64,000 bases of DNA from contig OZ024743.1 of assembly GCA_964016885.1 (NCBI GenBank), forward strand, positions 121,148,001-121,212,000, in the 5' to 3' direction. The DNA comes from Eledone cirrhosa. Taxonomy: Eukaryota. Below, one piece after another: positions 1 to 64,000 of this stretch (position 1 is the stretch's first letter; the number at the start of each line of letters is the position of its first letter). The notes under the pieces are model-generated. The model saw nothing but the letters and a program-made list of their open reading frames with translations, was not told the origin of the DNA and ran no database searches. The position numbers and the translations under genes were made by a program.

Positions 1-703
1 CCTAACTCTTCGTTATCAATCAAGTTATTTCAATGTCACTGAAGTGTAATGAAATAGAAATCATATTTTCAAGGATGTTATCATCATTATTTCGCAGTTG
101 TTGTTATTAATGTCATCACCATCGACATCATACAGCTATTATCGATTTATTGCAGCACGCACCTTTAAACCAATCGATCTAAAAGATTTCCTATTCAAGA
201 AGACGAATAGAAATACACATTCTGTACATTTATCGAAATCTAAGTCGTATTCTTGTTGTTGCTGTTTATGCCTATCTCTGTGTAGGTATCTGTGGTTGTG
301 TACAAGTGTGCTTCTACATGAATGGTGATCTTGTAATTGAAAAATGGTAAGCTTCCGGCGATTTGAATCAGTAACCTGGTTTCGAAACCATTCACTACAA
401 ATTTATGCTAATAATATTCTTTCAGAGACAAGAACGTTTCGCTCTCGGAACCCATTCAAAACAGCTAAGGATATGTACCCTGCTAAAAACCTAAATAATA
501 TGAGGTGTGTGTATGAGCGATTATATGGGTGCATGTGTGTAGGCGTGTATACAAAGGGAGACCATAACATGGAACTGTAGAAATATAACACTGCACTGCG
601 TGTATAATTAATACGGTTTTGTTTGCTTTGTTTTTACCATTGACTAATGATTTGGAAGACTGTTATTACTGCACCACAACTGAAGTGACTCGCTTTAGAA
701 AAA

Positions 704-994
704 CTAGAGAAGGCACAAGCACATACAACAACAGACCAACTTAGGCATGGTGATGTGATAAAGTTCGCACCACAGACTCATTGTATCGGGTCGGATTCCA
801 TTGGATGTTAAGTTAACCAATGCTTCACAGGTAGAGTGTGTAGTGTGGCAAAATAACTTCAGTTTCAATTCCGAAGGGATCTGGTCACAAGCTGAAGAAC
901 ATTTCAAGTTTTTCGTATGGATGAGAAGGTGAAAACGATATTGCATATCGTTTTTCTTGGATGTATTTCTGAGTCCCCTGTCATATTGCTCCAT
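704..994 (-). pseudogene. Possible decayed cadherin-repeat relic
   Basis: Translation DRGLRN..QYRF..KLF..STCEALVNL..ELYHITM loosely follows cadherin motif order (DxDxGxN, YxF, YxL, AxVxV, YxVxI). Weak on its own. Confidence 0.25.
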
Positions 995-1547
995 CCTAAT
1001 AATCTAGTCTTGACATGAAATGATTTTCATTACCGTAGTGGGAGCCATATACATATGCAAAAATAAAACCACCATTGCTCCAATTAATCTACTAACTCTC
1101 AGCAAACAACCAAAATCAAATGCCAACATGTACCCCTGAATCCTGCCTATCCAAACCTTACTCTCTCTAAATTCACAGGATCACAAAATCCACCTAATGA
1201 GGAAAAGAGACGTTGTCAAGCTGCAGCTGTCATATAATGGAGTTTCTATATAATAAAGTCAACCTTATTTTTATCTGCAGCGACTACGACCCCATTACAT
1301 AATAGTCCGTAGCCCCAGCTCCTCCCGTTGTCTTTCGACTTTAAACCCTCAAAATATTCACTTAGATGACATGATGTTGCGAATCGGGAAGTCTAGTTCA
1401 TACAACACAACATAAAAAGAAAACAGAAATAATAATTATCAACAAAATACCCAAGCTATTAAAGAAAATAAGCGAAATGAAGCCAAGAAAAAAAAAATAA
1501 ATATGATATCAGAAAATCCGATAACAAAGTTATAAACCCAAATGTCT

Positions 1548-1728
1548 GGATTGGCAGTATCGGTAGAGGGTCGGAGGCAATGCTTTGCAGCATAGAGTTA
1601 TGGCCCTTTAAGGTCTGAGTTTCAGTCTCACCGAAGTTAACTTTGCCTTTCATCCTTACGGGCCTGATAAAATAAAGTGATGCACTATGTTAATTGCTGG
1701 CCTTGTGCAAAAAGTAGAAACAATTATT
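1548..1728 (+). mobile_element. tRNA-derived SINE with (ATT)n tail (Octopus OR-like family)
   Basis: A-box-like TGGCAGTATCGG, B-box-like GAGTTTCAGTCTC, body ACTTTGCCTTTCATCC..GATAAAATAAAGT, 3' end CCTTGTGCAAAAAGTAGAAACAATTATT. Same family at 15619, 21189 and 30997. Confidence 0.8.
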
Positions 1729-2989
1729 TACATACAAATAAATATAATATACACACCCGAATACAAAACATAATTAAGTTTAAATCTTATATACACAAAC
1801 CACGAAGATCAACCTTATATACACAAACAAAGAAGATCAACCACGCAATCAAAGATTTGAAAATTAATTAACGAAATCTGAACTTACCTATCTTGGCCGC
1901 CACTAAGAATGTGGCCATTCTTCAAGGCCAATACAGAGAAAAGATGTAAATAAAGACAGAAAAAATCACTAGCTTCATATGGCACTTCGGTCAAGTGTCG
2001 GTCAAATTTATAGACGAACAAATCCCTTTAAAATTTATTACCTCTAAACAGCTAAATTTTCCCCATGTAGGTCAGGTCAGCAACATAGATCTTTCTTTAA
2101 TTACCACTTCAGAGCAAATAGGTTAAATTTCCACAGTTTCAATATAAAATTGCACACCCATTTCTTTTATAATTACTACTTTGAAGCAAATATACTAACA
2201 TTTCTTAGAACTCAAAGAACATAAATAAAATCAAGATTAAATTAAATTAAATTCTAAGCCATAAGCTTTCCATAGCAAACTTAACCTAATCACCAACATT
2301 TCTTAGAATCTCTTCTAAAAACGTTAAACTTTTACTGCATTAATGCAAATGAGTTAATTTCAAACAAGAACATCTGCAAACCTCATCACACATACATATA
2401 TAGAGAATTCAAAAATCAAGATAACAACTAATTAGTCACAAATAGGAAAGAGAAGAAAATAACATATCTGGATGTAACGCATGTGCAGGCCATGGGCACA
2501 GTTAGTCTAAAACAGAACAAAAAGGAGGCATAAAGTGGCACAAGTAGTCACTGAAGAAGTCACAGAATATGCGATGAAAAAGCTTCGAGAATTGACAACG
2601 AAGTAGCCATCCGGTTTTTAAACTAACCGACGGAAATATTACTTAAACAACAACAATGAATTGAAGTGAAACTGATGCGTATGTTTTTATTGGCAACAAC
2701 GTATAATCATATCTGTTACAAGACACGCATTTACATAACAATCTTGTAAAGCAAATACAGAAACTAGGTATATATATTTATACATACACTTATATACACA
2801 CTTACAGGCATACACACACATATATATTCATACACATCACCTTCCCTGTAGGAAATATTAATAAAATACATGATGCTCACTATCCAGCTACGGCTGCGAC
2901 TTGATATCATATAACCTGGCGTTAAATAGGACATACAAACTACGGCATGCTGATGCAAAGGTAACAAAAAATCCTGTAACCTTTGTACG

Positions 2990-3192
2990 GGTGAAAACAT
3001 ACAAATACGTCTAACTAAGACACCATAATCAAGCACTCTCTGAAAGTACATTGTGTATATCGCTCGCTCTGGTCGATCAACAAGATCCCAGACCTCATTT
3101 GCTTGCTGAGTGTGGTGGAACACCTCACATCGGACCCAGGAAGCAATATTTCCATTGGTATTTCCATTGCTAATACTATCTAACAGTCGCAA
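2990..3192 (-). pseudogene. Decayed cadherin-repeat relic
   Basis: SISNGNTNGNI...LVDRPERAIYTMYFQRVLDYG matches cadherin YxIxSGNxxGxF...LDRExxxxYxLxVxAxDxG. Confidence 0.5.
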
Positions 3193-3194
3193 CT

Positions 3195-3315
3195 CCTGGC
3201 AGAATGAGCAGCGGGAAATAACATGTCTTGCTCAAGGACAGAACACATCACCCGGTCCTAGAAGTGAACTAGCAACCTCACGATTGCAAATCCAACCACT
3301 AAGTCACGCGACTTT
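3195..3315 (-). mobile_element. tRNA-derived SINE fragment (second family)
   Basis: Contains TGTCTTGCTCAAGGACA; its reverse complement resembles the head of the SINE at 53135-53440. Confidence 0.55.
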
Positions 3316-3500
3316 ACCTTGTGCATATATTGAACTAAACATCGCACAGACATTAAACACCGAATACATATCATTAAAGGTAGCATTGCCAACAAAAACA
3401 TAGACTCTGCCATACAAAACCTCTCAATTAATCAAACCAGCAAAGCTGTAACAATACTCACTACAGGAAACTCAATCTTAAAGTCTAGAAGCACCCACAC

Positions 3501-4061
<561 letters not shown>

Positions 4062-4062
<1 letters not shown>

Positions 4063-4415
4063 CAAAATTGTAGCTGATGTTCTTGGCCTTCTGCACTCTA
4101 GTCTCAACTTTTCTATCTTCAGTGAAGATAATCCCTAGGTTCTTGAACTCTTTCACTCTTATGCAAACATATTCGTGTATCAGGACAGATGCATACATAT
4201 ATATATTTACGAGTACCTATACCTATATACCTATATATCACCTTGACCGGTGATATATAAGTACTCGTAAATATATATATGTATGCGTCTCTCCTGATAC
4301 ACGAATATGTTTGCATAAGAGTGAAAGAGTTCAAGAACCTAGGGATTATCTTCACTGAAGATAGAAAAGTTGAGACTAGAGTGCAGAAGGCCAAGAACAT
4401 CAGCTACAATTTTGT
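4062..4415. repeat. Near-perfect long palindrome (~170 bp arms, 6-nt loop at ~4243-4248)
   Basis: 4062-4242 is the reverse complement of 4249-4415 apart from 2 substitutions and a small ACCTAT(AT) microduplication. Confidence 0.95.
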
Positions 4416-4885
4416 CTTACTCTTTAAACACATTAGCATCCTAATGAAAGCAAAGCTAAGCTAATCGGCACAAGCTTCTTCCCAGATTCCCCTGCCACTG
4501 CCAGCTCTGGACCCTGAGTAAGTCTCTAGAGCTCAAAGTCACGACCTGCGAGACGCACTGCCTGAGAAAGGTTGTCTACAATACAAGACACTATAGGATC
4601 AGGAACGATGAGATGAGGAAAATGGTGGGGAGAGAGCCAATCCTTCGTTATATAAAACAACAAAGAGTACGGTAGTTCACGAATATGTCAGCCTACTATC
4701 TAGCCCATCGTGTGTAGAAAACAAATATGTTTGGGAACAAGGCCAAAGACCGACCTAGGAACAAGAGGATTGATGACTTCAAGAAAACAAGAAAACCCTG
4801 ACATCAAATGGCATCAAGCCAAACTAGGCCTTTGAACAGAGAATAGCGATTTTTTTTTTACCGAGACACCCCAAGGGTACAAGAA
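4315..4885 (+). mobile_element. Degraded RTE-like LINE 3' fragment
   Basis: VKEFKNLGIIFTEDRKVETRVQKAK (RT thumb FxYLG region), then RIRNDEMR and AKDRPRNK remnants typical of the RTE C-terminus. Confidence 0.6.
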
Positions 4886-4894
4886 GAGTGATTG

Positions 4895-5037
4895 TGTGTG
4901 TGTGTGTGTGTGTGTGTCTACATACATGTGTGTACGCGCGCACCTGTGTGTGTGTGTGCATATCTCTGTATGTATATATATATATATGTATATACATACA
5001 GAGATATGCACACACACACACGTGCGCGCGTACACAC

Positions 5038-5131
<94 letters not shown>

Positions 5132-5427
5132 ATATATATATATATGTGTGTGTGTGTATATATATACATATATACACTGTATATATATATATGTATGTAT
5201 GTATATATATATATATGTATAGGAAAATGTATGACCCCGACGGCAGAGCTCAAGCCGTCGGAGTCATACTTTTTCCTAACACCCACTCTATTACCGTAAG
5301 TATTGAGTACTCTGGTGCGTTATGGTCCATGTGTGTGTGTGCATATCTCTGTATGTATATATATATATATGTATATACATACAGAGATATGCACACACAC
5401 ACACGTACGCGCGTACACACATGTATA

Positions 5428-5497
<70 letters not shown>

Positions 5498-5774
5498 CAT
5501 ATATACACTGTATATATATATAGATGTATGTATATATATATATATATATGTGTGTGTATATATATACATATATACACTGTATATATATATATATGTATGT
5601 ATGTATATATATGTATATATATATATATATATATATGTATAGGAAAATGTATGACCCCGATGGCAGAGCTCAAGCCGTCGGAGTCATACTTTTTCCTAAC
5701 ACCCACTCTACTACCGTAAGTATTGAGTACTCTGGTGCGTTATGGTCCACCTGGTTCCTTACCGCAATCCCTCG

Positions 5775-5775
<1 letters not shown>
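4895..5775. repeat. ~420 bp tandem duplication of compound microsatellite plus palindromic element
   Basis: GCATATCTCTGTATG, CAGAGATATGC and AGGAAAATGTATGACCCC blocks each occur twice (5221 vs 5641). Confidence 0.9.
5219..5330 (+). mobile_element. Palindromic (TA)n-embedded short element, copy 1 (tail truncated)
   Basis: Hairpin AGGAAAATGTATGACCCCGACGGC-AGAGCTCAA-GCCGTCGGAGTCATACTTTTTCCT plus conserved tail ACCCACTCTA..GAGTACTCTGGTGCGTTATGGTCCA. Confidence 0.8.

Positions 5776-5776
<1 letters not shown>
5639..5776 (+). mobile_element. Palindromic short element, copy 2
   Basis: As copy 1 with full tail; (TA)n on both sides. Confidence 0.8.
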
Positions 5777-5812
<36 letters not shown>

Positions 5813-5814
<2 letters not shown>

Positions 5815-5888
5815 ATTGTTTCTACTTTTGGCACAAGGCCAGCAATTAGCCAGTACAATACTGGTACTTTATTTTATCGACCCCGTAT
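5813..5888 (-). mobile_element. SINE 3' fragment (OR-like)
   Basis: Near-identical to 15619-15690. Confidence 0.75.
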
Positions 5889-6339
5889 AATAATAAAATG
5901 TAGAGAGGAAGCCCACGAGTTAGGATATATATATATATATATATGAAAACAGAGAGAAAGAGACGATTATTAGAAAGAAAAATATTTTTTTTCCTTTTTT
6001 GTTTCTCTCTCTTTTTTTTCTGGGTTAGAACATGATTAAAACGAAATGTTTTACTTTGTGTGAAGTGTTAAGGTATTAGTTGATTTATTTATTATTTAAC
6101 AATGGCATTTATTTATCTATTCATATATTTCATTATTGTCTATTACCGGTTTCAGCATTTTTATGCATTATCAAATGATAGTGAAATGTATTAGTGTGGT
6201 GGCGCACATGTTAAACAGAAGGTGCAGAAAGAATAATGTTATTTACAAACAAGATTTATGAAGTGAAAAGAAAAAAGAAAAAGAAAAAAAACGTGCATAA
6301 TGTAGAGCATAAAAAGTCAATGTGGAAGAAAAAATAATG

Positions 6340-8200
6340 TTATTTACAAGCATAGTTATTGAAGTTAAGCAGATCAAAATGTAGGGTGTAGTTGCTTCTA
6401 TTTCTGGCTATTGAGTCATTCTCATTGTATTTGTCGTATAGTTGTTCGCTGAGTCTTAGTTTTCTACAGAATTCTGCAGTATCTTCCTTCATTTCGGGGT
6501 ACTTTGGTTGTTGGGGAGTTGGTGTAAATTTTAGACCTTTGGAGAGTATGATGATTTGGTCTGTTGTTAATACTTTAGAGGTCAAATTGACAATTTTTAT
6601 TGCATTTTGTGTCTCCTGTGTGTTTTGTGTTATCTTATAATCCTGTGTCTGTGTGCTGTGTCTAAAAAATGATTACGGAAGTTGTGATGGCTGTTGAAGT
6701 TTAGATGTCTCTTATAGTTGTATTGGCCCCTGTTGTTGTTGTAATATGGTGTGTAGCTGTGGTGGTTGTTGAGTTTAGGTTGTATCGTGTGATTGTATTG
6801 AGCCCTGCTGACGTTGTTGTAGGGTGTGTATATTTGATGGACGTGGTTATAGGGTGTGAAGTTGTGGTGGTTGTTGAAGTTGAGTTGTATCGTGTGGTTG
6901 TGTTGAGCACTGCTGTTGTTGTAGGGTGTGTAGACTTGGTGGTAGTTGTAGTAGGGTTGTCTTGTGTGGTCATATTGAGTCCTGTTGTTGCTGTTATATG
7001 GTGTGTAGCTATGGGGGTTGTAGTGGTTAGGGTGTCTCGTGTGGTTGTATTGTCTCCTGCTGGTGTTGTTGTAGTAGGATGTGGTTAGTGAGGGAGGATT
7101 GATTAGGGTTTCTTTATAGCTGGTGTGTGGTTGTGAGGCCCTGTGTGACATGTGTAGTAGTTGTGTATTTTTGGTTCTATGTTGGAAGTAATGATGGTTG
7201 TGGCTTTGTTGTGTGGGGATGTTAGGGGGGTTGTAAGTGTGGGGGGTTTTATGGTTTCTCCTGGTTGGAGAGAAGTTGTAGTGTCTATCTTGTAGCTGAT
7301 GTTTCTCTATTACTATATTTGTTGCTTGGGAGTCCGTGTGGTAGTTCTGTGGAGGATGTAGGAGGTAGGGGCGAGGTGATGCTTTCTTTTGTTGGTATGT
7401 GGGGAGGTATTGTTTTTTTGTTGTTGTTGGTTGTTGTGTGGTGTTTGGGGGTTGATTGAGTTTTCTTGTTATTATGGTTTTAATTAAGGGGTTCTTGGAT
7501 GTGTGTTCTTTTTGGAAAAGTGTTTCATAGTTAGAGAACCAGTTTTCGTTTATTTCCCAGCGTTAAAGTTATTTTAATTCTTCCTTATTACAGTCTTCTA
7601 ACCAAAATTTTGAAATATTTTCTAGGGTGGTGTCTTTGGTTATATTGATAATTGCTAGATTAATCTCATCGTCGATTGATTTGATCCTATCTTCATTTGC
7701 TTGGGCTCTCAATTTAAGGAGTTCAAATTCGGTTTTTATGTTATCAAGTGCCTTCTTTCCCTGAGGTGTCTTTGTGTCTCTGGTTCGTTTGGGATGGATT
7801 TAATTTGTAGTTTGCGGGGGATGATTAATGGGGATGAGTTAATCCATTTTTCATAGATCTCCGCTTTGTTATTGTTTTGTATCATCTTCCAAAAGGAGAA
7901 TTTCATGTTGTTAAGAGATGTGTACCATTGTGGTATTAAATTGTTTTTTATTTGGTAAGTTGTAAGTGTATTAGTGTCATGTGTATTTTCGTTCGTTTGA
8001 ATAGGGTTTGTGTTGTTATTCAGGTGTGTTTTTATTGTTTCACATAAGTTATTGATATTGTCGTTGATTTCATAGGATGTGTATTTGGTGATTGTTTCTT
8101 CACTTGTAGAGTTAAGTTTGTTGGTGAGTATTGACAAATTAGAGTTAATTTTTTGTAGTTCTTGGAGTATCTCTTGATTGATGCTAATGAGAGTGGAGTC
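6340..8200 (-). pseudogene. Disrupted N-terminal part of PLE ORF
   Basis: LSKGLKFTPTP...EFCRKLRL is the typical pre-RT motif of Penelope-like ORFs. Preceded by an N/H/Y-rich repeat; broken by stops and frameshifts. Confidence 0.75.
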
Positions 8201-8232
8201 TGAATGGACTCAACACAAACTTACAATTCACA

Positions 8233-9201
8233 ATGGATTACAGCCATGAACAACTCCCTATCCTTGACATCCTCATCAAGAAAACAAGCAACAAAGTAGA
8301 ATCAGACATATACTACAAACCCACAGACTCCAAACAATACCTTCCATTCAACTCGTACCACCCTAGACACACCAAAATGGCAATTCCTTATAACCTAGAG
8401 AGAGGGATCTGCACAATAGTTTCAGATAAATACACATGCTACACTCGACTAGAAGAATTAAAAAGCACACTTATCAGCAGAAACTACCCACCATCCCTAA
8501 TCACCAATGGATTCCAATGTGCCCTAAAACTAGACATCCAGGAACTCAGACACCCCAAACCCAGGAATGAACGGCAACAAAAAACTCTACCATACATCTC
8601 CACACACAACCCCCTCAACAATGAGGCATTCGACACCATCCTCCAGAATATTCCTTTACTAAAAAGAGACCCAAGAATGAACAAAATCCTCCAACCACAC
8701 AACATCATAAAGAGCAAAAGACAACCTAAATCCATAAAAAACATCCTCACACAAGCCAAAATCCAACAAACCCTCACAAAAGTAACAAAATGCGGAAGGC
8801 CCAACTGTGGCATATGCATAAATCTAATAGAAGGTTCAACATTCCATTTTAAACAAGGACAGCGTTTCACAGTTAAACACAACTTTACATGTGCATATGA
8901 AAACCTTATCTATGTTTTGACCTGCTCAGGTTGTCAAGAGCACTACATAGAACAGACAAAAAACAGCCTCCGTCAACGTGTGACCGTCCATAAATCACAA
9001 ATTAAAATACAGGAATACAGAAAGATTGCATTTAGTGAACATATCGCCAATTGTGCTCACAACCAACATCCAAACTTTAAAATTTCCCCCATTTACAAAT
9101 TCATAGACAATGCTACTTTCATCCAACGTACCAATAAGGAAACACATTACATTAATAAATTCCAACCCCTACTTAATGCTCTAAAAATCGGACCAATCTA
9201 A
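8233..9201 (+). CDS. 5'-truncated PLE ORF: RT thumb, Cys-rich linker, GIY-YIG endonuclease
   Basis: LPILDILI, DIYYKPTDSKQYLPFNSYHP, CGRPNCGIC linker and NLIYVLTCSGCQEHYIEQTKNSLRQRVTVH (GIY-YIG; the YIG glycine is replaced by E). Confidence 0.92.
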   Translation: MDYSHEQLPILDILIKKTSNKVESDIYYKPTDSKQYLPFNSYHPRHTKMAIPYNLERGICTIVSDKYTCYTRLEELKSTLISRNYPPSLITNGFQCALKLDIQELRHPKPRNERQQKTLPYISTHNPLNNEAFDTILQNIPLLKRDPRMNKILQPHNIIKSKRQPKSIKNILTQAKIQQTLTKVTKCGRPNCGICINLIEGSTFHFKQGQRFTVKHNFTCAYENLIYVLTCSGCQEHYIEQTKNSLRQRVTVHKSQIKIQEYRKIAFSEHIANCAHNQHPNFKISPIYKFIDNATFIQRTNKETHYINKFQPLLNALKIGPI

Positions 9202-9841
9202 AACTACAACAAACAATCAAACATTTACAAGAGTTACCTCGCGCACACCCTTATAATCCTTTTTCTTAAATAAATTAAATATCATCCAGCAAGAATTGCT
9301 TCCCCCTGCATATTAACTATCTAAAAAGGGAAATCATATCAAACCTCAGTCCACCATTTGCCTCCATCATGGAATCATGGATCAACTAATCACTCTTGCT
9401 ATATCAACACATTTTGATCTGCTTAACTTCAATAACTATGCCTGTAAATAACATTATTTTTTCTTCCACATTGACTTTTGTTTGCTCTAAATTATGCACG
9501 TTTTTTTTCCTTTTTCTTTTTTCTTTTCACTTCATAAGCCTTGTTTTTAAATAATATTATTCTGTCTGCACCTTCTGTTTAACATGTGCGACACCACACT
9601 AATACATTTCGCTATCATTTGATAATGCATAAAAATGCTGAAACCGGCAATAATTAAATATATAAATAGATAAATAAATGCCTTTGTTAAATAATAATTA
9701 AATCAACTAATACCGTAACACTTCACACAAAGTAAAACATTTCGTTTTAATCATTTTCTAACCCAGAAAAAAGAGAGAGAGAAACAAAAAAGGAAAAAAA
9801 TATATTTTTCTTCCTAATAATCGTCTCTTTCTCCCTGTTTT

Positions 9842-9931
<90 letters not shown>

Positions 9932-9936
<5 letters not shown>

Positions 9937-10062
9937 AAGGAATTGTGGTAAGGAAACAGATGGACCATAACGCACCAGAGTACTCAATACTTAGGGTAGT
10001 AGAATGAGAAATAGGAAAAAGTATGACCCCGATGGCTGCCGTCGGGGTCATACTTTTTCCTA
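9932..10062 (-). mobile_element. Palindromic short element, copy 3 (collapsed hairpin)
   Basis: AGGAAAAAGTATGACCCCGATGGCTGCCGTCGGGGTCATACTTTTTCCT plus the same tail, reversed. Confidence 0.8.
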
Positions 10063-10259
10063 TATATCTATATCTATATATATATACACAGATACGTAAT
10101 GAAAATTTGACACCTCGTCCATATTATTAATATATATATATATGTGTATATACATTTATTGATATACATATATATGTGTTTGTGTGGGTGTGCGTGTGTT
10201 CGTGTGTGTCTGTATTCCATCTACTAAATCAATAATTCAGTAATAGATGGTCGATTGCG

Positions 10260-10480
10260 TATCCTCCAAATGGAGGTAATTTGTTCCAGCTTCTCCTGGT
10301 AATAGGAAGAGTACATCGGTTTAGTGGTAAGAAGTAGTAAGAAGTGGTAAAGAACACTTTCGCCATTTTCGCCTCAATACTAATATGAGTTTTCTCTTGA
10401 TATCAGTGGTGTGCCAGCTTACATTAAATATTCGGAGCTCGAATAATATCGTTGGGAAATGTAGGTTAGAGATAGGCTAT
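10260..10480 (-). pseudogene. Decayed cadherin-repeat relic
   Basis: PTFPN...AGTPLISRENSY*Y*GENGESVLYHF matches cadherin PxF...GTxV...AxDxDxGxNGxVxYxF, with stops. Confidence 0.5.
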
Positions 10481-10779
10481 TTTAAAGATATGCATTATTG
10501 AGCTTATCTTCAACTGACACCTGATGTGTAAGTGATGGCGCATAAAATAGTGATGGCGCATAAAATACATGTTAACTTGCCGTATCAACCTGCAGCCATC
10601 CGATACATATTTGCAATTAACTTTTAAAATAAATCAATTCAAGATCCCATTTGGTATGTCAAAAGAGAAAAGTCAAGTGCAAGGCCTCGTATTTACCTCC
10701 CTTTTCCAGTGTTGACACATGGTCAATTTACTACATCAAGTAGACATATCAGACGACCTAATAAACTGTTATTACTTTA

Positions 10780-10982
10780 TTCTTTTACTGGTTTCCATCA
10801 TTAGACTGAAGCTATGAAAGGACACCAGATTGATGAGATTTTCTAGATTATATCGATCCCAGTACTTATCTTTCCATATCTGGTATTTATTGTATTGGTT
10901 TCCTTCCGTCTAGCCGCTAAGTTACGGCATATAGACAACAAACGCAAACATACGGATGCACACAGATACATACATACACAGA

Positions 10983-11061
<79 letters not shown>

Positions 11062-11240
11062 GTACACGCGCGCGCGCACACACATACACACATGTACCTA
11101 TATATATATATATATATATATATACGTCAAACTTCCACGCTGTTTCTGTCTATGAAATTATACTCATAAACCATAAATGAACCCGAGCTTCCATGCATTC
11201 GAACTGAACCCGAAGCCACAAGCCTATACCTGCGCCTTTT
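10780..11240 (-). mobile_element. Degraded SINE fragments with (CT)n/(CA)n/(TA)n microsatellites
   Basis: ATCGATCCCAGTACTTA, GCCGCTAAGTTACGG and GAACTGAACCCGAAGCCAC segments; similar debris at 57390-57690. Orientation tentative. Confidence 0.45.
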
Positions 11241-11419
11241 GTGGTATATAGTAAAATAAACTGGTAAAATGTTATATGCATTTTGTTTTATTAAATGATT
11301 ATTTTTTCTGATTTCTGTTAATTTTTATCGTCGTCAATTTTCTAATGACATGATATTTAAAATCGTCGTTTTTAACATTTTTTAATGAATCATGATACAT
11401 TAGATTTATTATTTTTCAG

Positions 11420-11830
11420 CAATCTTAAAGCTTTCACTGCACAATCAAAACCCAGATCTGTATTCCATAAGCGACAGTAGCCTTTCTTTTATTTTTCCTT
11501 TTTGTAATTCCTATTGAATTGAAAGTACGTTGTGTAAATACGTGTGCAAAGTTGTTGTGTTATAGTAATACATTTTTCTGCATTTGTTTCAATAATTTCC
11601 AAGGCAGCTTGCGACAAATCGATAACAGCAGCTGAAATATGCGTGGTTGTGAGTAATACTGCGAGGAAAATATCGCCTGTTTGTATGGTTATCACTAAGT
11701 GTTATATATCAGATATGTTCTCCCTTCTCTTGACAGAAGTCTATCGCAAATGGCAACTAACAGGGAATATTCTCAGCTGTAGTAATCTGTGAATACACAA
11801 GATGATTCCAAAAAACTCATTAACACTTTT
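11420..11830 (-). pseudogene. Decayed cadherin-repeat relic (about 1.3 repeats)
   Basis: Across frameshifts: TAENIP..AIDFCQEKGEHI*Y..IQTGDIFL..NVLL*HNNFAHVFTQ..TDLGFDCAV, in cadherin order (EN.P, AxDxD.G, TGxIxL, NDNxPxF, DxG). Confidence 0.5.
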
Positions 11831-13264
11831 AACATAATTAAAAATGTGCCCTCTGTAACGCTGTTGAATATAGTTTCAGTTTTTTTGTGACGATTTTTGG
11901 TTGGCGCTTATTATCTGTTGTAATCAGGGGCACGCAGACCTGCACGATTTCCGGCAGTACTTCTATGGCATGTAATAAATCGTATACAGAGTGTATAAAA
12001 AACCATGCTGCGTTGAGGCTCTGATTCGTTTGGATGAATTGGAGTGACTATCAATACTTAACGGTCTTCAGTACAAACGTTTTCGATCTTGTTTTCATAT
12101 GCTAAATCGCAGCGAGGTAAAGCAGCATCTACTCAGTTTTCAGCTTAAATGGACACCAGTTGAACTAGTCAAGAGCGTCCCCTCTTATCGCTTACGTATG
12201 TTTCGTCTCTTGAGCGATTCCTGTGGAAGTTAGAGCGTCATCTCTATCGAAATCGGAGTTAGAAAAGACGTGGTAGTATATGCAAATATCCATACTACCA
12301 TAGTATCATGCACCACGGAAATCGAGGAGGTCAGTCCCGTAAAGAATACTTGGTGATACCAGGAGTATATATGAGCCTAAAGATGTTAGTGGGATTGCAG
12401 TGTGTTACGAGGACTTACTAAGCCCATGCCTGCCAGAGGCATTTGTTACTTAACCGAGGCTCCTTTTAAAATGCTTGGAATCTCATTTGAAGTAGACCAT
12501 TGGATTGATAGGAAATATGATATGATTACAAGTGTTATGACAATCTCACAAAGAAATAGCCTGGAAGCTATCCTTGAAATTATGGACAGGGGTGGCGAAT
12601 GCTTTCATGGATTCCAATACTGTGTGATCATCCCTGCTTCCCGGATGCCCCCACGCTTGAGCATTTATACAAAGTTTCTAAGTATGTCCAATAAAAATAT
12701 GAGAATAAACATTAGGAAATTGGATTCTGATGCGTATCCTGGGGTGTTTTCCTCCTTTTTTCAGGGCTTTTCTAGCGACTATACAAATTCCCTTTTTCCC
12801 ATAAGATTCCATGTTATATGTGAAACCCTATCTTCGTGAACTATGTGTTTCTGAATTTATTCTAATCAGAGAGCTCTCTTGGGATATTTCGGGTGGTTGA
12901 TAGCATCAATGCTCACTTCCATTGTCAATATTTTGTCATTAAAGGAACGAACAAATTTTAGTAACTCTTCGTTTCCTGTTATTATAACTATGTATGTGAG
13001 GGATCCCTATGCATGTAGTGGTGGTTGCTGGTGTTATTGTTGGTTTATACCTTCTTTTTATTGATGTTATGTTCACTGTAGCTTCATTCCCCTGTAGAGC
13101 TGTTGCTTTTGGTGTAATTGTAGCTGTTGTAAATCTTGTTGCTGGTGATGTAGCTCTTGTAGTTGTAATGATAATTATTTCGGCTTTTGGAACAAAGCCA
13201 ACAATAAGCTAGCAATCTGAAGGGGGTGGGAATGGATTATGGACAACCTATGCTAAAACTAGTA

Positions 13265-15170
13265 TTCCCGTACAAAATACCCTACCTGGATACGATGCGG
13301 TTTGTTCATGTCCACATTGGCACATTCAGGAAATCCACTCGGTCCTATCAGTCAGTTGGAAACATCTGAACAGGTTTCGAGGCCTTTTCTCCCTACTCCC
13401 CTATCGGCTCGTCCCACTCAGTCCCAGCGTACATCTAAGAACCCGTTCCAATCGCCCACTAACATTAAAGGGTGAAACGTGCCTAGGAAGGTCTCCAGTC
13501 GCATGAAGAAATCAGGCCGTCCTGCAACTATCGAGTCATAAACATTCACTAGACTGAAAGCATAGCCTTCGCTGTTGGACACGTCCAGCACCACAGAAAT
13601 CGCCTTCTGGATCCAGGAGGATAGACCGTTTAACGAGATGCAGGCCTTTCCGAAACAACACAGTGACTCCGCCTCCAGATCTCGGACGGCTTGGAGTTAC
13701 GTACACCACGTAACCGCCGAAAATTGATGTGAAGGCTTGTGCCTCGGAAATTCTGGTCTCTCTGATAGTCACCAAATCTATGTTCACTGACCTGAAGTCG
13801 TTAAGCAGGTGATCCTGCTTCCATGACAAAACCCCAAGCCACGTCAATTCACGCCGCCTATTCTGAGTAAGGTAATCTTGAAAGAAGGGTAAGAAAAGGT
13901 GGAAAAGACCACTTGCCTCAGTCTTGTGGAGGAAGGACGGTTCCTCCTGTCTTTGTATATCCTTTTGAAGAGGGTTTCACGGAAATCTCCAATGTCATAG
14001 GGGAATTTTCCTTTTAAGAAAGTATGTCTTTTGTGAGATGCGTGTTATTTGTATGTGTATGGGTGGTGTGAATTGTTAAGGTGTTGTGTAGCTTTTATCT
14101 GTGATACTGGTGTTGTGTTTGATGTAGTGCAATAATTGTTTGTTGTTCGTGTTTAAAGCTGTGTACTGTGTTGCAGTTTTATCCTTTGTTGTGGTTGCGC
14201 ATGTGGATTTGTTTCTGTTTGGCTGGTTGTTGGTGTTTGTTGTGGTAATGGTGGTGGTGTTGGGGTTGATGATGGTGATGGTGTTGGTGTTTGTGGCGAT
14301 GGGGCTGGTGATGATAGTGTGGGAGGTGGTGGTGGCGTTGATGTCTTGACCTTTTTGTTTGTTTCGCCTTCATTCTTTGAAGGTGAAGGAAGAGAGTTCT
14401 ATATTTTTTCTGTTTTTGACGGTTTCCAATCCTCCTTGTCACAATCTGTCTCCAGCTGTGCGAGATCGAGGAGTTGCATGTCCTCCGCTTGTGTTGCTAA
14501 TGGCGTGGTGGATGGTGATGGTGCTCTTGCTACCGTTGCTGCTGCTGCGTGGGGAAGGCTGGAGATGTGGCCTTGAGTTTTTTGTGCCATTTCCTGGGGG
14601 CAGACAAACCTTAGGTGTATTTTATCCCCTCACACGTGACTCTTTCGCCTTCTATCCTCGATGGCCATGGTGAGGTGGGTTCCGTTCTAGAGGTTTATGA
14701 TATTCGCGATTTGTTCGACATTTTTCTGGTGTTTGGAGTCGAGTGATCGTTTCAGTTTTTTTGTTTGTTTGCAGCTCTCGCAAAAGAAACGCATGGCCTT
14801 GCGTTCCTGTTGCTGTACTTGTTGTTATTCTTATTGTTGCTGTTGTTCTTATTGTTGTTTATGTCATTGTTGTTGTCATTTGCGTTGTCGTCCTTGTCGG
14901 CGTTACTGTATTTTTATTGTTGTATTGTAGGTGGTGTGGGTGTTATTGATATTGTTATTGATATGTTGTTGTTAATGTTCTTGTGGTTGTGTGAGTTGGT
15001 TTTAATTTTTTTTTACTTCAGTTGTTGGTGTTGTTGTTGTGGTTGTGGTGGTGGTGGTGGTTTATCAACAAGTAACAAAATAATTTTTCCACAAGTAGCA
15101 ATTCAAAACAACATAAAAACAACAAACCTTCTAGAGACGATATCAATACGTCCCTCGAAAATGAGAAATA
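13265..15170 (-). mobile_element. L1/Tx1-like LINE 5' portion (ORF1 relic plus AP endonuclease)
   Basis: EN N-terminus QDHLLNDFRSVNIDLVTIRETRI..GGGVTVLF, LVGDWN remnant near 13450, degenerate zinc knuckle (HV*GDKIHLRFVCP) near 14600-14640. The 5' end abuts (TAA)n at 15170. Confidence 0.75.
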
Positions 15171-15176
15171 AATAAC

Positions 15177-15225
<49 letters not shown>

Positions 15226-15228
<3 letters not shown>

Positions 15229-15592
15229 GATCGTGTCTGATTGTGGATGTGGCCTGCCCTTTCGACACGAGAGTGCAAGAGAAGGAGAGGGAGAAAATTA
15301 ACCGATACCAGGACCTAAAGTGGGAGGTGAAAAGGATTTGGAACAGCCATGAAGTCAAAGTGATCCCGATTGTCATAGGCGCACTGGAGACTATCTCCAA
15401 AAGTTTCCAGGGATGGTTAAAGAAAATCGGCCCCTTCACGCTTTTTGGAACGCTTCAAAAGGCATGCTTGCTGGGAACAGCAAGAACCCTCCGATACGTC
15501 CTGAATATCTGAGGCTGCAGGTAGTGGCTTGATATTCATTCCAACGGACTTTCCAGTTAACCAACATCAATGACTGAGATTCAAGGAATAAC
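15226..15592 (+). mobile_element. R4/Dong LINE 3' fragment A
   Basis: DVACPFD..KINRYQDLKWE..LRYVLNI; the 3' UTR matches intact copy F; (TAA)n on both sides. Confidence 0.95.
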
Positions 15593-15618
15593 AACAATAA
15601 TAATAATAATAATAATAA

Positions 15619-15807
15619 TTGTTTCTACTTTTGGCACAAGGCCAGCAATAACCCAGTACATTACTGGTACTTTATTTTATCGACCCCGTAAAGATGAAAG
15701 GCAAAGTTAACCTCGGCGGGATTTGAACTCAGATCATAAAGGGACGTAACTCTATGCTTCAAAGCATGGTGTCCGACCCTCTACTGATACTGCCAATCCA
15801 CCGCCCT
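15619..15807 (-). mobile_element. Full-length tRNA-derived SINE (OR-like) within (TAA)n
   Basis: Reverse complement has TGGCAGTATCAG (A box), GAGTTCAAATCC (B box) and an (ATT)n tail. Confidence 0.85.
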
Positions 15808-15828
15808 TATAATAATAATAATAATAAT

Positions 15829-16232
15829 ACTGGAACACAATAGACCTGACCTGGTGGTTTTGGACAAAGAAAAAATATCGTGCCTGATTGTGGATGTGGC
15901 CTGCCCATTCGACGCGAGAGTGCAAGAGAAGGAGAGGGAGAAAATTAACCGATACCAGGACTTAAAGTGGGAGGTAAAAAGGATTTGGAACTGCCATGAA
16001 GTGAAAGTGGTCCCGATTGTCATAGGCTCACTAGGTACTATCTCAAAAAGTTTCCAGAGATGGTTAAAGAAAATTGGCCCCTTACCGCTTTTTGGAACTG
16101 TTCTAAAGGCATGCTTGCTGGGAACAGCAAGAAGCCTCCGATATGTCCTGAATATCTGAGGCTGCAGGTAGTGGCTTGATATTCATTTCAACAAACTTAC
16201 CAGTTAACTAACATCAATGACTGAGACTCAAA
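15829..16232 (+). mobile_element. R4/Dong LINE 3' fragment B
   Basis: HNRPDLVV..DVACP..KINRYQDL; (TAA)n on both sides. Confidence 0.95.
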
Positions 16233-16256
16233 TAATAATAATAATAATAATAATAA

Positions 16257-19200
16257 GTTTTTGATTTTTAACATATTTAAATCAATTGTGAAATAGCAAT
16301 TCTTAGTACAAATGATACATAAAGCACCGGACTCAACCATCAGAAAAATTCGGATCCATAATATTCTGTTATATCGCTCAAATATTTAATTTTGTATTAT
16401 ACATTTTATATTCAAAAAAGAAAATGGTTATAAATGGTAGAAAACCCACTCTGTCTACACTATATAGAACAGCCAAATAACAGCAATTTCACCAACACCA
16501 CAAACTAGATACACCACCTATCCCATCACCCCACTCTGTGTACACTAAATACAACAGCCAGATAACGGCAATTTCACCACCACCACCACCAATTCCAGCA
16601 TAATAATAATAATAATAATTACTATTATTATTGTCTCAAGTTTTTCACAAAATGTTTTATTCCAATATTAAGATATTATGTCAACACATATATTAAACAT
16701 ACGCGACTAACCGCATAGATTCACCGATCAAACAAACAAACTACAGTCTATTCAACAAAAATCAGTAACGACAACGCCATCACTATAGTCACCGCCGCCA
16801 CCACCCCATCCATCATTGCTACCACTATCCCATCACCGCCGCCACCACTCCTTCATTGCTACCACCTCTATTCTCCCATTAGCTTCTGTTAACTTACGAA
16901 AGGGGAAGGTGGCGGTATCACTAGACAATATTAATAAACAATATTAATATTTAATTTTGGGTCAGGAATGTTAGAGTCGAAAAGGAGGAAAATGGCAAAA
17001 TGACTAAATAGCTAGCTAAATAGCAAAAGCTAAGTGAACAGAGAAGATAATTTCACCACCATCACCACCACCACTACCACGCTAAAAACTCTGGTCAAGT
17101 TGCCTCAACTTCTATTTCTACTTCAACTTCAACGCCATCACTACAGTGCTACGATCACATCACCACCACCACTGTCTCATTATCGCTACCGCCGCTATTC
17201 TCTCCCACTACCTCCTGTTAAGTACTACTAGTACAGCACCACCAGCACCAGCACCACCGCTGCCTCATTATCACTACCGCCGCTATATTCTCCCACTACC
17301 TCCCGCTAACACATGCATCGTAGTGTCCCCACTAAAAGAGGAGGGCATCCAAATATATAAATGACCGAATTGATGAGCCGGTCAAAAAATCAAAAAACCA
17401 AAAATCAAAATCAAAGCAGCACAGCAACAACGAAAAACGTAAAGAAAAGAAAAATGAAGAGAAAAACAAACAGACAGACAGAGAAGGGAAGTGAAAAACT
17501 AAGTCAGCCAGTCAAACATTACATTACAATGAAACTTATACTTATTCTTTTGGGTTTTTTTTTTTCCTGTTTGTTTATTTATGTTCGTCTACAGCGTGAT
17601 AGTGCCACACAAAAATCACCGGTAGTGATGAAATCACCGGTGTTTATGTAACCATACATTCACCAATCCTCGATAAGAGTGTTTAAATGTCGAACCTAAA
17701 CAGTTCGAATAACGGTGAACTGGAGACAAGTGACAGACTCTCACCCAGCAGGTACTCCCTGGCTCAGCAGCAGGGACCTGGCTGTCAACCAAATACTGCT
17801 GGTGTCGGAGGAAGAAGAAGAAGGAAAGGGACCAGAACCAACTGGACGAAATAATTGAATAGAATTGTTATGCAATGTTACCTGACGAGTAACCCCAAGG
17901 AGAAAGGCTATTGGAAACGGATGCATAACATCTGGAACGAGATTAGTCTATTTAAATTAGATGAACAAAAATTGGCCGGGCAGGCTCGGGTAATAAGAAC
18001 TAATGGGTGGATAAGCGAGCTGGCACTGGAGGAACTGAGCAGAGAGATTAGGTTGGAAATGGAGAGTGGAGTATGCCAGGCAAACGAACCAGTGGGAAAT
18101 GAAGGTGAAGAGGGTGAGAGAACGGAGGAACCATCCGAAGCAGACAATGATCTGAATGCTGAAATAAATAATACCTGGAACAAAGATACGGCCCTTGAGG
18201 AGATGAATGCTAACGGGCTAGGAGAAGATTTGGTTGATATCCTAAACTTAGTGGTAGATGAATTGAACAATGATAGTGGGAAACCTATGAACCTAAGATT
18301 TGTAGACAGGAAAAAGTTAAAAGAAACAACAGCTAAGGTAAACAAAGTCATCCCATACCTTGAGGCGAGGAGCCTTCACCAGTGCAACAATATCCTCAAA
18401 GCAACAGCAAATGCGGTGAGGAAATTACTTGGTACAAAAGCGAGAGGAAACAGCAAACAAGAAAGATCAGAGCCTTGGTGGAAGAAACGACTGAGTGGTC
18501 AAATCAGGGAAATGAGAACTGACATTGGAAAGCTTGAGTCATAAATGAATGGGACACTAAAAAACGTAGACACTAAAAATAGACTGGAAATAAAGTACAA
18601 AACTAGGAGGAAAAAGCTAAATATTATCAGAGAGGAACTGAAGCAACGCATTGTAGCAAAGAATGCAAAAATTAGGCGATACGAGAGCAGAGTCAGTCAG
18701 TATAGACAGAACCGCATGTTTGACAACAACTAGAAGATGCTGTTTGGACAGCTTGAAGGGAAAGAAAGAGGCAACGACTTGATCCTTGGGGCGGAACAAA
18801 CTAAAACATTCTGGAGAGGAATATGGGAGCAGGATGTTAGACATAATGACCAGGCAGTGTGGATTGAGACAGTACAGAAGGAGATTAGTGAACAGGCACA
18901 CCAACAAACTGACTTGAGTATCACAGTTGAAACTCTTAACGGGCAGGCCAAAAAACTAACCAACTGGAAATCAAAGGCCCAGATGGTGTGCAGGGGTATT
19001 GGATTAAAAATATAACATCCCTCCACCCGAAACTGACAACCATGTTCAATGACTGCTTGATGTCAGGTGAGGTACCAGAGTGGTTGACAAAAGGTACCAC
19101 AGTTCTGGTAATGAAGGACCGAATCAAGGGTAATGATGTTACCAACTATAGACCTATTACATGTCTGTCCGTAACGTGGAAACTGTTGACCATCATTATG

Positions 19201-21178
19201 TCTGAGGAAATCTACCATCACCTCCACACAAACAACTTGTTACCGGACGAACAGAAAGGATGCCGAAAGAAGTCCCGTGGTACAAAGGACCAGTTACTTA
19301 TTGATAAGATGGTAATGAGGAATTGCAAGAGGAGACACACTGGTCTTGCCATGGGATGGATAGACTACAAACAGGCATTTGACATGGTGATCATTCTTGG
19401 ATCACCAAAAGCCTAGAGATCTTCAAGGTGGCAGATAACATCAGAGAGTTGTTGGGCAAAAGTATGAAGTCCTGGGAAACTGAGTTAACATCAGCTGGAG
19501 AATCCTTGGGAGGCGTGAAGATCAAGAGAGGTATCTTCCAGGGAGATAGTCTGTCCCCTCTGTTGTTTGTCCTTGCTCTGATACCCCTGACCATTATACT
19601 GCGAAAAGTGAGAGCAGGATACAAGTTGCGAAAGGGAGAGCTTACCATCAATCATCTCCTCTTCATGGACGATCTTAAGCTCATTGGGAAGAGCGAGAAG
19701 GAGTTGGATGTGCTTGTTGACACTGTCCGTATTTTCAGCAATGATATATGTATGCAATTTGGTATTAGTAAGTGTGGAGTCCTTGTGATGAAGAGGGGTA
19801 AATTGAGCAGAAGCAACGGAATACAGGTACCAACAGGTGAGATGATAAAGGAAATTGACACTGAAGAAGGATACAAGTATTTGGTTGTTCTGGAGGCTGA
19901 TGACATCAAGAACAGAAAAATGAAGGAATTTATAAAAACTGAACACATTCGGAGAGTAAGGAGCGTATTAAAGTCACATCTGAACATTAGGAATGCCACA
20001 AGTGCAGTAAATTCCCGAGCTTTGGCTATTATTAGGTACAGTGCGGTAATTCTGAGATGGAATGTTGCTGAACAAAAAGAAATGGATAGGAAGACTAGGA
20101 AATTATTGACTATCTACAACATGTTCCACAAGAGGAGTGATGTCGATAGACTCTACTTAAGGAGAACTGAAGGTGGAAGGGGTCTTATCAGCATAGAGGA
20201 CTGTATTCAGATGGAGAAAAACAACCTACACAAATACGTGACTGATAGTAAGGAGCCAATGCTCAGAACTGTACTGAAGGAGAGGACAATAGACCAGGGG
20301 ATGTCCAGGGAGAAATAACAACAAGGAGAAAGAGCAACCTTCAGGAAAAATCCCTTCATGGTACTTCTTTGAGAAAACTGAATTCAGAGATCCACAGACA
20401 TGGAACTGGTTGAAAAGAGGAGGCCTTAAAAAGGCTACGGGTGGAATGTTAATGGCTGCGCAAGAGCAGGCCCTCAAAAAGAAGTGGTTGAAACACCATA
20501 TTTACAAGGAGGAGGCTAGCCCACTGTGCAGGATCTGTGGAGAGAGAGAGGAGACTGTGGCTCACATTGTATCCGAGTGTAAACACCTAGCCCAGACTCA
20601 CTGTAAGGGCTGGAGACATGATGTGATGGGCAGGGTGATCCACTATCACCTAGGCAAAGTAAACAATTTACCACATTCTGAGAAGTGGTATGAGCATAAC
20701 CCAGAGTCGGTGATAGAAAACGATCAGGTAAAGGTGCTGTGTGATTTTAGGATACAGACGGACAAGAAACTGGAACACAATAGACCTGTCCTGGTGGTTT
20801 AGGACAAGGAAAATAGATCGTGCCTGATTGTGGATGTGGCCTGCCCATTCGACACGAGAGTGCAAGAGAAGGAGCGGGAGAAAATTAACCGATACCAGGA
20901 CTTAAAAGTGGGAGGTAAAAAGGATTTGGAACTGCCATGAAGTCAAAGTGGTCCCGATTGTCATAGGTGCAATAGGTACTATCACAAAAAGTTTCCAGGG
21001 ATGGTTAAAGAAAATTGGCCCCGCCCCGCTTTTTGGAACACTTCAAAAGGCATGCTTGTTGGGAACAGCAAGAACACTCCGATACGTCCTGAATATCTGA
21101 GGCTGCACCTAGTGCCTTGATATTCATTTCAACAAACTTTCCAGTTAAGTAACACCAATGACTGAGACTCAAAGAACA
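16257..21178 (+). mobile_element. R4/Dong LINE copy C, apparently full length, ORF disrupted
   Basis: Collinear with the intact 1130-aa ORF ([31 protein letters not shown]) with several stops and frameshifts; long 5' leader shared with copy D. Confidence 0.93.
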
Positions 21179-21188
21179 ATAATAATAA

Positions 21189-21368
21189 TTGTTTTTACTT
21201 TTGGCACAAGGCCTGCAAATTATCCAGTACATTACTGGTACTTTATTTTATCGACCCCGTAATGATGAAAGGCAAAGTCAACCTCGGCGGGATTTGAACT
21301 CAGACCGTAAAGGGACGTAACTACGCTGGAAAGCATGGCGTCCGACTCTCTACCGATACTGCCAATTC

Positions 21369-21369
<1 letters not shown>
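21189..21369 (-). mobile_element. tRNA-derived SINE (OR-like) within (TAA)n
   Basis: Same family as 15619-15807. Confidence 0.85.
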
Positions 21370-21406
<37 letters not shown>

Positions 21407-24400
21407 GTTTTTGATTTTTACTTATTTAAAACAACTGTGATAGAATAATTCTTATTACAAATGAAATATCAGATTACAGTTTTAACTCTCAGCAAGCGAC
21501 AACGCATCACATTACGGCATAAGGCCCCAATATTTAATATTTAATTTTGGATCAGAAATGTTATAGTCGAAAAGGAGAAAGATGGCTAAGTAGACAGACA
21601 GGCAAATAATTTCACCACCAACACCACCACCGCCACCATCACCACTACCACGCCAAAAACTCTAGTCAAGTTACCTCAACTTCTATTTCTACTTCAACTT
21701 CAACACCATCACTACATCATCACCACCACTGCCTCATTATCGCTACCGCCGCTATTCTCTCCCACTACTTCCTGCTAAGTACTACTAGCACATCACCACC
21801 ACCACCACTGCCTCATTATCGCTACCGCCGCTATTCTCTCCCACTACCTGCTGCTAAGACAGGCATCGTAGTATTTCCACTAATGAGGAAGGCATCAAAA
21901 GATATAAATAGACTGATTTGATGACCCGGTCAAAAAATCAAAAGATCAAAAATCAGAATCAAAACACCACAGCAACAATGAAAAACGTAAAGAAAAAAAA
22001 AAGAAAATCAAATCAAACAGACAGACAAGCAAAAAAACTAAGTCAGACATTCAAACATTACATTACAATGAAACTTATGCTTATTTTTTTTTTTTTTTAC
22101 CTATTTATTTGTTTGTTTATTTATGTTCGTCTACAGCGTGATAGTGCCACGCTAAAATCACCGGGGGTGACCAAATCACCGGTGGTTATGTAACCATACA
22201 TTCACCAATCCTCGATAAGAGTGTTTAATGTCGAACCTAAACAGTCCGAATAACGGTGAAGTGGAGACTGGAATGTCATGTGACAGACTGTCACCCAGCA
22301 GGTGCTCTCTGGTTCAGCAGCAGGGACCTGGCTGTCAACCAAATACTACTGGTGTCGGAGGAAGAAGAAGAAGGAAAGGGACCAGAACCAACTGGACGAA
22401 AGAATTGAATAGAACTGTTAGCAATGTTGCCTGAGAGTAACCCCAATGAAAAAGGCTATAGGAAACGGATGCATAACATATGGAACGAGATTGGTCTATT
22501 TAAATTAGATGAACAAAAATTGGCCGGGCAGGCTCGGGTAATAAGAACTAATGGGTGGATAAGCAAGCTGGAACTGGAGCAACTAAGCAGAGAGATTAGG
22601 TTGGAAATGGAGGGTGGAGTATGCCAGGCAAACGAGCCAGTGGGAAATGAAGGTGAAGAGGTTGAGAGAACGGAGGAACCATCCGAAGCAAACAATGATC
22701 TGAATGCTGAAATAAATAATACCTGGAACAAAGATACCGCCTATGAGGAGATGAATGCTGACGGGCTAGGACAAGATTTGGTTGATATCCTAAACTTAGT
22801 GGTAGGTGAATTGAACAATGATAGTTGGAAAGCTATGAACCTAAGATTTGTAGACAGGTAAACGTTAAAAGAAACAACAGCTAAGGTAAACAAAGTCATC
22901 TCATACCTTGAGGCGAGGAGCCTTCGCCAGTGCAACAATATCATCAAAGCAACAGCAAATGCGGTGAGGAAATTACTTGGCATAAAAGCGAGAGGAAACA
23001 ACAAACAAAAAAGATCAGAACCTTGGTGGAAGAAACGACTGAAAGGTCAAATCAGGGAAATGAGAAATGACATTGGAAAGCTTGAGTCATAAATGAATGG
23101 GACACTAAAAAACATAGACACTAAAAATAGACTGGAAATAAAGTACAAAACTAGGAGGAAAAAGCTAAATATTATCAGAGAGGAACTGAAGCAACGCATT
23201 GTAGCAAAGAGTGCAAAAATTAGGCGATACGAGACAGTACAACAGGAGATTAGTGAACAGACACACCAACAAACTGATTTGAGTATCACAGTTGAAACTC
23301 TAAGGGGCAGGCCAACAATCTAACCAACTGGAAATCCCCAGGCCTGGCTGGTGTGCAGAGGTATTGGATTAAAAATATAACATCCCTCCACCCGAAACTG
23401 ACAACCATGTTCAATGACTGCTTGATGTCAGGTGAGGTACCAGAGTGGTTGACAAAAGGTACCACAGTTCTGGTATTGAAAGACCGAATCAAGGGTAATG
23501 ATGTTACCAACTATAGACCTATCACATGTCTGTCCGTAATGTGGAAACTGTTGACAAGCATTGTGTCTGAGGAAATCTTCCATCACCTCCACACAGACAA
23601 CTTGTTACGGACGAACAGAAAGGATACCGAAAGAAGTCCCGTGGTACAAAGGACCAGTTACTTATTGATAAGATGGTAATGAGGAATTGCAAGAGGAGAC
23701 ACACTGGTCTTGCCATGGGATGGATAGACTACAAAAAGGCATTTGACATGGTGCCTCATTCTTGGATCACCAAAAGCCTAGAGATCTTCAAGGTGGCAGA
23801 TAAAATCAGACAGTTGTTTAGTAAAAGTATGATGTCCTGGAAAACAGAGTTAACATCGGGCGGAGAATCCTTGGGAGGCGTGAGGATCAAGAGAGGTATC
23901 TTCCAGGGAGATAGTTTGTCCCCTCTGTTATTTGTCCTTGCCCTGATCCCCGTGACCATTATGCTGCGAAAAGTGAGAGCAGGATACAAGTTGGGAAAAG
24001 GAGAGCTTAACATCAATCATCTCCTCTTCATGGACGATCTTAAGGTCTTCGGGAAGAGTGAGAGGGAGTTGGATGTGCTTGTTGACACTGTCCGTATTTT
24101 TAGCAATGATATATGTATGCAATTTGGTATTAGTAAGTGTGGAGTCCTTGTGATGAAGAGGGGTAAATTGAGCAGAAGCAACGGAATCCAGGTACCAACA
24201 GGTGAGATGATAAAGGAAATTGACACTGAAAAGGGATACAAATATGTAGGTGTTCTGGAGGCTGATGACATCAAGAACAAAAAAATGAAGGAACTGATAA
24301 GATCTGAATACATTCGCAGAGTAAGGAGCGTACTAAAGTCACATCTGAACAGTAGGAATGCCATAAGTGCAGTAAATTCCCGAGCTGTGTCTATTATTAG

Positions 24401-25517
24401 GTGCAGTACAGAAATTCTGATGGAATGGTGCTGAACAAAAAGAAATGGATAGGAAGACTAGAAAGCTATTGACTATCTACAACATATTCCACAAAAGGAG
24501 TGATATCGATAGACTCTACTTAAGGAGATCTGAAGGTGGAAGGGGTCTTATCAGCATAGAGGACTGTATTCAGATGGAGAAAAACAACCTACACAAAAAC
24601 GTGACTGAGAGTAGGGAACCAATGCTCAGAATTGTACTGAAGGAGAGGACAATAGACCAGGGGATGTCCAAGGAGGAAATAACAACGAGAAGACAGAGCA
24701 ACCTTCATGAAAAATCCCTTCATAGTGCCTTCTTTGAGAAAACTGAATTTAGAGATCCACAGACATGGAACTGGTTGAAAAGAGGAGACCTTAAAAAGGC
24801 TACAGAAAGAATGCTAATGGCTGCGCAAGAGCAGGCCCTCATAACGAAGTGGCTGAAACACCATATTTACAAGGAGGAGGCTAGCCCACTGTGCAGGATC
24901 TGTGGAGAGAGAGAGGAGACTGGGGCTCACATTGTATCCGCGTGTAAACACCTAGCCTAGACTAACTATAAAGGCTGGAGACATGATGTGATGGGCAGGG
25001 TGGTCTACTGACACCTATGCAAAGTAAACAATTTACTACATTCTACGAAATGGTTTGAGCATAAGCCTGAGTCGGTGGTGGAAACGATCAGGGGATTTTA
25101 GGATACAGACGGGCAATAAACTGGAACACAATAGACCTGACCTGGTGGTTTTGGATAAGGGATAAAGATCGTGCCTGATTGTGGATGTAGCCTGCCCATT
25201 CGACACGAGAGTGCAAGAGAAGGAGAGGGAGAAAATTAACCGATACCAGGACATAAAGTGGGAGGTAAAGAGGATTTGGAACTGCCATGAAGTCAAAGTG
25301 GTCCCGATTGACATAGGCGCACTAGGTGCTATCTCAAAGAGTTTCCAGGGATGGTTAAAGAAAATTGGTCCCGCCCCGCTTTTTGTAACACTTCAAAAGG
25401 CATGCATGCTGGGAACAGCAAGAAACCTCCGATACGTCCTGAATATCTGAGGCTGCAGGTAGTGGCTTGATATTCATTTCAACAAACTTTCCAGTTAAAT
25501 AACATCATCTCAAAGAA
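21407..25517 (+). mobile_element. R4/Dong LINE copy D, ORF disrupted, with 183-nt internal deletion
   Basis: Collinear with copies C and F; deletion at ~23233 between GAGA microhomologies; (TAA)n on both sides. Confidence 0.93.
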
Positions 25518-25533
25518 CAATAATAATAATAAT

Positions 25534-27095
25534 GCTTTCTTTATTAACCACAAGGGTTTACATAAAGTAGACATTAAGGACAGTACAGGACAATACAGGA
25601 CGGTACAAATGGGCATTTCTGCGTGTAAAAAACAAAATCAGAGGATGTAATAAAAAATAACAATGAAACATTCCCCAATAGGGGGGAGACTTCCGAGGGA
25701 CATTTGTGGAGAAAGCCCATTAAAATGCCACAGTGACCCTGACCACCAGGGCAAGTGCCCTCTCACTGTTTTCCACCTTTAATTTACAGACACATACTCA
25801 GAGTAGACCCATTCACTCGGGCCATTCTTGCTTCTCTCACCCATCTTTCAACAAAATGCTGGAAAGAGAGCACTTCCCTCTCTACCCTGATTTTCCTTTT
25901 CAAATGAAATTTGAAAAAGTTAATCAGGGCATCACCGAAGAGGTAAGTGCTCGTCTTCAGCCCTTTCAAACGTGTCCACCATACTATCTCTTTCGCCATG
26001 GCCACCAGACAGATAAAAACTTCCTGCGCTTCCCGGCTAAAGGAAGAGGGCGGGGCAATCCTCACGATAGACTCAGCTGATAGTCGGATCCGTTCTACAC
26101 GCGACAGCAGGTGTTCGTCATAAACCCACAAGTCAGCAATGCTCGGACACTGGACGAGTGCATGCAGGACGGTGTCGTCGCCCTCCTCGCATCTCGAACA
26201 TGCCCGGCTGACGGCACCTCCATGCCTGTAGAGTTTAACCCGAACTGGCAAAGCTCCTTGGTAGCACTGCCAGGCCAGGGATTTCTGGAAGTTGTCCATA
26301 GGCCCCGGCCCGAAAGTTCTTCCAAAGATATTGGCTAGTTGATTTTCGTCGATGCCTAGAGTTTCCCCAACTACGTCGTCGCTCTTCCCTTCCACTAATT
26401 CTCTATAGAACGCCAAGGTGGAGTTTCCGCCGATCACATTGCCCGTTTGGTCGAGGGCTGTTAGCGCCTGAAGAAATTCCAGTCTCCAAGCGCTCCCTCT
26501 CGGTCTTCGCTTGACCCAGGACTGCAGCTCCGTCAAGGAGATGAGCTGGGGAAAGACGTGTCTAGCAAACGGCGACCACACCTGATCACCGTCGAGGAAA
26601 AGGTGGAAATGTCGTAGCCTGAGTGCGTGTCTGCGTCACGGCATGCCCACCCCTCCATTTAGCGGGTGTTGACAGCAGATGGACCGCGTGACCATCGGAG
26701 CGCGTCCCTTCCACAAAAAGCGAAAGTGCAAACGCTCCAGCGCAGTCAGGCGAGGCTTAGGACAAGGCACGACGGTCAGGCGGTAGTAGATGACGGACGC
26801 GATGTACGCGTTAGTCACCTCCGCTCGACTTTTCAGGGATAGCTTCCTCTCCGCCTATTTCTGGGTGAGAGAAGCCACCCTGCTCGTCACCTCGTGCCAG
26901 TTTTTGTCCGTCTGGAGATCCGGACCGAACCAGACCCCTAACGATTTAACTGGTCCGTCCGTCCAGCGCCCGACGACACCGTTGGACGGCATGGACCTGC
27001 CTCTCCAGGTGCCGAGCTGCAGGCCCACCGACCTTTCCTGGTTGATCATTGCTCCTGTCACCGCTTCGTATTCTCTTAGTGTAGTACCGATCGCC
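25534..27095 (-). mobile_element. L1/Tx1-like LINE 3' portion (RT C-terminus plus Zn-binding domain), (ATT)n tail
   Basis: VKSLGVWFG, FLWKGR..P..GGVGMP and CSRCEEGDDTVLHALVQC (zf-RVT); AATAAA directly before the tail. Confidence 0.85.
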
Positions 27096-27997
27096 TGATG
27101 TGTTTGGCTAATAATAATGTTTTCTGTTTCATCTAAATAATATTGTATTAGATTTTGAATTCCTTTGGGTTTTCTAGCAGATTTGTTAAACAAATGTATT
27201 GAGATGCCTTGGACATCACCTGACATTAAAAAGAAAGTAAACAGAGTTCATAAGTGATGGGAAAATGTAATTGAAGTTGGTTCCACAATGCAAATAACTG
27301 TGAAAATCTTTTGCCGTCGATAAATAAGTGTATATGATGTCACGGGTTGGAGGCAACGCATATTAAATAAGCGCTGGAGTTGTTGGTACAACAGAGTGGT
27401 TTGTCTATAATATAATAGACTAGTCGCGTAATAAACACAGCAGAATTTATATGTTTGCGTTGTGTAGCTACGTGTAGTGGCTTTGCTGAATATTCATTAA
27501 AGATGATCTTACGGCCTGTTTGCCATCAGTAAACTCAAAGACAAGATCAAGTTTAGCAGTAAGCAATCAAAGAAATTCTCTTGTATCCTTATACCAGATT
27601 TAAATTCAGGTAAGGGAAGATTTCTATCATAATAAGATCTCTATATTTGTGTATGTTTATAAATATGCGTGCTTCAGGCACACCATATCTGTGTGTTCCC
27701 ATGTATGAGACCAGAAATTACGACTTCGAAGTTAATATAATTAAAGTGTTTGCATATCTAAATTATTTAGATTATGCTTTACACTGGTCTCATAAAGAAA
27801 GTGTTCACTACTTAGATATTGAATTTAGGTACCAGTGAGATGAAATTACAACAACAACAAGATTTACCCAGACAATATTCATAACATTTTACACCTGCTT
27901 GTCAGAAATGATTTGCTTATCATTCATAATACAAGCATTCTTTATTTCGTCAATTGCATAACATTTTAAAAATCCATTATTTTCATTTATGGAATTA

Positions 27998-27999
<2 letters not shown>

Positions 28000-28041
<42 letters not shown>

Positions 28042-28230
28042 ATCTAACTATCTCTCTATCTTTATCTCTCTCTCTCTCTATCTTTATCTCTGTATCTATC
28101 TTTATCTCTCTATCTATTTATCTCTCTATCTCCTTCTCTCTCTCTCTATCCTTCTCTATATCTATTTATATCTCTATCTCCCTCTCTCTTTCTCTATCTC
28201 CTTCTCTCTCTCTCTCTCTTTCTCTCTCTC
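28000..28230. repeat. Degenerate (CT)n/(CTAT)n microsatellite
   Basis: Direct inspection. Confidence 0.9.
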
Positions 28231-28693
28231 CAATGTTCCTTCTCACTCTTTTTCTGTTTGGCATCCTTCTTACTACTTACTTTCTCTTCCTTATTGATAA
28301 GATGTAAGGTCGCTGTATGAAAACTTCAAATGCGGTATGTATTGAAACGTCTCGCCCAAACTATTGATAAATTATTCAAATTACTAAATTTAATAAGTGG
28401 CGTGCTTTGAGTAATGTAGATCCTTCGCATAATCAAAGGCCGTAGATCCATGAAGCTGGTTACTTAGAGATATTTTCTGCATATACATACACACACAAAC
28501 ACGCACGAGCGCGATTATATATATATATGTGTGTGTGTGTAGAGCTTGTATATATATATATATATATATATATGCTTGCCTACGTGCCTACTGATTGTAT
28601 ATATATATATATGCTTGCCTGCGTGCCTACTGATTATCAACTCGTATTGAGCTTAAATCTCACTCTGCTAAACGTATAGTTGTTTTATCAACT

Positions 28694-28768
<75 letters not shown>

Positions 28769-28774
28769 TATATA

Positions 28775-28812
28775 TACTTATAGAAGTACCCGGCGTCGCC
28801 CGCGTTAAAGAA
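28775..28812 (+). mobile_element. Possible Helitron-like terminal fragment
   Basis: TAGAAGTACCCGGCGTCGCCCGCG resembles the recalled terminus of non-autonomous Helitron/Helentron elements; no matching second end found. Confidence 0.3.
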
Positions 28813-28904
28813 AATAATGATGAAATTTCATTCAAAACTTGATATATTCTACGAATATATTTATTGTGATTAGTGATTCTAACATTTCCGGGATAACACA
28901 TTTT

Positions 28905-29290
28905 GTGTGATCATGATCATCATAATCATCGTTGTTTCATGCGCTTTCCACGCTTGCATCAGTTGGATGGCTCCTTTCCAGTACAGCATCTTTCCACTCG
29001 TCGTGTTCCTTCGTAATTTCTTCCGTGAATCTCTCAGCAATTTAAGATCAGCTCTCACCACCTCTGTCTAGATCTTTCTCGGTCTACCTCTACTGTAGCT
29101 TCATTCCACTGGTATTTCCTGGCACTTTTTCACCCATCGATCATCATCCATGCGCCACATTTCTCTGTATCAACGCAGTCTTCTCTCCTGCACACCGCTC
29201 TCCCTCAGCCCATTCACGCTCTGCCTTTCTTTCACATTTACATTTCACATGCAATGTAGCTGGATGCTCAATCCATCTTTTGCTTTCAGA
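28905..29290 (-). mobile_element. RTE LINE 3' fragment
   Basis: GRPRK..MVRADLK remnant; 3' end CCATCCAACTGATGCAAGCGTGGAAA plus a (TGA)n-like tail; related end at ~43490. Confidence 0.65.
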
Positions 29291-29375
29291 GCTATATACG
29301 AAGATGTGGCATAAACACACCTTCAGACACACCCACACACACGGGAAAGATACGAAGAATATATATATATATATA

Positions 29376-29571
29376 TCGAAGGGAGTGTGGTAAGGAACTA
29401 GGTGGACCATAACGCACCAGAGTACTTGATACTTTGGGTAGTAGAGTGTGTAATAGGAAAATAGTCAGAACACCGACGGCAAAGCTCAAGCCGTTTCAAC
29501 AACTATTTCAGGACTCTACAAATAGCTGTCGAAACGGCTTGAGCTCTACCGTCGGGGGTTCTGACTATTTT

Positions 29572-29575
<4 letters not shown>
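29376..29575 (-). mobile_element. Palindromic short element, copy 4 (long hairpin)
   Basis: ~55 bp arms, AGGAAAATAGTCAGAAC...GTTCTGACTATTTTCCT, plus conserved tail; (TA)n flanks. Confidence 0.85.
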
Positions 29576-29631
<56 letters not shown>

Positions 29632-30393
29632 GAAAATTAAGGACATTTAAATAAATCTAAGGTAAAAGACGAATTGTCAACAATATCTTTTGCAATTGCA
29701 TTCTTTTTTCTATGTCCATACCTGCATTGTTTTGGCTTTATTATACATATTCAAACGTTTATATATATATATATATAATCTCCAGAGTCTAGCTATTGGC
29801 CAGTTAATTTTATTGACTGGTTTTGCTCTATTCTATTGACTGCCGAATAGCTTTGTTATATTTAACCACTCTGTCGAGAGCTTCATTCGATTTGTGATAT
29901 TTTGCATTTTCGCAATATTATACACAGATGAATTCATTCGCTTAATTTAGGTGTTGCCTCCCTTGCTGAACCCCACGTGGGGTCAGTTACAGACACATCT
30001 ATGTGGTGTTTAGGCCTGAATCCCGTTGATAACGCGCACTCCTAGTTCAGTCAGGATACGAGAAACTTAACATCCTTTATGTAAGTGGACAGTAAATGAC
30101 TTATGGAGCCGCAGAAACCCCAACACTGGACTTTACCATCATTCCAGGGGTCCGGTGAGTATAAAACATTTATGCTTTCATATATTTTTATATCTGTATA
30201 TCTGTTTGACCCGAAATAGGAGATCGAATCTTCGCTGTGTGGATAATTAGTTTAACCACCATCTCAGTGTGTTTGGCCTTTAACGTAAGTTGTAAGCTCT
30301 AATTCTTTTGAATTATTGAGCGCTTGCCTCACAATTCGAAAGTGTTTTTTCATTATTTCATAGGCTGAAATTCGATTCTCGCTAATTTTTACT

Positions 30394-30484
<91 letters not shown>

Positions 30485-30888
30485 TTATATATATATATAT
30501 ATATATATACATGGGCTAAACATGAAGTATATATGACCACAGGGAAAAGATATAAAGTATGTATGACCACATGTTCTGCAGCCGTTGGAGAAGAGGACGG
30601 TTAATATGCTGATTAAACGCAGGAAGTAGGGAAGGATGTTTGAACGCGTTGATAGGACGTTTTAATGCGCAACTCACTTTCTTCGCTTTCTTTATATGTT
30701 TCTTTCTCTCCATGACAACCACCGTTAGTGTTCCAAACTCACTCAAACAAACATGTAAACGAATGAATATAAGTCCAGGTTAGAGTGGATTCTATTCGCT
30801 AGTCTACGAAACTCACATGGCAAGTTTAAAGATGATTGATCCATTAGCTTTTAAGTGCACTGGAGAAAAAAACAGACAAACGAAAAAT

Positions 30889-30925
<37 letters not shown>

Positions 30926-30996
30926 GGATGTATTTACAAATATATATATACATGAAAGACATCTCGATTGCATGGAGAACCGTGGAAATAATTCTA

Positions 30997-31178
30997 ATTG
31001 TTTCTAGTTTAGTCATAAGGCCAGCAATTAACCAATACATTACTGGTACTTTATTTTATCGACCCCGTAAGGATGAAAGGCAAAGTTAATCTCGGCGGGA
31101 TTTGAACTCAGACTGTAAAGGGACGTAACTATGGTAGAAAGCATGGCGTCCAACCCTCTACCGATACTGCCAATTCAC
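30997..31178 (-). mobile_element. tRNA-derived SINE (OR-like)
   Basis: Same family as 21189-21369. Confidence 0.85.
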
Positions 31179-31226
31179 ATAATTATAATGATTAAATAAT
31201 ATATGTCAACTCAGAATCTTATTTTG

Positions 31227-31261
<35 letters not shown>

Positions 31262-31346
31262 TAAAATTAAAATAACAGATTAAAGTTTAAGCAAAGAATC
31301 ACTTGGATTTTAGTCTTCAAATTTATTATTATTACTATATATATAT

Positions 31347-31385
<39 letters not shown>

Positions 31386-32329
31386 TATATATACAATTTT
31401 TATGTCTCAATTCTCAATGATCAGGCACTAATTACAATCAAACAATTGATAGTTTTCCACTTCTATAAATACAAACTTTAAATACCCATGAGACATAGTA
31501 CTGATTGACTAGGGGTTGTTATTGTTGTTAACATATCTTTATAAGAGAAGGTTGTGCTGGAAAATATGGGTATAACTAATGACTGTTGTTATTTCTACAA
31601 AACTAACGGAGGAAATTCAATTATTGTCAAATCAAACGTACAGTTCTTTTGTCTGGAACAGTTATGCTTCGCGTGCAATATAAGCATAACTGATTGGAAT
31701 TGTGATGGCAATTGTGTTGAAACTAATGATTATAACTATAAACACATCGACTATTAGTAAATAGGTCTAAGAAATAGATTTTTCTTTTCTATAAAATATG
31801 TCACGCTTCTTTTCCTACAAATCTACAATACCTGAAAATGCTTATAAAACCAACGATTGATTCACTAGTGATATATTTTAATAACAATATTATAGTAAAT
31901 ATTTTGAAAATCTTGTGAGTCAATTCAGTAATGAGATTATTCAGTTTCCTCATTATTTACAGCACAGTAGTTGATTAGATATTAATGATAAATCACATCG
32001 TTTAAATGGCTTATAGTATTCAATATGATACATTGTTTTTAATTCAAATGTTATTACATTCGACTTTATCTTTCATCACATTTCGTCACAGTTCGCTTTC
32101 ATTTTACTAATATTTCTGGAAATTACAGATATTTTCAATAATCCCAAGTATGGAAGTTTTTATTATAATACAGTACTCTACCATTGTAGCTAACGGGAAT
32201 CTTTAAACAGTCGAGTAGAAGCAGTATCAACTCCTAAGGGAACAATTTTAACGTAATTTGAAATTTCTGTTAACCAAATTTGATCGGTGATTCGTAATAT
32301 AGTATATTCTGTAGATTGGATGTTATAAT

Positions 32330-33110
32330 AAGACTAACAAAGCCGAATTTCGTGAATTTTGATCAGATCGTATGACATATACGCTAGAGGATAGAGAATA
32401 TTAATGTTTGGAGATTGACCCTTCGCCTGGCGATTGTACGCTTGAGAAAACTTGTGGTTTTCTGCATATATAATAATTATACATTGAGGCTTATGAACGG
32501 AGGTATGATCATAAAACGATACAATACTGCTATACTTTCGCCCCAGAGAACAGAAATGTTTCAGTTGTAGAAACACTTTTCTCTTCACACCATCAAATTT
32601 ACCAGGAATCGTCAATTTTAATGTACAATTTCTGTTGATGTAGACTAGCACTATTTTCCTTGAACTCTGAAGTCCCCTATCTTATCTGATTAACTAGGAG
32701 AATTTTTGATTGGTAAATTAGAGGAGATATAGTTAGTTTCCTAATTTTCATACACTTGGTGAATAGGGCACGATATATTGTGTGGTAGCAGTGAGTCCAA
32801 AGAACAATCAGTATTTTTTAAAGAGATGAGTGGCAACAATGATATACTGTTGATTTATTCACTTTATTCAATATAAGTATATTGTTCTGACTGTTTTAGG
32901 TACTAAATCGTGTGTGCAGGTTTGATGACTTAAATGTTGAATCTCATTTACTATTGATGTATAATAGCTAAATTGTGATTTCCTCGCTCTCTCCATACTT
33001 ATCGACCTTGTCTGTTGTACTTGAGACAATGGAACGTAGGTTGATTGTAGGGTAAACATTTATTGTGAAAACTGGAGCGTTCTGTACCATTCAATAATTT
33101 CATCCCAGGA
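32330..33110 (-). pseudogene. Decayed cadherin-repeat relic
   Basis: QNAPVFTINVY (NxPxF..Y), KSQFSYY, and DHTSVHKPQCIIIIYAEN..PNINILYPL. Confidence 0.4.
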
Positions 33111-33151
33111 TAAAATCACTGGAGACTATAAAGCAGCGAAACTATCTTTTC

Positions 33152-33217
<66 letters not shown>

Positions 33218-34039
33218 CATCAATCGATCCATCCATTACTCCATCTATCCATCCATACCCCGATCCATTCATCCATCCATCAATCCATTCATACATACAT
33301 ACATGCATACATACATGCATACATACATACATACATACATACATACATACATACATACATACATACATACATACATACATACATACATACAAAGTGAATG
33401 GGAGTACGAGAGATAGAAAGAGAGGTTAGAGAAATTGAAAACATTTCAGACGTTAATTACAATGCTGCTTGTCTTTTCACATATGTCACCAGATTGATTT
33501 GTTGAATCGGGAATTTACATCAAGTCATTGCCTCTTCGTATTTTTTCCTCTGAAAGTAACATCAATATAATACACTCTTAATACAATTAATATGTGAGAA
33601 ATCGAGTAGAAAAATTCAGCATGCAGTGAAATGGTTGACTTGTTCCGTTTAATGAAAAGAAAATACGAGAAAAAAAGAAAGCGCCTGCGGGTACCAAATA
33701 TAGCAAGACAAACTGAATCTTAATAACACTGGCGCTGGAATTCATTCAGCTAAGCATAAAATACGATCATCGCTAGCACGTTCCACGAGAACATAGTTTT
33801 TCATATCTATGTCTATTCTTTGATTTTTACAGACTTTTTTTTCCTATTACACTGTTTCCCCTTTTAATTTTGGTTTCTATTTATTTTCTTGCCAATTAAT
33901 TACTTCTCTCTAGTTTCGACATTCTGAGCAGTAACATTTTATTAGACATGTATTAAATCTCTTTCAGAAACTGTTTCTATAGAAGAAGTAACAGCGTATG
34001 CTAACTGTGTAACCACTAGGGAATAAGTTTGATAAGAGA

Positions 34040-34680
34040 TTGAAAAATTACTATGACTCTACAGTGGACTTATAGGATTCCTCATTGTTAACTATTGATT
34101 CAAAGTTATAATCCAGAAGTACAAAATTTACTAGTCAACATCATAATTGTATATCTTATACTACTATTAAATAATGCTTTAGAACTAGTCCCTGTCTTCA
34201 ATAAATTCTTCAATGTATCTTTCTCTATGCAACCTCGGAACAATGATCCCTTGTACAACAAAGAATACTGATTATCTCACTGTTAACTTATCAAAGATGA
34301 TAAACCAGTGCGGTTTCCGGACATTCAGATCTATTGAGAAGAATTGATTTCCTACGCTTCGTCACTACATCAGTTCGTCTTCCATGACAAAAGATAAATA
34401 CGAAAGTAACTGAGCATAAACATGAGGATGTTGATAACGAGCTGAGAGTATAAATGGCACAAAGTTGGATGTAGTTATTGTAGTTAAAAGTATCAGGTAT
34501 CTCGGAGGTTAAGTAAGCAGCTCTAATGTTGATGTAAAAATCAGGAAAGCTAAGAGATTGACAGTGTGCGCTAAACAGATATACTTGTTCCTGGACATTG
34601 TTGAATTGATGCTTTCGTATGGCAGCGAGACATGGAAACCCAAGAAACGAACAGAAAATAGTCTTCAACATAACTACATA
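34040..34680 (-). pseudogene. Decayed cadherin-repeat relic
   Basis: INIRAAYLTSEIPDTFNY; EDRD..NSSIRYTIM..SG.ITLNQ.L..YKSTVES read across frameshifts. Confidence 0.4.
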
Positions 34681-35099
34681 GGAAATTTACATGTGGCTTG
34701 TGATATGAAATGATAGCAGCACATAACAAATGAATGATTGTATGGAAACTTTCATACTTCCCTAAAGTAAGTGAGATCAGTATCCTTATAGGTGGATTCC
34801 ACTTATAAGGAAATTGTGCACGGCATCCAGCAAGAAACGGAGTTGAAAAGCAGGATACAGGCCTGGAATCTATGCAGGAACTGAAGTTGGCACTGATAAA
34901 CAAAGATGTGTGACAAAGTCACTTTCTTGCTTGGGTTCAAGCGTGAGAAATTGCAACTAACAAATCATTCTTTTCGTGTATATTTATATCTTTCTGGCGG
35001 TCATTCCTGACACATTAATAGAAACATCAGAAACGTCATTAAATAGAAATATGAAAGCTTAGTCTATTCACCGCACCCCATCATGCCTACATACACAAC

Positions 35100-35400
35100 A
35101 TGCAACCTAAATTCCTATATTTGCGAAAACAAAAACTAGAATTCACAAATAAGATTTCCAAACCTTCATTTCAAGCATTAGGCTTCCTCTTCAGATCCAG
35201 AAAATTCGTCAATTCTCCTCAAAATTCAATTGATATCCACAATAGCTATCTACTCAAATATGTCGGACAGTGTCGTTGCTTAACCTAGATCTAGATCTAG
35301 CAATCTATGCAATATTTGTTTTCTTTTTTTGGAAATTCCAGTTCATATCCTACTCACTAAAGAAATGCATGCAAGAAAACATGTTTCTTTCTCTTCAGTT
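35100..35400 (+). mobile_element. Degraded CR1/Jockey-group LINE fragment
   Basis: KISK..ALGFLFRSRKF resembles the post-RT region of CR1-group LINEs. Confidence 0.4.
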
Positions 35401-37330
35401 TATTAAATTATTTTTCATTCATAAACACCAAAGGTGTACTGAATAGTTGTGAATTGATTTTTAGAGCAGCTGGAAATGAACTTTTTAGTGTATATAATTA
35501 CTTTATCATTTGTCTGCTATATATTGTCAATAAAATTGCCAACTAGTAAAACGAAACTACAAGGCAGTTCGGATTTCTATCTTCTAGAATATAATCACCC
35601 AATAATATATTTTCAATCAGGAATCCTTGCATTTAATAACACTCAAATATATCAATACAGAATAAAACCAGACAATCTGACTTCCACATATAAATATATA
35701 TAAATGTGCATCATAAACATGTCTAATGAGTATGTTATCTAAAACAATTTCATTTATTATGTTAAATATAAATCACGTTTGAATATCAGCATAATGGAAA
35801 TCTAACGTACGCTCCAACACAATTTGTTGGCTCTGCAATACGAGCTATACATATCTTCTCAGATTGTAGTCACGCACAAATGTTTCTATTGCTGAGAGAG
35901 GATTGGCTCAGCCTAATATTCTATTTTAAACAAAACCCTCTGCAGCTGATTCATTATACAATATATTACTTCATGTAAAAGGTAACAGTAGCGAGTGACA
36001 GGTGCATAGAACACACATAAAGAGAAAGCATATGTTTTTAGAACACACATATGAGAAAGCATGTGTTCTACCAACATTCCCTTCTAAAATGTAGCCGAAC
36101 AGAAGCAATCTTTAATGTATAACTAAATCTCCTTAAACCAAATGTATAAATCCAAAATGCAAATTTGCAGACACAAAACCTTTGCTTTCCAAATTGGCGT
36201 TCATTAGTCAGTTTAAAATGTAAAAGTTTCTGCTTTATATTTTCTTGAATTTACATAAATATGTTGCTTAAAACTGCTCAGCTAGTTGTGTATGATCTAC
36301 ATGAAACAATTACTTTTCCCTGCGGCTACACTCACTGCCAATCAGGACTAAGACCATATTATATTTATTGTAAATCTACACAGAAGAATTGGCAATTTCT
36401 GTCTCGTGTCTAACGTCGTTTTATTGATCCAGACATCGCTACAAGATAAATTTTGTGTTAGATAGTAGACGAAATAGAAAGGGAAAGCTGAAAAAAATCA
36501 GATCCAAGATGATGGGAGATGTGTCTGTGAATATCATTAAATTTTGTAAAAAGAACTTAGTGAATGGAAGCACAAAGGTGTATATTATTGCAAGCTAGAT
36601 ATAACGATGTTTAGATAGACAGATAGATAGACAGATAGATAAATAGATGCATAGATAGATAGATAGATAGAGTGAGAGAGAGAGGGGGAGAGAGGGGTAG
36701 AGAGAGGGGATAGAAAGAGAGACATTAAACGGAAACATACGCGTTCAAGAATATAACTATTTGTACACGTTTATATATTTCTATGTATTTTAGACGTATA
36801 TTATATATCCCTTTCACACGCACTGCCCCACCCCCATCTCTCTCTCTCTCACTTGCTTTCTCTAACAGCAAGATCCCATGACTATATACATTTTATCAAA
36901 GGTGGGATATTTAGTGGCCGACCTGTTCTGTATAGCAGGTAGAGAATATATGATGTTGGTGACTGTCGTATCTCTCCTGGTTAAGTTTGTGCTGCTCCCT
37001 TTTGGTTGTTTTCTCCATCTCCAGTATTTTGAGAACACATATACACTTTGATGTGATATGAAAATGAATGTTAAGGGATAACAAAAGGGATAACAAAAGG
37101 GATGAATGTTAAGGGATAACAAAATATCGTTATAGGTAATCCAGTTAGAGGTTGTGAATACTTCGTATTCACATGATATCCCTGAAATATATATAACGAA
37201 ATAAATATGGTTTTATAAATATAGTTTCCATTTATTTAATATCATAAATATACTCCAAATACTTGTTGAGTGCTTTTATATCAGTTATAAATATTTACTC
37301 GTTGTTAACCCAACAATTTAAATATAACTT

Positions 37331-37365
<35 letters not shown>

Positions 37366-37400
37366 CAGTACAAAAAGAGGTTTTATATACAGTCTAACCA

Positions 37401-37445
<45 letters not shown>

Positions 37446-37740
37446 CCCAAGGCTCTGATACCATCAACACCATAAACACAGAGAGCTGGCATATCTAAAA
37501 ACGGACTAGCTGCTTGATGAGGTCATAGCCATTCAATGGTTATCATCGAAATATATATACCAGTAAATAAAGAATTATGAGTTCATGCAATTGACTTATG
37601 TTTCGTCACTATATATATAAATATTTAATAAATATTTGCTCTACGGTCCTTATATATTTGATATATATTTATCCTTATCGAGCCCTCTTTGGATTTTAGT
37701 CTTCAAATTTATTATTATTACTATATATATATATATATAT

Positions 37741-37830
37741 ATAGGAAAAGAGTCAGAACTCCGACGGCTAGAAGCCACCAGTCTGGTGGCTTAGTTAGGA
37801 TCTAGCTGTCGGAACGTCGGCAGCTCATCA
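37741..37830 (+). mobile_element. Divergent palindromic short element, copy 5
   Basis: TAGGAAAAGAGTCAGAACTCCGACGGCTAG start after (TA)n, with an internal hairpin AAGCCACCAG-T-CTGGTGGCTT. Confidence 0.55.
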
Positions 37831-38117
37831 AATAGGGATATGAAAACTTAGTCTATTGACCACACATCATGCCTACACACTCATAGCTACCTGAGTAGTG
37901 TGTGTGTGTGTGGGGGGGGGGGTAAACACAGTTGCAAATATTACTCTGTAGGTTGGTAGAGTATAGGCATCTTTCTTTTCATTCGTATGAAACCATCTGC
38001 AATTCCTGATTATTTATTACAAATAAAATAGTTTTAGTCATGTAGAAGTTATATATATATACATATATATATACACATATATATATATATATAAATATAT
38101 AGACATTTATATAGACA

Positions 38118-38167
<50 letters not shown>

Positions 38168-38189
38168 CATGTGTATATATATACATGTG

Positions 38190-38243
<54 letters not shown>

Positions 38244-38276
38244 CACATGTATATATATATATATATACACACACAC

Positions 38277-38355
<79 letters not shown>

Positions 38356-38999
38356 CATACATACATGCATATATATGCAAGTGAGTACAATCAACAGGAT
38401 TCCACTCTATCCGTCTACCACATTTCTTAATTGTGTTTTTTGTTGTTGTTGTTAAACGATTTCAGGTTTTATAAGCATTAGCGCATCAAACATTACATGA
38501 ACGAATACATCGGAATTTTTCTCACAATGCTAATTTGGTTCCCTTTATTTCATCGCTAGAATTCGCCTTCATGCACGTTAATACATGTCGTTATGGAAAC
38601 CATCATTATTAAAAGATATTGTTATTCAGAAATGTTCAGTCAGATCTAGTATAGGAGTGTATGACAGAAGTAAGTGATAATTGATGTAATGTTAGAATGT
38701 TTCACAATTGCCACAAATCGAATGCATTTTACTGGTGAGTGGTCTTCGCATTATGCTCACTGGTCCAGAATAACTACATGATACGTCCTTTCCGATGTTT
38801 TTGTGACTGCTCTTGTGCAGCTCTTTTAATCAAATAAAATGAAAGGCATCGCATTCTATGATTCTAAAACAATTTAAACAAAATCCTATTATATCTGGAA
38901 ATGAAAAATGTACACACACACTCATGCATACATATATGCAATTTAGGAAATATGCATACATGCATGCAACATATTTTTTAAGTTGAAAATAGATCGTAC

Positions 39000-39545
39000 T
39001 AGCAGAAAAAACTAGACTATAAATCTACATATTATGGACGCCAAATGCTGAAGAGACTGTTTACCAGAGATATCATATTAGTTTATCGTAGTTTCTCCAT
39101 AAAAATCTCTGTAAAACACATTTCATAAGAAGAATAGGTTGAAAGCTACTCGAAGTCAATATGGGGAAGTAATGATGAATTTAACAAGCAAGCTACTTGG
39201 TTAAAAGATCAAGAACGGGATTCCTGGAAACATTCATCAAAACCAAAATAAAATTAATTGTGCAATGCTGGGAACAGTTGTAAAAGGAAAAAACACATTA
39301 AAAAATCGCCAGTCTCAGATACTATAACAGGATATTGTTTCAGGAATCTCACCTTTTATCGTGTAAAAATCGTATCAGATAATCGTCAAATACGGAATTG
39401 TATGTAAAATGCCATTACTTTTTCCATTCTAAAATTAGCCAAACTATCCAAGCTAAACATTATCACCCATTAGCCTGTCAGAAAATTATCTATAAGTTGT
39501 ATACTGGATACCTTAAAATAAGCTGGAAAAGGTGGAGAAAATAAG
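39000..39545 (+). mobile_element. Highly degraded older R4-like LINE fragment
   Basis: Remnants of SIWG..QATWLK, KSP..DTITGY and YHPLACQ (RT N-terminal region). Confidence 0.45.
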
Positions 39546-39645
39546 AAAGTGTAAACTTTATCGAGCAGCTACTAATCAACAAAATCATACAAGAAAAAAG
39601 AGTAAAGATCCACAGGAACTGTAGGGGCACAGAACTACCAGAAAG

Positions 39646-39714
<69 letters not shown>

Positions 39715-39914
39715 TAAAACATGTCTATAGAATCACCAGATAAAATATATATCATTTCCTCTCCCAATTAGCATAATTAACCATATAAAAAATCGAATAG
39801 ACCAAGCTATCTGAATAAGGCTTCTATGAAGAAATCTCCAACAAATAACCGAAACCAGCCCTTCGCGCCGACTGTTGCAAAACACGTATATATATATATA
39901 TATATGTAAACCTT

Positions 39915-39947
<33 letters not shown>

Positions 39948-40562
39948 ATTAAAAGTATATAAAATAAACACATCAAATAGTTACAGGGGATATGTTGTGA
40001 AGAGTGTAAACATACATAGTTACGGAGGTAACATATTAAGAATTAACAAGAACTTAGAATATAGATACCTTTCAATAAAGATTAATCTCCTTTGTTTATA
40101 TTCCATTGAAAAAATATATTTCACCATTAATCAGTGAATCTTAGATGTTCGCCGTAAAGCTAGTGGCGTGAAAAGAGTTATCGACAGTTAGAAATAGCAG
40201 CCGAGTCCTTTCAACACAATAAGCTCTACTCATATAGATAGGAGCCCCACATAGTATCAAAAATTAGATTAAGGATTACTTTTAATTTAATTTAATGTAA
40301 ATGCTCGGATTTACTACTGGGAATCTTAGAGCTTATTCCACAGGTGGTATGGTGCATGATTCTGATATTCTCAGATATGACATCCTTAATCTAATGTTGA
40401 TTATATATATATAAAATTGAAAAAGTGAAGAATAACATGGTCAACAGTACGTAAAGCCCTTGTTGAGTCAAACAACGCCGTACGCTAAAACTATCCATAA
40501 TACGAAGTATTCACAACCTCTAACTGGATTACCTATAACGATATTTTGTTATCCCTTATATA

Positions 40563-41918
40563 TATATAATATATAAGATCAAAAGATGGTTAAAAGAGTT
40601 CCATGTATTTTATTATGCGCATTTCAAAAACAAATATCATCATGCGATGACATTTGCGTTTTCGTCAGATAAAATAGGGAGACATGATATGAAGATTAAA
40701 AAACACTTGTGAATAGTGCAGTTTTAAATCAACATATGAAAAGTAGTTTTAGATTGATGTGTGATATTGGGGAAAAAATGAGAGGGGGGGGGAGGATGAA
40801 AAAGAGGAGTTGAGAGTAAAGAAATAGAGGGGGAGGAGTATAATAAGGACGGATGAGATAGGAGGAGAGATGGGTGATAGAGAGAGAGAGAGATAGCTTT
40901 TATAACTGAGAAAAATATATTGTTTTACAGAGAGAGGTTAAAAAACCGTTGGAAGATAATATATAAATTAAAAGAATTTGAAAAATAACGAAGAGAAAAA
41001 TTTAAGAATAATGTTAAATTAAGGTTTTTATATTGTAGGATTTAATAATATGTGCGATGGAAAGAAATTGTTGATATGTATTAAGAATAATATTAAATTA
41101 AGGTTTGAATATTGAAGGGTTTAATAATATGTGCGATGGAAAGAAATTGTTGATATGTATTATTAAAAATAAAAATAGTAATGTAATTAAGGATATATTG
41201 TGAAAAGAAGTAGAAGAGTGGTTGAATTATGAATTTAGAGGAATTAGTTAGTGTTTAAGTTTGTTTTTATGTAATGTAATATGTATGTGTAATATATGTA
41301 AATAGTTTGTTTACAAATGAGCGCAGAAAGCAAAGAAGGAGATAGTGTTTAAGGAGAAGACCTTAACATCAAAATATGTATGTTTATGAAGTATTTCCTA
41401 ATGGTAATAATATAATGTAATAAAGGAGATTAGTTAGGGTTTAAGTTTGTTTTTATGTGTTGTGATGTGTAATATGTAGAAGTTAGACGAGCATGAAATG
41501 GAGAAAAAAATAATGAATTGAGGATGAATAATCTAACGTCAAAAAAAATGTTTATGTTTGCGAAGGATTTTTCAAGGTGATACTATAAAGTATTTAAAAG
41601 GGTAATAGTAAGTTTTATGGCCAGTGATAGGATGGAAGAAGGAAGAGTGGATATATTGTGGTGAGTAATAATGAGAATTGAGAAGTATCTAGGAAGAAAA
41701 GGTACAGATTAGAGGTTAGAAATTAAAAGGAAAAAAAGAAAACGCAAATGTCATCGCATTATGATATTTGTTTTTGAAATGCGCATAATAAAATACATCG
41801 AACTCTTTTAACCATCTTTTGATCTTATATATTATTTATACTCCAGTCCTACAAACTGTAGAGTGCTACTTATCCGATATCTGCATTGCTTTATTGTACT
41901 ACAATAAAACTCACCTCC

Positions 41919-41921
<3 letters not shown>
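40563..41921. mobile_element. Non-autonomous Penelope-like element with asymmetric inverted ends
   Basis: 40566-40663 is the reverse complement of 41738-41836; the right end has ~85 nt of extra tail; (TA)n flanks; internal ~80 bp tandem repeat at 41002-41162; no ORF. Confidence 0.75.
40606..40676 (-). ncRNA. Minimal type I hammerhead ribozyme
   Basis: TATTTTAT-CTGACGA-[stem II AAACGCAAATGTCATC GCAT GATGATATTTGTTTTT]-GAAA-TGCGCA-TA-ATAAAATA: intact core, 8-bp stem I, palindromic stem III. Confidence 0.85.
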
Positions 41922-41961
<40 letters not shown>

Positions 41962-43184
41962 GACGGATTATCAAAGCGTTTCAAAGAACCAAATTATGTT
42001 AAAACTGGAAAAAACTTAAACACCACAGGAAATGTCCCCATCAATTATAATATTGCGCGCTTCTGCCAAAACCAAATAAAAAGGGGATGGGTTTAACATC
42101 AATTTAAACAGTTTTTCGTCACAAAATATCTCATCGACAACATATACTATCTAACGAACATATACTATCTAACGAACATATACTATCTAACGAGCATGTT
42201 ATGTATACATGAGGCAAACAGCACCATAATATTGGAAAGTATTTCCTGATTGATAAACAGGGATGTACACTGAGGAAAAATGCCTATATCTACCCCTTTA
42301 CAACCTCAGATGAAAGTTTCTTCGCTTACCAACAGAAGCGCATACATAACTAAGTCGCTAGAAAGCTTCACAGAAAATCAAAGTAGAAGGTTTTTGACAA
42401 TTGACGAGTATATTAATTCTCATTTGGAAATATGATTTCGAAATATAGGAACAGAAAGTAAACAGAAAATACCTCATCAATACAGGAGCAGGAATGCAAA
42501 CAATACATCTAGATAGAACAATCAGCGCAGCTGTATGGAATTAACTCTGAAAACATGATCTACACTATAAGCAACCTCCAAAAAGCGTCATCGGGGATAC
42601 TATCTTGAGATGAAAACAATATGTCTAGTGAATCGAATGAAGCACAGGGGATACCCACCCATATTATAAAGATATAATATTGGATTGTTCTTATAATCTT
42701 TTAATGTTCTTTTAATAAGAAGAAAGTATAACTAACATTAAAATAACATTAAAGAAGACAGAAAAAGAAAATATAATTCCCGAGCTAATGAGAAATCTGT
42801 ATGAAATACATTCCTTGTGTATTCTATACTTGTAAATAGTTGGTTATGTAACTAAATACTACGGCACCAATCATCAATAGCAGGACATCACAAAGCCAGG
42901 GAGAACACAGCTAATTAAGAAATTAGATATTATCAAGGCAAATGAAAATATCTAACACATTACAGACGTTTAATTTTTAAGAGGTGTCTATTCACATAGA
43001 TATTTACAAAGATAATAATGAAACCATATATTTATATTCATACATACACTCGTACATACATACATACACCCCCCCCCCCCCCCCACATACATACATACAT
43101 GCATGCATACATACATACATACATACATACGTACATACATACATACATACATACATACATACATACATACATACATACATACAT

Positions 43185-43460
43185 GATGGCTGCAACTCTG
43201 CTAGGAGTATTGCAATCGTTTGTCAGATTATAGAGTTTGGTGCACCTTTAGGCTACGGCCAGCCACACGAACCAGTAACATATCCTGGACAAGCAAGGCC
43301 TGCGCTTTAAAGGTTTTTTTAAGTGGGGAAAGGCCTTGCACTCTACCAATCCCACTCTGTGAGCATCAAAAACACTACCCGAAAAGGAGAACTGGTCAAG
43401 ATCATCGAATGCTTCTGAAGCCGTAGATTTCTTTTCAGAGTTTCCCTCTCCTAGAAAGGT
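43185..43460. mobile_element. Repeat fragment adjoining (CATA)n, related to 46347-47207
   Basis: Shared GGCTGC(C)AACTC start and TCAGAGTTT(T)CC.TCTCCTAGAA motif. Confidence 0.45.
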
Positions 43461-43484
43461 GTTGTGACGACACCTGGGAGCCTT

Positions 43485-45768
43485 TGCGTCCGTTCTTCCA
43501 CGCTAACATGGGTTAGACGTGTTGTCCTGTTGTGGGCAGTGTCCAGTCGGCTGAACATGCCTTGCTCATACGGGAGCTGATTCTGTCTTGATTTCTACAG
43601 CTGGATGCCCTTCCTAACACCAACCTCTGCTAGGAGGGAAGCAGAGGATAGAAAATTCAAGCATGTTTTGCAACGTGAGGACCAGAAACAGTTCAAGATT
43701 GCGAGGCAGTGTGTCAGAGAGAATTGTGATGTCATTTGAGAGAAGTGTATCCAGAATGATAAAGGTGAGCTTGCCCTCACAAGTGCTGAGAAGAAAGATG
43801 CGTGGAAGAGCCATTATGATAGATTACTAAATGAGGAGAATACATGGGAAGAAGAGACCCTACCTTTTAACAGACTTCATTGTTTGCATTTGGGGCAGAG
43901 AATGGAGTTCCTACCTACACCTTTCCTACATACTGAGCAAGGCCATTTCCCTGAGGGGATTTGGGTTCTGTTTTCTCGTCTACTTACAAGGACCTTAGTC
44001 TTTGTCAGGTTGACGTTGAGACCCTTTCTTTATAGTCCCTGCTTCCAAGTTTGGAATTTCTTCTCTAGTTCTACCATAGATTCAGCTATAAGTGCGAGAT
44101 CATCTGCATACAGGAGTTCCAATGGGCATCCGGTCTTAAACTCCTCCGTTATTGCCTGCAGGACTATGATGAACAGGTGAGGGCTAACAACAGAGCCCTG
44201 GTGGACACCGACCTGTACGCTAAATTCCTCGCTATACTCATTGCTAATCCTAACTTTGCTGACTGCTCCCCTATACATGGCTTGTACAGCTTTCACAAGC
44301 CATTCATCTACTCCTAGTTTTCTAAGAGCCCACCAGATTATAGCACGGGGAACTCTATTAAAGGCTTTCTCGAGATCGACGAATGCCAGGTAGAGTGGCT
44401 TCCGTTTAGCTAGGTACTTTTCCTGTAACTGCCTCACAAGGAAGAGGGCATCAGTGGTGCCTCTTTCAGGCACAAACCCAAATTGCATCTCAACTAGTTT
44501 CACCCGGTTCCTAATCATGTTACTTTCATGACCTTGTCCATCAGCTTTATACCTCTATAGTTTCCTCTATCTAGTGCATCGCCTTTAACTTTCTAACAGT
44601 TGACAATGATGCTACTGCACCAATCTTTTGGTATGACACCTTCTACTATTACCTGGTTAACAATACGTGTGGTTATAGTGTGACCCACAGACCCAGATGC
44701 CTTCAGCATCTCGGCAGCTATACCCGATGGACCGGTTACCTTCCCCGTCTTCATATCTTTGATTGCCTTACTTACTACGCTGCTGCTGACTTGTCCTGCT
44801 GGCCCCTCTATAGGGTCTACTTGGGGTAGGGTCTCTTCTTCCCATACATTCTCCTCATTTAGTAATCTATCATAATGGCTCTTCCACGCATCTTTCTTCT
44901 CAGCACTTGTGAGGGCAAGCTCACCTTTATCATTCTGGATACACTTCTCTCCAATGACATCATAATTCTCTCTGACACACTGCCTCGCAATCTTGAACAC
45001 CTGTTTCTGGTCCTCACGTTGCAAAACATGCTTGAATTTTCTATCCTCTGCTTCCCTCCTAGCTAAGTATACTTGTCGCCTAGCTTCTCTCTTGTCTCTA
45101 TGTAATGTACCCTGCTTCCCCGTTCTTCCATTCTTTCCATGCCTATTGGCCTTAACTGCCTCTCTACCTTATTGTTCCACCACCAAGTCACTCTCCTCCT
45201 GCCTATGGTCTTACTCCAGCCACAGATTTCATCCGTCGCCTTTAGTAAGTTATTTTTTAGGAACTCCCAGTGCTCTTCTACATTGAATGTCTGTATCTGT
45301 TCTTATTTACTGTCATAGGCGTTGAGTAAAATATCTTTAAATCTGTTACTGGCTGAGGGGTCTTTCAGCTTCCATATCTTTCTTCTCCAGTTTGGCTTCT
45401 GTTTCCAGGTTTGTCTAGTTCTGACCGTGAGGCCACTGACAACTAAGCTATGTTGGAAAGTACATTCCCCACTAGGGAAGGCTTTTGTGTTTACGACCGT
45501 CCATCTGTCACGTCTTCTGGTGAGGATAAAATCTATCTGACTAGAATGCTCCCCTGATCTATAAGTGATCAGATGGCTGTCGGGTTTTTTGAAGTTTGTG
45601 TTACATATTGACATGTCATTGGCGTCTCAGAATTCTAGGAGCCTGAGGCCTTCTTCATTTTTTGTGCCAACCCCATGGCCTCCATGGACTCTATAGAAGC
45701 CGCCATGGTGTTTACCTACGTGTCCGTTAAAATCTCCTGCAATGATTAGGAAGTCATTGTCGTTTGTT
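43485..45768 (-). mobile_element. RTE LINE (EN and RT fragments) with an internal inverted duplicated segment
   Basis: GDFNGHVG, SQIDFILTR, QFGFVPERGTTDA, AFVDLEKAF, GVHQGSVVSP, LLYADDL. 43630-43864 is an inverted copy of 44826-45063; 3' UTR at 43485-43625. Confidence 0.9.
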
Positions 45769-45784
45769 ATATATATATATATAA

Positions 45785-46325
45785 ATTAATAATTAACGGT
45801 GCTGCGATGGAATGTGGCTTTTTAGCCCAACCAATGATCTAAAATGTCTTGCACAGAGTTGGCAATCATGATAAAAACATTCACTGGCAATAGCCGGCTG
45901 TGGTTGGTCGTCTTGTACTTTTGCATGTCGTTTGGACCCTCCTGCTGATCTACACTCTTCTCCACGTGCTTGACAGGTATGATGAGTAGCATCTCCGACA
46001 GCAGCCTGGTTGTCAACCACTGGTCTCACTTTATGACTGCGAAGATGATTTTGGAGTCTAGCTTTGCTGATGCAGTCTTACACAGACGCTGCATGTCAGC
46101 GCCATAGGAGGACCTTTGCTCTCTGGAAATGTGACAGCAATGCCTTTCCTGACATCCGTATTTACTTTCTCGTATATATACGTTGACTCTGCTGAGTTCG
46201 TCCAGCCTTCGCCGGGTCTTGTATTTCATCCCGCATGGTGTCCAAATATCACCGGTTTAGTCGCCGATAACCCGATCGGTTGTACTGGGTTACATATTAC
46301 CAGTAGCACTTGAGAACGACCTGAC
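45785..46325 (-). mobile_element. Internally deleted RTE-like element (5' UTR plus C-terminal C2H2 finger)
   Basis: CQLCARHFRSLVGLKSH..HR immediately before the stop; leader GGCGACTAAAC shared with 47325-47355. Confidence 0.55.
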
Positions 46326-47207
46326 ATACATACATATATACATACATGGTGGCTGCCAACTCGTTTTCGAGTACGGCCACTACATTATATCCATGTAGGA
46401 GAACCCCTACCGAGGCGCTGAACGAGTGTGACTTTTTAGTCCAGCCAGCGACTTGAAAACTGGTAAAAATACTACACTTGTGACAATTACTGACACATAG
46501 TGCTGGGCCCATGGTATCATGTGACGACAAGTGCAGAGAGATCTCCAGATATAAAGCAATGCCTGTGCCGTGAAGCTTTTATAGTGAGCAAAGGCACTGC
46601 ACAAAGCCAGTCCCACTCTCTTAACCAAGATGATATTTACCAAAAAGAAGAACAAGTTAACATCATTGGATACCATCAGGGTTGCAGGTGTTATATCAGA
46701 GTTTTCCTTCTCCTAGAATTCTGCCTTGACAAAGGCTAAGGGGTCATCTCTCCCATACATACATACATACATACATACATACATACATACATACATACAT
46801 GGTGGCTGCCAACTCGTTTTCGAGTACGGCCACTACTTTATATCCATGTAGGAGAACCCCTACCGATGCGCTGAACGAATGTGACTTTAGTCCAGCCAGC
46901 GACTTGAAAACTCTGGTACAAAGACTACACTTGTGACCATTATTGACACATAGTGCAGGGCCCATGGTACCATGTGATGACAAGTGCAGAGAGATCTCCA
47001 GATATAAAGCAATGCCTGTGCTGTGAAGCTTTTATAGTGAGCAAAGGCACTGCACAAAGCCAGTCCCACTCTCTTAACCAAGATGATATTTACCAAAAAG
47101 AAGAACAGGTCAACATCATTGGATACCATCAGGATTGCAGGTGTTATATCAGAGTTTTCCTTCTCCTAGAATTCTGCCTTGACAAAGGCTAAGGGGTCAT
47201 CTCTCCC
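46325..47207. repeat. ~453 bp tandem duplication, each unit starting with (CATA)n
   Basis: 46347-46755 and 46800-47207 are near-identical; a degraded third copy lies at ~48240-48500. Confidence 0.92.
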
Positions 47208-47539
47208 GGTGATTTTGGATGGCTATTGACTCTTAAGAGCTCCCTTGCCCTTTGACAGGTTTTGTTTTTAGTCCTGCAGGATGTCCAAAGTCACCCTCCT
47301 CACCAAGAAACCTTGGTGGGGTTGCCAGTTTAGTCGCCAACGACCCGACCATGAGATACATACATACATACATACATAAGATACATACATACATACATAC
47401 ATACATACATACATACATACATACATACATACATACATACACAAGAAAATATAAACATAGAAACATATAGTCTACATTGAAATTAAGAAAACTACAAGCA
47501 ACATATACCAGTTTCATTGACTAGTCCTCATATGCTATT

Positions 47540-47900
47540 ACTATCCAAAAATGTTAATACATCTTAAAATTTCAGTCCCGAATATATTAAATAAAGTGAC
47601 CAAAATATAGAGTATAGCATAGATTAGCTTTTTAATATTATTACATTGAATTATATTTCCTGTTTTATATTTATAGCAAAGTAGAAATAATTCCATTAAA
47701 TGGGCTACAGTAAAAATCACAAAGACAACAAGGCGTCTGGCTGATTTCTTTCTTATGTATAGGTGTCTAAAGTTCAAGTACTACTAGAATAGATTTCGCA
47801 TATCATCCCAATGGGAACGCCATTAATTTACTTGGTGAAATCAGTCAATTAGTCTTCCACTATAACATCTTTCATCGTTTCATATGAAAATGAATCAATA
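47540..47900 (-). pseudogene. Decayed cadherin-repeat relic
   Basis: DVIVED*LTDF..NGVPIGMI..KTGNIIQ..KLIY in cadherin motif order. Confidence 0.35.
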
Positions 47901-48559
47901 AATAAAGGCTAATCTAGAAAGAAGCAATTTCCAATTCCAATGCATAACATTGATGATCACGATGCCATGCCTCAAAAAATGACTGTATTAAAATTGAATT
48001 TGCATAATACAAACGGGTCAAGTTGTAACAGCATTTATTTTTGAAAATCACATTTAACCTAAACCTATTATCTAAGAGAAGCAAAAGAAAAGCTATACAA
48101 CAACTAAACATTTCAAACTATTTACAAATGCAGAGCTTGCAAACCCAAAGAACATGCATATATACATATATACGTATATATATTGGTTACATTTCAGTTT
48201 CGAGAATTGCCATCACTTGACTTTTTTCTCATACATGGGTGGCACCAACATGATCTTTTAACCCTACCAAGGACTTAGACTGATTTCTACATATGCTATA
48301 ACGAAAGTAAAAAGGAAAGGTCATGCTTGCCTAACACACGTGAAAGTTGTTTAGATCAAATGATGCCTGTGCTTGAAGCTTTTTTAAGTGAAGAAATGCT
48401 TTGCATTGGACCAAATACATTTTCTGAACAACAGTGACAGTTATCCAAAAAGAAGAATTGGTCAACATGATTGGCTGCCATCGAGTTGCAAGTTACTGTT
48501 AGGAAGTCATTCTAGGAAAAGGAATGTAGGAATGGATTTTGGCTAGGATAAATGTTCAT

Positions 48560-51340
48560 ATATGATTGTATAGCGGGGAAAATCTGCAAGCCAATCTAGT
48601 AGTATTTTTATCAATGTCCTAAGCTGTTTCACTGATATCTTACAAGAGCTGCTGCAGATACCTGGGGCTATATGAGAATGCATCCTGTGATGGTATATGT
48701 AACAAGGAAGCGTAAACAATAAAACAATGGCTCACAATATGTTTGCTGTGCTTGTCTTAACACCAAATTCTGGAATAGTCGATTCGGCGATAGACGAAAT
48801 CCGAGCTATTTATGTTAAAACCCAAAAATCTTGAACAACACCAAATAACAGTGGCATAGACCGCCTCTACGTGAAACGTATACAGGGAAGCAGAGGCCTA
48901 GCACCAGTCTAGACAGCATTTGAGATGCCAACAACATCTACGAACCACCAAGCCTAGGATCCAATCTATTGAGCAAGTATGTCTACATGAGACAGATAAG
49001 ATCATGAGAGTTGGGAAGGAACTCCATGAAAGATACTCCCTGTATGATAATAAAAAAAATCGTACCCAGGAAAATCGCCCAGCAATACTGTAGTGAATCC
49101 ATGGATGAAAAATGTTATGCTTATCTTCAAAGAATCATGCATGGATATATTGCCAGGAGGCTCCAGAGTAAGAGTAATATAGATAAGCAAAGCAGTTTAT
49201 CTTCGTCCAACAACCGTTATGTTGGCTCTCACTTTGCAGCCCAAGAACAGGAAATCAATAAAAAATACCTGATCTACAAATAAGATACGGATGCAAGCAA
49301 AGCAACAAGCTGTGACAACAAATGCAAACTCTGCATAATTAACATCGATGATGTCATCCACGTCATAAGCAGCTGTCTAAAGATGTCATCACGGTACTTC
49401 TTATCGTGTCCACAAGAGTGTCCGCTACAAAACTTGGCTAGATGTGGTTCCGCCACAATTGAACAGATTACTGTCCTTTCTCATTAAACTCTGCCAAGTC
49501 CATTGCTGTGCAGGGGTGTTCCAGCAGGGGGCATATCAGGAGGTGCTGCGTAGTCTGTGGTTCGATGCCGCAGTCATACACAACGTCCCCACCCTTTAAC
49601 TATCCCCATTTTCCCAGATTGGCTTTTACACGACCAAGACCAGATATTAATCTGCTGAGGCATTTCCACACTGCATAGTTGGTATTTGCTCCAGTGGCAG
49701 TTCCTCGCTCGCCTTTAGCTCCATTGTTGTTACAGATGGGAGTTTTTTCTCCCAGCGAGTGACTCTTTCACTACTTATATTTGATGTTCCAATTAGTGTG
49801 ACGCTCTTTAGGAAACTTTCTCTAGGCTTAAGGCGGCTTTTGGTTGGCACATGGCCGGAGAAAGGATATTTTTTATCTTTAGTCTGTTGATGACGCTCTT
49901 TCTTTATTGCTGCACCTCGTCGTATCTCTGGTGGGGCTATGCCTGCCAGGATATGCAGAGAGTCCGCAACTAGCATTGAGGGCGGGATCTAGCTTCTGGA
50001 CATGGACAGTTCGCTCCTATACTGGGCATACATACTCGGCAGATGAGTATCAGAGAGCTAGTGCAGTTGACTTCAGAGTCTGTGGCTTTTCACCCCAGGT
50101 TGTGCCAGTGAGCTTGCGGATGATGTTGTTCCTTGCATTCACTTTGCACTTGGTCTTCTCAATGTTGATCATAAAAGAAAAACATCTGTCCAGGGTTATA
50201 CCTAGATAGAGTTGGTGCTCACAGTGTTCAAGGGGGGTTCCTGACCAGTTAATCTTCTATTGGCGTTTGGCTTCACAGTTTCGCTGGTGGAAGGTAAACA
50301 TCTTAATAATAAGGTGTTAGCTCTTCCAGAGCATTGGAGAGTCTATCTTCCACAGCTTGTACACCTATGCCAAGATCGTCAGCATAGATAAAGTGTGTGC
50401 ACTTTTTGGTCGGTCGTTGGTGTAGATGTTGAAGAGAAGTGGTGCAAATACACTTTCCTGTAGGAGGCCATTCTTGGGTCTTCGCCTTCTGCTTTTCTTC
50501 CCTCCTAGTTCAACAAAGAAGTGCCTGTTTTCAAGCATGCTTTCAATCAACTCCGTCAGACAGATGTGTCTTGTGGTCTCCAGGATCTTGCTAAGGAGAC
50601 GTATGTGGTTGACTGTGTCATAGGACGCTGAGAGGTCGACAAACACAATCCTTTCCTCTTAGCCGTCATCGATCTACTGAGTGAGGTTGAGTACTTGGCT
50701 AGTTGTCGACTTGCCGGAGTGAAAGTCTGCTTGTTCAGGGATGAGGTGTTCGTCCTCAAAGGGGCCAATTGTGTTGTAGGTGTAAGTCAAATGTGATATT
50801 GGTTCTTAGGAGCGGATGGATCTTTCCCTGGTTTCAGCAGTCCTATTATCTGAGCTTTCTTCCACATATTTGCGTTGTGACCGAAGTGCTTGGTCTGTTC
50901 GCTTGCGATGTTATCCAATCCAATTGCCTTGCCTGATAATAAACATTAAAAGTTACAGAAATGTGGAAGACATACATAAAATGATAGAGTAATGGTGGAA
51001 TGTTCCAGTCAAAACCAAATAAAATGCAAGCATAACACACCAGATATAATGTTATAAAATGATATGGGACAAGGAAAAGAAGACTTGCACAGTAGTGAAA
51101 GTCGGCTGCCCAGCAGATGCCAATATAGTATTAAAGGTTATCGAAAAGGAGAGTATATATGCAGAACTCATGAGAAATCTGAAGATACTCCAACCTGTGA
51201 TTATTGGTATATTGGGATAGGTAACTGCCTCAGTACAAATTTTGAAAAGCTGGGCTTCACAGAACCAGAAAGAACACGACTAACTAGGAAATTACAAGTA
51301 CAATCCATTAATGGAATAGTAAAAAATATGTAAAACATTC
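48560..51340 (+). mobile_element. Old R4-like (REL endonuclease) LINE, split by a nested LINE
   Basis: DRLYVKRIQGSRG, MHGY, AAQEQEINKKYL and CKLC..HVISSC on the left; PDI..WDKEKKTC..VGCPAD resumes at ~51040. Confidence 0.7.
49405..50848 (-). mobile_element. Nested non-LTR LINE fragment (RT plus C-terminus; Ingi/I-group-like, clade uncertain)
   Basis: FVDLSASYDTVNH, NGLLQESVFAPLLFNIYTND and LAGIAPPEIRR. Confidence 0.75.
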
Positions 51341-52257
51341 AAAATTCTGCATGTAATAACTTTATGTACAGATACAAAACATATGCACAAGCACACATTT
51401 AACTCAAAACATCCACATCCACACATACAATAACATCCATACCTGCACACATATGCATGCAGACATACATATCTACCTAGTTGATGTATAAATCCCAATG
51501 AGAGAGTCTTGTATCTACGTTAGAAACCGACTCTCTCTCTCTCTCTCTCTATTGATAAAGATTTATAAAATTATAAAACCAGAACATATATACATACTTA
51601 TACAACGTAATGAAAACAACATCCAAACATATAGTCTTCCTCTTCAGAGCCAAAAATTCCTTTCAATACTAAATACAAGCTGGCACTACACAAGTAGACC
51701 TCCGGATGAATTTATCTTTCCGCTACTTCTATGACAACAAATAAGAAAATAGTAATACAAATAATGTTATTTATATTTTAGATTTGCTTATTCTCAACTC
51801 ACTATGTTTCAAATACCGCTGATAACTTTTCATTCCTCTACATCTCCCTCCTTACACTTTCGCCTGATCTCTCCATCACTCTCGAATTTCTTTTTTTCAT
51901 TACAATAATCAACAAAATATAGTCACTTGATAGTTTCTGGTTTATACAGAAGATAAAAAGTAAACAAGTGTATTCATGAGACGAGACCTATTCATAATAT
52001 CAATAAATAAACATTTTTAATTAATGCATATATATATATATACATTTGTCTATCTATCTATCTCTTTCTCTATATATATATTTATCTATATCTATATATG
52101 TATATATATAGATATATGTAAATATGTATATGTAAATATATCTTCGTATATATATATATATTGTCAAAGCTCTTCGCGTCATATTCTGTGGCCTCAGTGA
52201 CTAAGTTTTTATTTTGTGTGACTCTCCTTTATTCTGTCCTACACCATCTTGTTTTTG

Positions 52258-52299
<42 letters not shown>

Positions 52300-52304
<5 letters not shown>

Positions 52305-52487
52305 GGAAATGTGGTACGGAACCAGATGGACCATAACGCACCAAAGTACTCAATACTTAGGGTAGTAGAGTGGGTAATAAGAACGAGTAGGACCCCGACG
52401 GCTGAGCTCAAGCCGTTTCGACGGCTAATTCAGTCCAGAATTAGCCGTCGAAACGGCTTGAGTTCAGCCGTCGGGGTCCTACTCGTT

Positions 52488-52491
<4 letters not shown>
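52300..52491 (-). mobile_element. Palindromic short element, copy 6 (near-perfect ~55 bp hairpin, 6-nt loop)
   Basis: GAACGAGTAGGACCCCGACGGCTGAGCTCAAGCCGTTTCGACGGCTAATTC-AGTCCA-GAATTAGCCGTCGAAACGGCTTGAGTTCAGCCGTCGGGGTCCTACTCGTTC; (TA)n flanks. Confidence 0.88.
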
Positions 52492-52526
<35 letters not shown>

Positions 52527-53134
52527 GGGGGGGGCGTGTGTGTGTGTGTGCAGATATGGATGTTATTGCATGTTTGGATCTGTATGTTTTGATTTATATG
52601 TGTGCATGTGTATATACAGTGCATATTTTTACATTTCTATTAATGGAATGTACTTGCAATTTCCTAATTAGCCGTAAAAGCCCAGCTTCTCAATATTGTA
52701 CTGAGGCAGTTACTAACATATCCAAATGCCATTGTAACCACAGGTTCAAATATAGAAGTATAGTTAGAGTGAGTATCTATAGATTTCTCATTAGTTCAGC
52801 ATACATTTTCTCATTTTTACTCATCTTTAACATTATTAGACGGATATATATCTACGATTTCGAATGAAATATATTCATTGTATATCATCAGAGGACTACC
52901 CAGTTATTTAACAATGCTGCTAATTAAGGCATTACTGATGGAAATATTATTCATCTTAAATAGTCTCCCACACCATATATGTGACTGCTGGCGTAGATGC
53001 ATGTATGTATGTATGTATGTATGTATGTATGTATGTATGTATGTATGTATGTATGTATGTATGTATGTATGTATGCATGTATGTATGCATGTAAGTGTGG
53101 ACGGATGGAGGGATGGATGGATGGATGTGAAGAC

Positions 53135-53440
53135 GGGTTGCTTAGTGGTTTGAGGTATTCGGCTCATGCTCGTAAAGTCGTGAGTTCGATTCCCGATGAC
53201 GCGCTTTGTCCTTGGGCAAGACATTTTATTTCACGTTTCTCCACTCCACTCAATGGCCAAAAATGAGTTGTATCTGTAATTCGAAGGACCAGCCTTGCCA
53301 CATTTTTTGTGACGCTGAATCTTCCTGAGAACAGCGGCAAGGGAAGGCTCATCAACTTACTCGTCAATTTCCTGAGTATGCTTTTCCGTTGATTAAATCA
53401 ACTGGAACACTCTTCGTCGAAACTAACGGAGTACCAGTTT
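53135..53440 (+). mobile_element. tRNA-derived SINE with CORE-like segment
   Basis: A box GCTTAGTGG, B box GAGTTCGATTCCC, then TGTCCTTGGGCAAGACATTTTA. Confidence 0.75.
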
Positions 53441-54066
53441 TAGTTTGATGTATGTATGTATTGTATTTATAATGTATGTATTGTATTTATAAATACATAT
53501 ATGAATTTCTAGGACAGGTGTCTGCTGCAGTATCTCTCAACTAAATTTCGCTCGCTATTTGTTGATCAACCTAAAGCTACGTTATTAGACACTCGCATTT
53601 CTCAGCTATTAATGATATTTTTCTTTAAACACATCTGTTTTGTGCATTCTTTGCAGGTGTTGGCTATTTAGACGTTTTCCCTTCCAGCATATTAACATGA
53701 CGTCATGTAATATATTTTTAATAAATTTTTTTAATAATTTCTATTTTCTCTTCACAACCTCAGCAACTGACTGTTGGCTTCTATGAGAAAGAAGGCAGAC
53801 TTCTGTTTTGTTCACGTTTTGTGGCTATTTGTATTCATTCTTTACTAGATATTTATTGGTTTAAAAATATATTAAACAGAAATATTTCCTTGTTTTTGTT
53901 GTGGTTAATACAATCTTTCCGTCGGTTTTAGTTGGTGTATTCAAACTTTAGTCATGAATTTTCTAATATTCTTGTTTAGCTTTGTTAACTCTGTCTAGTT
54001 CGGTAATAAACAAACTGAAATGCAGATACCCACTTTCACACACACGCACGCACACACACACACACG

Positions 54067-54110
<44 letters not shown>

Positions 54111-54153
54111 CACACATTCAAATACATACACTTCTAGGCCTGTAGAAGCCATT

Positions 54154-54243
<90 letters not shown>

Positions 54244-54282
54244 TTATTATATATATATACTTATACATATATATATATATAT

Positions 54283-54311
54283 AACCTTCAGATTTTGTTC
54301 CAACATACTTA

Positions 54312-54346
<35 letters not shown>

Positions 54347-54347
54347 T

Positions 54348-54434
<87 letters not shown>

Positions 54435-54461
54435 AGTATGTTGGAACAAAATCTGAAGGTT
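54283..54461. repeat. Short inverted duplication (~35 bp arms) around (TA)n
   Basis: AACCTTCAGATTTTGTTCCAACATACTTATGTG / CACATAAGTATGTTGGAACAAAATCTGAAGGTT is a perfect match. Confidence 0.95.
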
Positions 54462-54542
54462 GCATCATATACAAATTTTATTCACATATGACAATTGTTT
54501 TGGATATCGATCAGCTTAAGTTGTAACATGCCTGATACTATA

Positions 54543-54653
<111 letters not shown>

Positions 54654-54983
54654 CGTTTCTGGATTTGTTTAGCAAGTTTCTTTATCTGAAAACGTGTGTT
54701 GAAACCGATATTGTTATACTTTGGGAGGGTCATGTTGCCAATAGAAACACACGCACCAGTTGCTTTCACTCCAATTTATTATAAATTGAATTTATAAATT
54801 TAAGAAATTTGTAAATTTGCGGTTTGTTTGTTGGTTCCACAACCGGACGGTTGTTCATATATTGTCAAAGTTATTTCGTCACACATTCTGTGACCTCTTC
54901 AGTGACTGGGGATTCTTTTCTTTGTTTTGTGCCTCTCTTTGTTCTGTTCTACGTCATCTTCTTTTTGTGATTCGTATAAATAA

Positions 54984-54990
<7 letters not shown>
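54654..54990 (+). mobile_element. Probable PLE 3'-terminal fragment in (TA)n
   Basis: Degenerate hammerhead-like CTGAAAA..GAAACCG; (TA)n flanks; related ~30 nt at 59411-59441. Confidence 0.4.
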
Positions 54991-55045
<55 letters not shown>

Positions 55046-56299
55046 ATTTTTATATATATATATATATATATTTACGATGTGATACCGAAGAGGCTTAGTC
55101 AACCAAATTTTACTCATAAGGCCTTGTTCAGCATGAGATTATGATCTAAGACAATTGCCTAATGTGTTACTCTGTCTAGTTCAGTAATTTATAATTATTG
55201 GTAATATTTTGGACGGTCTATGTTGTTTTTTTAACTTTTTTTGTCTAATATGATATCAAGGTGCATATTAATTTTCCTCTGCCCAAGTTTGTTTTCGTCT
55301 ACACTGAATTCCATACATATTCCTCTAGTGAATATGAGCACTGTCTTTAACATTGTTTCCAATGATATAACATCTTCTGCACGTACAACTTAAGGTTATC
55401 TATCTACGAAAACGGACTTATATTAGAGCTAACGAAGCTATGCAAAACACCGTGTGGAGATAGAACGGTGGGAGAGTATGTGAGTGAGTGAGAGATAGTG
55501 AGAAAGAACGAAAATAGTAATGAAAGAAAGAAAGAAAAGTCCGATTAACGCTACAATATATCATACTTTTGTGGCAGATTCCACGATCCATTAATATGGA
55601 ATCAAGCAGATTCTTTATAATATTTATCTACTTTCGTATTTTAAATCCCTCAATCCGATTTTCTTTTCGACCATCTGTAGTCTGGGAAGTGCTAAGAAGA
55701 TATTGGAACTGATTCAATATGTTGTTATCTCCCTTTTATAGAATTGGTCTGATGCCCAGACGAAAAATATCATAATTATATATTTACTATTTTTTTTATT
55801 CTCTGAAATTCGCATTTATTGTCTATGATTACCCACCGGAAATAATTTCCACAAAATATTATTCCCCAGCATTTATGATCTTTGACTTTACAGTTTAGGG
55901 AATTTCTACCTTTCAGAGATTATCTTTCAATCAAGACAACTATAGCAATTGGGTAATTATAATCAGTTTGTATTGACTCGTCTCGTTGCAACGTTCTACA
56001 TTAACAGTTTTAACTTGTATCTGACCGAGTCAATACATAGGCGAATTGCCAATTGAAGGCTTCTCTGTTTGTAATACGTCACTAACGCCATGATACTCAA
56101 CTCTTATTTCCTATAGACACTTAGCTATAAGCAATAAGTGAACTCTCTAACTGATTCGTTAGCATGCATCATGAAGGGGAGTAGGATACGATAGCTGCCT
56201 TACGCCTGATACATTTCAATATATTATGAGATATGCGTATGTTAAAGAAATAACACAAAATAATATTCAATATAAAACTTATTGTTGCTATATTATCTA

Positions 56300-56520
56300 T
56301 GATATTATTATCTGCATTAACTACATTTATATTACCAAGCAGATTTCTAAGTAGAAGTCCTGTAATTGGTATTGATTTAATTGGTCTTTGTTTAACCAAT
56401 GGCAGTATTATCTTTGTATAATGTCTCAAATTAAAACAGAAATATCATACCTCTCCTGGTTATTGATTAATGTCATACACCTTGATAGGGTGGATAATAG
56501 AAGTGAAATTGCTGAACAAG
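56300..56520 (-). pseudogene. Decayed cadherin-repeat relic
   Basis: IHPIKVYDINQ*PGEV*YF...SIPITGLLL resembles IxAxDxD.G.V.Y...IxPxTGxI. Confidence 0.35.
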
Positions 56521-58539
56521 TTATCGAACTAACTTCACTGCTACTCCCACAATCCTAGAATATAGATTCATAAATAGACATAATTACAATGCGGAATTAC
56601 TGATTACCTTTTAAACAGAAGTATTTAAGGACTTGCACAAGTATGAGTGCAGATATTGTATAATTGTAACATAATTGTTTTATATGCCTAATATAATCTT
56701 TATTAAGAAACATCCAAAGTTAGATCTTTTATTTAATACGAGCAAATTATGTACTGAAAGCATGGAATAAAAAAATTAAATCCTGTAATATTTAATGTGC
56801 CAAAGGATTATTCCGGGTATCATCTGAAGATAGAGGTACAGAGAATTAAACTTGCTCTGCAGACACAGTTTACCAGGAACTGAGCAGCACATTTTGCCAG
56901 GCATTTCAAAGATGCAATTATATCTAAACAATATACAAGCTAGAAATGAAAACTTCGAACCGAATCTCCGTCATTATAAACCTTACAAAGCACTCATACC
57001 ATTTATATTTCACATACCACCTAATTTTATGCATTTCATTAATCATTACTTTAAAATCGATTGCAACCTGAATTAGGCAAACAATATATTAAAAATTGAA
57101 TTGAAGTAGTGAATCCTTTGATACTTATGTTTCATAAAGTATTAAATACTAAATAATGGCCTAAATAACCCAGAACTATAGAGATGTAGAGAAAGTAACT
57201 CGGGAGGAAACAATACATGTTCTTACAATATATTAAAAAGTAGAATAAAGAAACTTCATTTTATACAAAATTATTGCATTAATAGATTCTCATTCTATAC
57301 TAGATGCTCAATCGATACTCAATTTTGCCTGTAACATTTTTTTAGTAGAAAGTGCATTTCAGATTCTTTTATTTGTTTATTCTCTGAATATTTTACTAGT
57401 TAAAGTGATTAGACTGCGACCATGCTATGGCACAAACTTGAAATCAAATGTGGCGCTTATTTTATCAATGTTTATTTATCGAACCACTATGGTATAATAC
57501 AGAAACAAACCGAAACATTAATATACACACACACAGACATACACGACCTGTTTGCATACTGTTTCCGTCAACGAAATTTCACCACGCCTGTAAGTATAGT
57601 AGAAGACACCTTCTTAAGGTGCCACACTATGGGACTGAGCCTGAAACCTTGTGGTTGTTAATTTAACTCCTTAGTCACAAAGCTATGTCTGACTTCCACT
57701 CAGGAAATTACCTCTCGAGAGTATTTTAATATACGCCAGTATAATACCATTAAATGAGTCGAAGACAACATGATAAGCTCGCATCTGTAAGATAATAGAA
57801 GCATAGTTTAATTAGTTTTGGTGCATTAAACTTCAAATTGTGCGCTTCGGTGATCAGGATAATAAATTATGAAATTCAAATGAACATAAATTATATTTTG
57901 TAGACGGATAATGAAAATATTCTAAAGAACATTACTTCAAATAAAAAAAAGAATACACCATATCTTAAGTAATGTAAATTGTTATACCGCAGAGATACAT
58001 AATAGAAATCAAACCATAAAACCAATGAGATAATGAAATCGTTGATAAACAAGAGTATTATAATTAACAGATTAATTGTATTGCACTTATTCCGGGAAGA
58101 ACCCTATGTATAACGTTACAACCTTTTGTATTCCCAGCGGGAGTTGTCTCTGACTTTTATGTTTCTGAGGTAGATAAGTATCAGTAAAGTACCGGAATCG
58201 ATATAATCACATTTTTCTTATCATTTAAGATGTGTGGCATTCTGCCTAAAATACATTTCAAAAGAACACAATATAGATAGATAAATAGTTATCGTGTTTG
58301 ATTGTCTTACAATATGTGTGCGCCAAAACAGTAATTTTTCGGGAATTAAAGACAATAAGATAAAGAAAGGAAAGCAATAGACAGTCAGATAAGGCGACTG
58401 AAACTATGTTTCCATTGGCTTTTCTCTTGCTAATACTATGTTAGTGTCGGAACACCTGGGAGAAGTACCACTAGATTTCTGGTAACAGGAGATAAGATTT
58501 AAATGTACGGAGTCGGAATAGATGACGCAAACATCTAGT

Positions 58540-58710
58540 TCAGCGTTTTAATTATTCCACCAAATGAACTGGTACTTTATTTATCAACCCCGAAATGATG
58601 AGGTGCAAAGCTGATCTCAGCTATTGAATTTAGACTGCTGCAGAGAGCTGAAATGAATATCCGAGGCATTTAGATCAACTTTCTAACAAAAACCAAATTG
58701 TCGCCTAATG
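58540..58710 (-). mobile_element. Old OR-like SINE
   Basis: CTGGTACTTTATTTATCAACCCCGAAATGATGA body motif. Confidence 0.6.
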
Positions 58711-59441
58711 ACAACGCATGAAATATGTCCATAAAATCAATAGAATACTGTTGGGGATCTGTATCGTAAAAAATTATATAGTAAAGTACACGGAACCAAA
58801 TTAATGTTTATGGAATGGAACATTTCGAAACCGACACTTCACCTGAAGGTAAAATAAATTTTACATCTCATCTGCATAATTTAGATAAAGTGCCAGTCCC
58901 AAGTATCAGATTCTTTTTCTCGCCACAGCATACGAAATTATCCAAAATCATAATCATCGATGATAAATATGATAGTTTTACATAAAAATATTGAGCCTTT
59001 TAAACAGCAATGTTTCCTCGGTGCTATCTTCCGAAAAATCTATTATTCAGATGAAAATTAAAAACAACATAGAATCTACGAAATCTAGCTTAAAATTACG
59101 AAAAACAGAAATCTGCTTTCTTGTAGGAAAGATAAAATGGAACGTTTTAAAAATATTTTAATAATATAAAATTAAAATACACGCTAAGCAATAATATTGT
59201 TTCAAACGTTGATTAGGTCACATTCTCTTAGTAATAGTAATTATAAATCTTATAATTTAATTTTATTATGTTTAACACACCTTGAATAATTATTAAGAAG
59301 CTTATCCCTTGCTATTTATTTTACAAGTTATTTACAACTCATTATGCCATTTTACCAAACTTCACTCTACATTTGTGTGATTGTGTGACTGAAAATATAT
59401 ATATATATATATTATTATATTTGGGGAGTGTCATATTGTTA

Positions 59442-60264
59442 TATGTAGCCTTTTTAAGGTCTCCTCTTTTCAACCAGTTCCATGTCTGTGGATCTCTGAA
59501 TTCAGTTTTCTCAAAGAAGATACTATGAAAGGATTTTTCTACATGAAGGCTGCTCTTTCTCCTTGTTGTTATTTCCTCCTTGGACATCCCTTGGTCTATT
59601 GTCCTCTCCTTCAGTACAATTCTGAGCATTGGCTCCTTACTATCAGTCACGTATTTGTGTAGGTTGTTTTTCTCCATCTGAACACAGTCCTCTATGCTGA
59701 TAAGACCCCTTCCACCTTCAGTTCGCCTTAAGTAGAGTCTATCGACATCACTCCTCTTGTGGAACATGTTGTAGATAGTCAATAGCTTCCTAGTCTTCCT
59801 ATCCATTTCATTTTGTTCAGCAACATTCCATTTCAGAATTCCCGCACTGTACCTAATAATAGACACAGCTCGGGAATTTACTGCACTTATGGAATTCCTA
59901 CTGTTTAGATGTGACTTTAATACGCTCCTTACTCTCCGAATGTATTCAGATCTTATCAATTCATTCATATTTTTGTTCTTGATGTCATCAGCCTCCTTCT
60001 TCAGTGTCAATTTCCTTTATCATCTCACCTGTTGGTACCTGGATTCCGTTGCTTCTGCTCAATTTAATCCTCTTTATCACAAGGACTCCACACTTACTAA
60101 TACCAAATTGCATACGTATATCATTGCTCAAAATACGGACAGTGTCAACAAGCACATTCAACTCCTTCTCACTCTTCCCGAAGAGCTTAAGATCGTCCAT
60201 GAAGAGGAGGTAATTGATGGTAAGCTCTCCCTTTCCCAACTTGTATCCTGCTCTCACTTTTCAC

Positions 60265-60266
<2 letters not shown>
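59442..60266 (-). mobile_element. R4/Dong LINE internal fragment E
   Basis: [23 protein letters not shown]; begins directly after the (TAA)n tail of copy F and is truncated at KKAT. Confidence 0.92.
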
Positions 60267-60297
<31 letters not shown>

Positions 60298-60299
60298 GT

Positions 60300-63200
60300 T
60301 ATTGTTATTCCTTGAATCTCAGTCATTGATGTTGGTTAACTGGAAAGTCCGTTGGATTGAATATCAAGCCACTACCTGCAGCCTCAGATATTCAGGACGT
60401 ATCGGAGGGTTCTTGCTGTTCCAAGCAAGCATGCCTTTTGAAGCGTTCCAAAAAGCGTGAAGGGGCCGATTTTCTTTAACCATCCCTGGAAACTTTTGGA
60501 GATAGTCCCCAGTGCGCCTATGACAATCGGGATCACTTTGACTTCATGGCAGTTCCAAATCCTTTTCACCTCCCACTTTAGGTCCTGGTATCGGTTAATT
60601 TTCTCCCTCTCCTTCTCTTGCACTCTCGTGTCGAACGGGCAGGCCACATCCACAATCAGGCACGATCTTTTTTCTTTGTCCACAACCACCAGGTCAGGTC
60701 TATTGTGTTCCAGTTTTTTGTCCGTCTGTATCCTAAAATCCCACAGCACCTTCACCTGATTGTTCTCCATCACCGCCTCTGGCCTATGCTCATACCATTT
60801 CTCAGAATGTGGTAAATTGTTTACTTTGCACAGGTGCCAGTGGATCACCCTGCCCATCACATCGTGTCTCCAGCCCTTATAGTGGGTCTGGGCTAGGTGT
60901 TTACACTCGGACACAATGTGAGCCACAGTCTCCTCTCTCTCTCCACAGATCCTGCACAGTGGGCTAGCCTCCTCCTTGTAGATATGGTGCTTCAACCACT
61001 TCGTTTTGAGGGCCTGCTCCTGCGCAGCCATTACCATTCCTTCTGTAGCCTTTTTGAGGTCTCCTCTTCTCAACCAGTTCCATGTCTGTGGATCTCTAAA
61101 TTCAGTTTTCTCAAAGAAGGTACTATGAAGGGATTTTCCCTTAAGGCTGCTCTTCCTCCTTGATGTTATTTCCTCCTTGGACATCCCCTGGCCTACTGTC
61201 CCCTCCTTCAGTACAGTTCTGAGCATTGGCTCCTTACTATAGGTCACGTATTTGTATAGGTTGTTTTTCTCCATCTGAACACAGTCCTCTATGCTGATAA
61301 GACCTCTTCCACCCTCAGATCTCCTTAGGTAGAGTCTATCGACATCACTCCTCTTGTGGAACATGTTGTAGATAGTCAATAGCTTCCTAGTCTTCCTATC
61401 CATTTCTTTTTGTTCAGCAACATTCCATCTCAGAATTCCCGCACTGTACCTAATAATAGACACAGCTCGGGAATTTACTGCGCTTATGGCATTTCTGCTG
61501 TTCAGATGTGACTTCAATACGCTCCTTACTCTCCGAATGTATTCAGTTCTTAACAATTCCTTCATTTTTTTGTTCTTTATGCCATCAGCCTCCAGAACGC
61601 CCAAATACTTGTATCCTTCCTCAGAGTCAATTTCCTTTATCATCTCACCTGTTGGTATCTGGATCCCGTTACTTCTGCTCAACCTACCCCTCTTCATCAC
61701 AATGACTCCACATTTACCAATACCAAACTGCATACATATATCACTGCTGAAAATACGGACAGTGTCAACAAGCACATCCAACTCCTTCTCACTTTTCCCG
61801 AAGAGCTTAAGATCGTCCATGAAGAGGAGGTGATTGATGGTAAGCTCTCCCCTTCCCAACTTGTATCCCGCTCTCACTTTTTGCAGCATAATGGTCAAGG
61901 GCATCAGGGCAAGGACAAACAACAGAGGGGACAGGCTATCTCCCTGGAAGATACCTCTCTTGATCTTCACGCTTCCCAAGGATACTCTAGTTGATGTCAA
62001 CTCTGTCTCCCAGGACCCCATACTCCTGCCTAGCAACTGTCTGATGTTATCCGCCACCCTGAAGATCTCCAGGCTCTTGGTGATCCAGGAATGAGGCACC
62101 ATGTCAAATGCCTTTCTGTAGTCTATCCATCCCATGGCAAGATCAGTGTGTCTCCTCCTGCAATTCCCCATTACCATCTTATCAATAAGTAACTGGTCCT
62201 TTGTACCACGCGACTTCTTTCCGCATCCTTTCTGTTCGTCCGGTAACAAGTTGTTTGTGTGGAGGTGATGGTAGATTTCCTCAGACACAATGCTCGTCAA
62301 CAGTTTCCACATTACGGACAGACATGTGATAGGTCTATAGTTGGTAACATCATTACCCTTGATTCGGTCTTTCATTATCAGAACTGTGGTACCTTTTGTC
62401 AACCACTCTGGCACCTCACCCGACACCAAGCAGTCATTGAACATGGCCGTCAGCTTCGGGTGGAGGGATGTTAAATGTTTAATCCAATACCCCTGCACAC
62501 CATCTGGGCCTGGTGTTTTCCAGTTGGTTAGTTTTTTGGCTTGCCCCTTAAGAGTTTCAACTGTGATACCCAAATCAGTTTGTTGTTGTGCCTGCTCACC
62601 GATCTCCCTCTGTACTGTCTCAATCCACCCTGCCTGGGCATTGTGTCTAACATCCTGCTCCCATATTCCTCTCCAGAATGTTTTAGTTTGTTCCGCCCCA
62701 GGGATCAAGTCGTTGCCTCTTTCTTTCCCCTCAAGCTGTCCAAACAGCATCTTCTGGTTGTTGTCGAACATGCGGTTCTGTTTATACTGACTGACTCTGT
62801 TCTCGTATCGCCTGATTTTTGCACTCTTTGCTACAATGCGTTGCTTCAATTCCTCTATGATAATATTTAGCTTTTTACTCCTAGTTTTGTATTTTATTTC
62901 CAGTCTATTTTTAGTGCCTATGTTTTTTAGTGTCCCATTCAGTAGTGACTCAAGCTTTCCTATGTCATTCCTCATTTCCCCGATTTGCCCACTCAGTCGC
63001 TTCTTCCACCACGGCTCTGCTCTTTCTTGTCTGTTGTTTCCTCTCGCTTTTATACCAAGTAGTTTCCTCACCGTATTTGCTGTTGCTTTGAGGATATTGT
63101 TGCACTGGTGAAGGCTCCTCGCCTCAAGGTATGAGATGACTTTGTTTACCTTAGCTGTTGTTTCTTTTAACTTTTTCCTGTCTACAAATCTTAGGTTCAT

Positions 63201-64000
63201 AGGTCTCCCACTATCATTGTTCAATTCATCTACCACTAAATTTAGGATGTCAACCGAATCTTGTCCTAGCCCGTCAGCATTCATCTCCTCAGTGGCCGTA
63301 TCTCTGTTCCAGGTATTATTTATCTCAGTATTCAGATCATTGTCTGCTTCGGGTGGTTCCTCCGTTCTCAGGACCTCTTCACCTTCATTTCCCACTGGCT
63401 CGCTTGTCTGGCATACTACACCCGCCATCTCCAAGCCATTCTCTCTGCTCAGTTCCTCCAGTTCCAGCTCGCTTATCCACCCATTAGTTCTTATTACCCG
63501 AGCCTGCCCGGCCAATTTTTGTTCATCTAATTTAAATAAACCAATCTCGTTCCAGATGTTATGCATCCGTCTGCTGTAGCCCCTCTCCTTGGGGTTACTT
63601 TTCAGGTAGCATTGCATAACAGTTCTATTCAATTCTTTCGTCCAGTTGGTTCTGGCCCCTTTCCTTCTTCTTCTTCCTCCAACATCAGCAGTATTTGGTT
63701 GACAGTCAGGTTCCTGCTGCTGAGCCAGGGGGCACCTGTTGGGTGAGAGTCTGTCACATGACGTTCTAGTCTCCATTTCACCGTTATTCGAACTGTTTAT
63801 GTTCGATATTTAAACACTCTTATCGAGGATTGGCGAATGTATAGTTACATAGCCATCTGTGGATCCGCCATTCCACTTGGCCCTTGTGTGGCATTATCAC
63901 CACGCTGTATACGAACACACATAAACAAACAAACACACAGGCAGAAAGGGCCCCAAAAATGAATAAGCATATGTTTCATTGTAATGTAGTGTTCGAATGT
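60300..64000 (-). mobile_element. R4/Dong LINE copy F (5' end beyond the window)
   Basis: Intact ORF, ~75 nt 3' UTR, (TAA)n tail at 60267-60310; the 5' UTR matches 17515-17700. Confidence 0.95.
60384..63776 (-). CDS. Intact 1130-aa R4/Dong protein: RT, CCHC finger and restriction-like (PD-(D/E)xK-type) endonuclease
   Basis: [40 protein letters not shown]; CRICGEREETVAHIVSEC; RHD, RPDLVV, IVDVACP, KINRYQDL. Confidence 0.96.
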   Translation of the reverse strand: METRTSCDRLSPNRCPLAQQQEPDCQPNTADVGGRRRRKGARTNWTKELNRTVMQCYLKSNPKERGYSRRMHNIWNEIGLFKLDEQKLAGQARVIRTNGWISELELEELSRENGLEMAGVVCQTSEPVGNEGEEVLRTEEPPEADNDLNTEINNTWNRDTATEEMNADGLGQDSVDILNLVVDELNNDSGRPMNLRFVDRKKLKETTAKVNKVISYLEARSLHQCNNILKATANTVRKLLGIKARGNNRQERAEPWWKKRLSGQIGEMRNDIGKLESLLNGTLKNIGTKNRLEIKYKTRSKKLNIIIEELKQRIVAKSAKIRRYENRVSQYKQNRMFDNNQKMLFGQLEGKERGNDLIPGAEQTKTFWRGIWEQDVRHNAQAGWIETVQREIGEQAQQQTDLGITVETLKGQAKKLTNWKTPGPDGVQGYWIKHLTSLHPKLTAMFNDCLVSGEVPEWLTKGTTVLIMKDRIKGNDVTNYRPITCLSVMWKLLTSIVSEEIYHHLHTNNLLPDEQKGCGKKSRGTKDQLLIDKMVMGNCRRRHTDLAMGWIDYRKAFDMVPHSWITKSLEIFRVADNIRQLLGRSMGSWETELTSTRVSLGSVKIKRGIFQGDSLSPLLFVLALMPLTIMLQKVRAGYKLGRGELTINHLLFMDDLKLFGKSEKELDVLVDTVRIFSSDICMQFGIGKCGVIVMKRGRLSRSNGIQIPTGEMIKEIDSEEGYKYLGVLEADGIKNKKMKELLRTEYIRRVRSVLKSHLNSRNAISAVNSRAVSIIRYSAGILRWNVAEQKEMDRKTRKLLTIYNMFHKRSDVDRLYLRRSEGGRGLISIEDCVQMEKNNLYKYVTYSKEPMLRTVLKEGTVGQGMSKEEITSRRKSSLKGKSLHSTFFEKTEFRDPQTWNWLRRGDLKKATEGMVMAAQEQALKTKWLKHHIYKEEASPLCRICGEREETVAHIVSECKHLAQTHYKGWRHDVMGRVIHWHLCKVNNLPHSEKWYEHRPEAVMENNQVKVLWDFRIQTDKKLEHNRPDLVVVDKEKRSCLIVDVACPFDTRVQEKEREKINRYQDLKWEVKRIWNCHEVKVIPIVIGALGTISKSFQGWLKKIGPFTLFGTLQKACLLGTARTLRYVLNI

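What the first reader, a model, noticed from the sequence alone, without database searches (positions are those of the whole stretch)
13265..27095. A single (TAA)n microsatellite holds a 14 kb strand-partitioned array of eight retroelements
Seen: L1(-), DongA(+), SINE(-), DongB(+), DongC(+), SINE(-), DongD(+), L1(-), with only (TAA)n at each of the seven junctions (15170, 15595, 15810, 16232, 21178, 21370, 25518). All Dong copies read into (AAT)n; all L1 and SINE copies read into (ATT)n. Known: Dong (R4 clade) elements target TAA repeats, and many Tx1 elements are target-specific. Inference: two different endonuclease types (REL and APE) use opposite strands of the same repeat, and each insertion regenerates target for both, giving a self-perpetuating landing pad.
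Basis: partly seen in the sequence, partly recalled or inferred. Interest (0 to 1): 0.75.

Follow-up and report, generated by a model that had tools for sequence, protein, structure and literature searches.

The report
Opposite-facing jumping genes share ATT repeats
Eight mobile elements are stacked here at short TAA/ATT repeats, two unrelated kinds always facing opposite ways, a pattern that recurs across this genome (likely an octopod's), likely because each kind cuts its own strand of the repeat; the short third element prefers only a five-letter motif and likely borrows the enzymes of one of them.

Summary
The array is real. All eight elements, their strands and the seven AAT junctions check out, and there is an eighth junction at 27109-27117. 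The left L1 is an older subfamily cut off at its 3' end without any repeat, so 'one original microsatellite' is not shown. In other loci of the genome, Dong-like (REL) copies read AAT (3' ends 66 of 72) and L1/Tx1-like (APE) copies read ATT (3' ends 34 of 39, full-length 5' ends 22 of 25), against a 0.2% background. The SINE is not microsatellite-specific: 8 of 66 random copies have (ATT)3 upstream; 33 of 66 have an 11-20 bp duplication, mostly starting at ATTAT. It shares a CUUGU-loop 3' hairpin with the Tx1-like families, with compensatory changes. A sister clade sits in (ATCT)n. Dong on TAA and opposite-strand sharing (TRAS/SART) are known; I found no paper on an ATT-targeting Tx1 or this SINE link. 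Earlier notes of this scan report the same pattern on eight other windows of this genome.

The parts
13265..15170 (-). Old L1/Tx1-like LINE, 'type A' subfamily: 5' end, decayed ORF1 and most of the APE domain; 3' part lost at about 13265
   Evidence: translation; EN alignment; best long match 79%; type A 5' ends elsewhere follow ATTAT in 10 of 10
15171..15225 (.). (AAT)16 tract, junction 1
15226..15595 (+). DongA, 5'-truncated and young (REL C-terminus and 3' UTR)
   Evidence: 98% to the copy at 60277-60671; best match in loci 98.9%
15596..15619 (.). (AAT)8, junction 2
15620..15809 (-). SINE1, about 190 bp, with A/B-box-like head and 3' CUUGU hairpin
   Evidence: sequence; family hits; hairpin
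15810..15828 (.). (TAA)6, junction 3
15829..16230 (+). DongB, 5'-truncated
   Evidence: best match 96%
16231..16254 (.). (AAT)8, junction 4
16255..21177 (+). DongC, near full length (lacks about 50 nt of the 5' end), long-5'-UTR subfamily, ORF broken by stops and frameshifts
   Evidence: 5' UTR continuous with the ORF in other copies; RVT_1 and zf-RVT
21178..21189 (.). (AAT)4, junction 5
21190..21368 (-). SINE2, lacking about 10 nt at the 5' end
21369..21404 (.). (AAT)12, junction 6
21405..25518 (+). DongD, near full length, short-5'-UTR subfamily, internal deletion of about 180 bp near 23234, ORF broken
   Evidence: self-alignment; RVT_1
25519..25533 (.). (AAT)5, junction 7
25534..27108 (-). 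Young L1/Tx1-like LINE, 5'-truncated (end of RT, zinc knuckle, 3' UTR with CUUGU hairpin)
27109..27117 (.).
   Evidence: the flank beyond it has no match in the loci held

Best explanation
This is a stack of eight retroelements joined by AAT/ATT repeats, likely built one insertion at a time because two unrelated LINE families target the same repeat from opposite strands. Shown: Dong-like copies (single ORF, RT, C-terminal REL) have (AAT)n on their sense strand at both ends; L1/Tx1-like copies (ORF1, APE-RT) have (ATT)n on their sense strand at both ends, truncated copies included; the copies in the stack differ in age. Inferred from target-primed reverse transcription: the Dong REL nicks and primes on the ATT strand, the Tx1 APE on the AAT strand, which fixes polarity. 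An insertion splits a tract and leaves repeat on both sides, so every junction stays a target. The SINE needs only ATTAT, makes 11-20 bp duplications, and is likely copied by the Tx1-like enzyme through a shared 3' hairpin; its ATT ends would both use and seed tracts. The old left L1 is likely the founder.
For: Flank counts, window copies and one duplicate locus left out: young Tx1-like 3' ends ATT 34 of 39, AAT 0 of 39; truncated 5' junctions ATT 15 of 24, AAT 0 of 24; full-length 5' ends ATT 8 of 10 (type A), 11 of 12 (B), 3 of 3 (C). Dong 3' ends AAT 66 of 72 (ATT 2); truncated 5' AAT 37 of 51 (ATT 0); full-length 17 of 20. Background 0.21%. In 970 kb taken at round coordinates, 12 of 22 tracts of 8 or more units touch a Dong or Tx1 end, and Dong-Tx1 and SINE-Dong chains occur. 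Domains: APE + RT + zf-RVT in an intact 1204-codon frame in L130, nearest solved structure human L1 ORF2p; intact 1141-codon Dong frame at 60384-63809, nearest solved structure R2. SINE: duplication of 10 bp or more in 33 of 66, 30 of them not pure ATT, against 0.8 in mismatched pairs. Hairpin: stem of 3 bp or more in 168 of 195 SINE ends, 44 of 49 ATT-type and 17 of 17 ATCT-type Tx1 ends; in a 10-row alignment 3 of 4 pairs change on both sides, and 0 of 500 shuffles reach the covariation score. Age spread 79% to 99%.
Against: 9 of 24 truncated Tx1 and 14 of 51 truncated Dong 5' junctions lack three repeat units (some look like later insertions or deletions, but not all were resolved). Duplication by the LINEs is not shown: interrupted duplications of 10 bp or more in 3 of 26 Tx1 (mismatched mean 2.2) and 7 of 51 Dong (mean 3.6, max 10). 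No empty allele was seen. The SINE's looser target (8 of 66 in tracts) differs from the young Tx1's, which fits a shared enzyme less well. The hairpin is only 3-4 bp, and the patterns fixed the loop in advance. Most LINE loci were the best matches of a search, not random. At least one other repeat family ends in ATT.
Confidence: 0.8

Rival explanations
1. Tail-only model: (ATT)n and (AAT)n are just the elements' own 3' tails; only Dong targets the repeat, and L1 and SINE supply tails that Dong then enters.
For: All three families have the repeat or motif at the 3' end; for the SINE, tracts are indeed not needed.
Against: A tail cannot explain the 5' side: ATT lies upstream of 22 of 25 full-length and 15 of 24 truncated Tx1 5' ends against 0.21% background, and the sister clade has ATCT on both sides.
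Confidence: 0.07
2. RNA-annealing model: the endonucleases are only loosely AT-specific, and polarity and targeting come from pairing of the element's 3' repeat (AUU or AAU) with the nicked strand.
For: The SINE uses only ATTAT; one truncated Tx1 (L014) sits in a degenerate AT-rich site with a 19-bp duplication. Annealing is proposed for SART1 (PMC7265360, passages), and L1-EN reads structure more than sequence (PMC1950540, passages).
Against: The EN hairpin loop differs between the ATT and ATCT clades (only three ATCT rows), and EN swaps change the target in SART/TRAS (PMC7265360, passages). Not exclusive with the best explanation.
Confidence: 0.3
3. The SINE is moved by another LINE (RTE, CR1 or L2 type) that also ends in ATT, and the hairpin likeness is convergence.
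For: An unidentified repeat ending in (ATT)n is present (8 hits); the SINE's target is looser than the young Tx1's.
Against: Of 110 SINE-like 3' ends in the random sample, 107 belong to SINEs, and of the 3 others one is a Tx1 end and two are unassigned. The other ATT-ending repeat shows no CTTGT loop at its end.
Confidence: 0.3
4. Assembly artefact or segmental duplication.
For: The region is highly repetitive, and no listed contig spans it.
Against: The four Dong copies are 87-92% identical to each other with different truncation points; the flanks have no match in the loci held; the same junction types recur at many loci.
Confidence: 0.03

Closest known systems
Dong (R4 clade; Bombyx mori, Anopheles, Biomphalaria, Darwinula)
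   Same: Single ORF with RT and C-terminal REL; (TAA)n target, stated for most insects, mollusks and cnidarians (PMC7998251, passages; PMC3812793, passages). Dong-R4 and L1-Tx1 are listed as recently active in Octopus vulgaris (PMC13282606, passages).
   Different: Nothing essential. Here there are at least two Dong lineages, and they share tracts with an APE family.
Microsatellite-specific Tx1 families: Kibi (TC)n, Koshi (TTC)n, crocodilian (TTCC)n/(TTTC)n families
   Same: APE-RT LINE of the L1/Tx1 group with a microsatellite at both ends (PMC4494074, passages).
   Different: The targets here are (ATT)n and, in a sister clade, (ATCT)n; neither appeared in searches. No tree with the named families could be built.
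TRAS1 and SART1 on silkworm (TTAGG)n
   Same: Two target-specific LINE families insert into one repeat in opposite directions (PMC7265360, passages).
   Different: Those are telomeric and both APE-type (R1 clade; recalled). Here the repeat is interstitial and the two enzymes are unrelated (REL and APE).
SINEU / Tx1-Mar (crocodilians) and 'stringent' SINE-LINE pairs with a 3' stem-loop
   Same: A SINE likely moved by a Tx1 LINE (PMC4494074); shared 3' hairpins with compensatory changes mark stringent pairs (PMC3747384, passages).
   Different: SINEU has snRNA heads and is linked by a shared target. This SINE has an A/B-box-like head, is linked by a 3' hairpin, and is far more abundant (187 hits in 970 kb).

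Membership tests
Dong / R4 clade | Single ORF with RT, CCHC knuckle and C-terminal restriction-like endonuclease | tested here: met
   1141-codon frame at 60384-63809 with RVT_1 and zf-RVT; CCHC, RHD, PD..D and K..RY motifs read in the translation (motif names recalled); nearest solved structure R2
Dong / R4 clade | Insertion in (TAA)n, read as AAT on the sense strand | tested here: met
   3' 66 of 72; truncated 5' 37 of 51; full-length 5' 17 of 20
Dong / R4 clade | N-terminal Myb/SANT-like domain; RT tree placement with named Dong/R4 | not tested
   feature from PMC7998251; no named Dong sequence was held
Tx1 clade | Two ORFs; ORF2 with N-terminal APE, RT and C-terminal zinc knuckle (L1 group) | tested here: met
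   L130: Exo_endo_phos, RVT_1, zf-RVT; best solved match L1 ORF2p, E 2e-52
Tx1 clade | ORF1 with CCHC zinc knuckle (recalled as a Tx1 trait) | tested here: met
   CX2CX4HX4C motif in the L130 ORF1 frame; Pfam gave no knuckle hit
Tx1 clade | Target preference (more than 20% of flanks, criterion of PMC4494074) | tested here: met
Tx1 clade | RT phylogeny groups with Xenopus Tx1, Kibi, Koshi, Keno rather than other L1 lineages | not testable with these tools
   the homolog searches listed no named Tx1 reference; the closest named hit is an Argonauta hians protein at 74%
tRNA-derived SINE | tRNA-related head with A and B boxes | tested here: inconclusive
   A/B-box-like words seen in the sequence (consensus recalled); ARAGORN and Rfam found no tRNA match
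tRNA-derived SINE | Target-site duplications and high copy number | tested here: met
Stringent SINE-LINE pair (SINE with Tx1-like LINE) | Shared 3' end with conserved stem-loop | tested here: met
   short (about 30 nt, 3-4 bp stem)
Stringent SINE-LINE pair (SINE with Tx1-like LINE) | Mobilisation in trans by the LINE's ORF2 | not testable with these tools
   needs a cell assay
TRAS/SART telomeric system | Two families in opposite orientation on one repeat | tested here: met
TRAS/SART telomeric system | Telomeric repeat target, both families APE-type | tested here: not met
   the window lies at 121 Mb of a 379-Mb contig; one family is REL-type

The most novel reading that the evidence does not exclude
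An octopod Tx1-like lineage has radiated over microsatellite targets, (ATT)n and (ATCT)n, with matching changes in the endonuclease hairpin loop. It recognises its RNA by a conserved CUUGU-loop hairpin, drives a SINE of roughly half a million copies through that hairpin, and with Dong on the other strand turns ATT tracts into self-feeding, strand-partitioned landing pads throughout the genome.
Probability: 0.45. Interest if true: 0.65.

Novelty: new variant of a known kind. Interest (0 to 1): 0.45.

Why it matters
It gives a natural pair of sister APE retrotransposons with different simple targets (ATT and ATCT), which makes the old question of what sets APE specificity (endonuclease loop or RNA annealing) directly testable by domain swaps. 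It names a candidate autonomous partner for a very abundant SINE of this genome. It also explains why long (ATT)n tracts here are often occupied by LINEs (12 of 22 tracts of 8 or more units), which matters for microsatellite markers, assembly and repeat annotation. The array itself is an ordinary product of these habits.

Tried and rejected
1. The genome search with the SINE as query returned nothing (very common words are skipped), so SINE statistics come from 97 stretches of 10 kb taken at round coordinates. 3. Target duplication by the LINEs: not above mismatched-pair controls. 4. (TAA)6 at 16601 as a further junction, and 16255-17500 and 21405-22000 as separate elements: rejected, they are Dong 5' UTR. 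5. One L1 split by the array: rejected, both copies face the same way with the 3' piece upstream of the 5' piece on their strand, and they belong to different subfamilies. 6. Possible (AGT)n and (GTT)n targets upstream of two Tx1 5' ends (L040, L054): single cases, not followed. 7. ARAGORN and Rfam gave nothing useful. 8. In one search the Tx1 reference was empty through a scripting slip, so its neighbour labels omit Tx1; redo this.
Full report
Setting. The window is G000:C4:121148001-121212000 in a 3.0-Gb genome. The closest named homolog of the L1-like protein is from Argonauta hians at 74% identity, so the host is likely an octopod; the SINE also resembles octopus SINEs (recalled, not tested).

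1. Observation. Runs of AAT lie at all seven stated junctions, and the elements between them have the stated order and strands. Refinements: the right L1 extends to about 27108 and its truncated 5' end abuts (TAA)3 at 27109-27117, an eighth junction. The left L1 keeps its 5' end next to the first tract but is cut inside the APE domain at about 13265 with no repeat; contigs from sequencing runs cross that point. DongC and DongD are near full length: their upstream 0.6-1.3 kb is 5' UTR, continuous with the ORF in most of the 45 loci fetched with those UTR pieces, and full-length copies start about 50 nt further upstream. Best identities to other copies held are 79% for the left L1, 95-97% for the SINEs, DongB-D and the right L1, and 99% for DongA, so the stack grew over a long time.

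2. What the families are. An intact Dong frame of 1141 codons lies at 60384-63809 of the window (RVT_1, zf-RVT; REL motifs read from the translation; nearest solved structure R2). An intact L1-like copy in L130 has an ORF1 frame with a CCHC motif and an ORF2 frame with APE, RT and zf-RVT, nearest to human L1 ORF2p. I call it Tx1-like; placement with named Tx1 families could not be tested.

3. Genome-wide test. Counted were three or more perfect units within 25 nt, leaving out the loci of the window's own copies and one duplicate locus. Young Tx1-like copies: 3' ends ATT 34 of 39; truncated 5' junctions ATT 15 of 24; AAT 0 in both; full-length 5' ends ATT in 8 of 10, 11 of 12 and 3 of 3 for three 5' types (AAT in 1 of 25). 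Dong: 3' ends AAT 66 of 72 (ATT 2); truncated 5' AAT 37 of 51 (ATT 0); full-length 17 of 20 (ATT 1). Background is 0.21%. Most of these loci were the top matches of searches, so young copies are favoured. In 970 kb taken at round coordinates, the seven Dong copies with a 3' end had AAT on both sides or AAT-like short runs, and the four young Tx1 copies had ATT at every end present. Of 67 tracts of four or more units, 18 touch a LINE end, including 12 of 22 tracts of eight or more units. Mixed chains occur in L096, L111 and L204. The polarity rule therefore holds, and the array is a long example of a common pattern.

4. The SINE. Of 66 near-complete copies in the random sample, only 8 have three ATT units upstream and 7 downstream, none has AAT, and 54 are followed by ATTAT. 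33 of 66 have a duplication of 11-20 bp, 28 of the 33 starting at ATTAT, AATTAT or TTAT; mismatched pairs give 0.8. So the SINE has an oriented five-letter preference that long tracts satisfy, not tract specificity. Its 3' end aligns with the Tx1-like 3' ends: a CUUGU loop closed by GGC/GCC in the SINE, by ACC/GGU in the young LINE and by GCC/GGC in older and ATCT-type LINEs. In the 10-row alignment, 3 of 4 pairs change on both sides; 0 of 500 shuffles reach the covariation score, and slid registers score lower (relatedness is not controlled and I chose the rows). A shared 3' stem-loop is the usual mark of a SINE and its LINE partner (PMC3747384). I put Tx1-driven mobilisation at about 0.65.

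5. A sister target. Divergent relatives with the same 3' hairpin end in (ATCT)n, 17 ends, and four fragments in the random sample have CTAT repeats upstream. Three such copies form a clade (FastTree support 1.0) among 34 rows, with weakly supported placement among the ATT-type subfamilies. The segment that aligns with the L1-EN hairpin loop (alignment; loop role from PMC1950540) reads NRIGSS in four ATT-type rows and NRSGTS, NRNGSS or NRSGQS in three ATCT-type rows. This is a candidate determinant only; that paper found loop grafts not simply modular.

6. Mechanism. Shown: fixed and opposite orientation, repeat at both ends, differing ages, SINE duplications, shared hairpin. Inferred: in target-primed reverse transcription the nicked strand primes the cDNA, so Dong would nick the ATT strand and the Tx1-like APE the AAT strand. 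Insertion inside a tract leaves repeat on both sides, so targets persist and may multiply. Net addition of repeat by the LINEs is not shown: interrupted duplications were not above controls (3 of 26 against 2.2; 7 of 51 against 3.6), although one copy (L014) has a clear 19-bp duplication. No empty allele was found. The oldest element, the left L1, is the likely founder.

7. Known and new. Dong on (TAA)n is known, also in mollusks (PMC7998251, PMC3812793). Tx1 families on microsatellites and a Tx1-moved SINE are known (PMC4494074). Opposite use of one repeat is known from TRAS and SART (PMC7265360). Dong-R4 and L1-Tx1 are listed in octopus repeat surveys, whose passages I saw name no target (PMC13282606, PMC8967140, PMC9115989). 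Searches found no ATT- or ATCT-targeting Tx1, no REL/APE pair on one microsatellite and no Tx1 partner for an octopus SINE. Subscription papers, Repbase and supplements were not seen and may hold these. What I saw of each paper: passages around search terms for PMC13282606, PMC4494074, PMC8967140, PMC7265360, PMC4758252, PMC3812793, PMC3531059, PMC3747384, PMC1950540, PMC7998251 and PMC9115989; Kojima and Fujiwara 2004, Xiong and Eickbush 1993 and Ohshima and Okada 1994 only as citations.

8. Earlier notes. Eight unreviewed notes of this scan describe the same pattern elsewhere in this genome. I had reached the polarity, ATCT and shared-3'-end readings before that call; the hairpin lead came from one note, and I then tested it.

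Verdict. Real, and well explained by known targeting biology. The new parts are the ATT and ATCT targets of a Tx1-like lineage, the REL/APE sharing and the likely SINE partner. New variant of a known kind; interest 0.45.

Noticed in passing
window 59444-64000 and L091: A young Dong on the minus strand with an intact 1141-codon frame (60384-63809), (ATT)10 at 60268-60297, followed by a second Dong fragment; its 5' end follows a long (AAT)n just beyond the window.
   Followed up: partly
L102, L127, L130, L181, L182, L216, L217, L227: A sister Tx1-like clade in (ATCT)n repeats with the same 3' hairpin and a different EN loop.
   Followed up: partly
L020, L024, L088, L090, L096, L142, L149, L159, L175, L209: A second, divergent Dong-like lineage with its own 3' UTR, also ending in (TAA)n in Dong orientation; 10 hits.
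   Followed up: partly
L017, L118, L125, L200, L215, L226: An unidentified repeat ending in a different small hairpin and short (ATT)n; 8 hits.
   Followed up: no
window 31303-31359 and 37689-37743; 11 hits in the random sample: A repeat with a fixed (TTA)4 followed by (TA)n; it accounts for many short ATT tracts that are unrelated to the array.
   Followed up: no
window 6630-9201: A 336-codon frame (8191-9201, +) whose C-terminal part looks like the GIY-YIG end of a Penelope-like element (recalled; Pfam gave no hit), next to inverted pieces on the minus strand.
   Followed up: no
window 44030-45168 (-): A further RT fragment (RVT_1, E 7e-21), not part of the array.
   Followed up: no
L040 and L054: Single Tx1-like 5' ends that follow (AGT)n and (GTT)n runs: possible further targets or decayed ATT tracts.
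   Followed up: no

What the first reader, a model, noticed from the sequence alone, without database searches (positions are those of the whole stretch)
52300..52491. Short palindromic element family with co-varying arms (6 copies)
Seen at 5219, 5639, 9932, 29376, 37741 and 52300, always at (TA)n: a hairpin at one end and a conserved ~75 nt tail at the other (tail absent at 37741). Outer arms differ between copies (AGTATGACC / TAGTCAGAA / CGAGTAGGA) yet stay complementary, and hairpin length varies from ~24 to ~55 bp. Each long arm has a nested stem GAAAC-GGC..GCC-GTC, which is the stem III/GUC half of a hammerhead. Inference: the palindrome is regenerated at each insertion by fold-back copying of a PLE or retrozyme 3' end, the same asymmetric layout as 40563-41921. 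A Helentron-like MITE is the alternative.
Basis: partly seen in the sequence, partly recalled or inferred. Interest (0 to 1): 0.7.

Follow-up and report, generated by a model that had tools for sequence, protein, structure and literature searches.

The report
Penelope retrotransposon stubs joined head-to-head
These palindromes are tiny insertions of a Penelope-like jumping gene, with an estimated hundred thousand copies in TA repeats, and each was likely built from two short DNA copies that started on opposite strands, likely ran off the start of the element's RNA and were likely joined head to head.

Summary
The six copies are real (five events: 5220/5640 are one duplicated insertion). They are not a MITE or retrozyme: the tail runs into a 3,531-bp Hydra-clade Penelope-like element (PLE) with intact RT/GIY-YIG frames, whose long insertions carry the same two inverted ends, one tailed, one tailless. 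This layout is in print (PMC8557442). Estimated 100,000 copies (20 in 600 kb). The stem is the 3' half of a U3-A8 hammerhead. Fold-back copying is disfavoured: either arm can hold sequence the other lacks (22 vs 17 of 78), and in 4 of 13 young long insertions neither arm contains the other. Arm ends pile up 54-64 nt from the tailless end, often with an extra C, pointing to a capped RNA start inside the ribozyme. Best reading: priming on both strands of a TA break at two sites 80 nt apart, run-off, then joining (about 0.65; untested). The scan reached similar readings before on other DNA of this genome. New member of a known kind; moderate interest for the PLE mechanism.

The parts
52302..52377 (-). 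PLE 'tail' (80 nt in the parent; the outer bases are lost here), read antisense on +; holds a 4-bp/2-nt bulge/4-bp hairpin
52378..52431 (-). tailed arm, 54 nt of the pLTR (hammerhead stem I 3' strand, cut site, stem III, GAAA, part of stem II 3' strand)
52432..52491 (+). tailless arm, 60 nt, beginning exactly at the inferred RNA +1; 6 nt longer than the tailed arm; predicted ribozyme cut after 52472
52266..52301 (.). (TA)n target, tail side
52492..52524 (.). (TA)n target, tailless side
29377..29575 (-). older subfamily copy: tail 29377-29453, tailed arm to 29515, non-parental C at 29516 and 3 more inserted bases, tailless arm 29520-29575
9932..10062 (-). short-armed copy of a third subfamily (arms about 25-27 nt)
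5640..5778 (+). copy joined through the self-complementary stem III (13-nt overlap), full tail
5220..5329 (+). local duplicate of the 5640 copy, tail cut short
37742..37827 (+). decayed copy of a divergent subfamily; tailless end intact, tailed side lost
   Evidence: (match by eye to L237)

Best explanation
The elements are the shortest insertions of a Hydra-clade Penelope-like retrotransposon, each likely made of two separate cDNAs, one likely primed on each strand of a cut (TA)n, that likely ran off the capped 5' end of the element's RNA and were likely joined head to head. Shown: the tail and arms are the pLTR of a 3,531-bp PLE with intact RT + GIY-YIG frames; long and short insertions share the same two ends; the apex varies but rarely passes position 64. 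Inferred: the RT starts at two RNA sites 80 nt apart (the tail is the gap), each just 5' of a like bulged hairpin; the RNA starts inside hammerhead stem II at an initiator-like A, so cDNAs primed near the 5' end stop after 60-64 (or about 140) nt, often adding a cap-templated C; end joining with short overlaps or small inserts gives the variable apex; a minority stop at the ribozyme cut site. Identity about 0.97; the mechanism about 0.65.
For: Parent element: L031; 21 frames of 784 codons, 99.3-100% alike, in 20 stretches; tandem period 3,531. Two inverted ends, one tailed and one tailless, in 14 of 18 long stretches; in 4 of 13 simple ones neither arm is contained in the other. Short copies not selected on arms: tailless longer 22, tailed longer 17, within 4 nt 39, of 78 (p = 0.52 for symmetry). 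Wall: of 121 such tails 53 end before position 50, 60 at 50-64, 4 at 65-100, 4 beyond; contig depth in run X4 rises from 1,285 to 9,977 across the same place, and from 22 to 91 in X5, another organism. Extra base after position 60 on tailed arms: C 13, G 2, T 0 of 15 (p 3e-5); the parent has A in the young family. One clean two-subfamily chimera at the usual joint (L106). Twin hairpins of the same geometry 6 and 4 nt beyond the two ends. In vitro another PLE cuts and extends both strands and starts at two internal sites that bound the tail (PMC11167929).
Against: No transcript 5' end was seen, so the start site and cap are inferred from junctions alone. The extra-C classes were set after looking; on tailless arms the count is mixed (C 5, G 6, T 4 of 15, most G being the other arm's C); only 1-2 long parents exist for the older subfamilies, so a parental C is not excluded there. 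Arms nearly always match in subfamily, as fold-back also predicts; one apparent chimera (L018) is explained by its neighbour. Later deletions in palindromes can mimic asymmetry in old short copies. Young long arms run through the inferred start without stopping. PMC3846280 reads junction palindromes as self-priming.
Confidence: 0.65

Rival explanations
1. Fold-back: one cDNA primed at the tail end snaps back on itself and is copied to the tailless site, where the endonuclease resolves it (first reader; close to the self-priming and EN-resolution ideas in print).
For: Arms alike within a copy; 39 of 78 nearly symmetric; apex inserts are sometimes palindromic; 5220/5640 turn in stem III; 9 of 13 long insertions have one arm contained in the other; PMC3846280 and PMC8557442 passages.
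Against: Tailless arm longer in 22 of 78 short copies, the focal copy included by 6 nt; 4 of 13 young long insertions cannot be made this way; copies with no shared arm at all, e.g. L156, L159, L189; chimera L106; a shared T/G site differs between arms in 6 of 15 arm-selected copies of one subfamily (ascertainment may inflate this).
Confidence: 0.2
2. Two primed cDNAs, but the wall at 54-64 is an RT stall at a hairpin in stem II's loop or a splice acceptor, not a capped 5' end.
For: The folded parent has a hairpin whose 3' strand spans these positions; two AG dinucleotides lie there; D. virilis Penelope has an intron ending at its hammerhead (PMC4209133).
Against: The extra C is followed by varied bases, not a fixed exon; both stops lie at a pyrimidine-A step that fits the initiator consensus (recalled), with a TATA-like word 25-31 nt upstream (by eye).
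Confidence: 0.13
3. A self-standing non-autonomous element (Helentron-like MITE or retrozyme) copied as a unit.
For: Very high copy number; subfamilies; TA flanks.
Against: Apex differs from copy to copy; the sequence is colinear with a PLE ORF; no short tandem units; short copies lack the 5' half of the ribozyme.
Confidence: 0.02

Closest known systems
Hydra clade of C-terminal EN+ Penelope-like elements (Craig et al. 2021, PMC8557442), e.g. Hydra-1_Obim
   Same: RWK-type, DKT, CxCx5C, CxxC and CxH motifs, no CCHH pair, (TA)n target, hammerhead in the pLTR; 22 of the first 42 residues identical to Hydra-1_Obim (by eye); inverted 5'-truncated copy with one-sided tail.
   Different: A distinct family: 3.5-kb unit (most Hydra are under 3 kb), U3-A8 core with long stem II against ctgaagag in Hydra-1_Obim, tail 80 nt against the 30-40 bp quoted; two tail motifs gave no hit in that paper's supplement; most copies are 100-200-bp stubs.
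Poseidon of Anolis, PAc (Frangieh et al. 2024, PMC11167929)
   Same: Two internal RT start sites bounding the tail, near the pLTR-ORF junction; both strands cut and extended; AT-rich target.
   Different: Other clade; the text read does not derive the inverted ends from two-strand priming or report a run-off stop.
U3-A8 hammerhead variant of Schistosoma Cercyon PLEs (PMC4209133)
   Same: Same core co-variation in a pLTR.
   Different: Here a full stem III and long stem II; activity not tested.
Non-LTR retrozymes (bioRxiv 10.64898/2026.07.22.740005)
   Same: Hammerhead-bearing, protein-less, PLE-derived.
   Different: Those are tandem head-to-tail units with whole ribozymes; these are head-to-head stubs with half a ribozyme.
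LINE-1 twin priming and LTR minus-strand strong-stop DNA (recalled)
   Same: Priming on both strands giving an inversion; short cDNA running off a capped 5' end.
   Different: Here both priming sites are fixed and both arms are ends of the same pLTR.

Membership tests
EN+ Penelope-like element | Single ORF with RT and C-terminal GIY-YIG | tested here: met
   716 aa after the Met; FDI 252, YRDD 347, VIY..YIG to 605; 2,215 homologues, best 120 at 39-54%. Pfam and PDB scans gave 0 hits, so domains rest on motifs.
EN+ Penelope-like element | pLTRs from partial tandems; inverted 5'-truncated copy; one-sided tail | tested here: met
   14 of 18 stretches show both ends
Hydra clade | RWK, DKT, CxCx5C linker, CxxC and CxH, no CCHH cysteine pair | tested here: met
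   RLRWR 34, DKT 116, CxCx5C 571, CxxC 669, CKH 697; one Cys only between the GIY and YIG strands; DKT/S in 119, RW[KR] in 115, CxCx5C in 113 of 120 homologues (definition)
Hydra clade | (TA)n target | tested here: met
   115 of 121 tail ends abut TA repeats
Hydra clade | Placement in the clade by RT tree | not tested
   no tree built; by-eye likeness to Hydra-1_Obim only
Type I hammerhead | Three helices round a CUGANGA/GAAA/UH core | tested here: inconclusive
   Parent folds as a three-way junction (z -0.79); core U3-A8 in 16 of 29, C3-A8 mismatch in 12 of 29, decayed in 1; 95% of cells paired, 1 two-sided change, not above shuffles (190 of 500). Short copies hold only the 3' half.
Type I hammerhead | Self-cleavage | not testable with these tools
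   indirect: 11 of 329 arms end within 1 nt of the predicted cut, both arms in L063 and L081 (counted by hand)
Helentron/HINE or MITE | Fixed internal structure; link to Rep-helicase or transposase | tested here: not met
   variable apex; linked to a PLE ORF
Non-LTR retrozyme | Tandem short units each with a whole hammerhead | tested here: not met
   only 3,531-bp ORF-bearing tandems seen; short copies are single and inverted

The most novel reading that the evidence does not exclude
PLEs replicate like a double-ended LTR element: twin bulged hairpins near the mRNA 5' end place an RT dimer to prime on both strands of the target, giving strong-stop cDNAs; the promoter inside the hammerhead keeps the 5' copy uncut while the whole 3' copy cuts itself, leaving about 44 nt of terminal redundancy for a strand transfer that yields full-length and tandem copies. 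The 100,000 mini-palindromes are transfers that failed, a fossil record of the PLE cycle.
Probability: 0.3. Interest if true: 0.75.

Novelty: new member of a known kind. Interest (0 to 1): 0.45.

Why it matters
How PLEs build their inverted ends and tail is open: papers offer self-priming or endonuclease resolution, and one in vitro study shows two start sites. A young, intact, very abundant family with thousands of readable joints makes the rival models directly testable and supplies an active-looking RT/EN. The stubs also scatter perfect 50-60-bp hairpins at roughly one per 30 kb, a likely source of double-stranded RNA for editing or silencing if transcribed (untested). The class and layout themselves are known.

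Tried and rejected
Rfam scan of the window: 135 matches at E up to 1, none at gathering score, no hammerhead. CUGANGA..GAAA pattern in the window: 15 loose matches, none in the six copies. No RNA holder listed, so expression, start site and editing were not examined; contigs cannot show starts. Tail-only search for the youngest subfamily returned nothing (common words are skipped), so that subfamily's short copies are few in my sample. Pfam and PDB: no hits. Hammerhead covariation not above shuffles. The window's own PLE ORF at 8191-9201 is not the parent (other motifs, other ends). L018 and L015 'chimeras' dropped (neighbour copy; mis-parse of two elements). Whole-region fold of the tail did not give the twin hairpins (z -1.7); they appear in local folds only. 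Target-site duplications cannot be read in (TA)n. Paper searches for a strong-stop, strand-transfer or two-strand model of PLE ends (listings only) gave none beyond PMC11167929 and PMC3846280; the library lacks most subscription papers. Search by sequence of earlier notes: nothing.

Full report
Observation. All six places are real. The focal copy is (TA)n, a 76-nt tail (52302-52377), a 54-nt arm, a 60-nt inverted arm ending at 52491, and (TA)n; it folds with z = -17. The copies at 5220 and 5640 share flanks and are one insertion duplicated. 37742 is a decayed member without tail.

Parent. A search of the own 3.0-Gb genome with the tail and arm gave 790 candidates, 40 scored, 30 fetched. The apex differed from copy to copy; 8 of 30 ran on into shared upstream sequence and 1 into another PLE family. 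Nine were translated; three led into a GIY-YIG frame of this family. L031 is a near-whole, broken element: TA, inverted tailless end, RT-EN frame, 3' UTR, hammerhead, tail, TA. A protein search listed 150 matches of 72,284 candidates; 20 stretches chosen for long frames held 21 frames of 784 codons, 99.3-100% alike, with a Met 716 residues from the end. The unit is 3,531 bp and forms seamless tandems. Motifs match the Hydra clade as defined in PMC8557442 section 11; Pfam and PDB gave no hit; 2,215 homologues exist, the best 120 at 39-54%.

Abundance and target. Sixty evenly spaced 10-kb stretches held 20 tails in 599,800 bases: about 100,000 copies, Poisson range 61,000-154,000; only 1 of the 20 had a long arm. 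115 of 121 tails not selected on their arms abut TA repeats. Contigs of a second organism hold the same ends.

Hammerhead. Upstream of GAAAC the parents read UUGA-N-AA with N = G, C, U or A (16 of 29 distinct segments), CUGAGAA (12, all in the 52300 lineage, a predicted inactive mismatch) or a decayed form (1) (the pattern was built on this core). U3-A8 is a variant known from a Schistosoma PLE (PMC4209133 passages). The minimum-energy fold is the three-way junction but not more stable than shuffles, and covariation on 7 sequences is not above its control. 11 of 329 arms end within 1 nt of the predicted cut, both arms in two copies (two false rows removed and one mis-scored row added by hand): a weak hint of cleavage in vivo.

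Ends and apex. Of 18 long stretches, 14 show one tailed and one tailless end, inverted (two had an end outside the stretch, two no inverted arm). Leaving out one rearranged case, the tailless arm is longer in 9 of 13 and in 4 of 13 neither arm is contained in the other, which fold-back cannot give. Among 78 short two-ended copies not selected on arms, the tailless arm is at least 5 nt longer in 22, the tailed in 17. Arms are more alike within (3.4 of 36) than between copies (7.4) (50 copies), so they nearly always come from the same subfamily; L106 is one clean cross-subfamily join, L018 is explained by its neighbour. Arm ends hit a wall: of 121 tails, 53 end before position 50, 60 at 50-64, 8 beyond; contig depth steps up 8-fold there in run X4 (not a copy number). 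Of 51 tailed arms that reach position 60, the next base is A (parental) in 24, C in 20, G in 7; among the 15 not explained by a direct join it is C in 13 (p 3e-5; 11 of 13 after dropping two doubtful rows). Tailless arms are less clear. The window's 29377 copy shows this C at 29516, and the focal tailless arm starts exactly at position 60. Both stops (60, 64) fall on a pyrimidine-A step like the initiator consensus, and an extra C opposite a cap is known for other RTs (both recalled; one search listed no paper that I read). Each insertion end is followed, 6 and 4 nt on, by a 4-bp/2-nt bulge/4-bp hairpin; in 111 tails variation sits mostly in its loop, bulge and one adjacent G (no compensatory change seen).

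Mechanism. Likely: the protein cuts both strands of (TA)n and primes at the two sites; near the mRNA 5' end the cDNAs run off after 60-64 or about 140 nt and are joined by short overlaps (0-5 nt common) or small templated inserts. PMC11167929 (main text read) shows two-strand cutting and extension and two start sites bounding the tail for another PLE. PMC8557442 (introduction, section 11, passages, supplement rows) describes the inverted copy and tail and ascribes the tail to endonuclease resolution; PMC3846280 (passages) favours self-priming. Listings showed no paper with a run-off or strand-transfer model for PLEs; the library is partial. The retrozyme preprint (first fifth read) concerns tandem units, not seen here. 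PMC5625713 (passages) reports heavy editing of Penelope in lizard and abundant dsRNA in an octopus, which bears only on possible consequences.

Limits. No RNA evidence; older subfamilies have few long parents; decay of palindromes can mimic asymmetry; searches score only the best 40 candidates.

Earlier notes. My reading was written before the look-up. Eight notes on other DNA of this genome reach the same class; several also propose two-strand priming, a capped 5' end or twin hairpins; one argues for a single RNA template. They are not independent support.

Verdict. Real; a new family of a known clade with a published layout; the joints give a testable, unproven view of the PLE cycle. Interest 0.45.

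Noticed in passing
window 40563-41921: A different family with the same layout: 83-nt tail, tailed arm about 100 nt, tailless arm about 1,175 nt; other copies turn near 175 nt from the tailless end (966 candidates, 14 fetched). Parent ORF not found.
   Followed up: partly
window 5940-9840: Inverted PLE insertion of another clade (cysteine pair inside the GIY-YIG at 8191-9201; N-terminal part on the minus strand with an Asn/His-rich repeat), both ends in TA, no tail seen.
   Followed up: partly
L009 / L264, after the arm: A 57-nt tailed arm of this family is joined at the usual apex to a sense fragment of another Hydra-like family (32% amino-acid identity): a possible two-family insertion; the far end was not verified.
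   Followed up: partly
L047 about 5355-5365 and all long parents: A 10-nt palindrome of the CC(A/T)6GG type just upstream of hammerhead stem I is kept across otherwise diverged subfamilies; role unknown.
   Followed up: no
L063, L081: Minimal 38-40-nt palindromes whose two arms both end at the predicted ribozyme cut site.
   Followed up: partly
L048 2251-2732: Repeated short jumps between 3' UTR and tail sequence inside one young arm, suggesting RT template switching.
   Followed up: no
window 43691-44998: RT fragments flanked by 174-nt inverted arms, 98% complementary.
   Followed up: no
window 60384-63809 (-), 17855-20802, 22409-24960: An open 1,141-codon non-LTR RT frame and two broken relatives.
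   Followed up: no
L018, L130, L189, L201, L242: Elements often sit side by side in one TA run, so each insertion's flanks become targets for the next.
   Followed up: no
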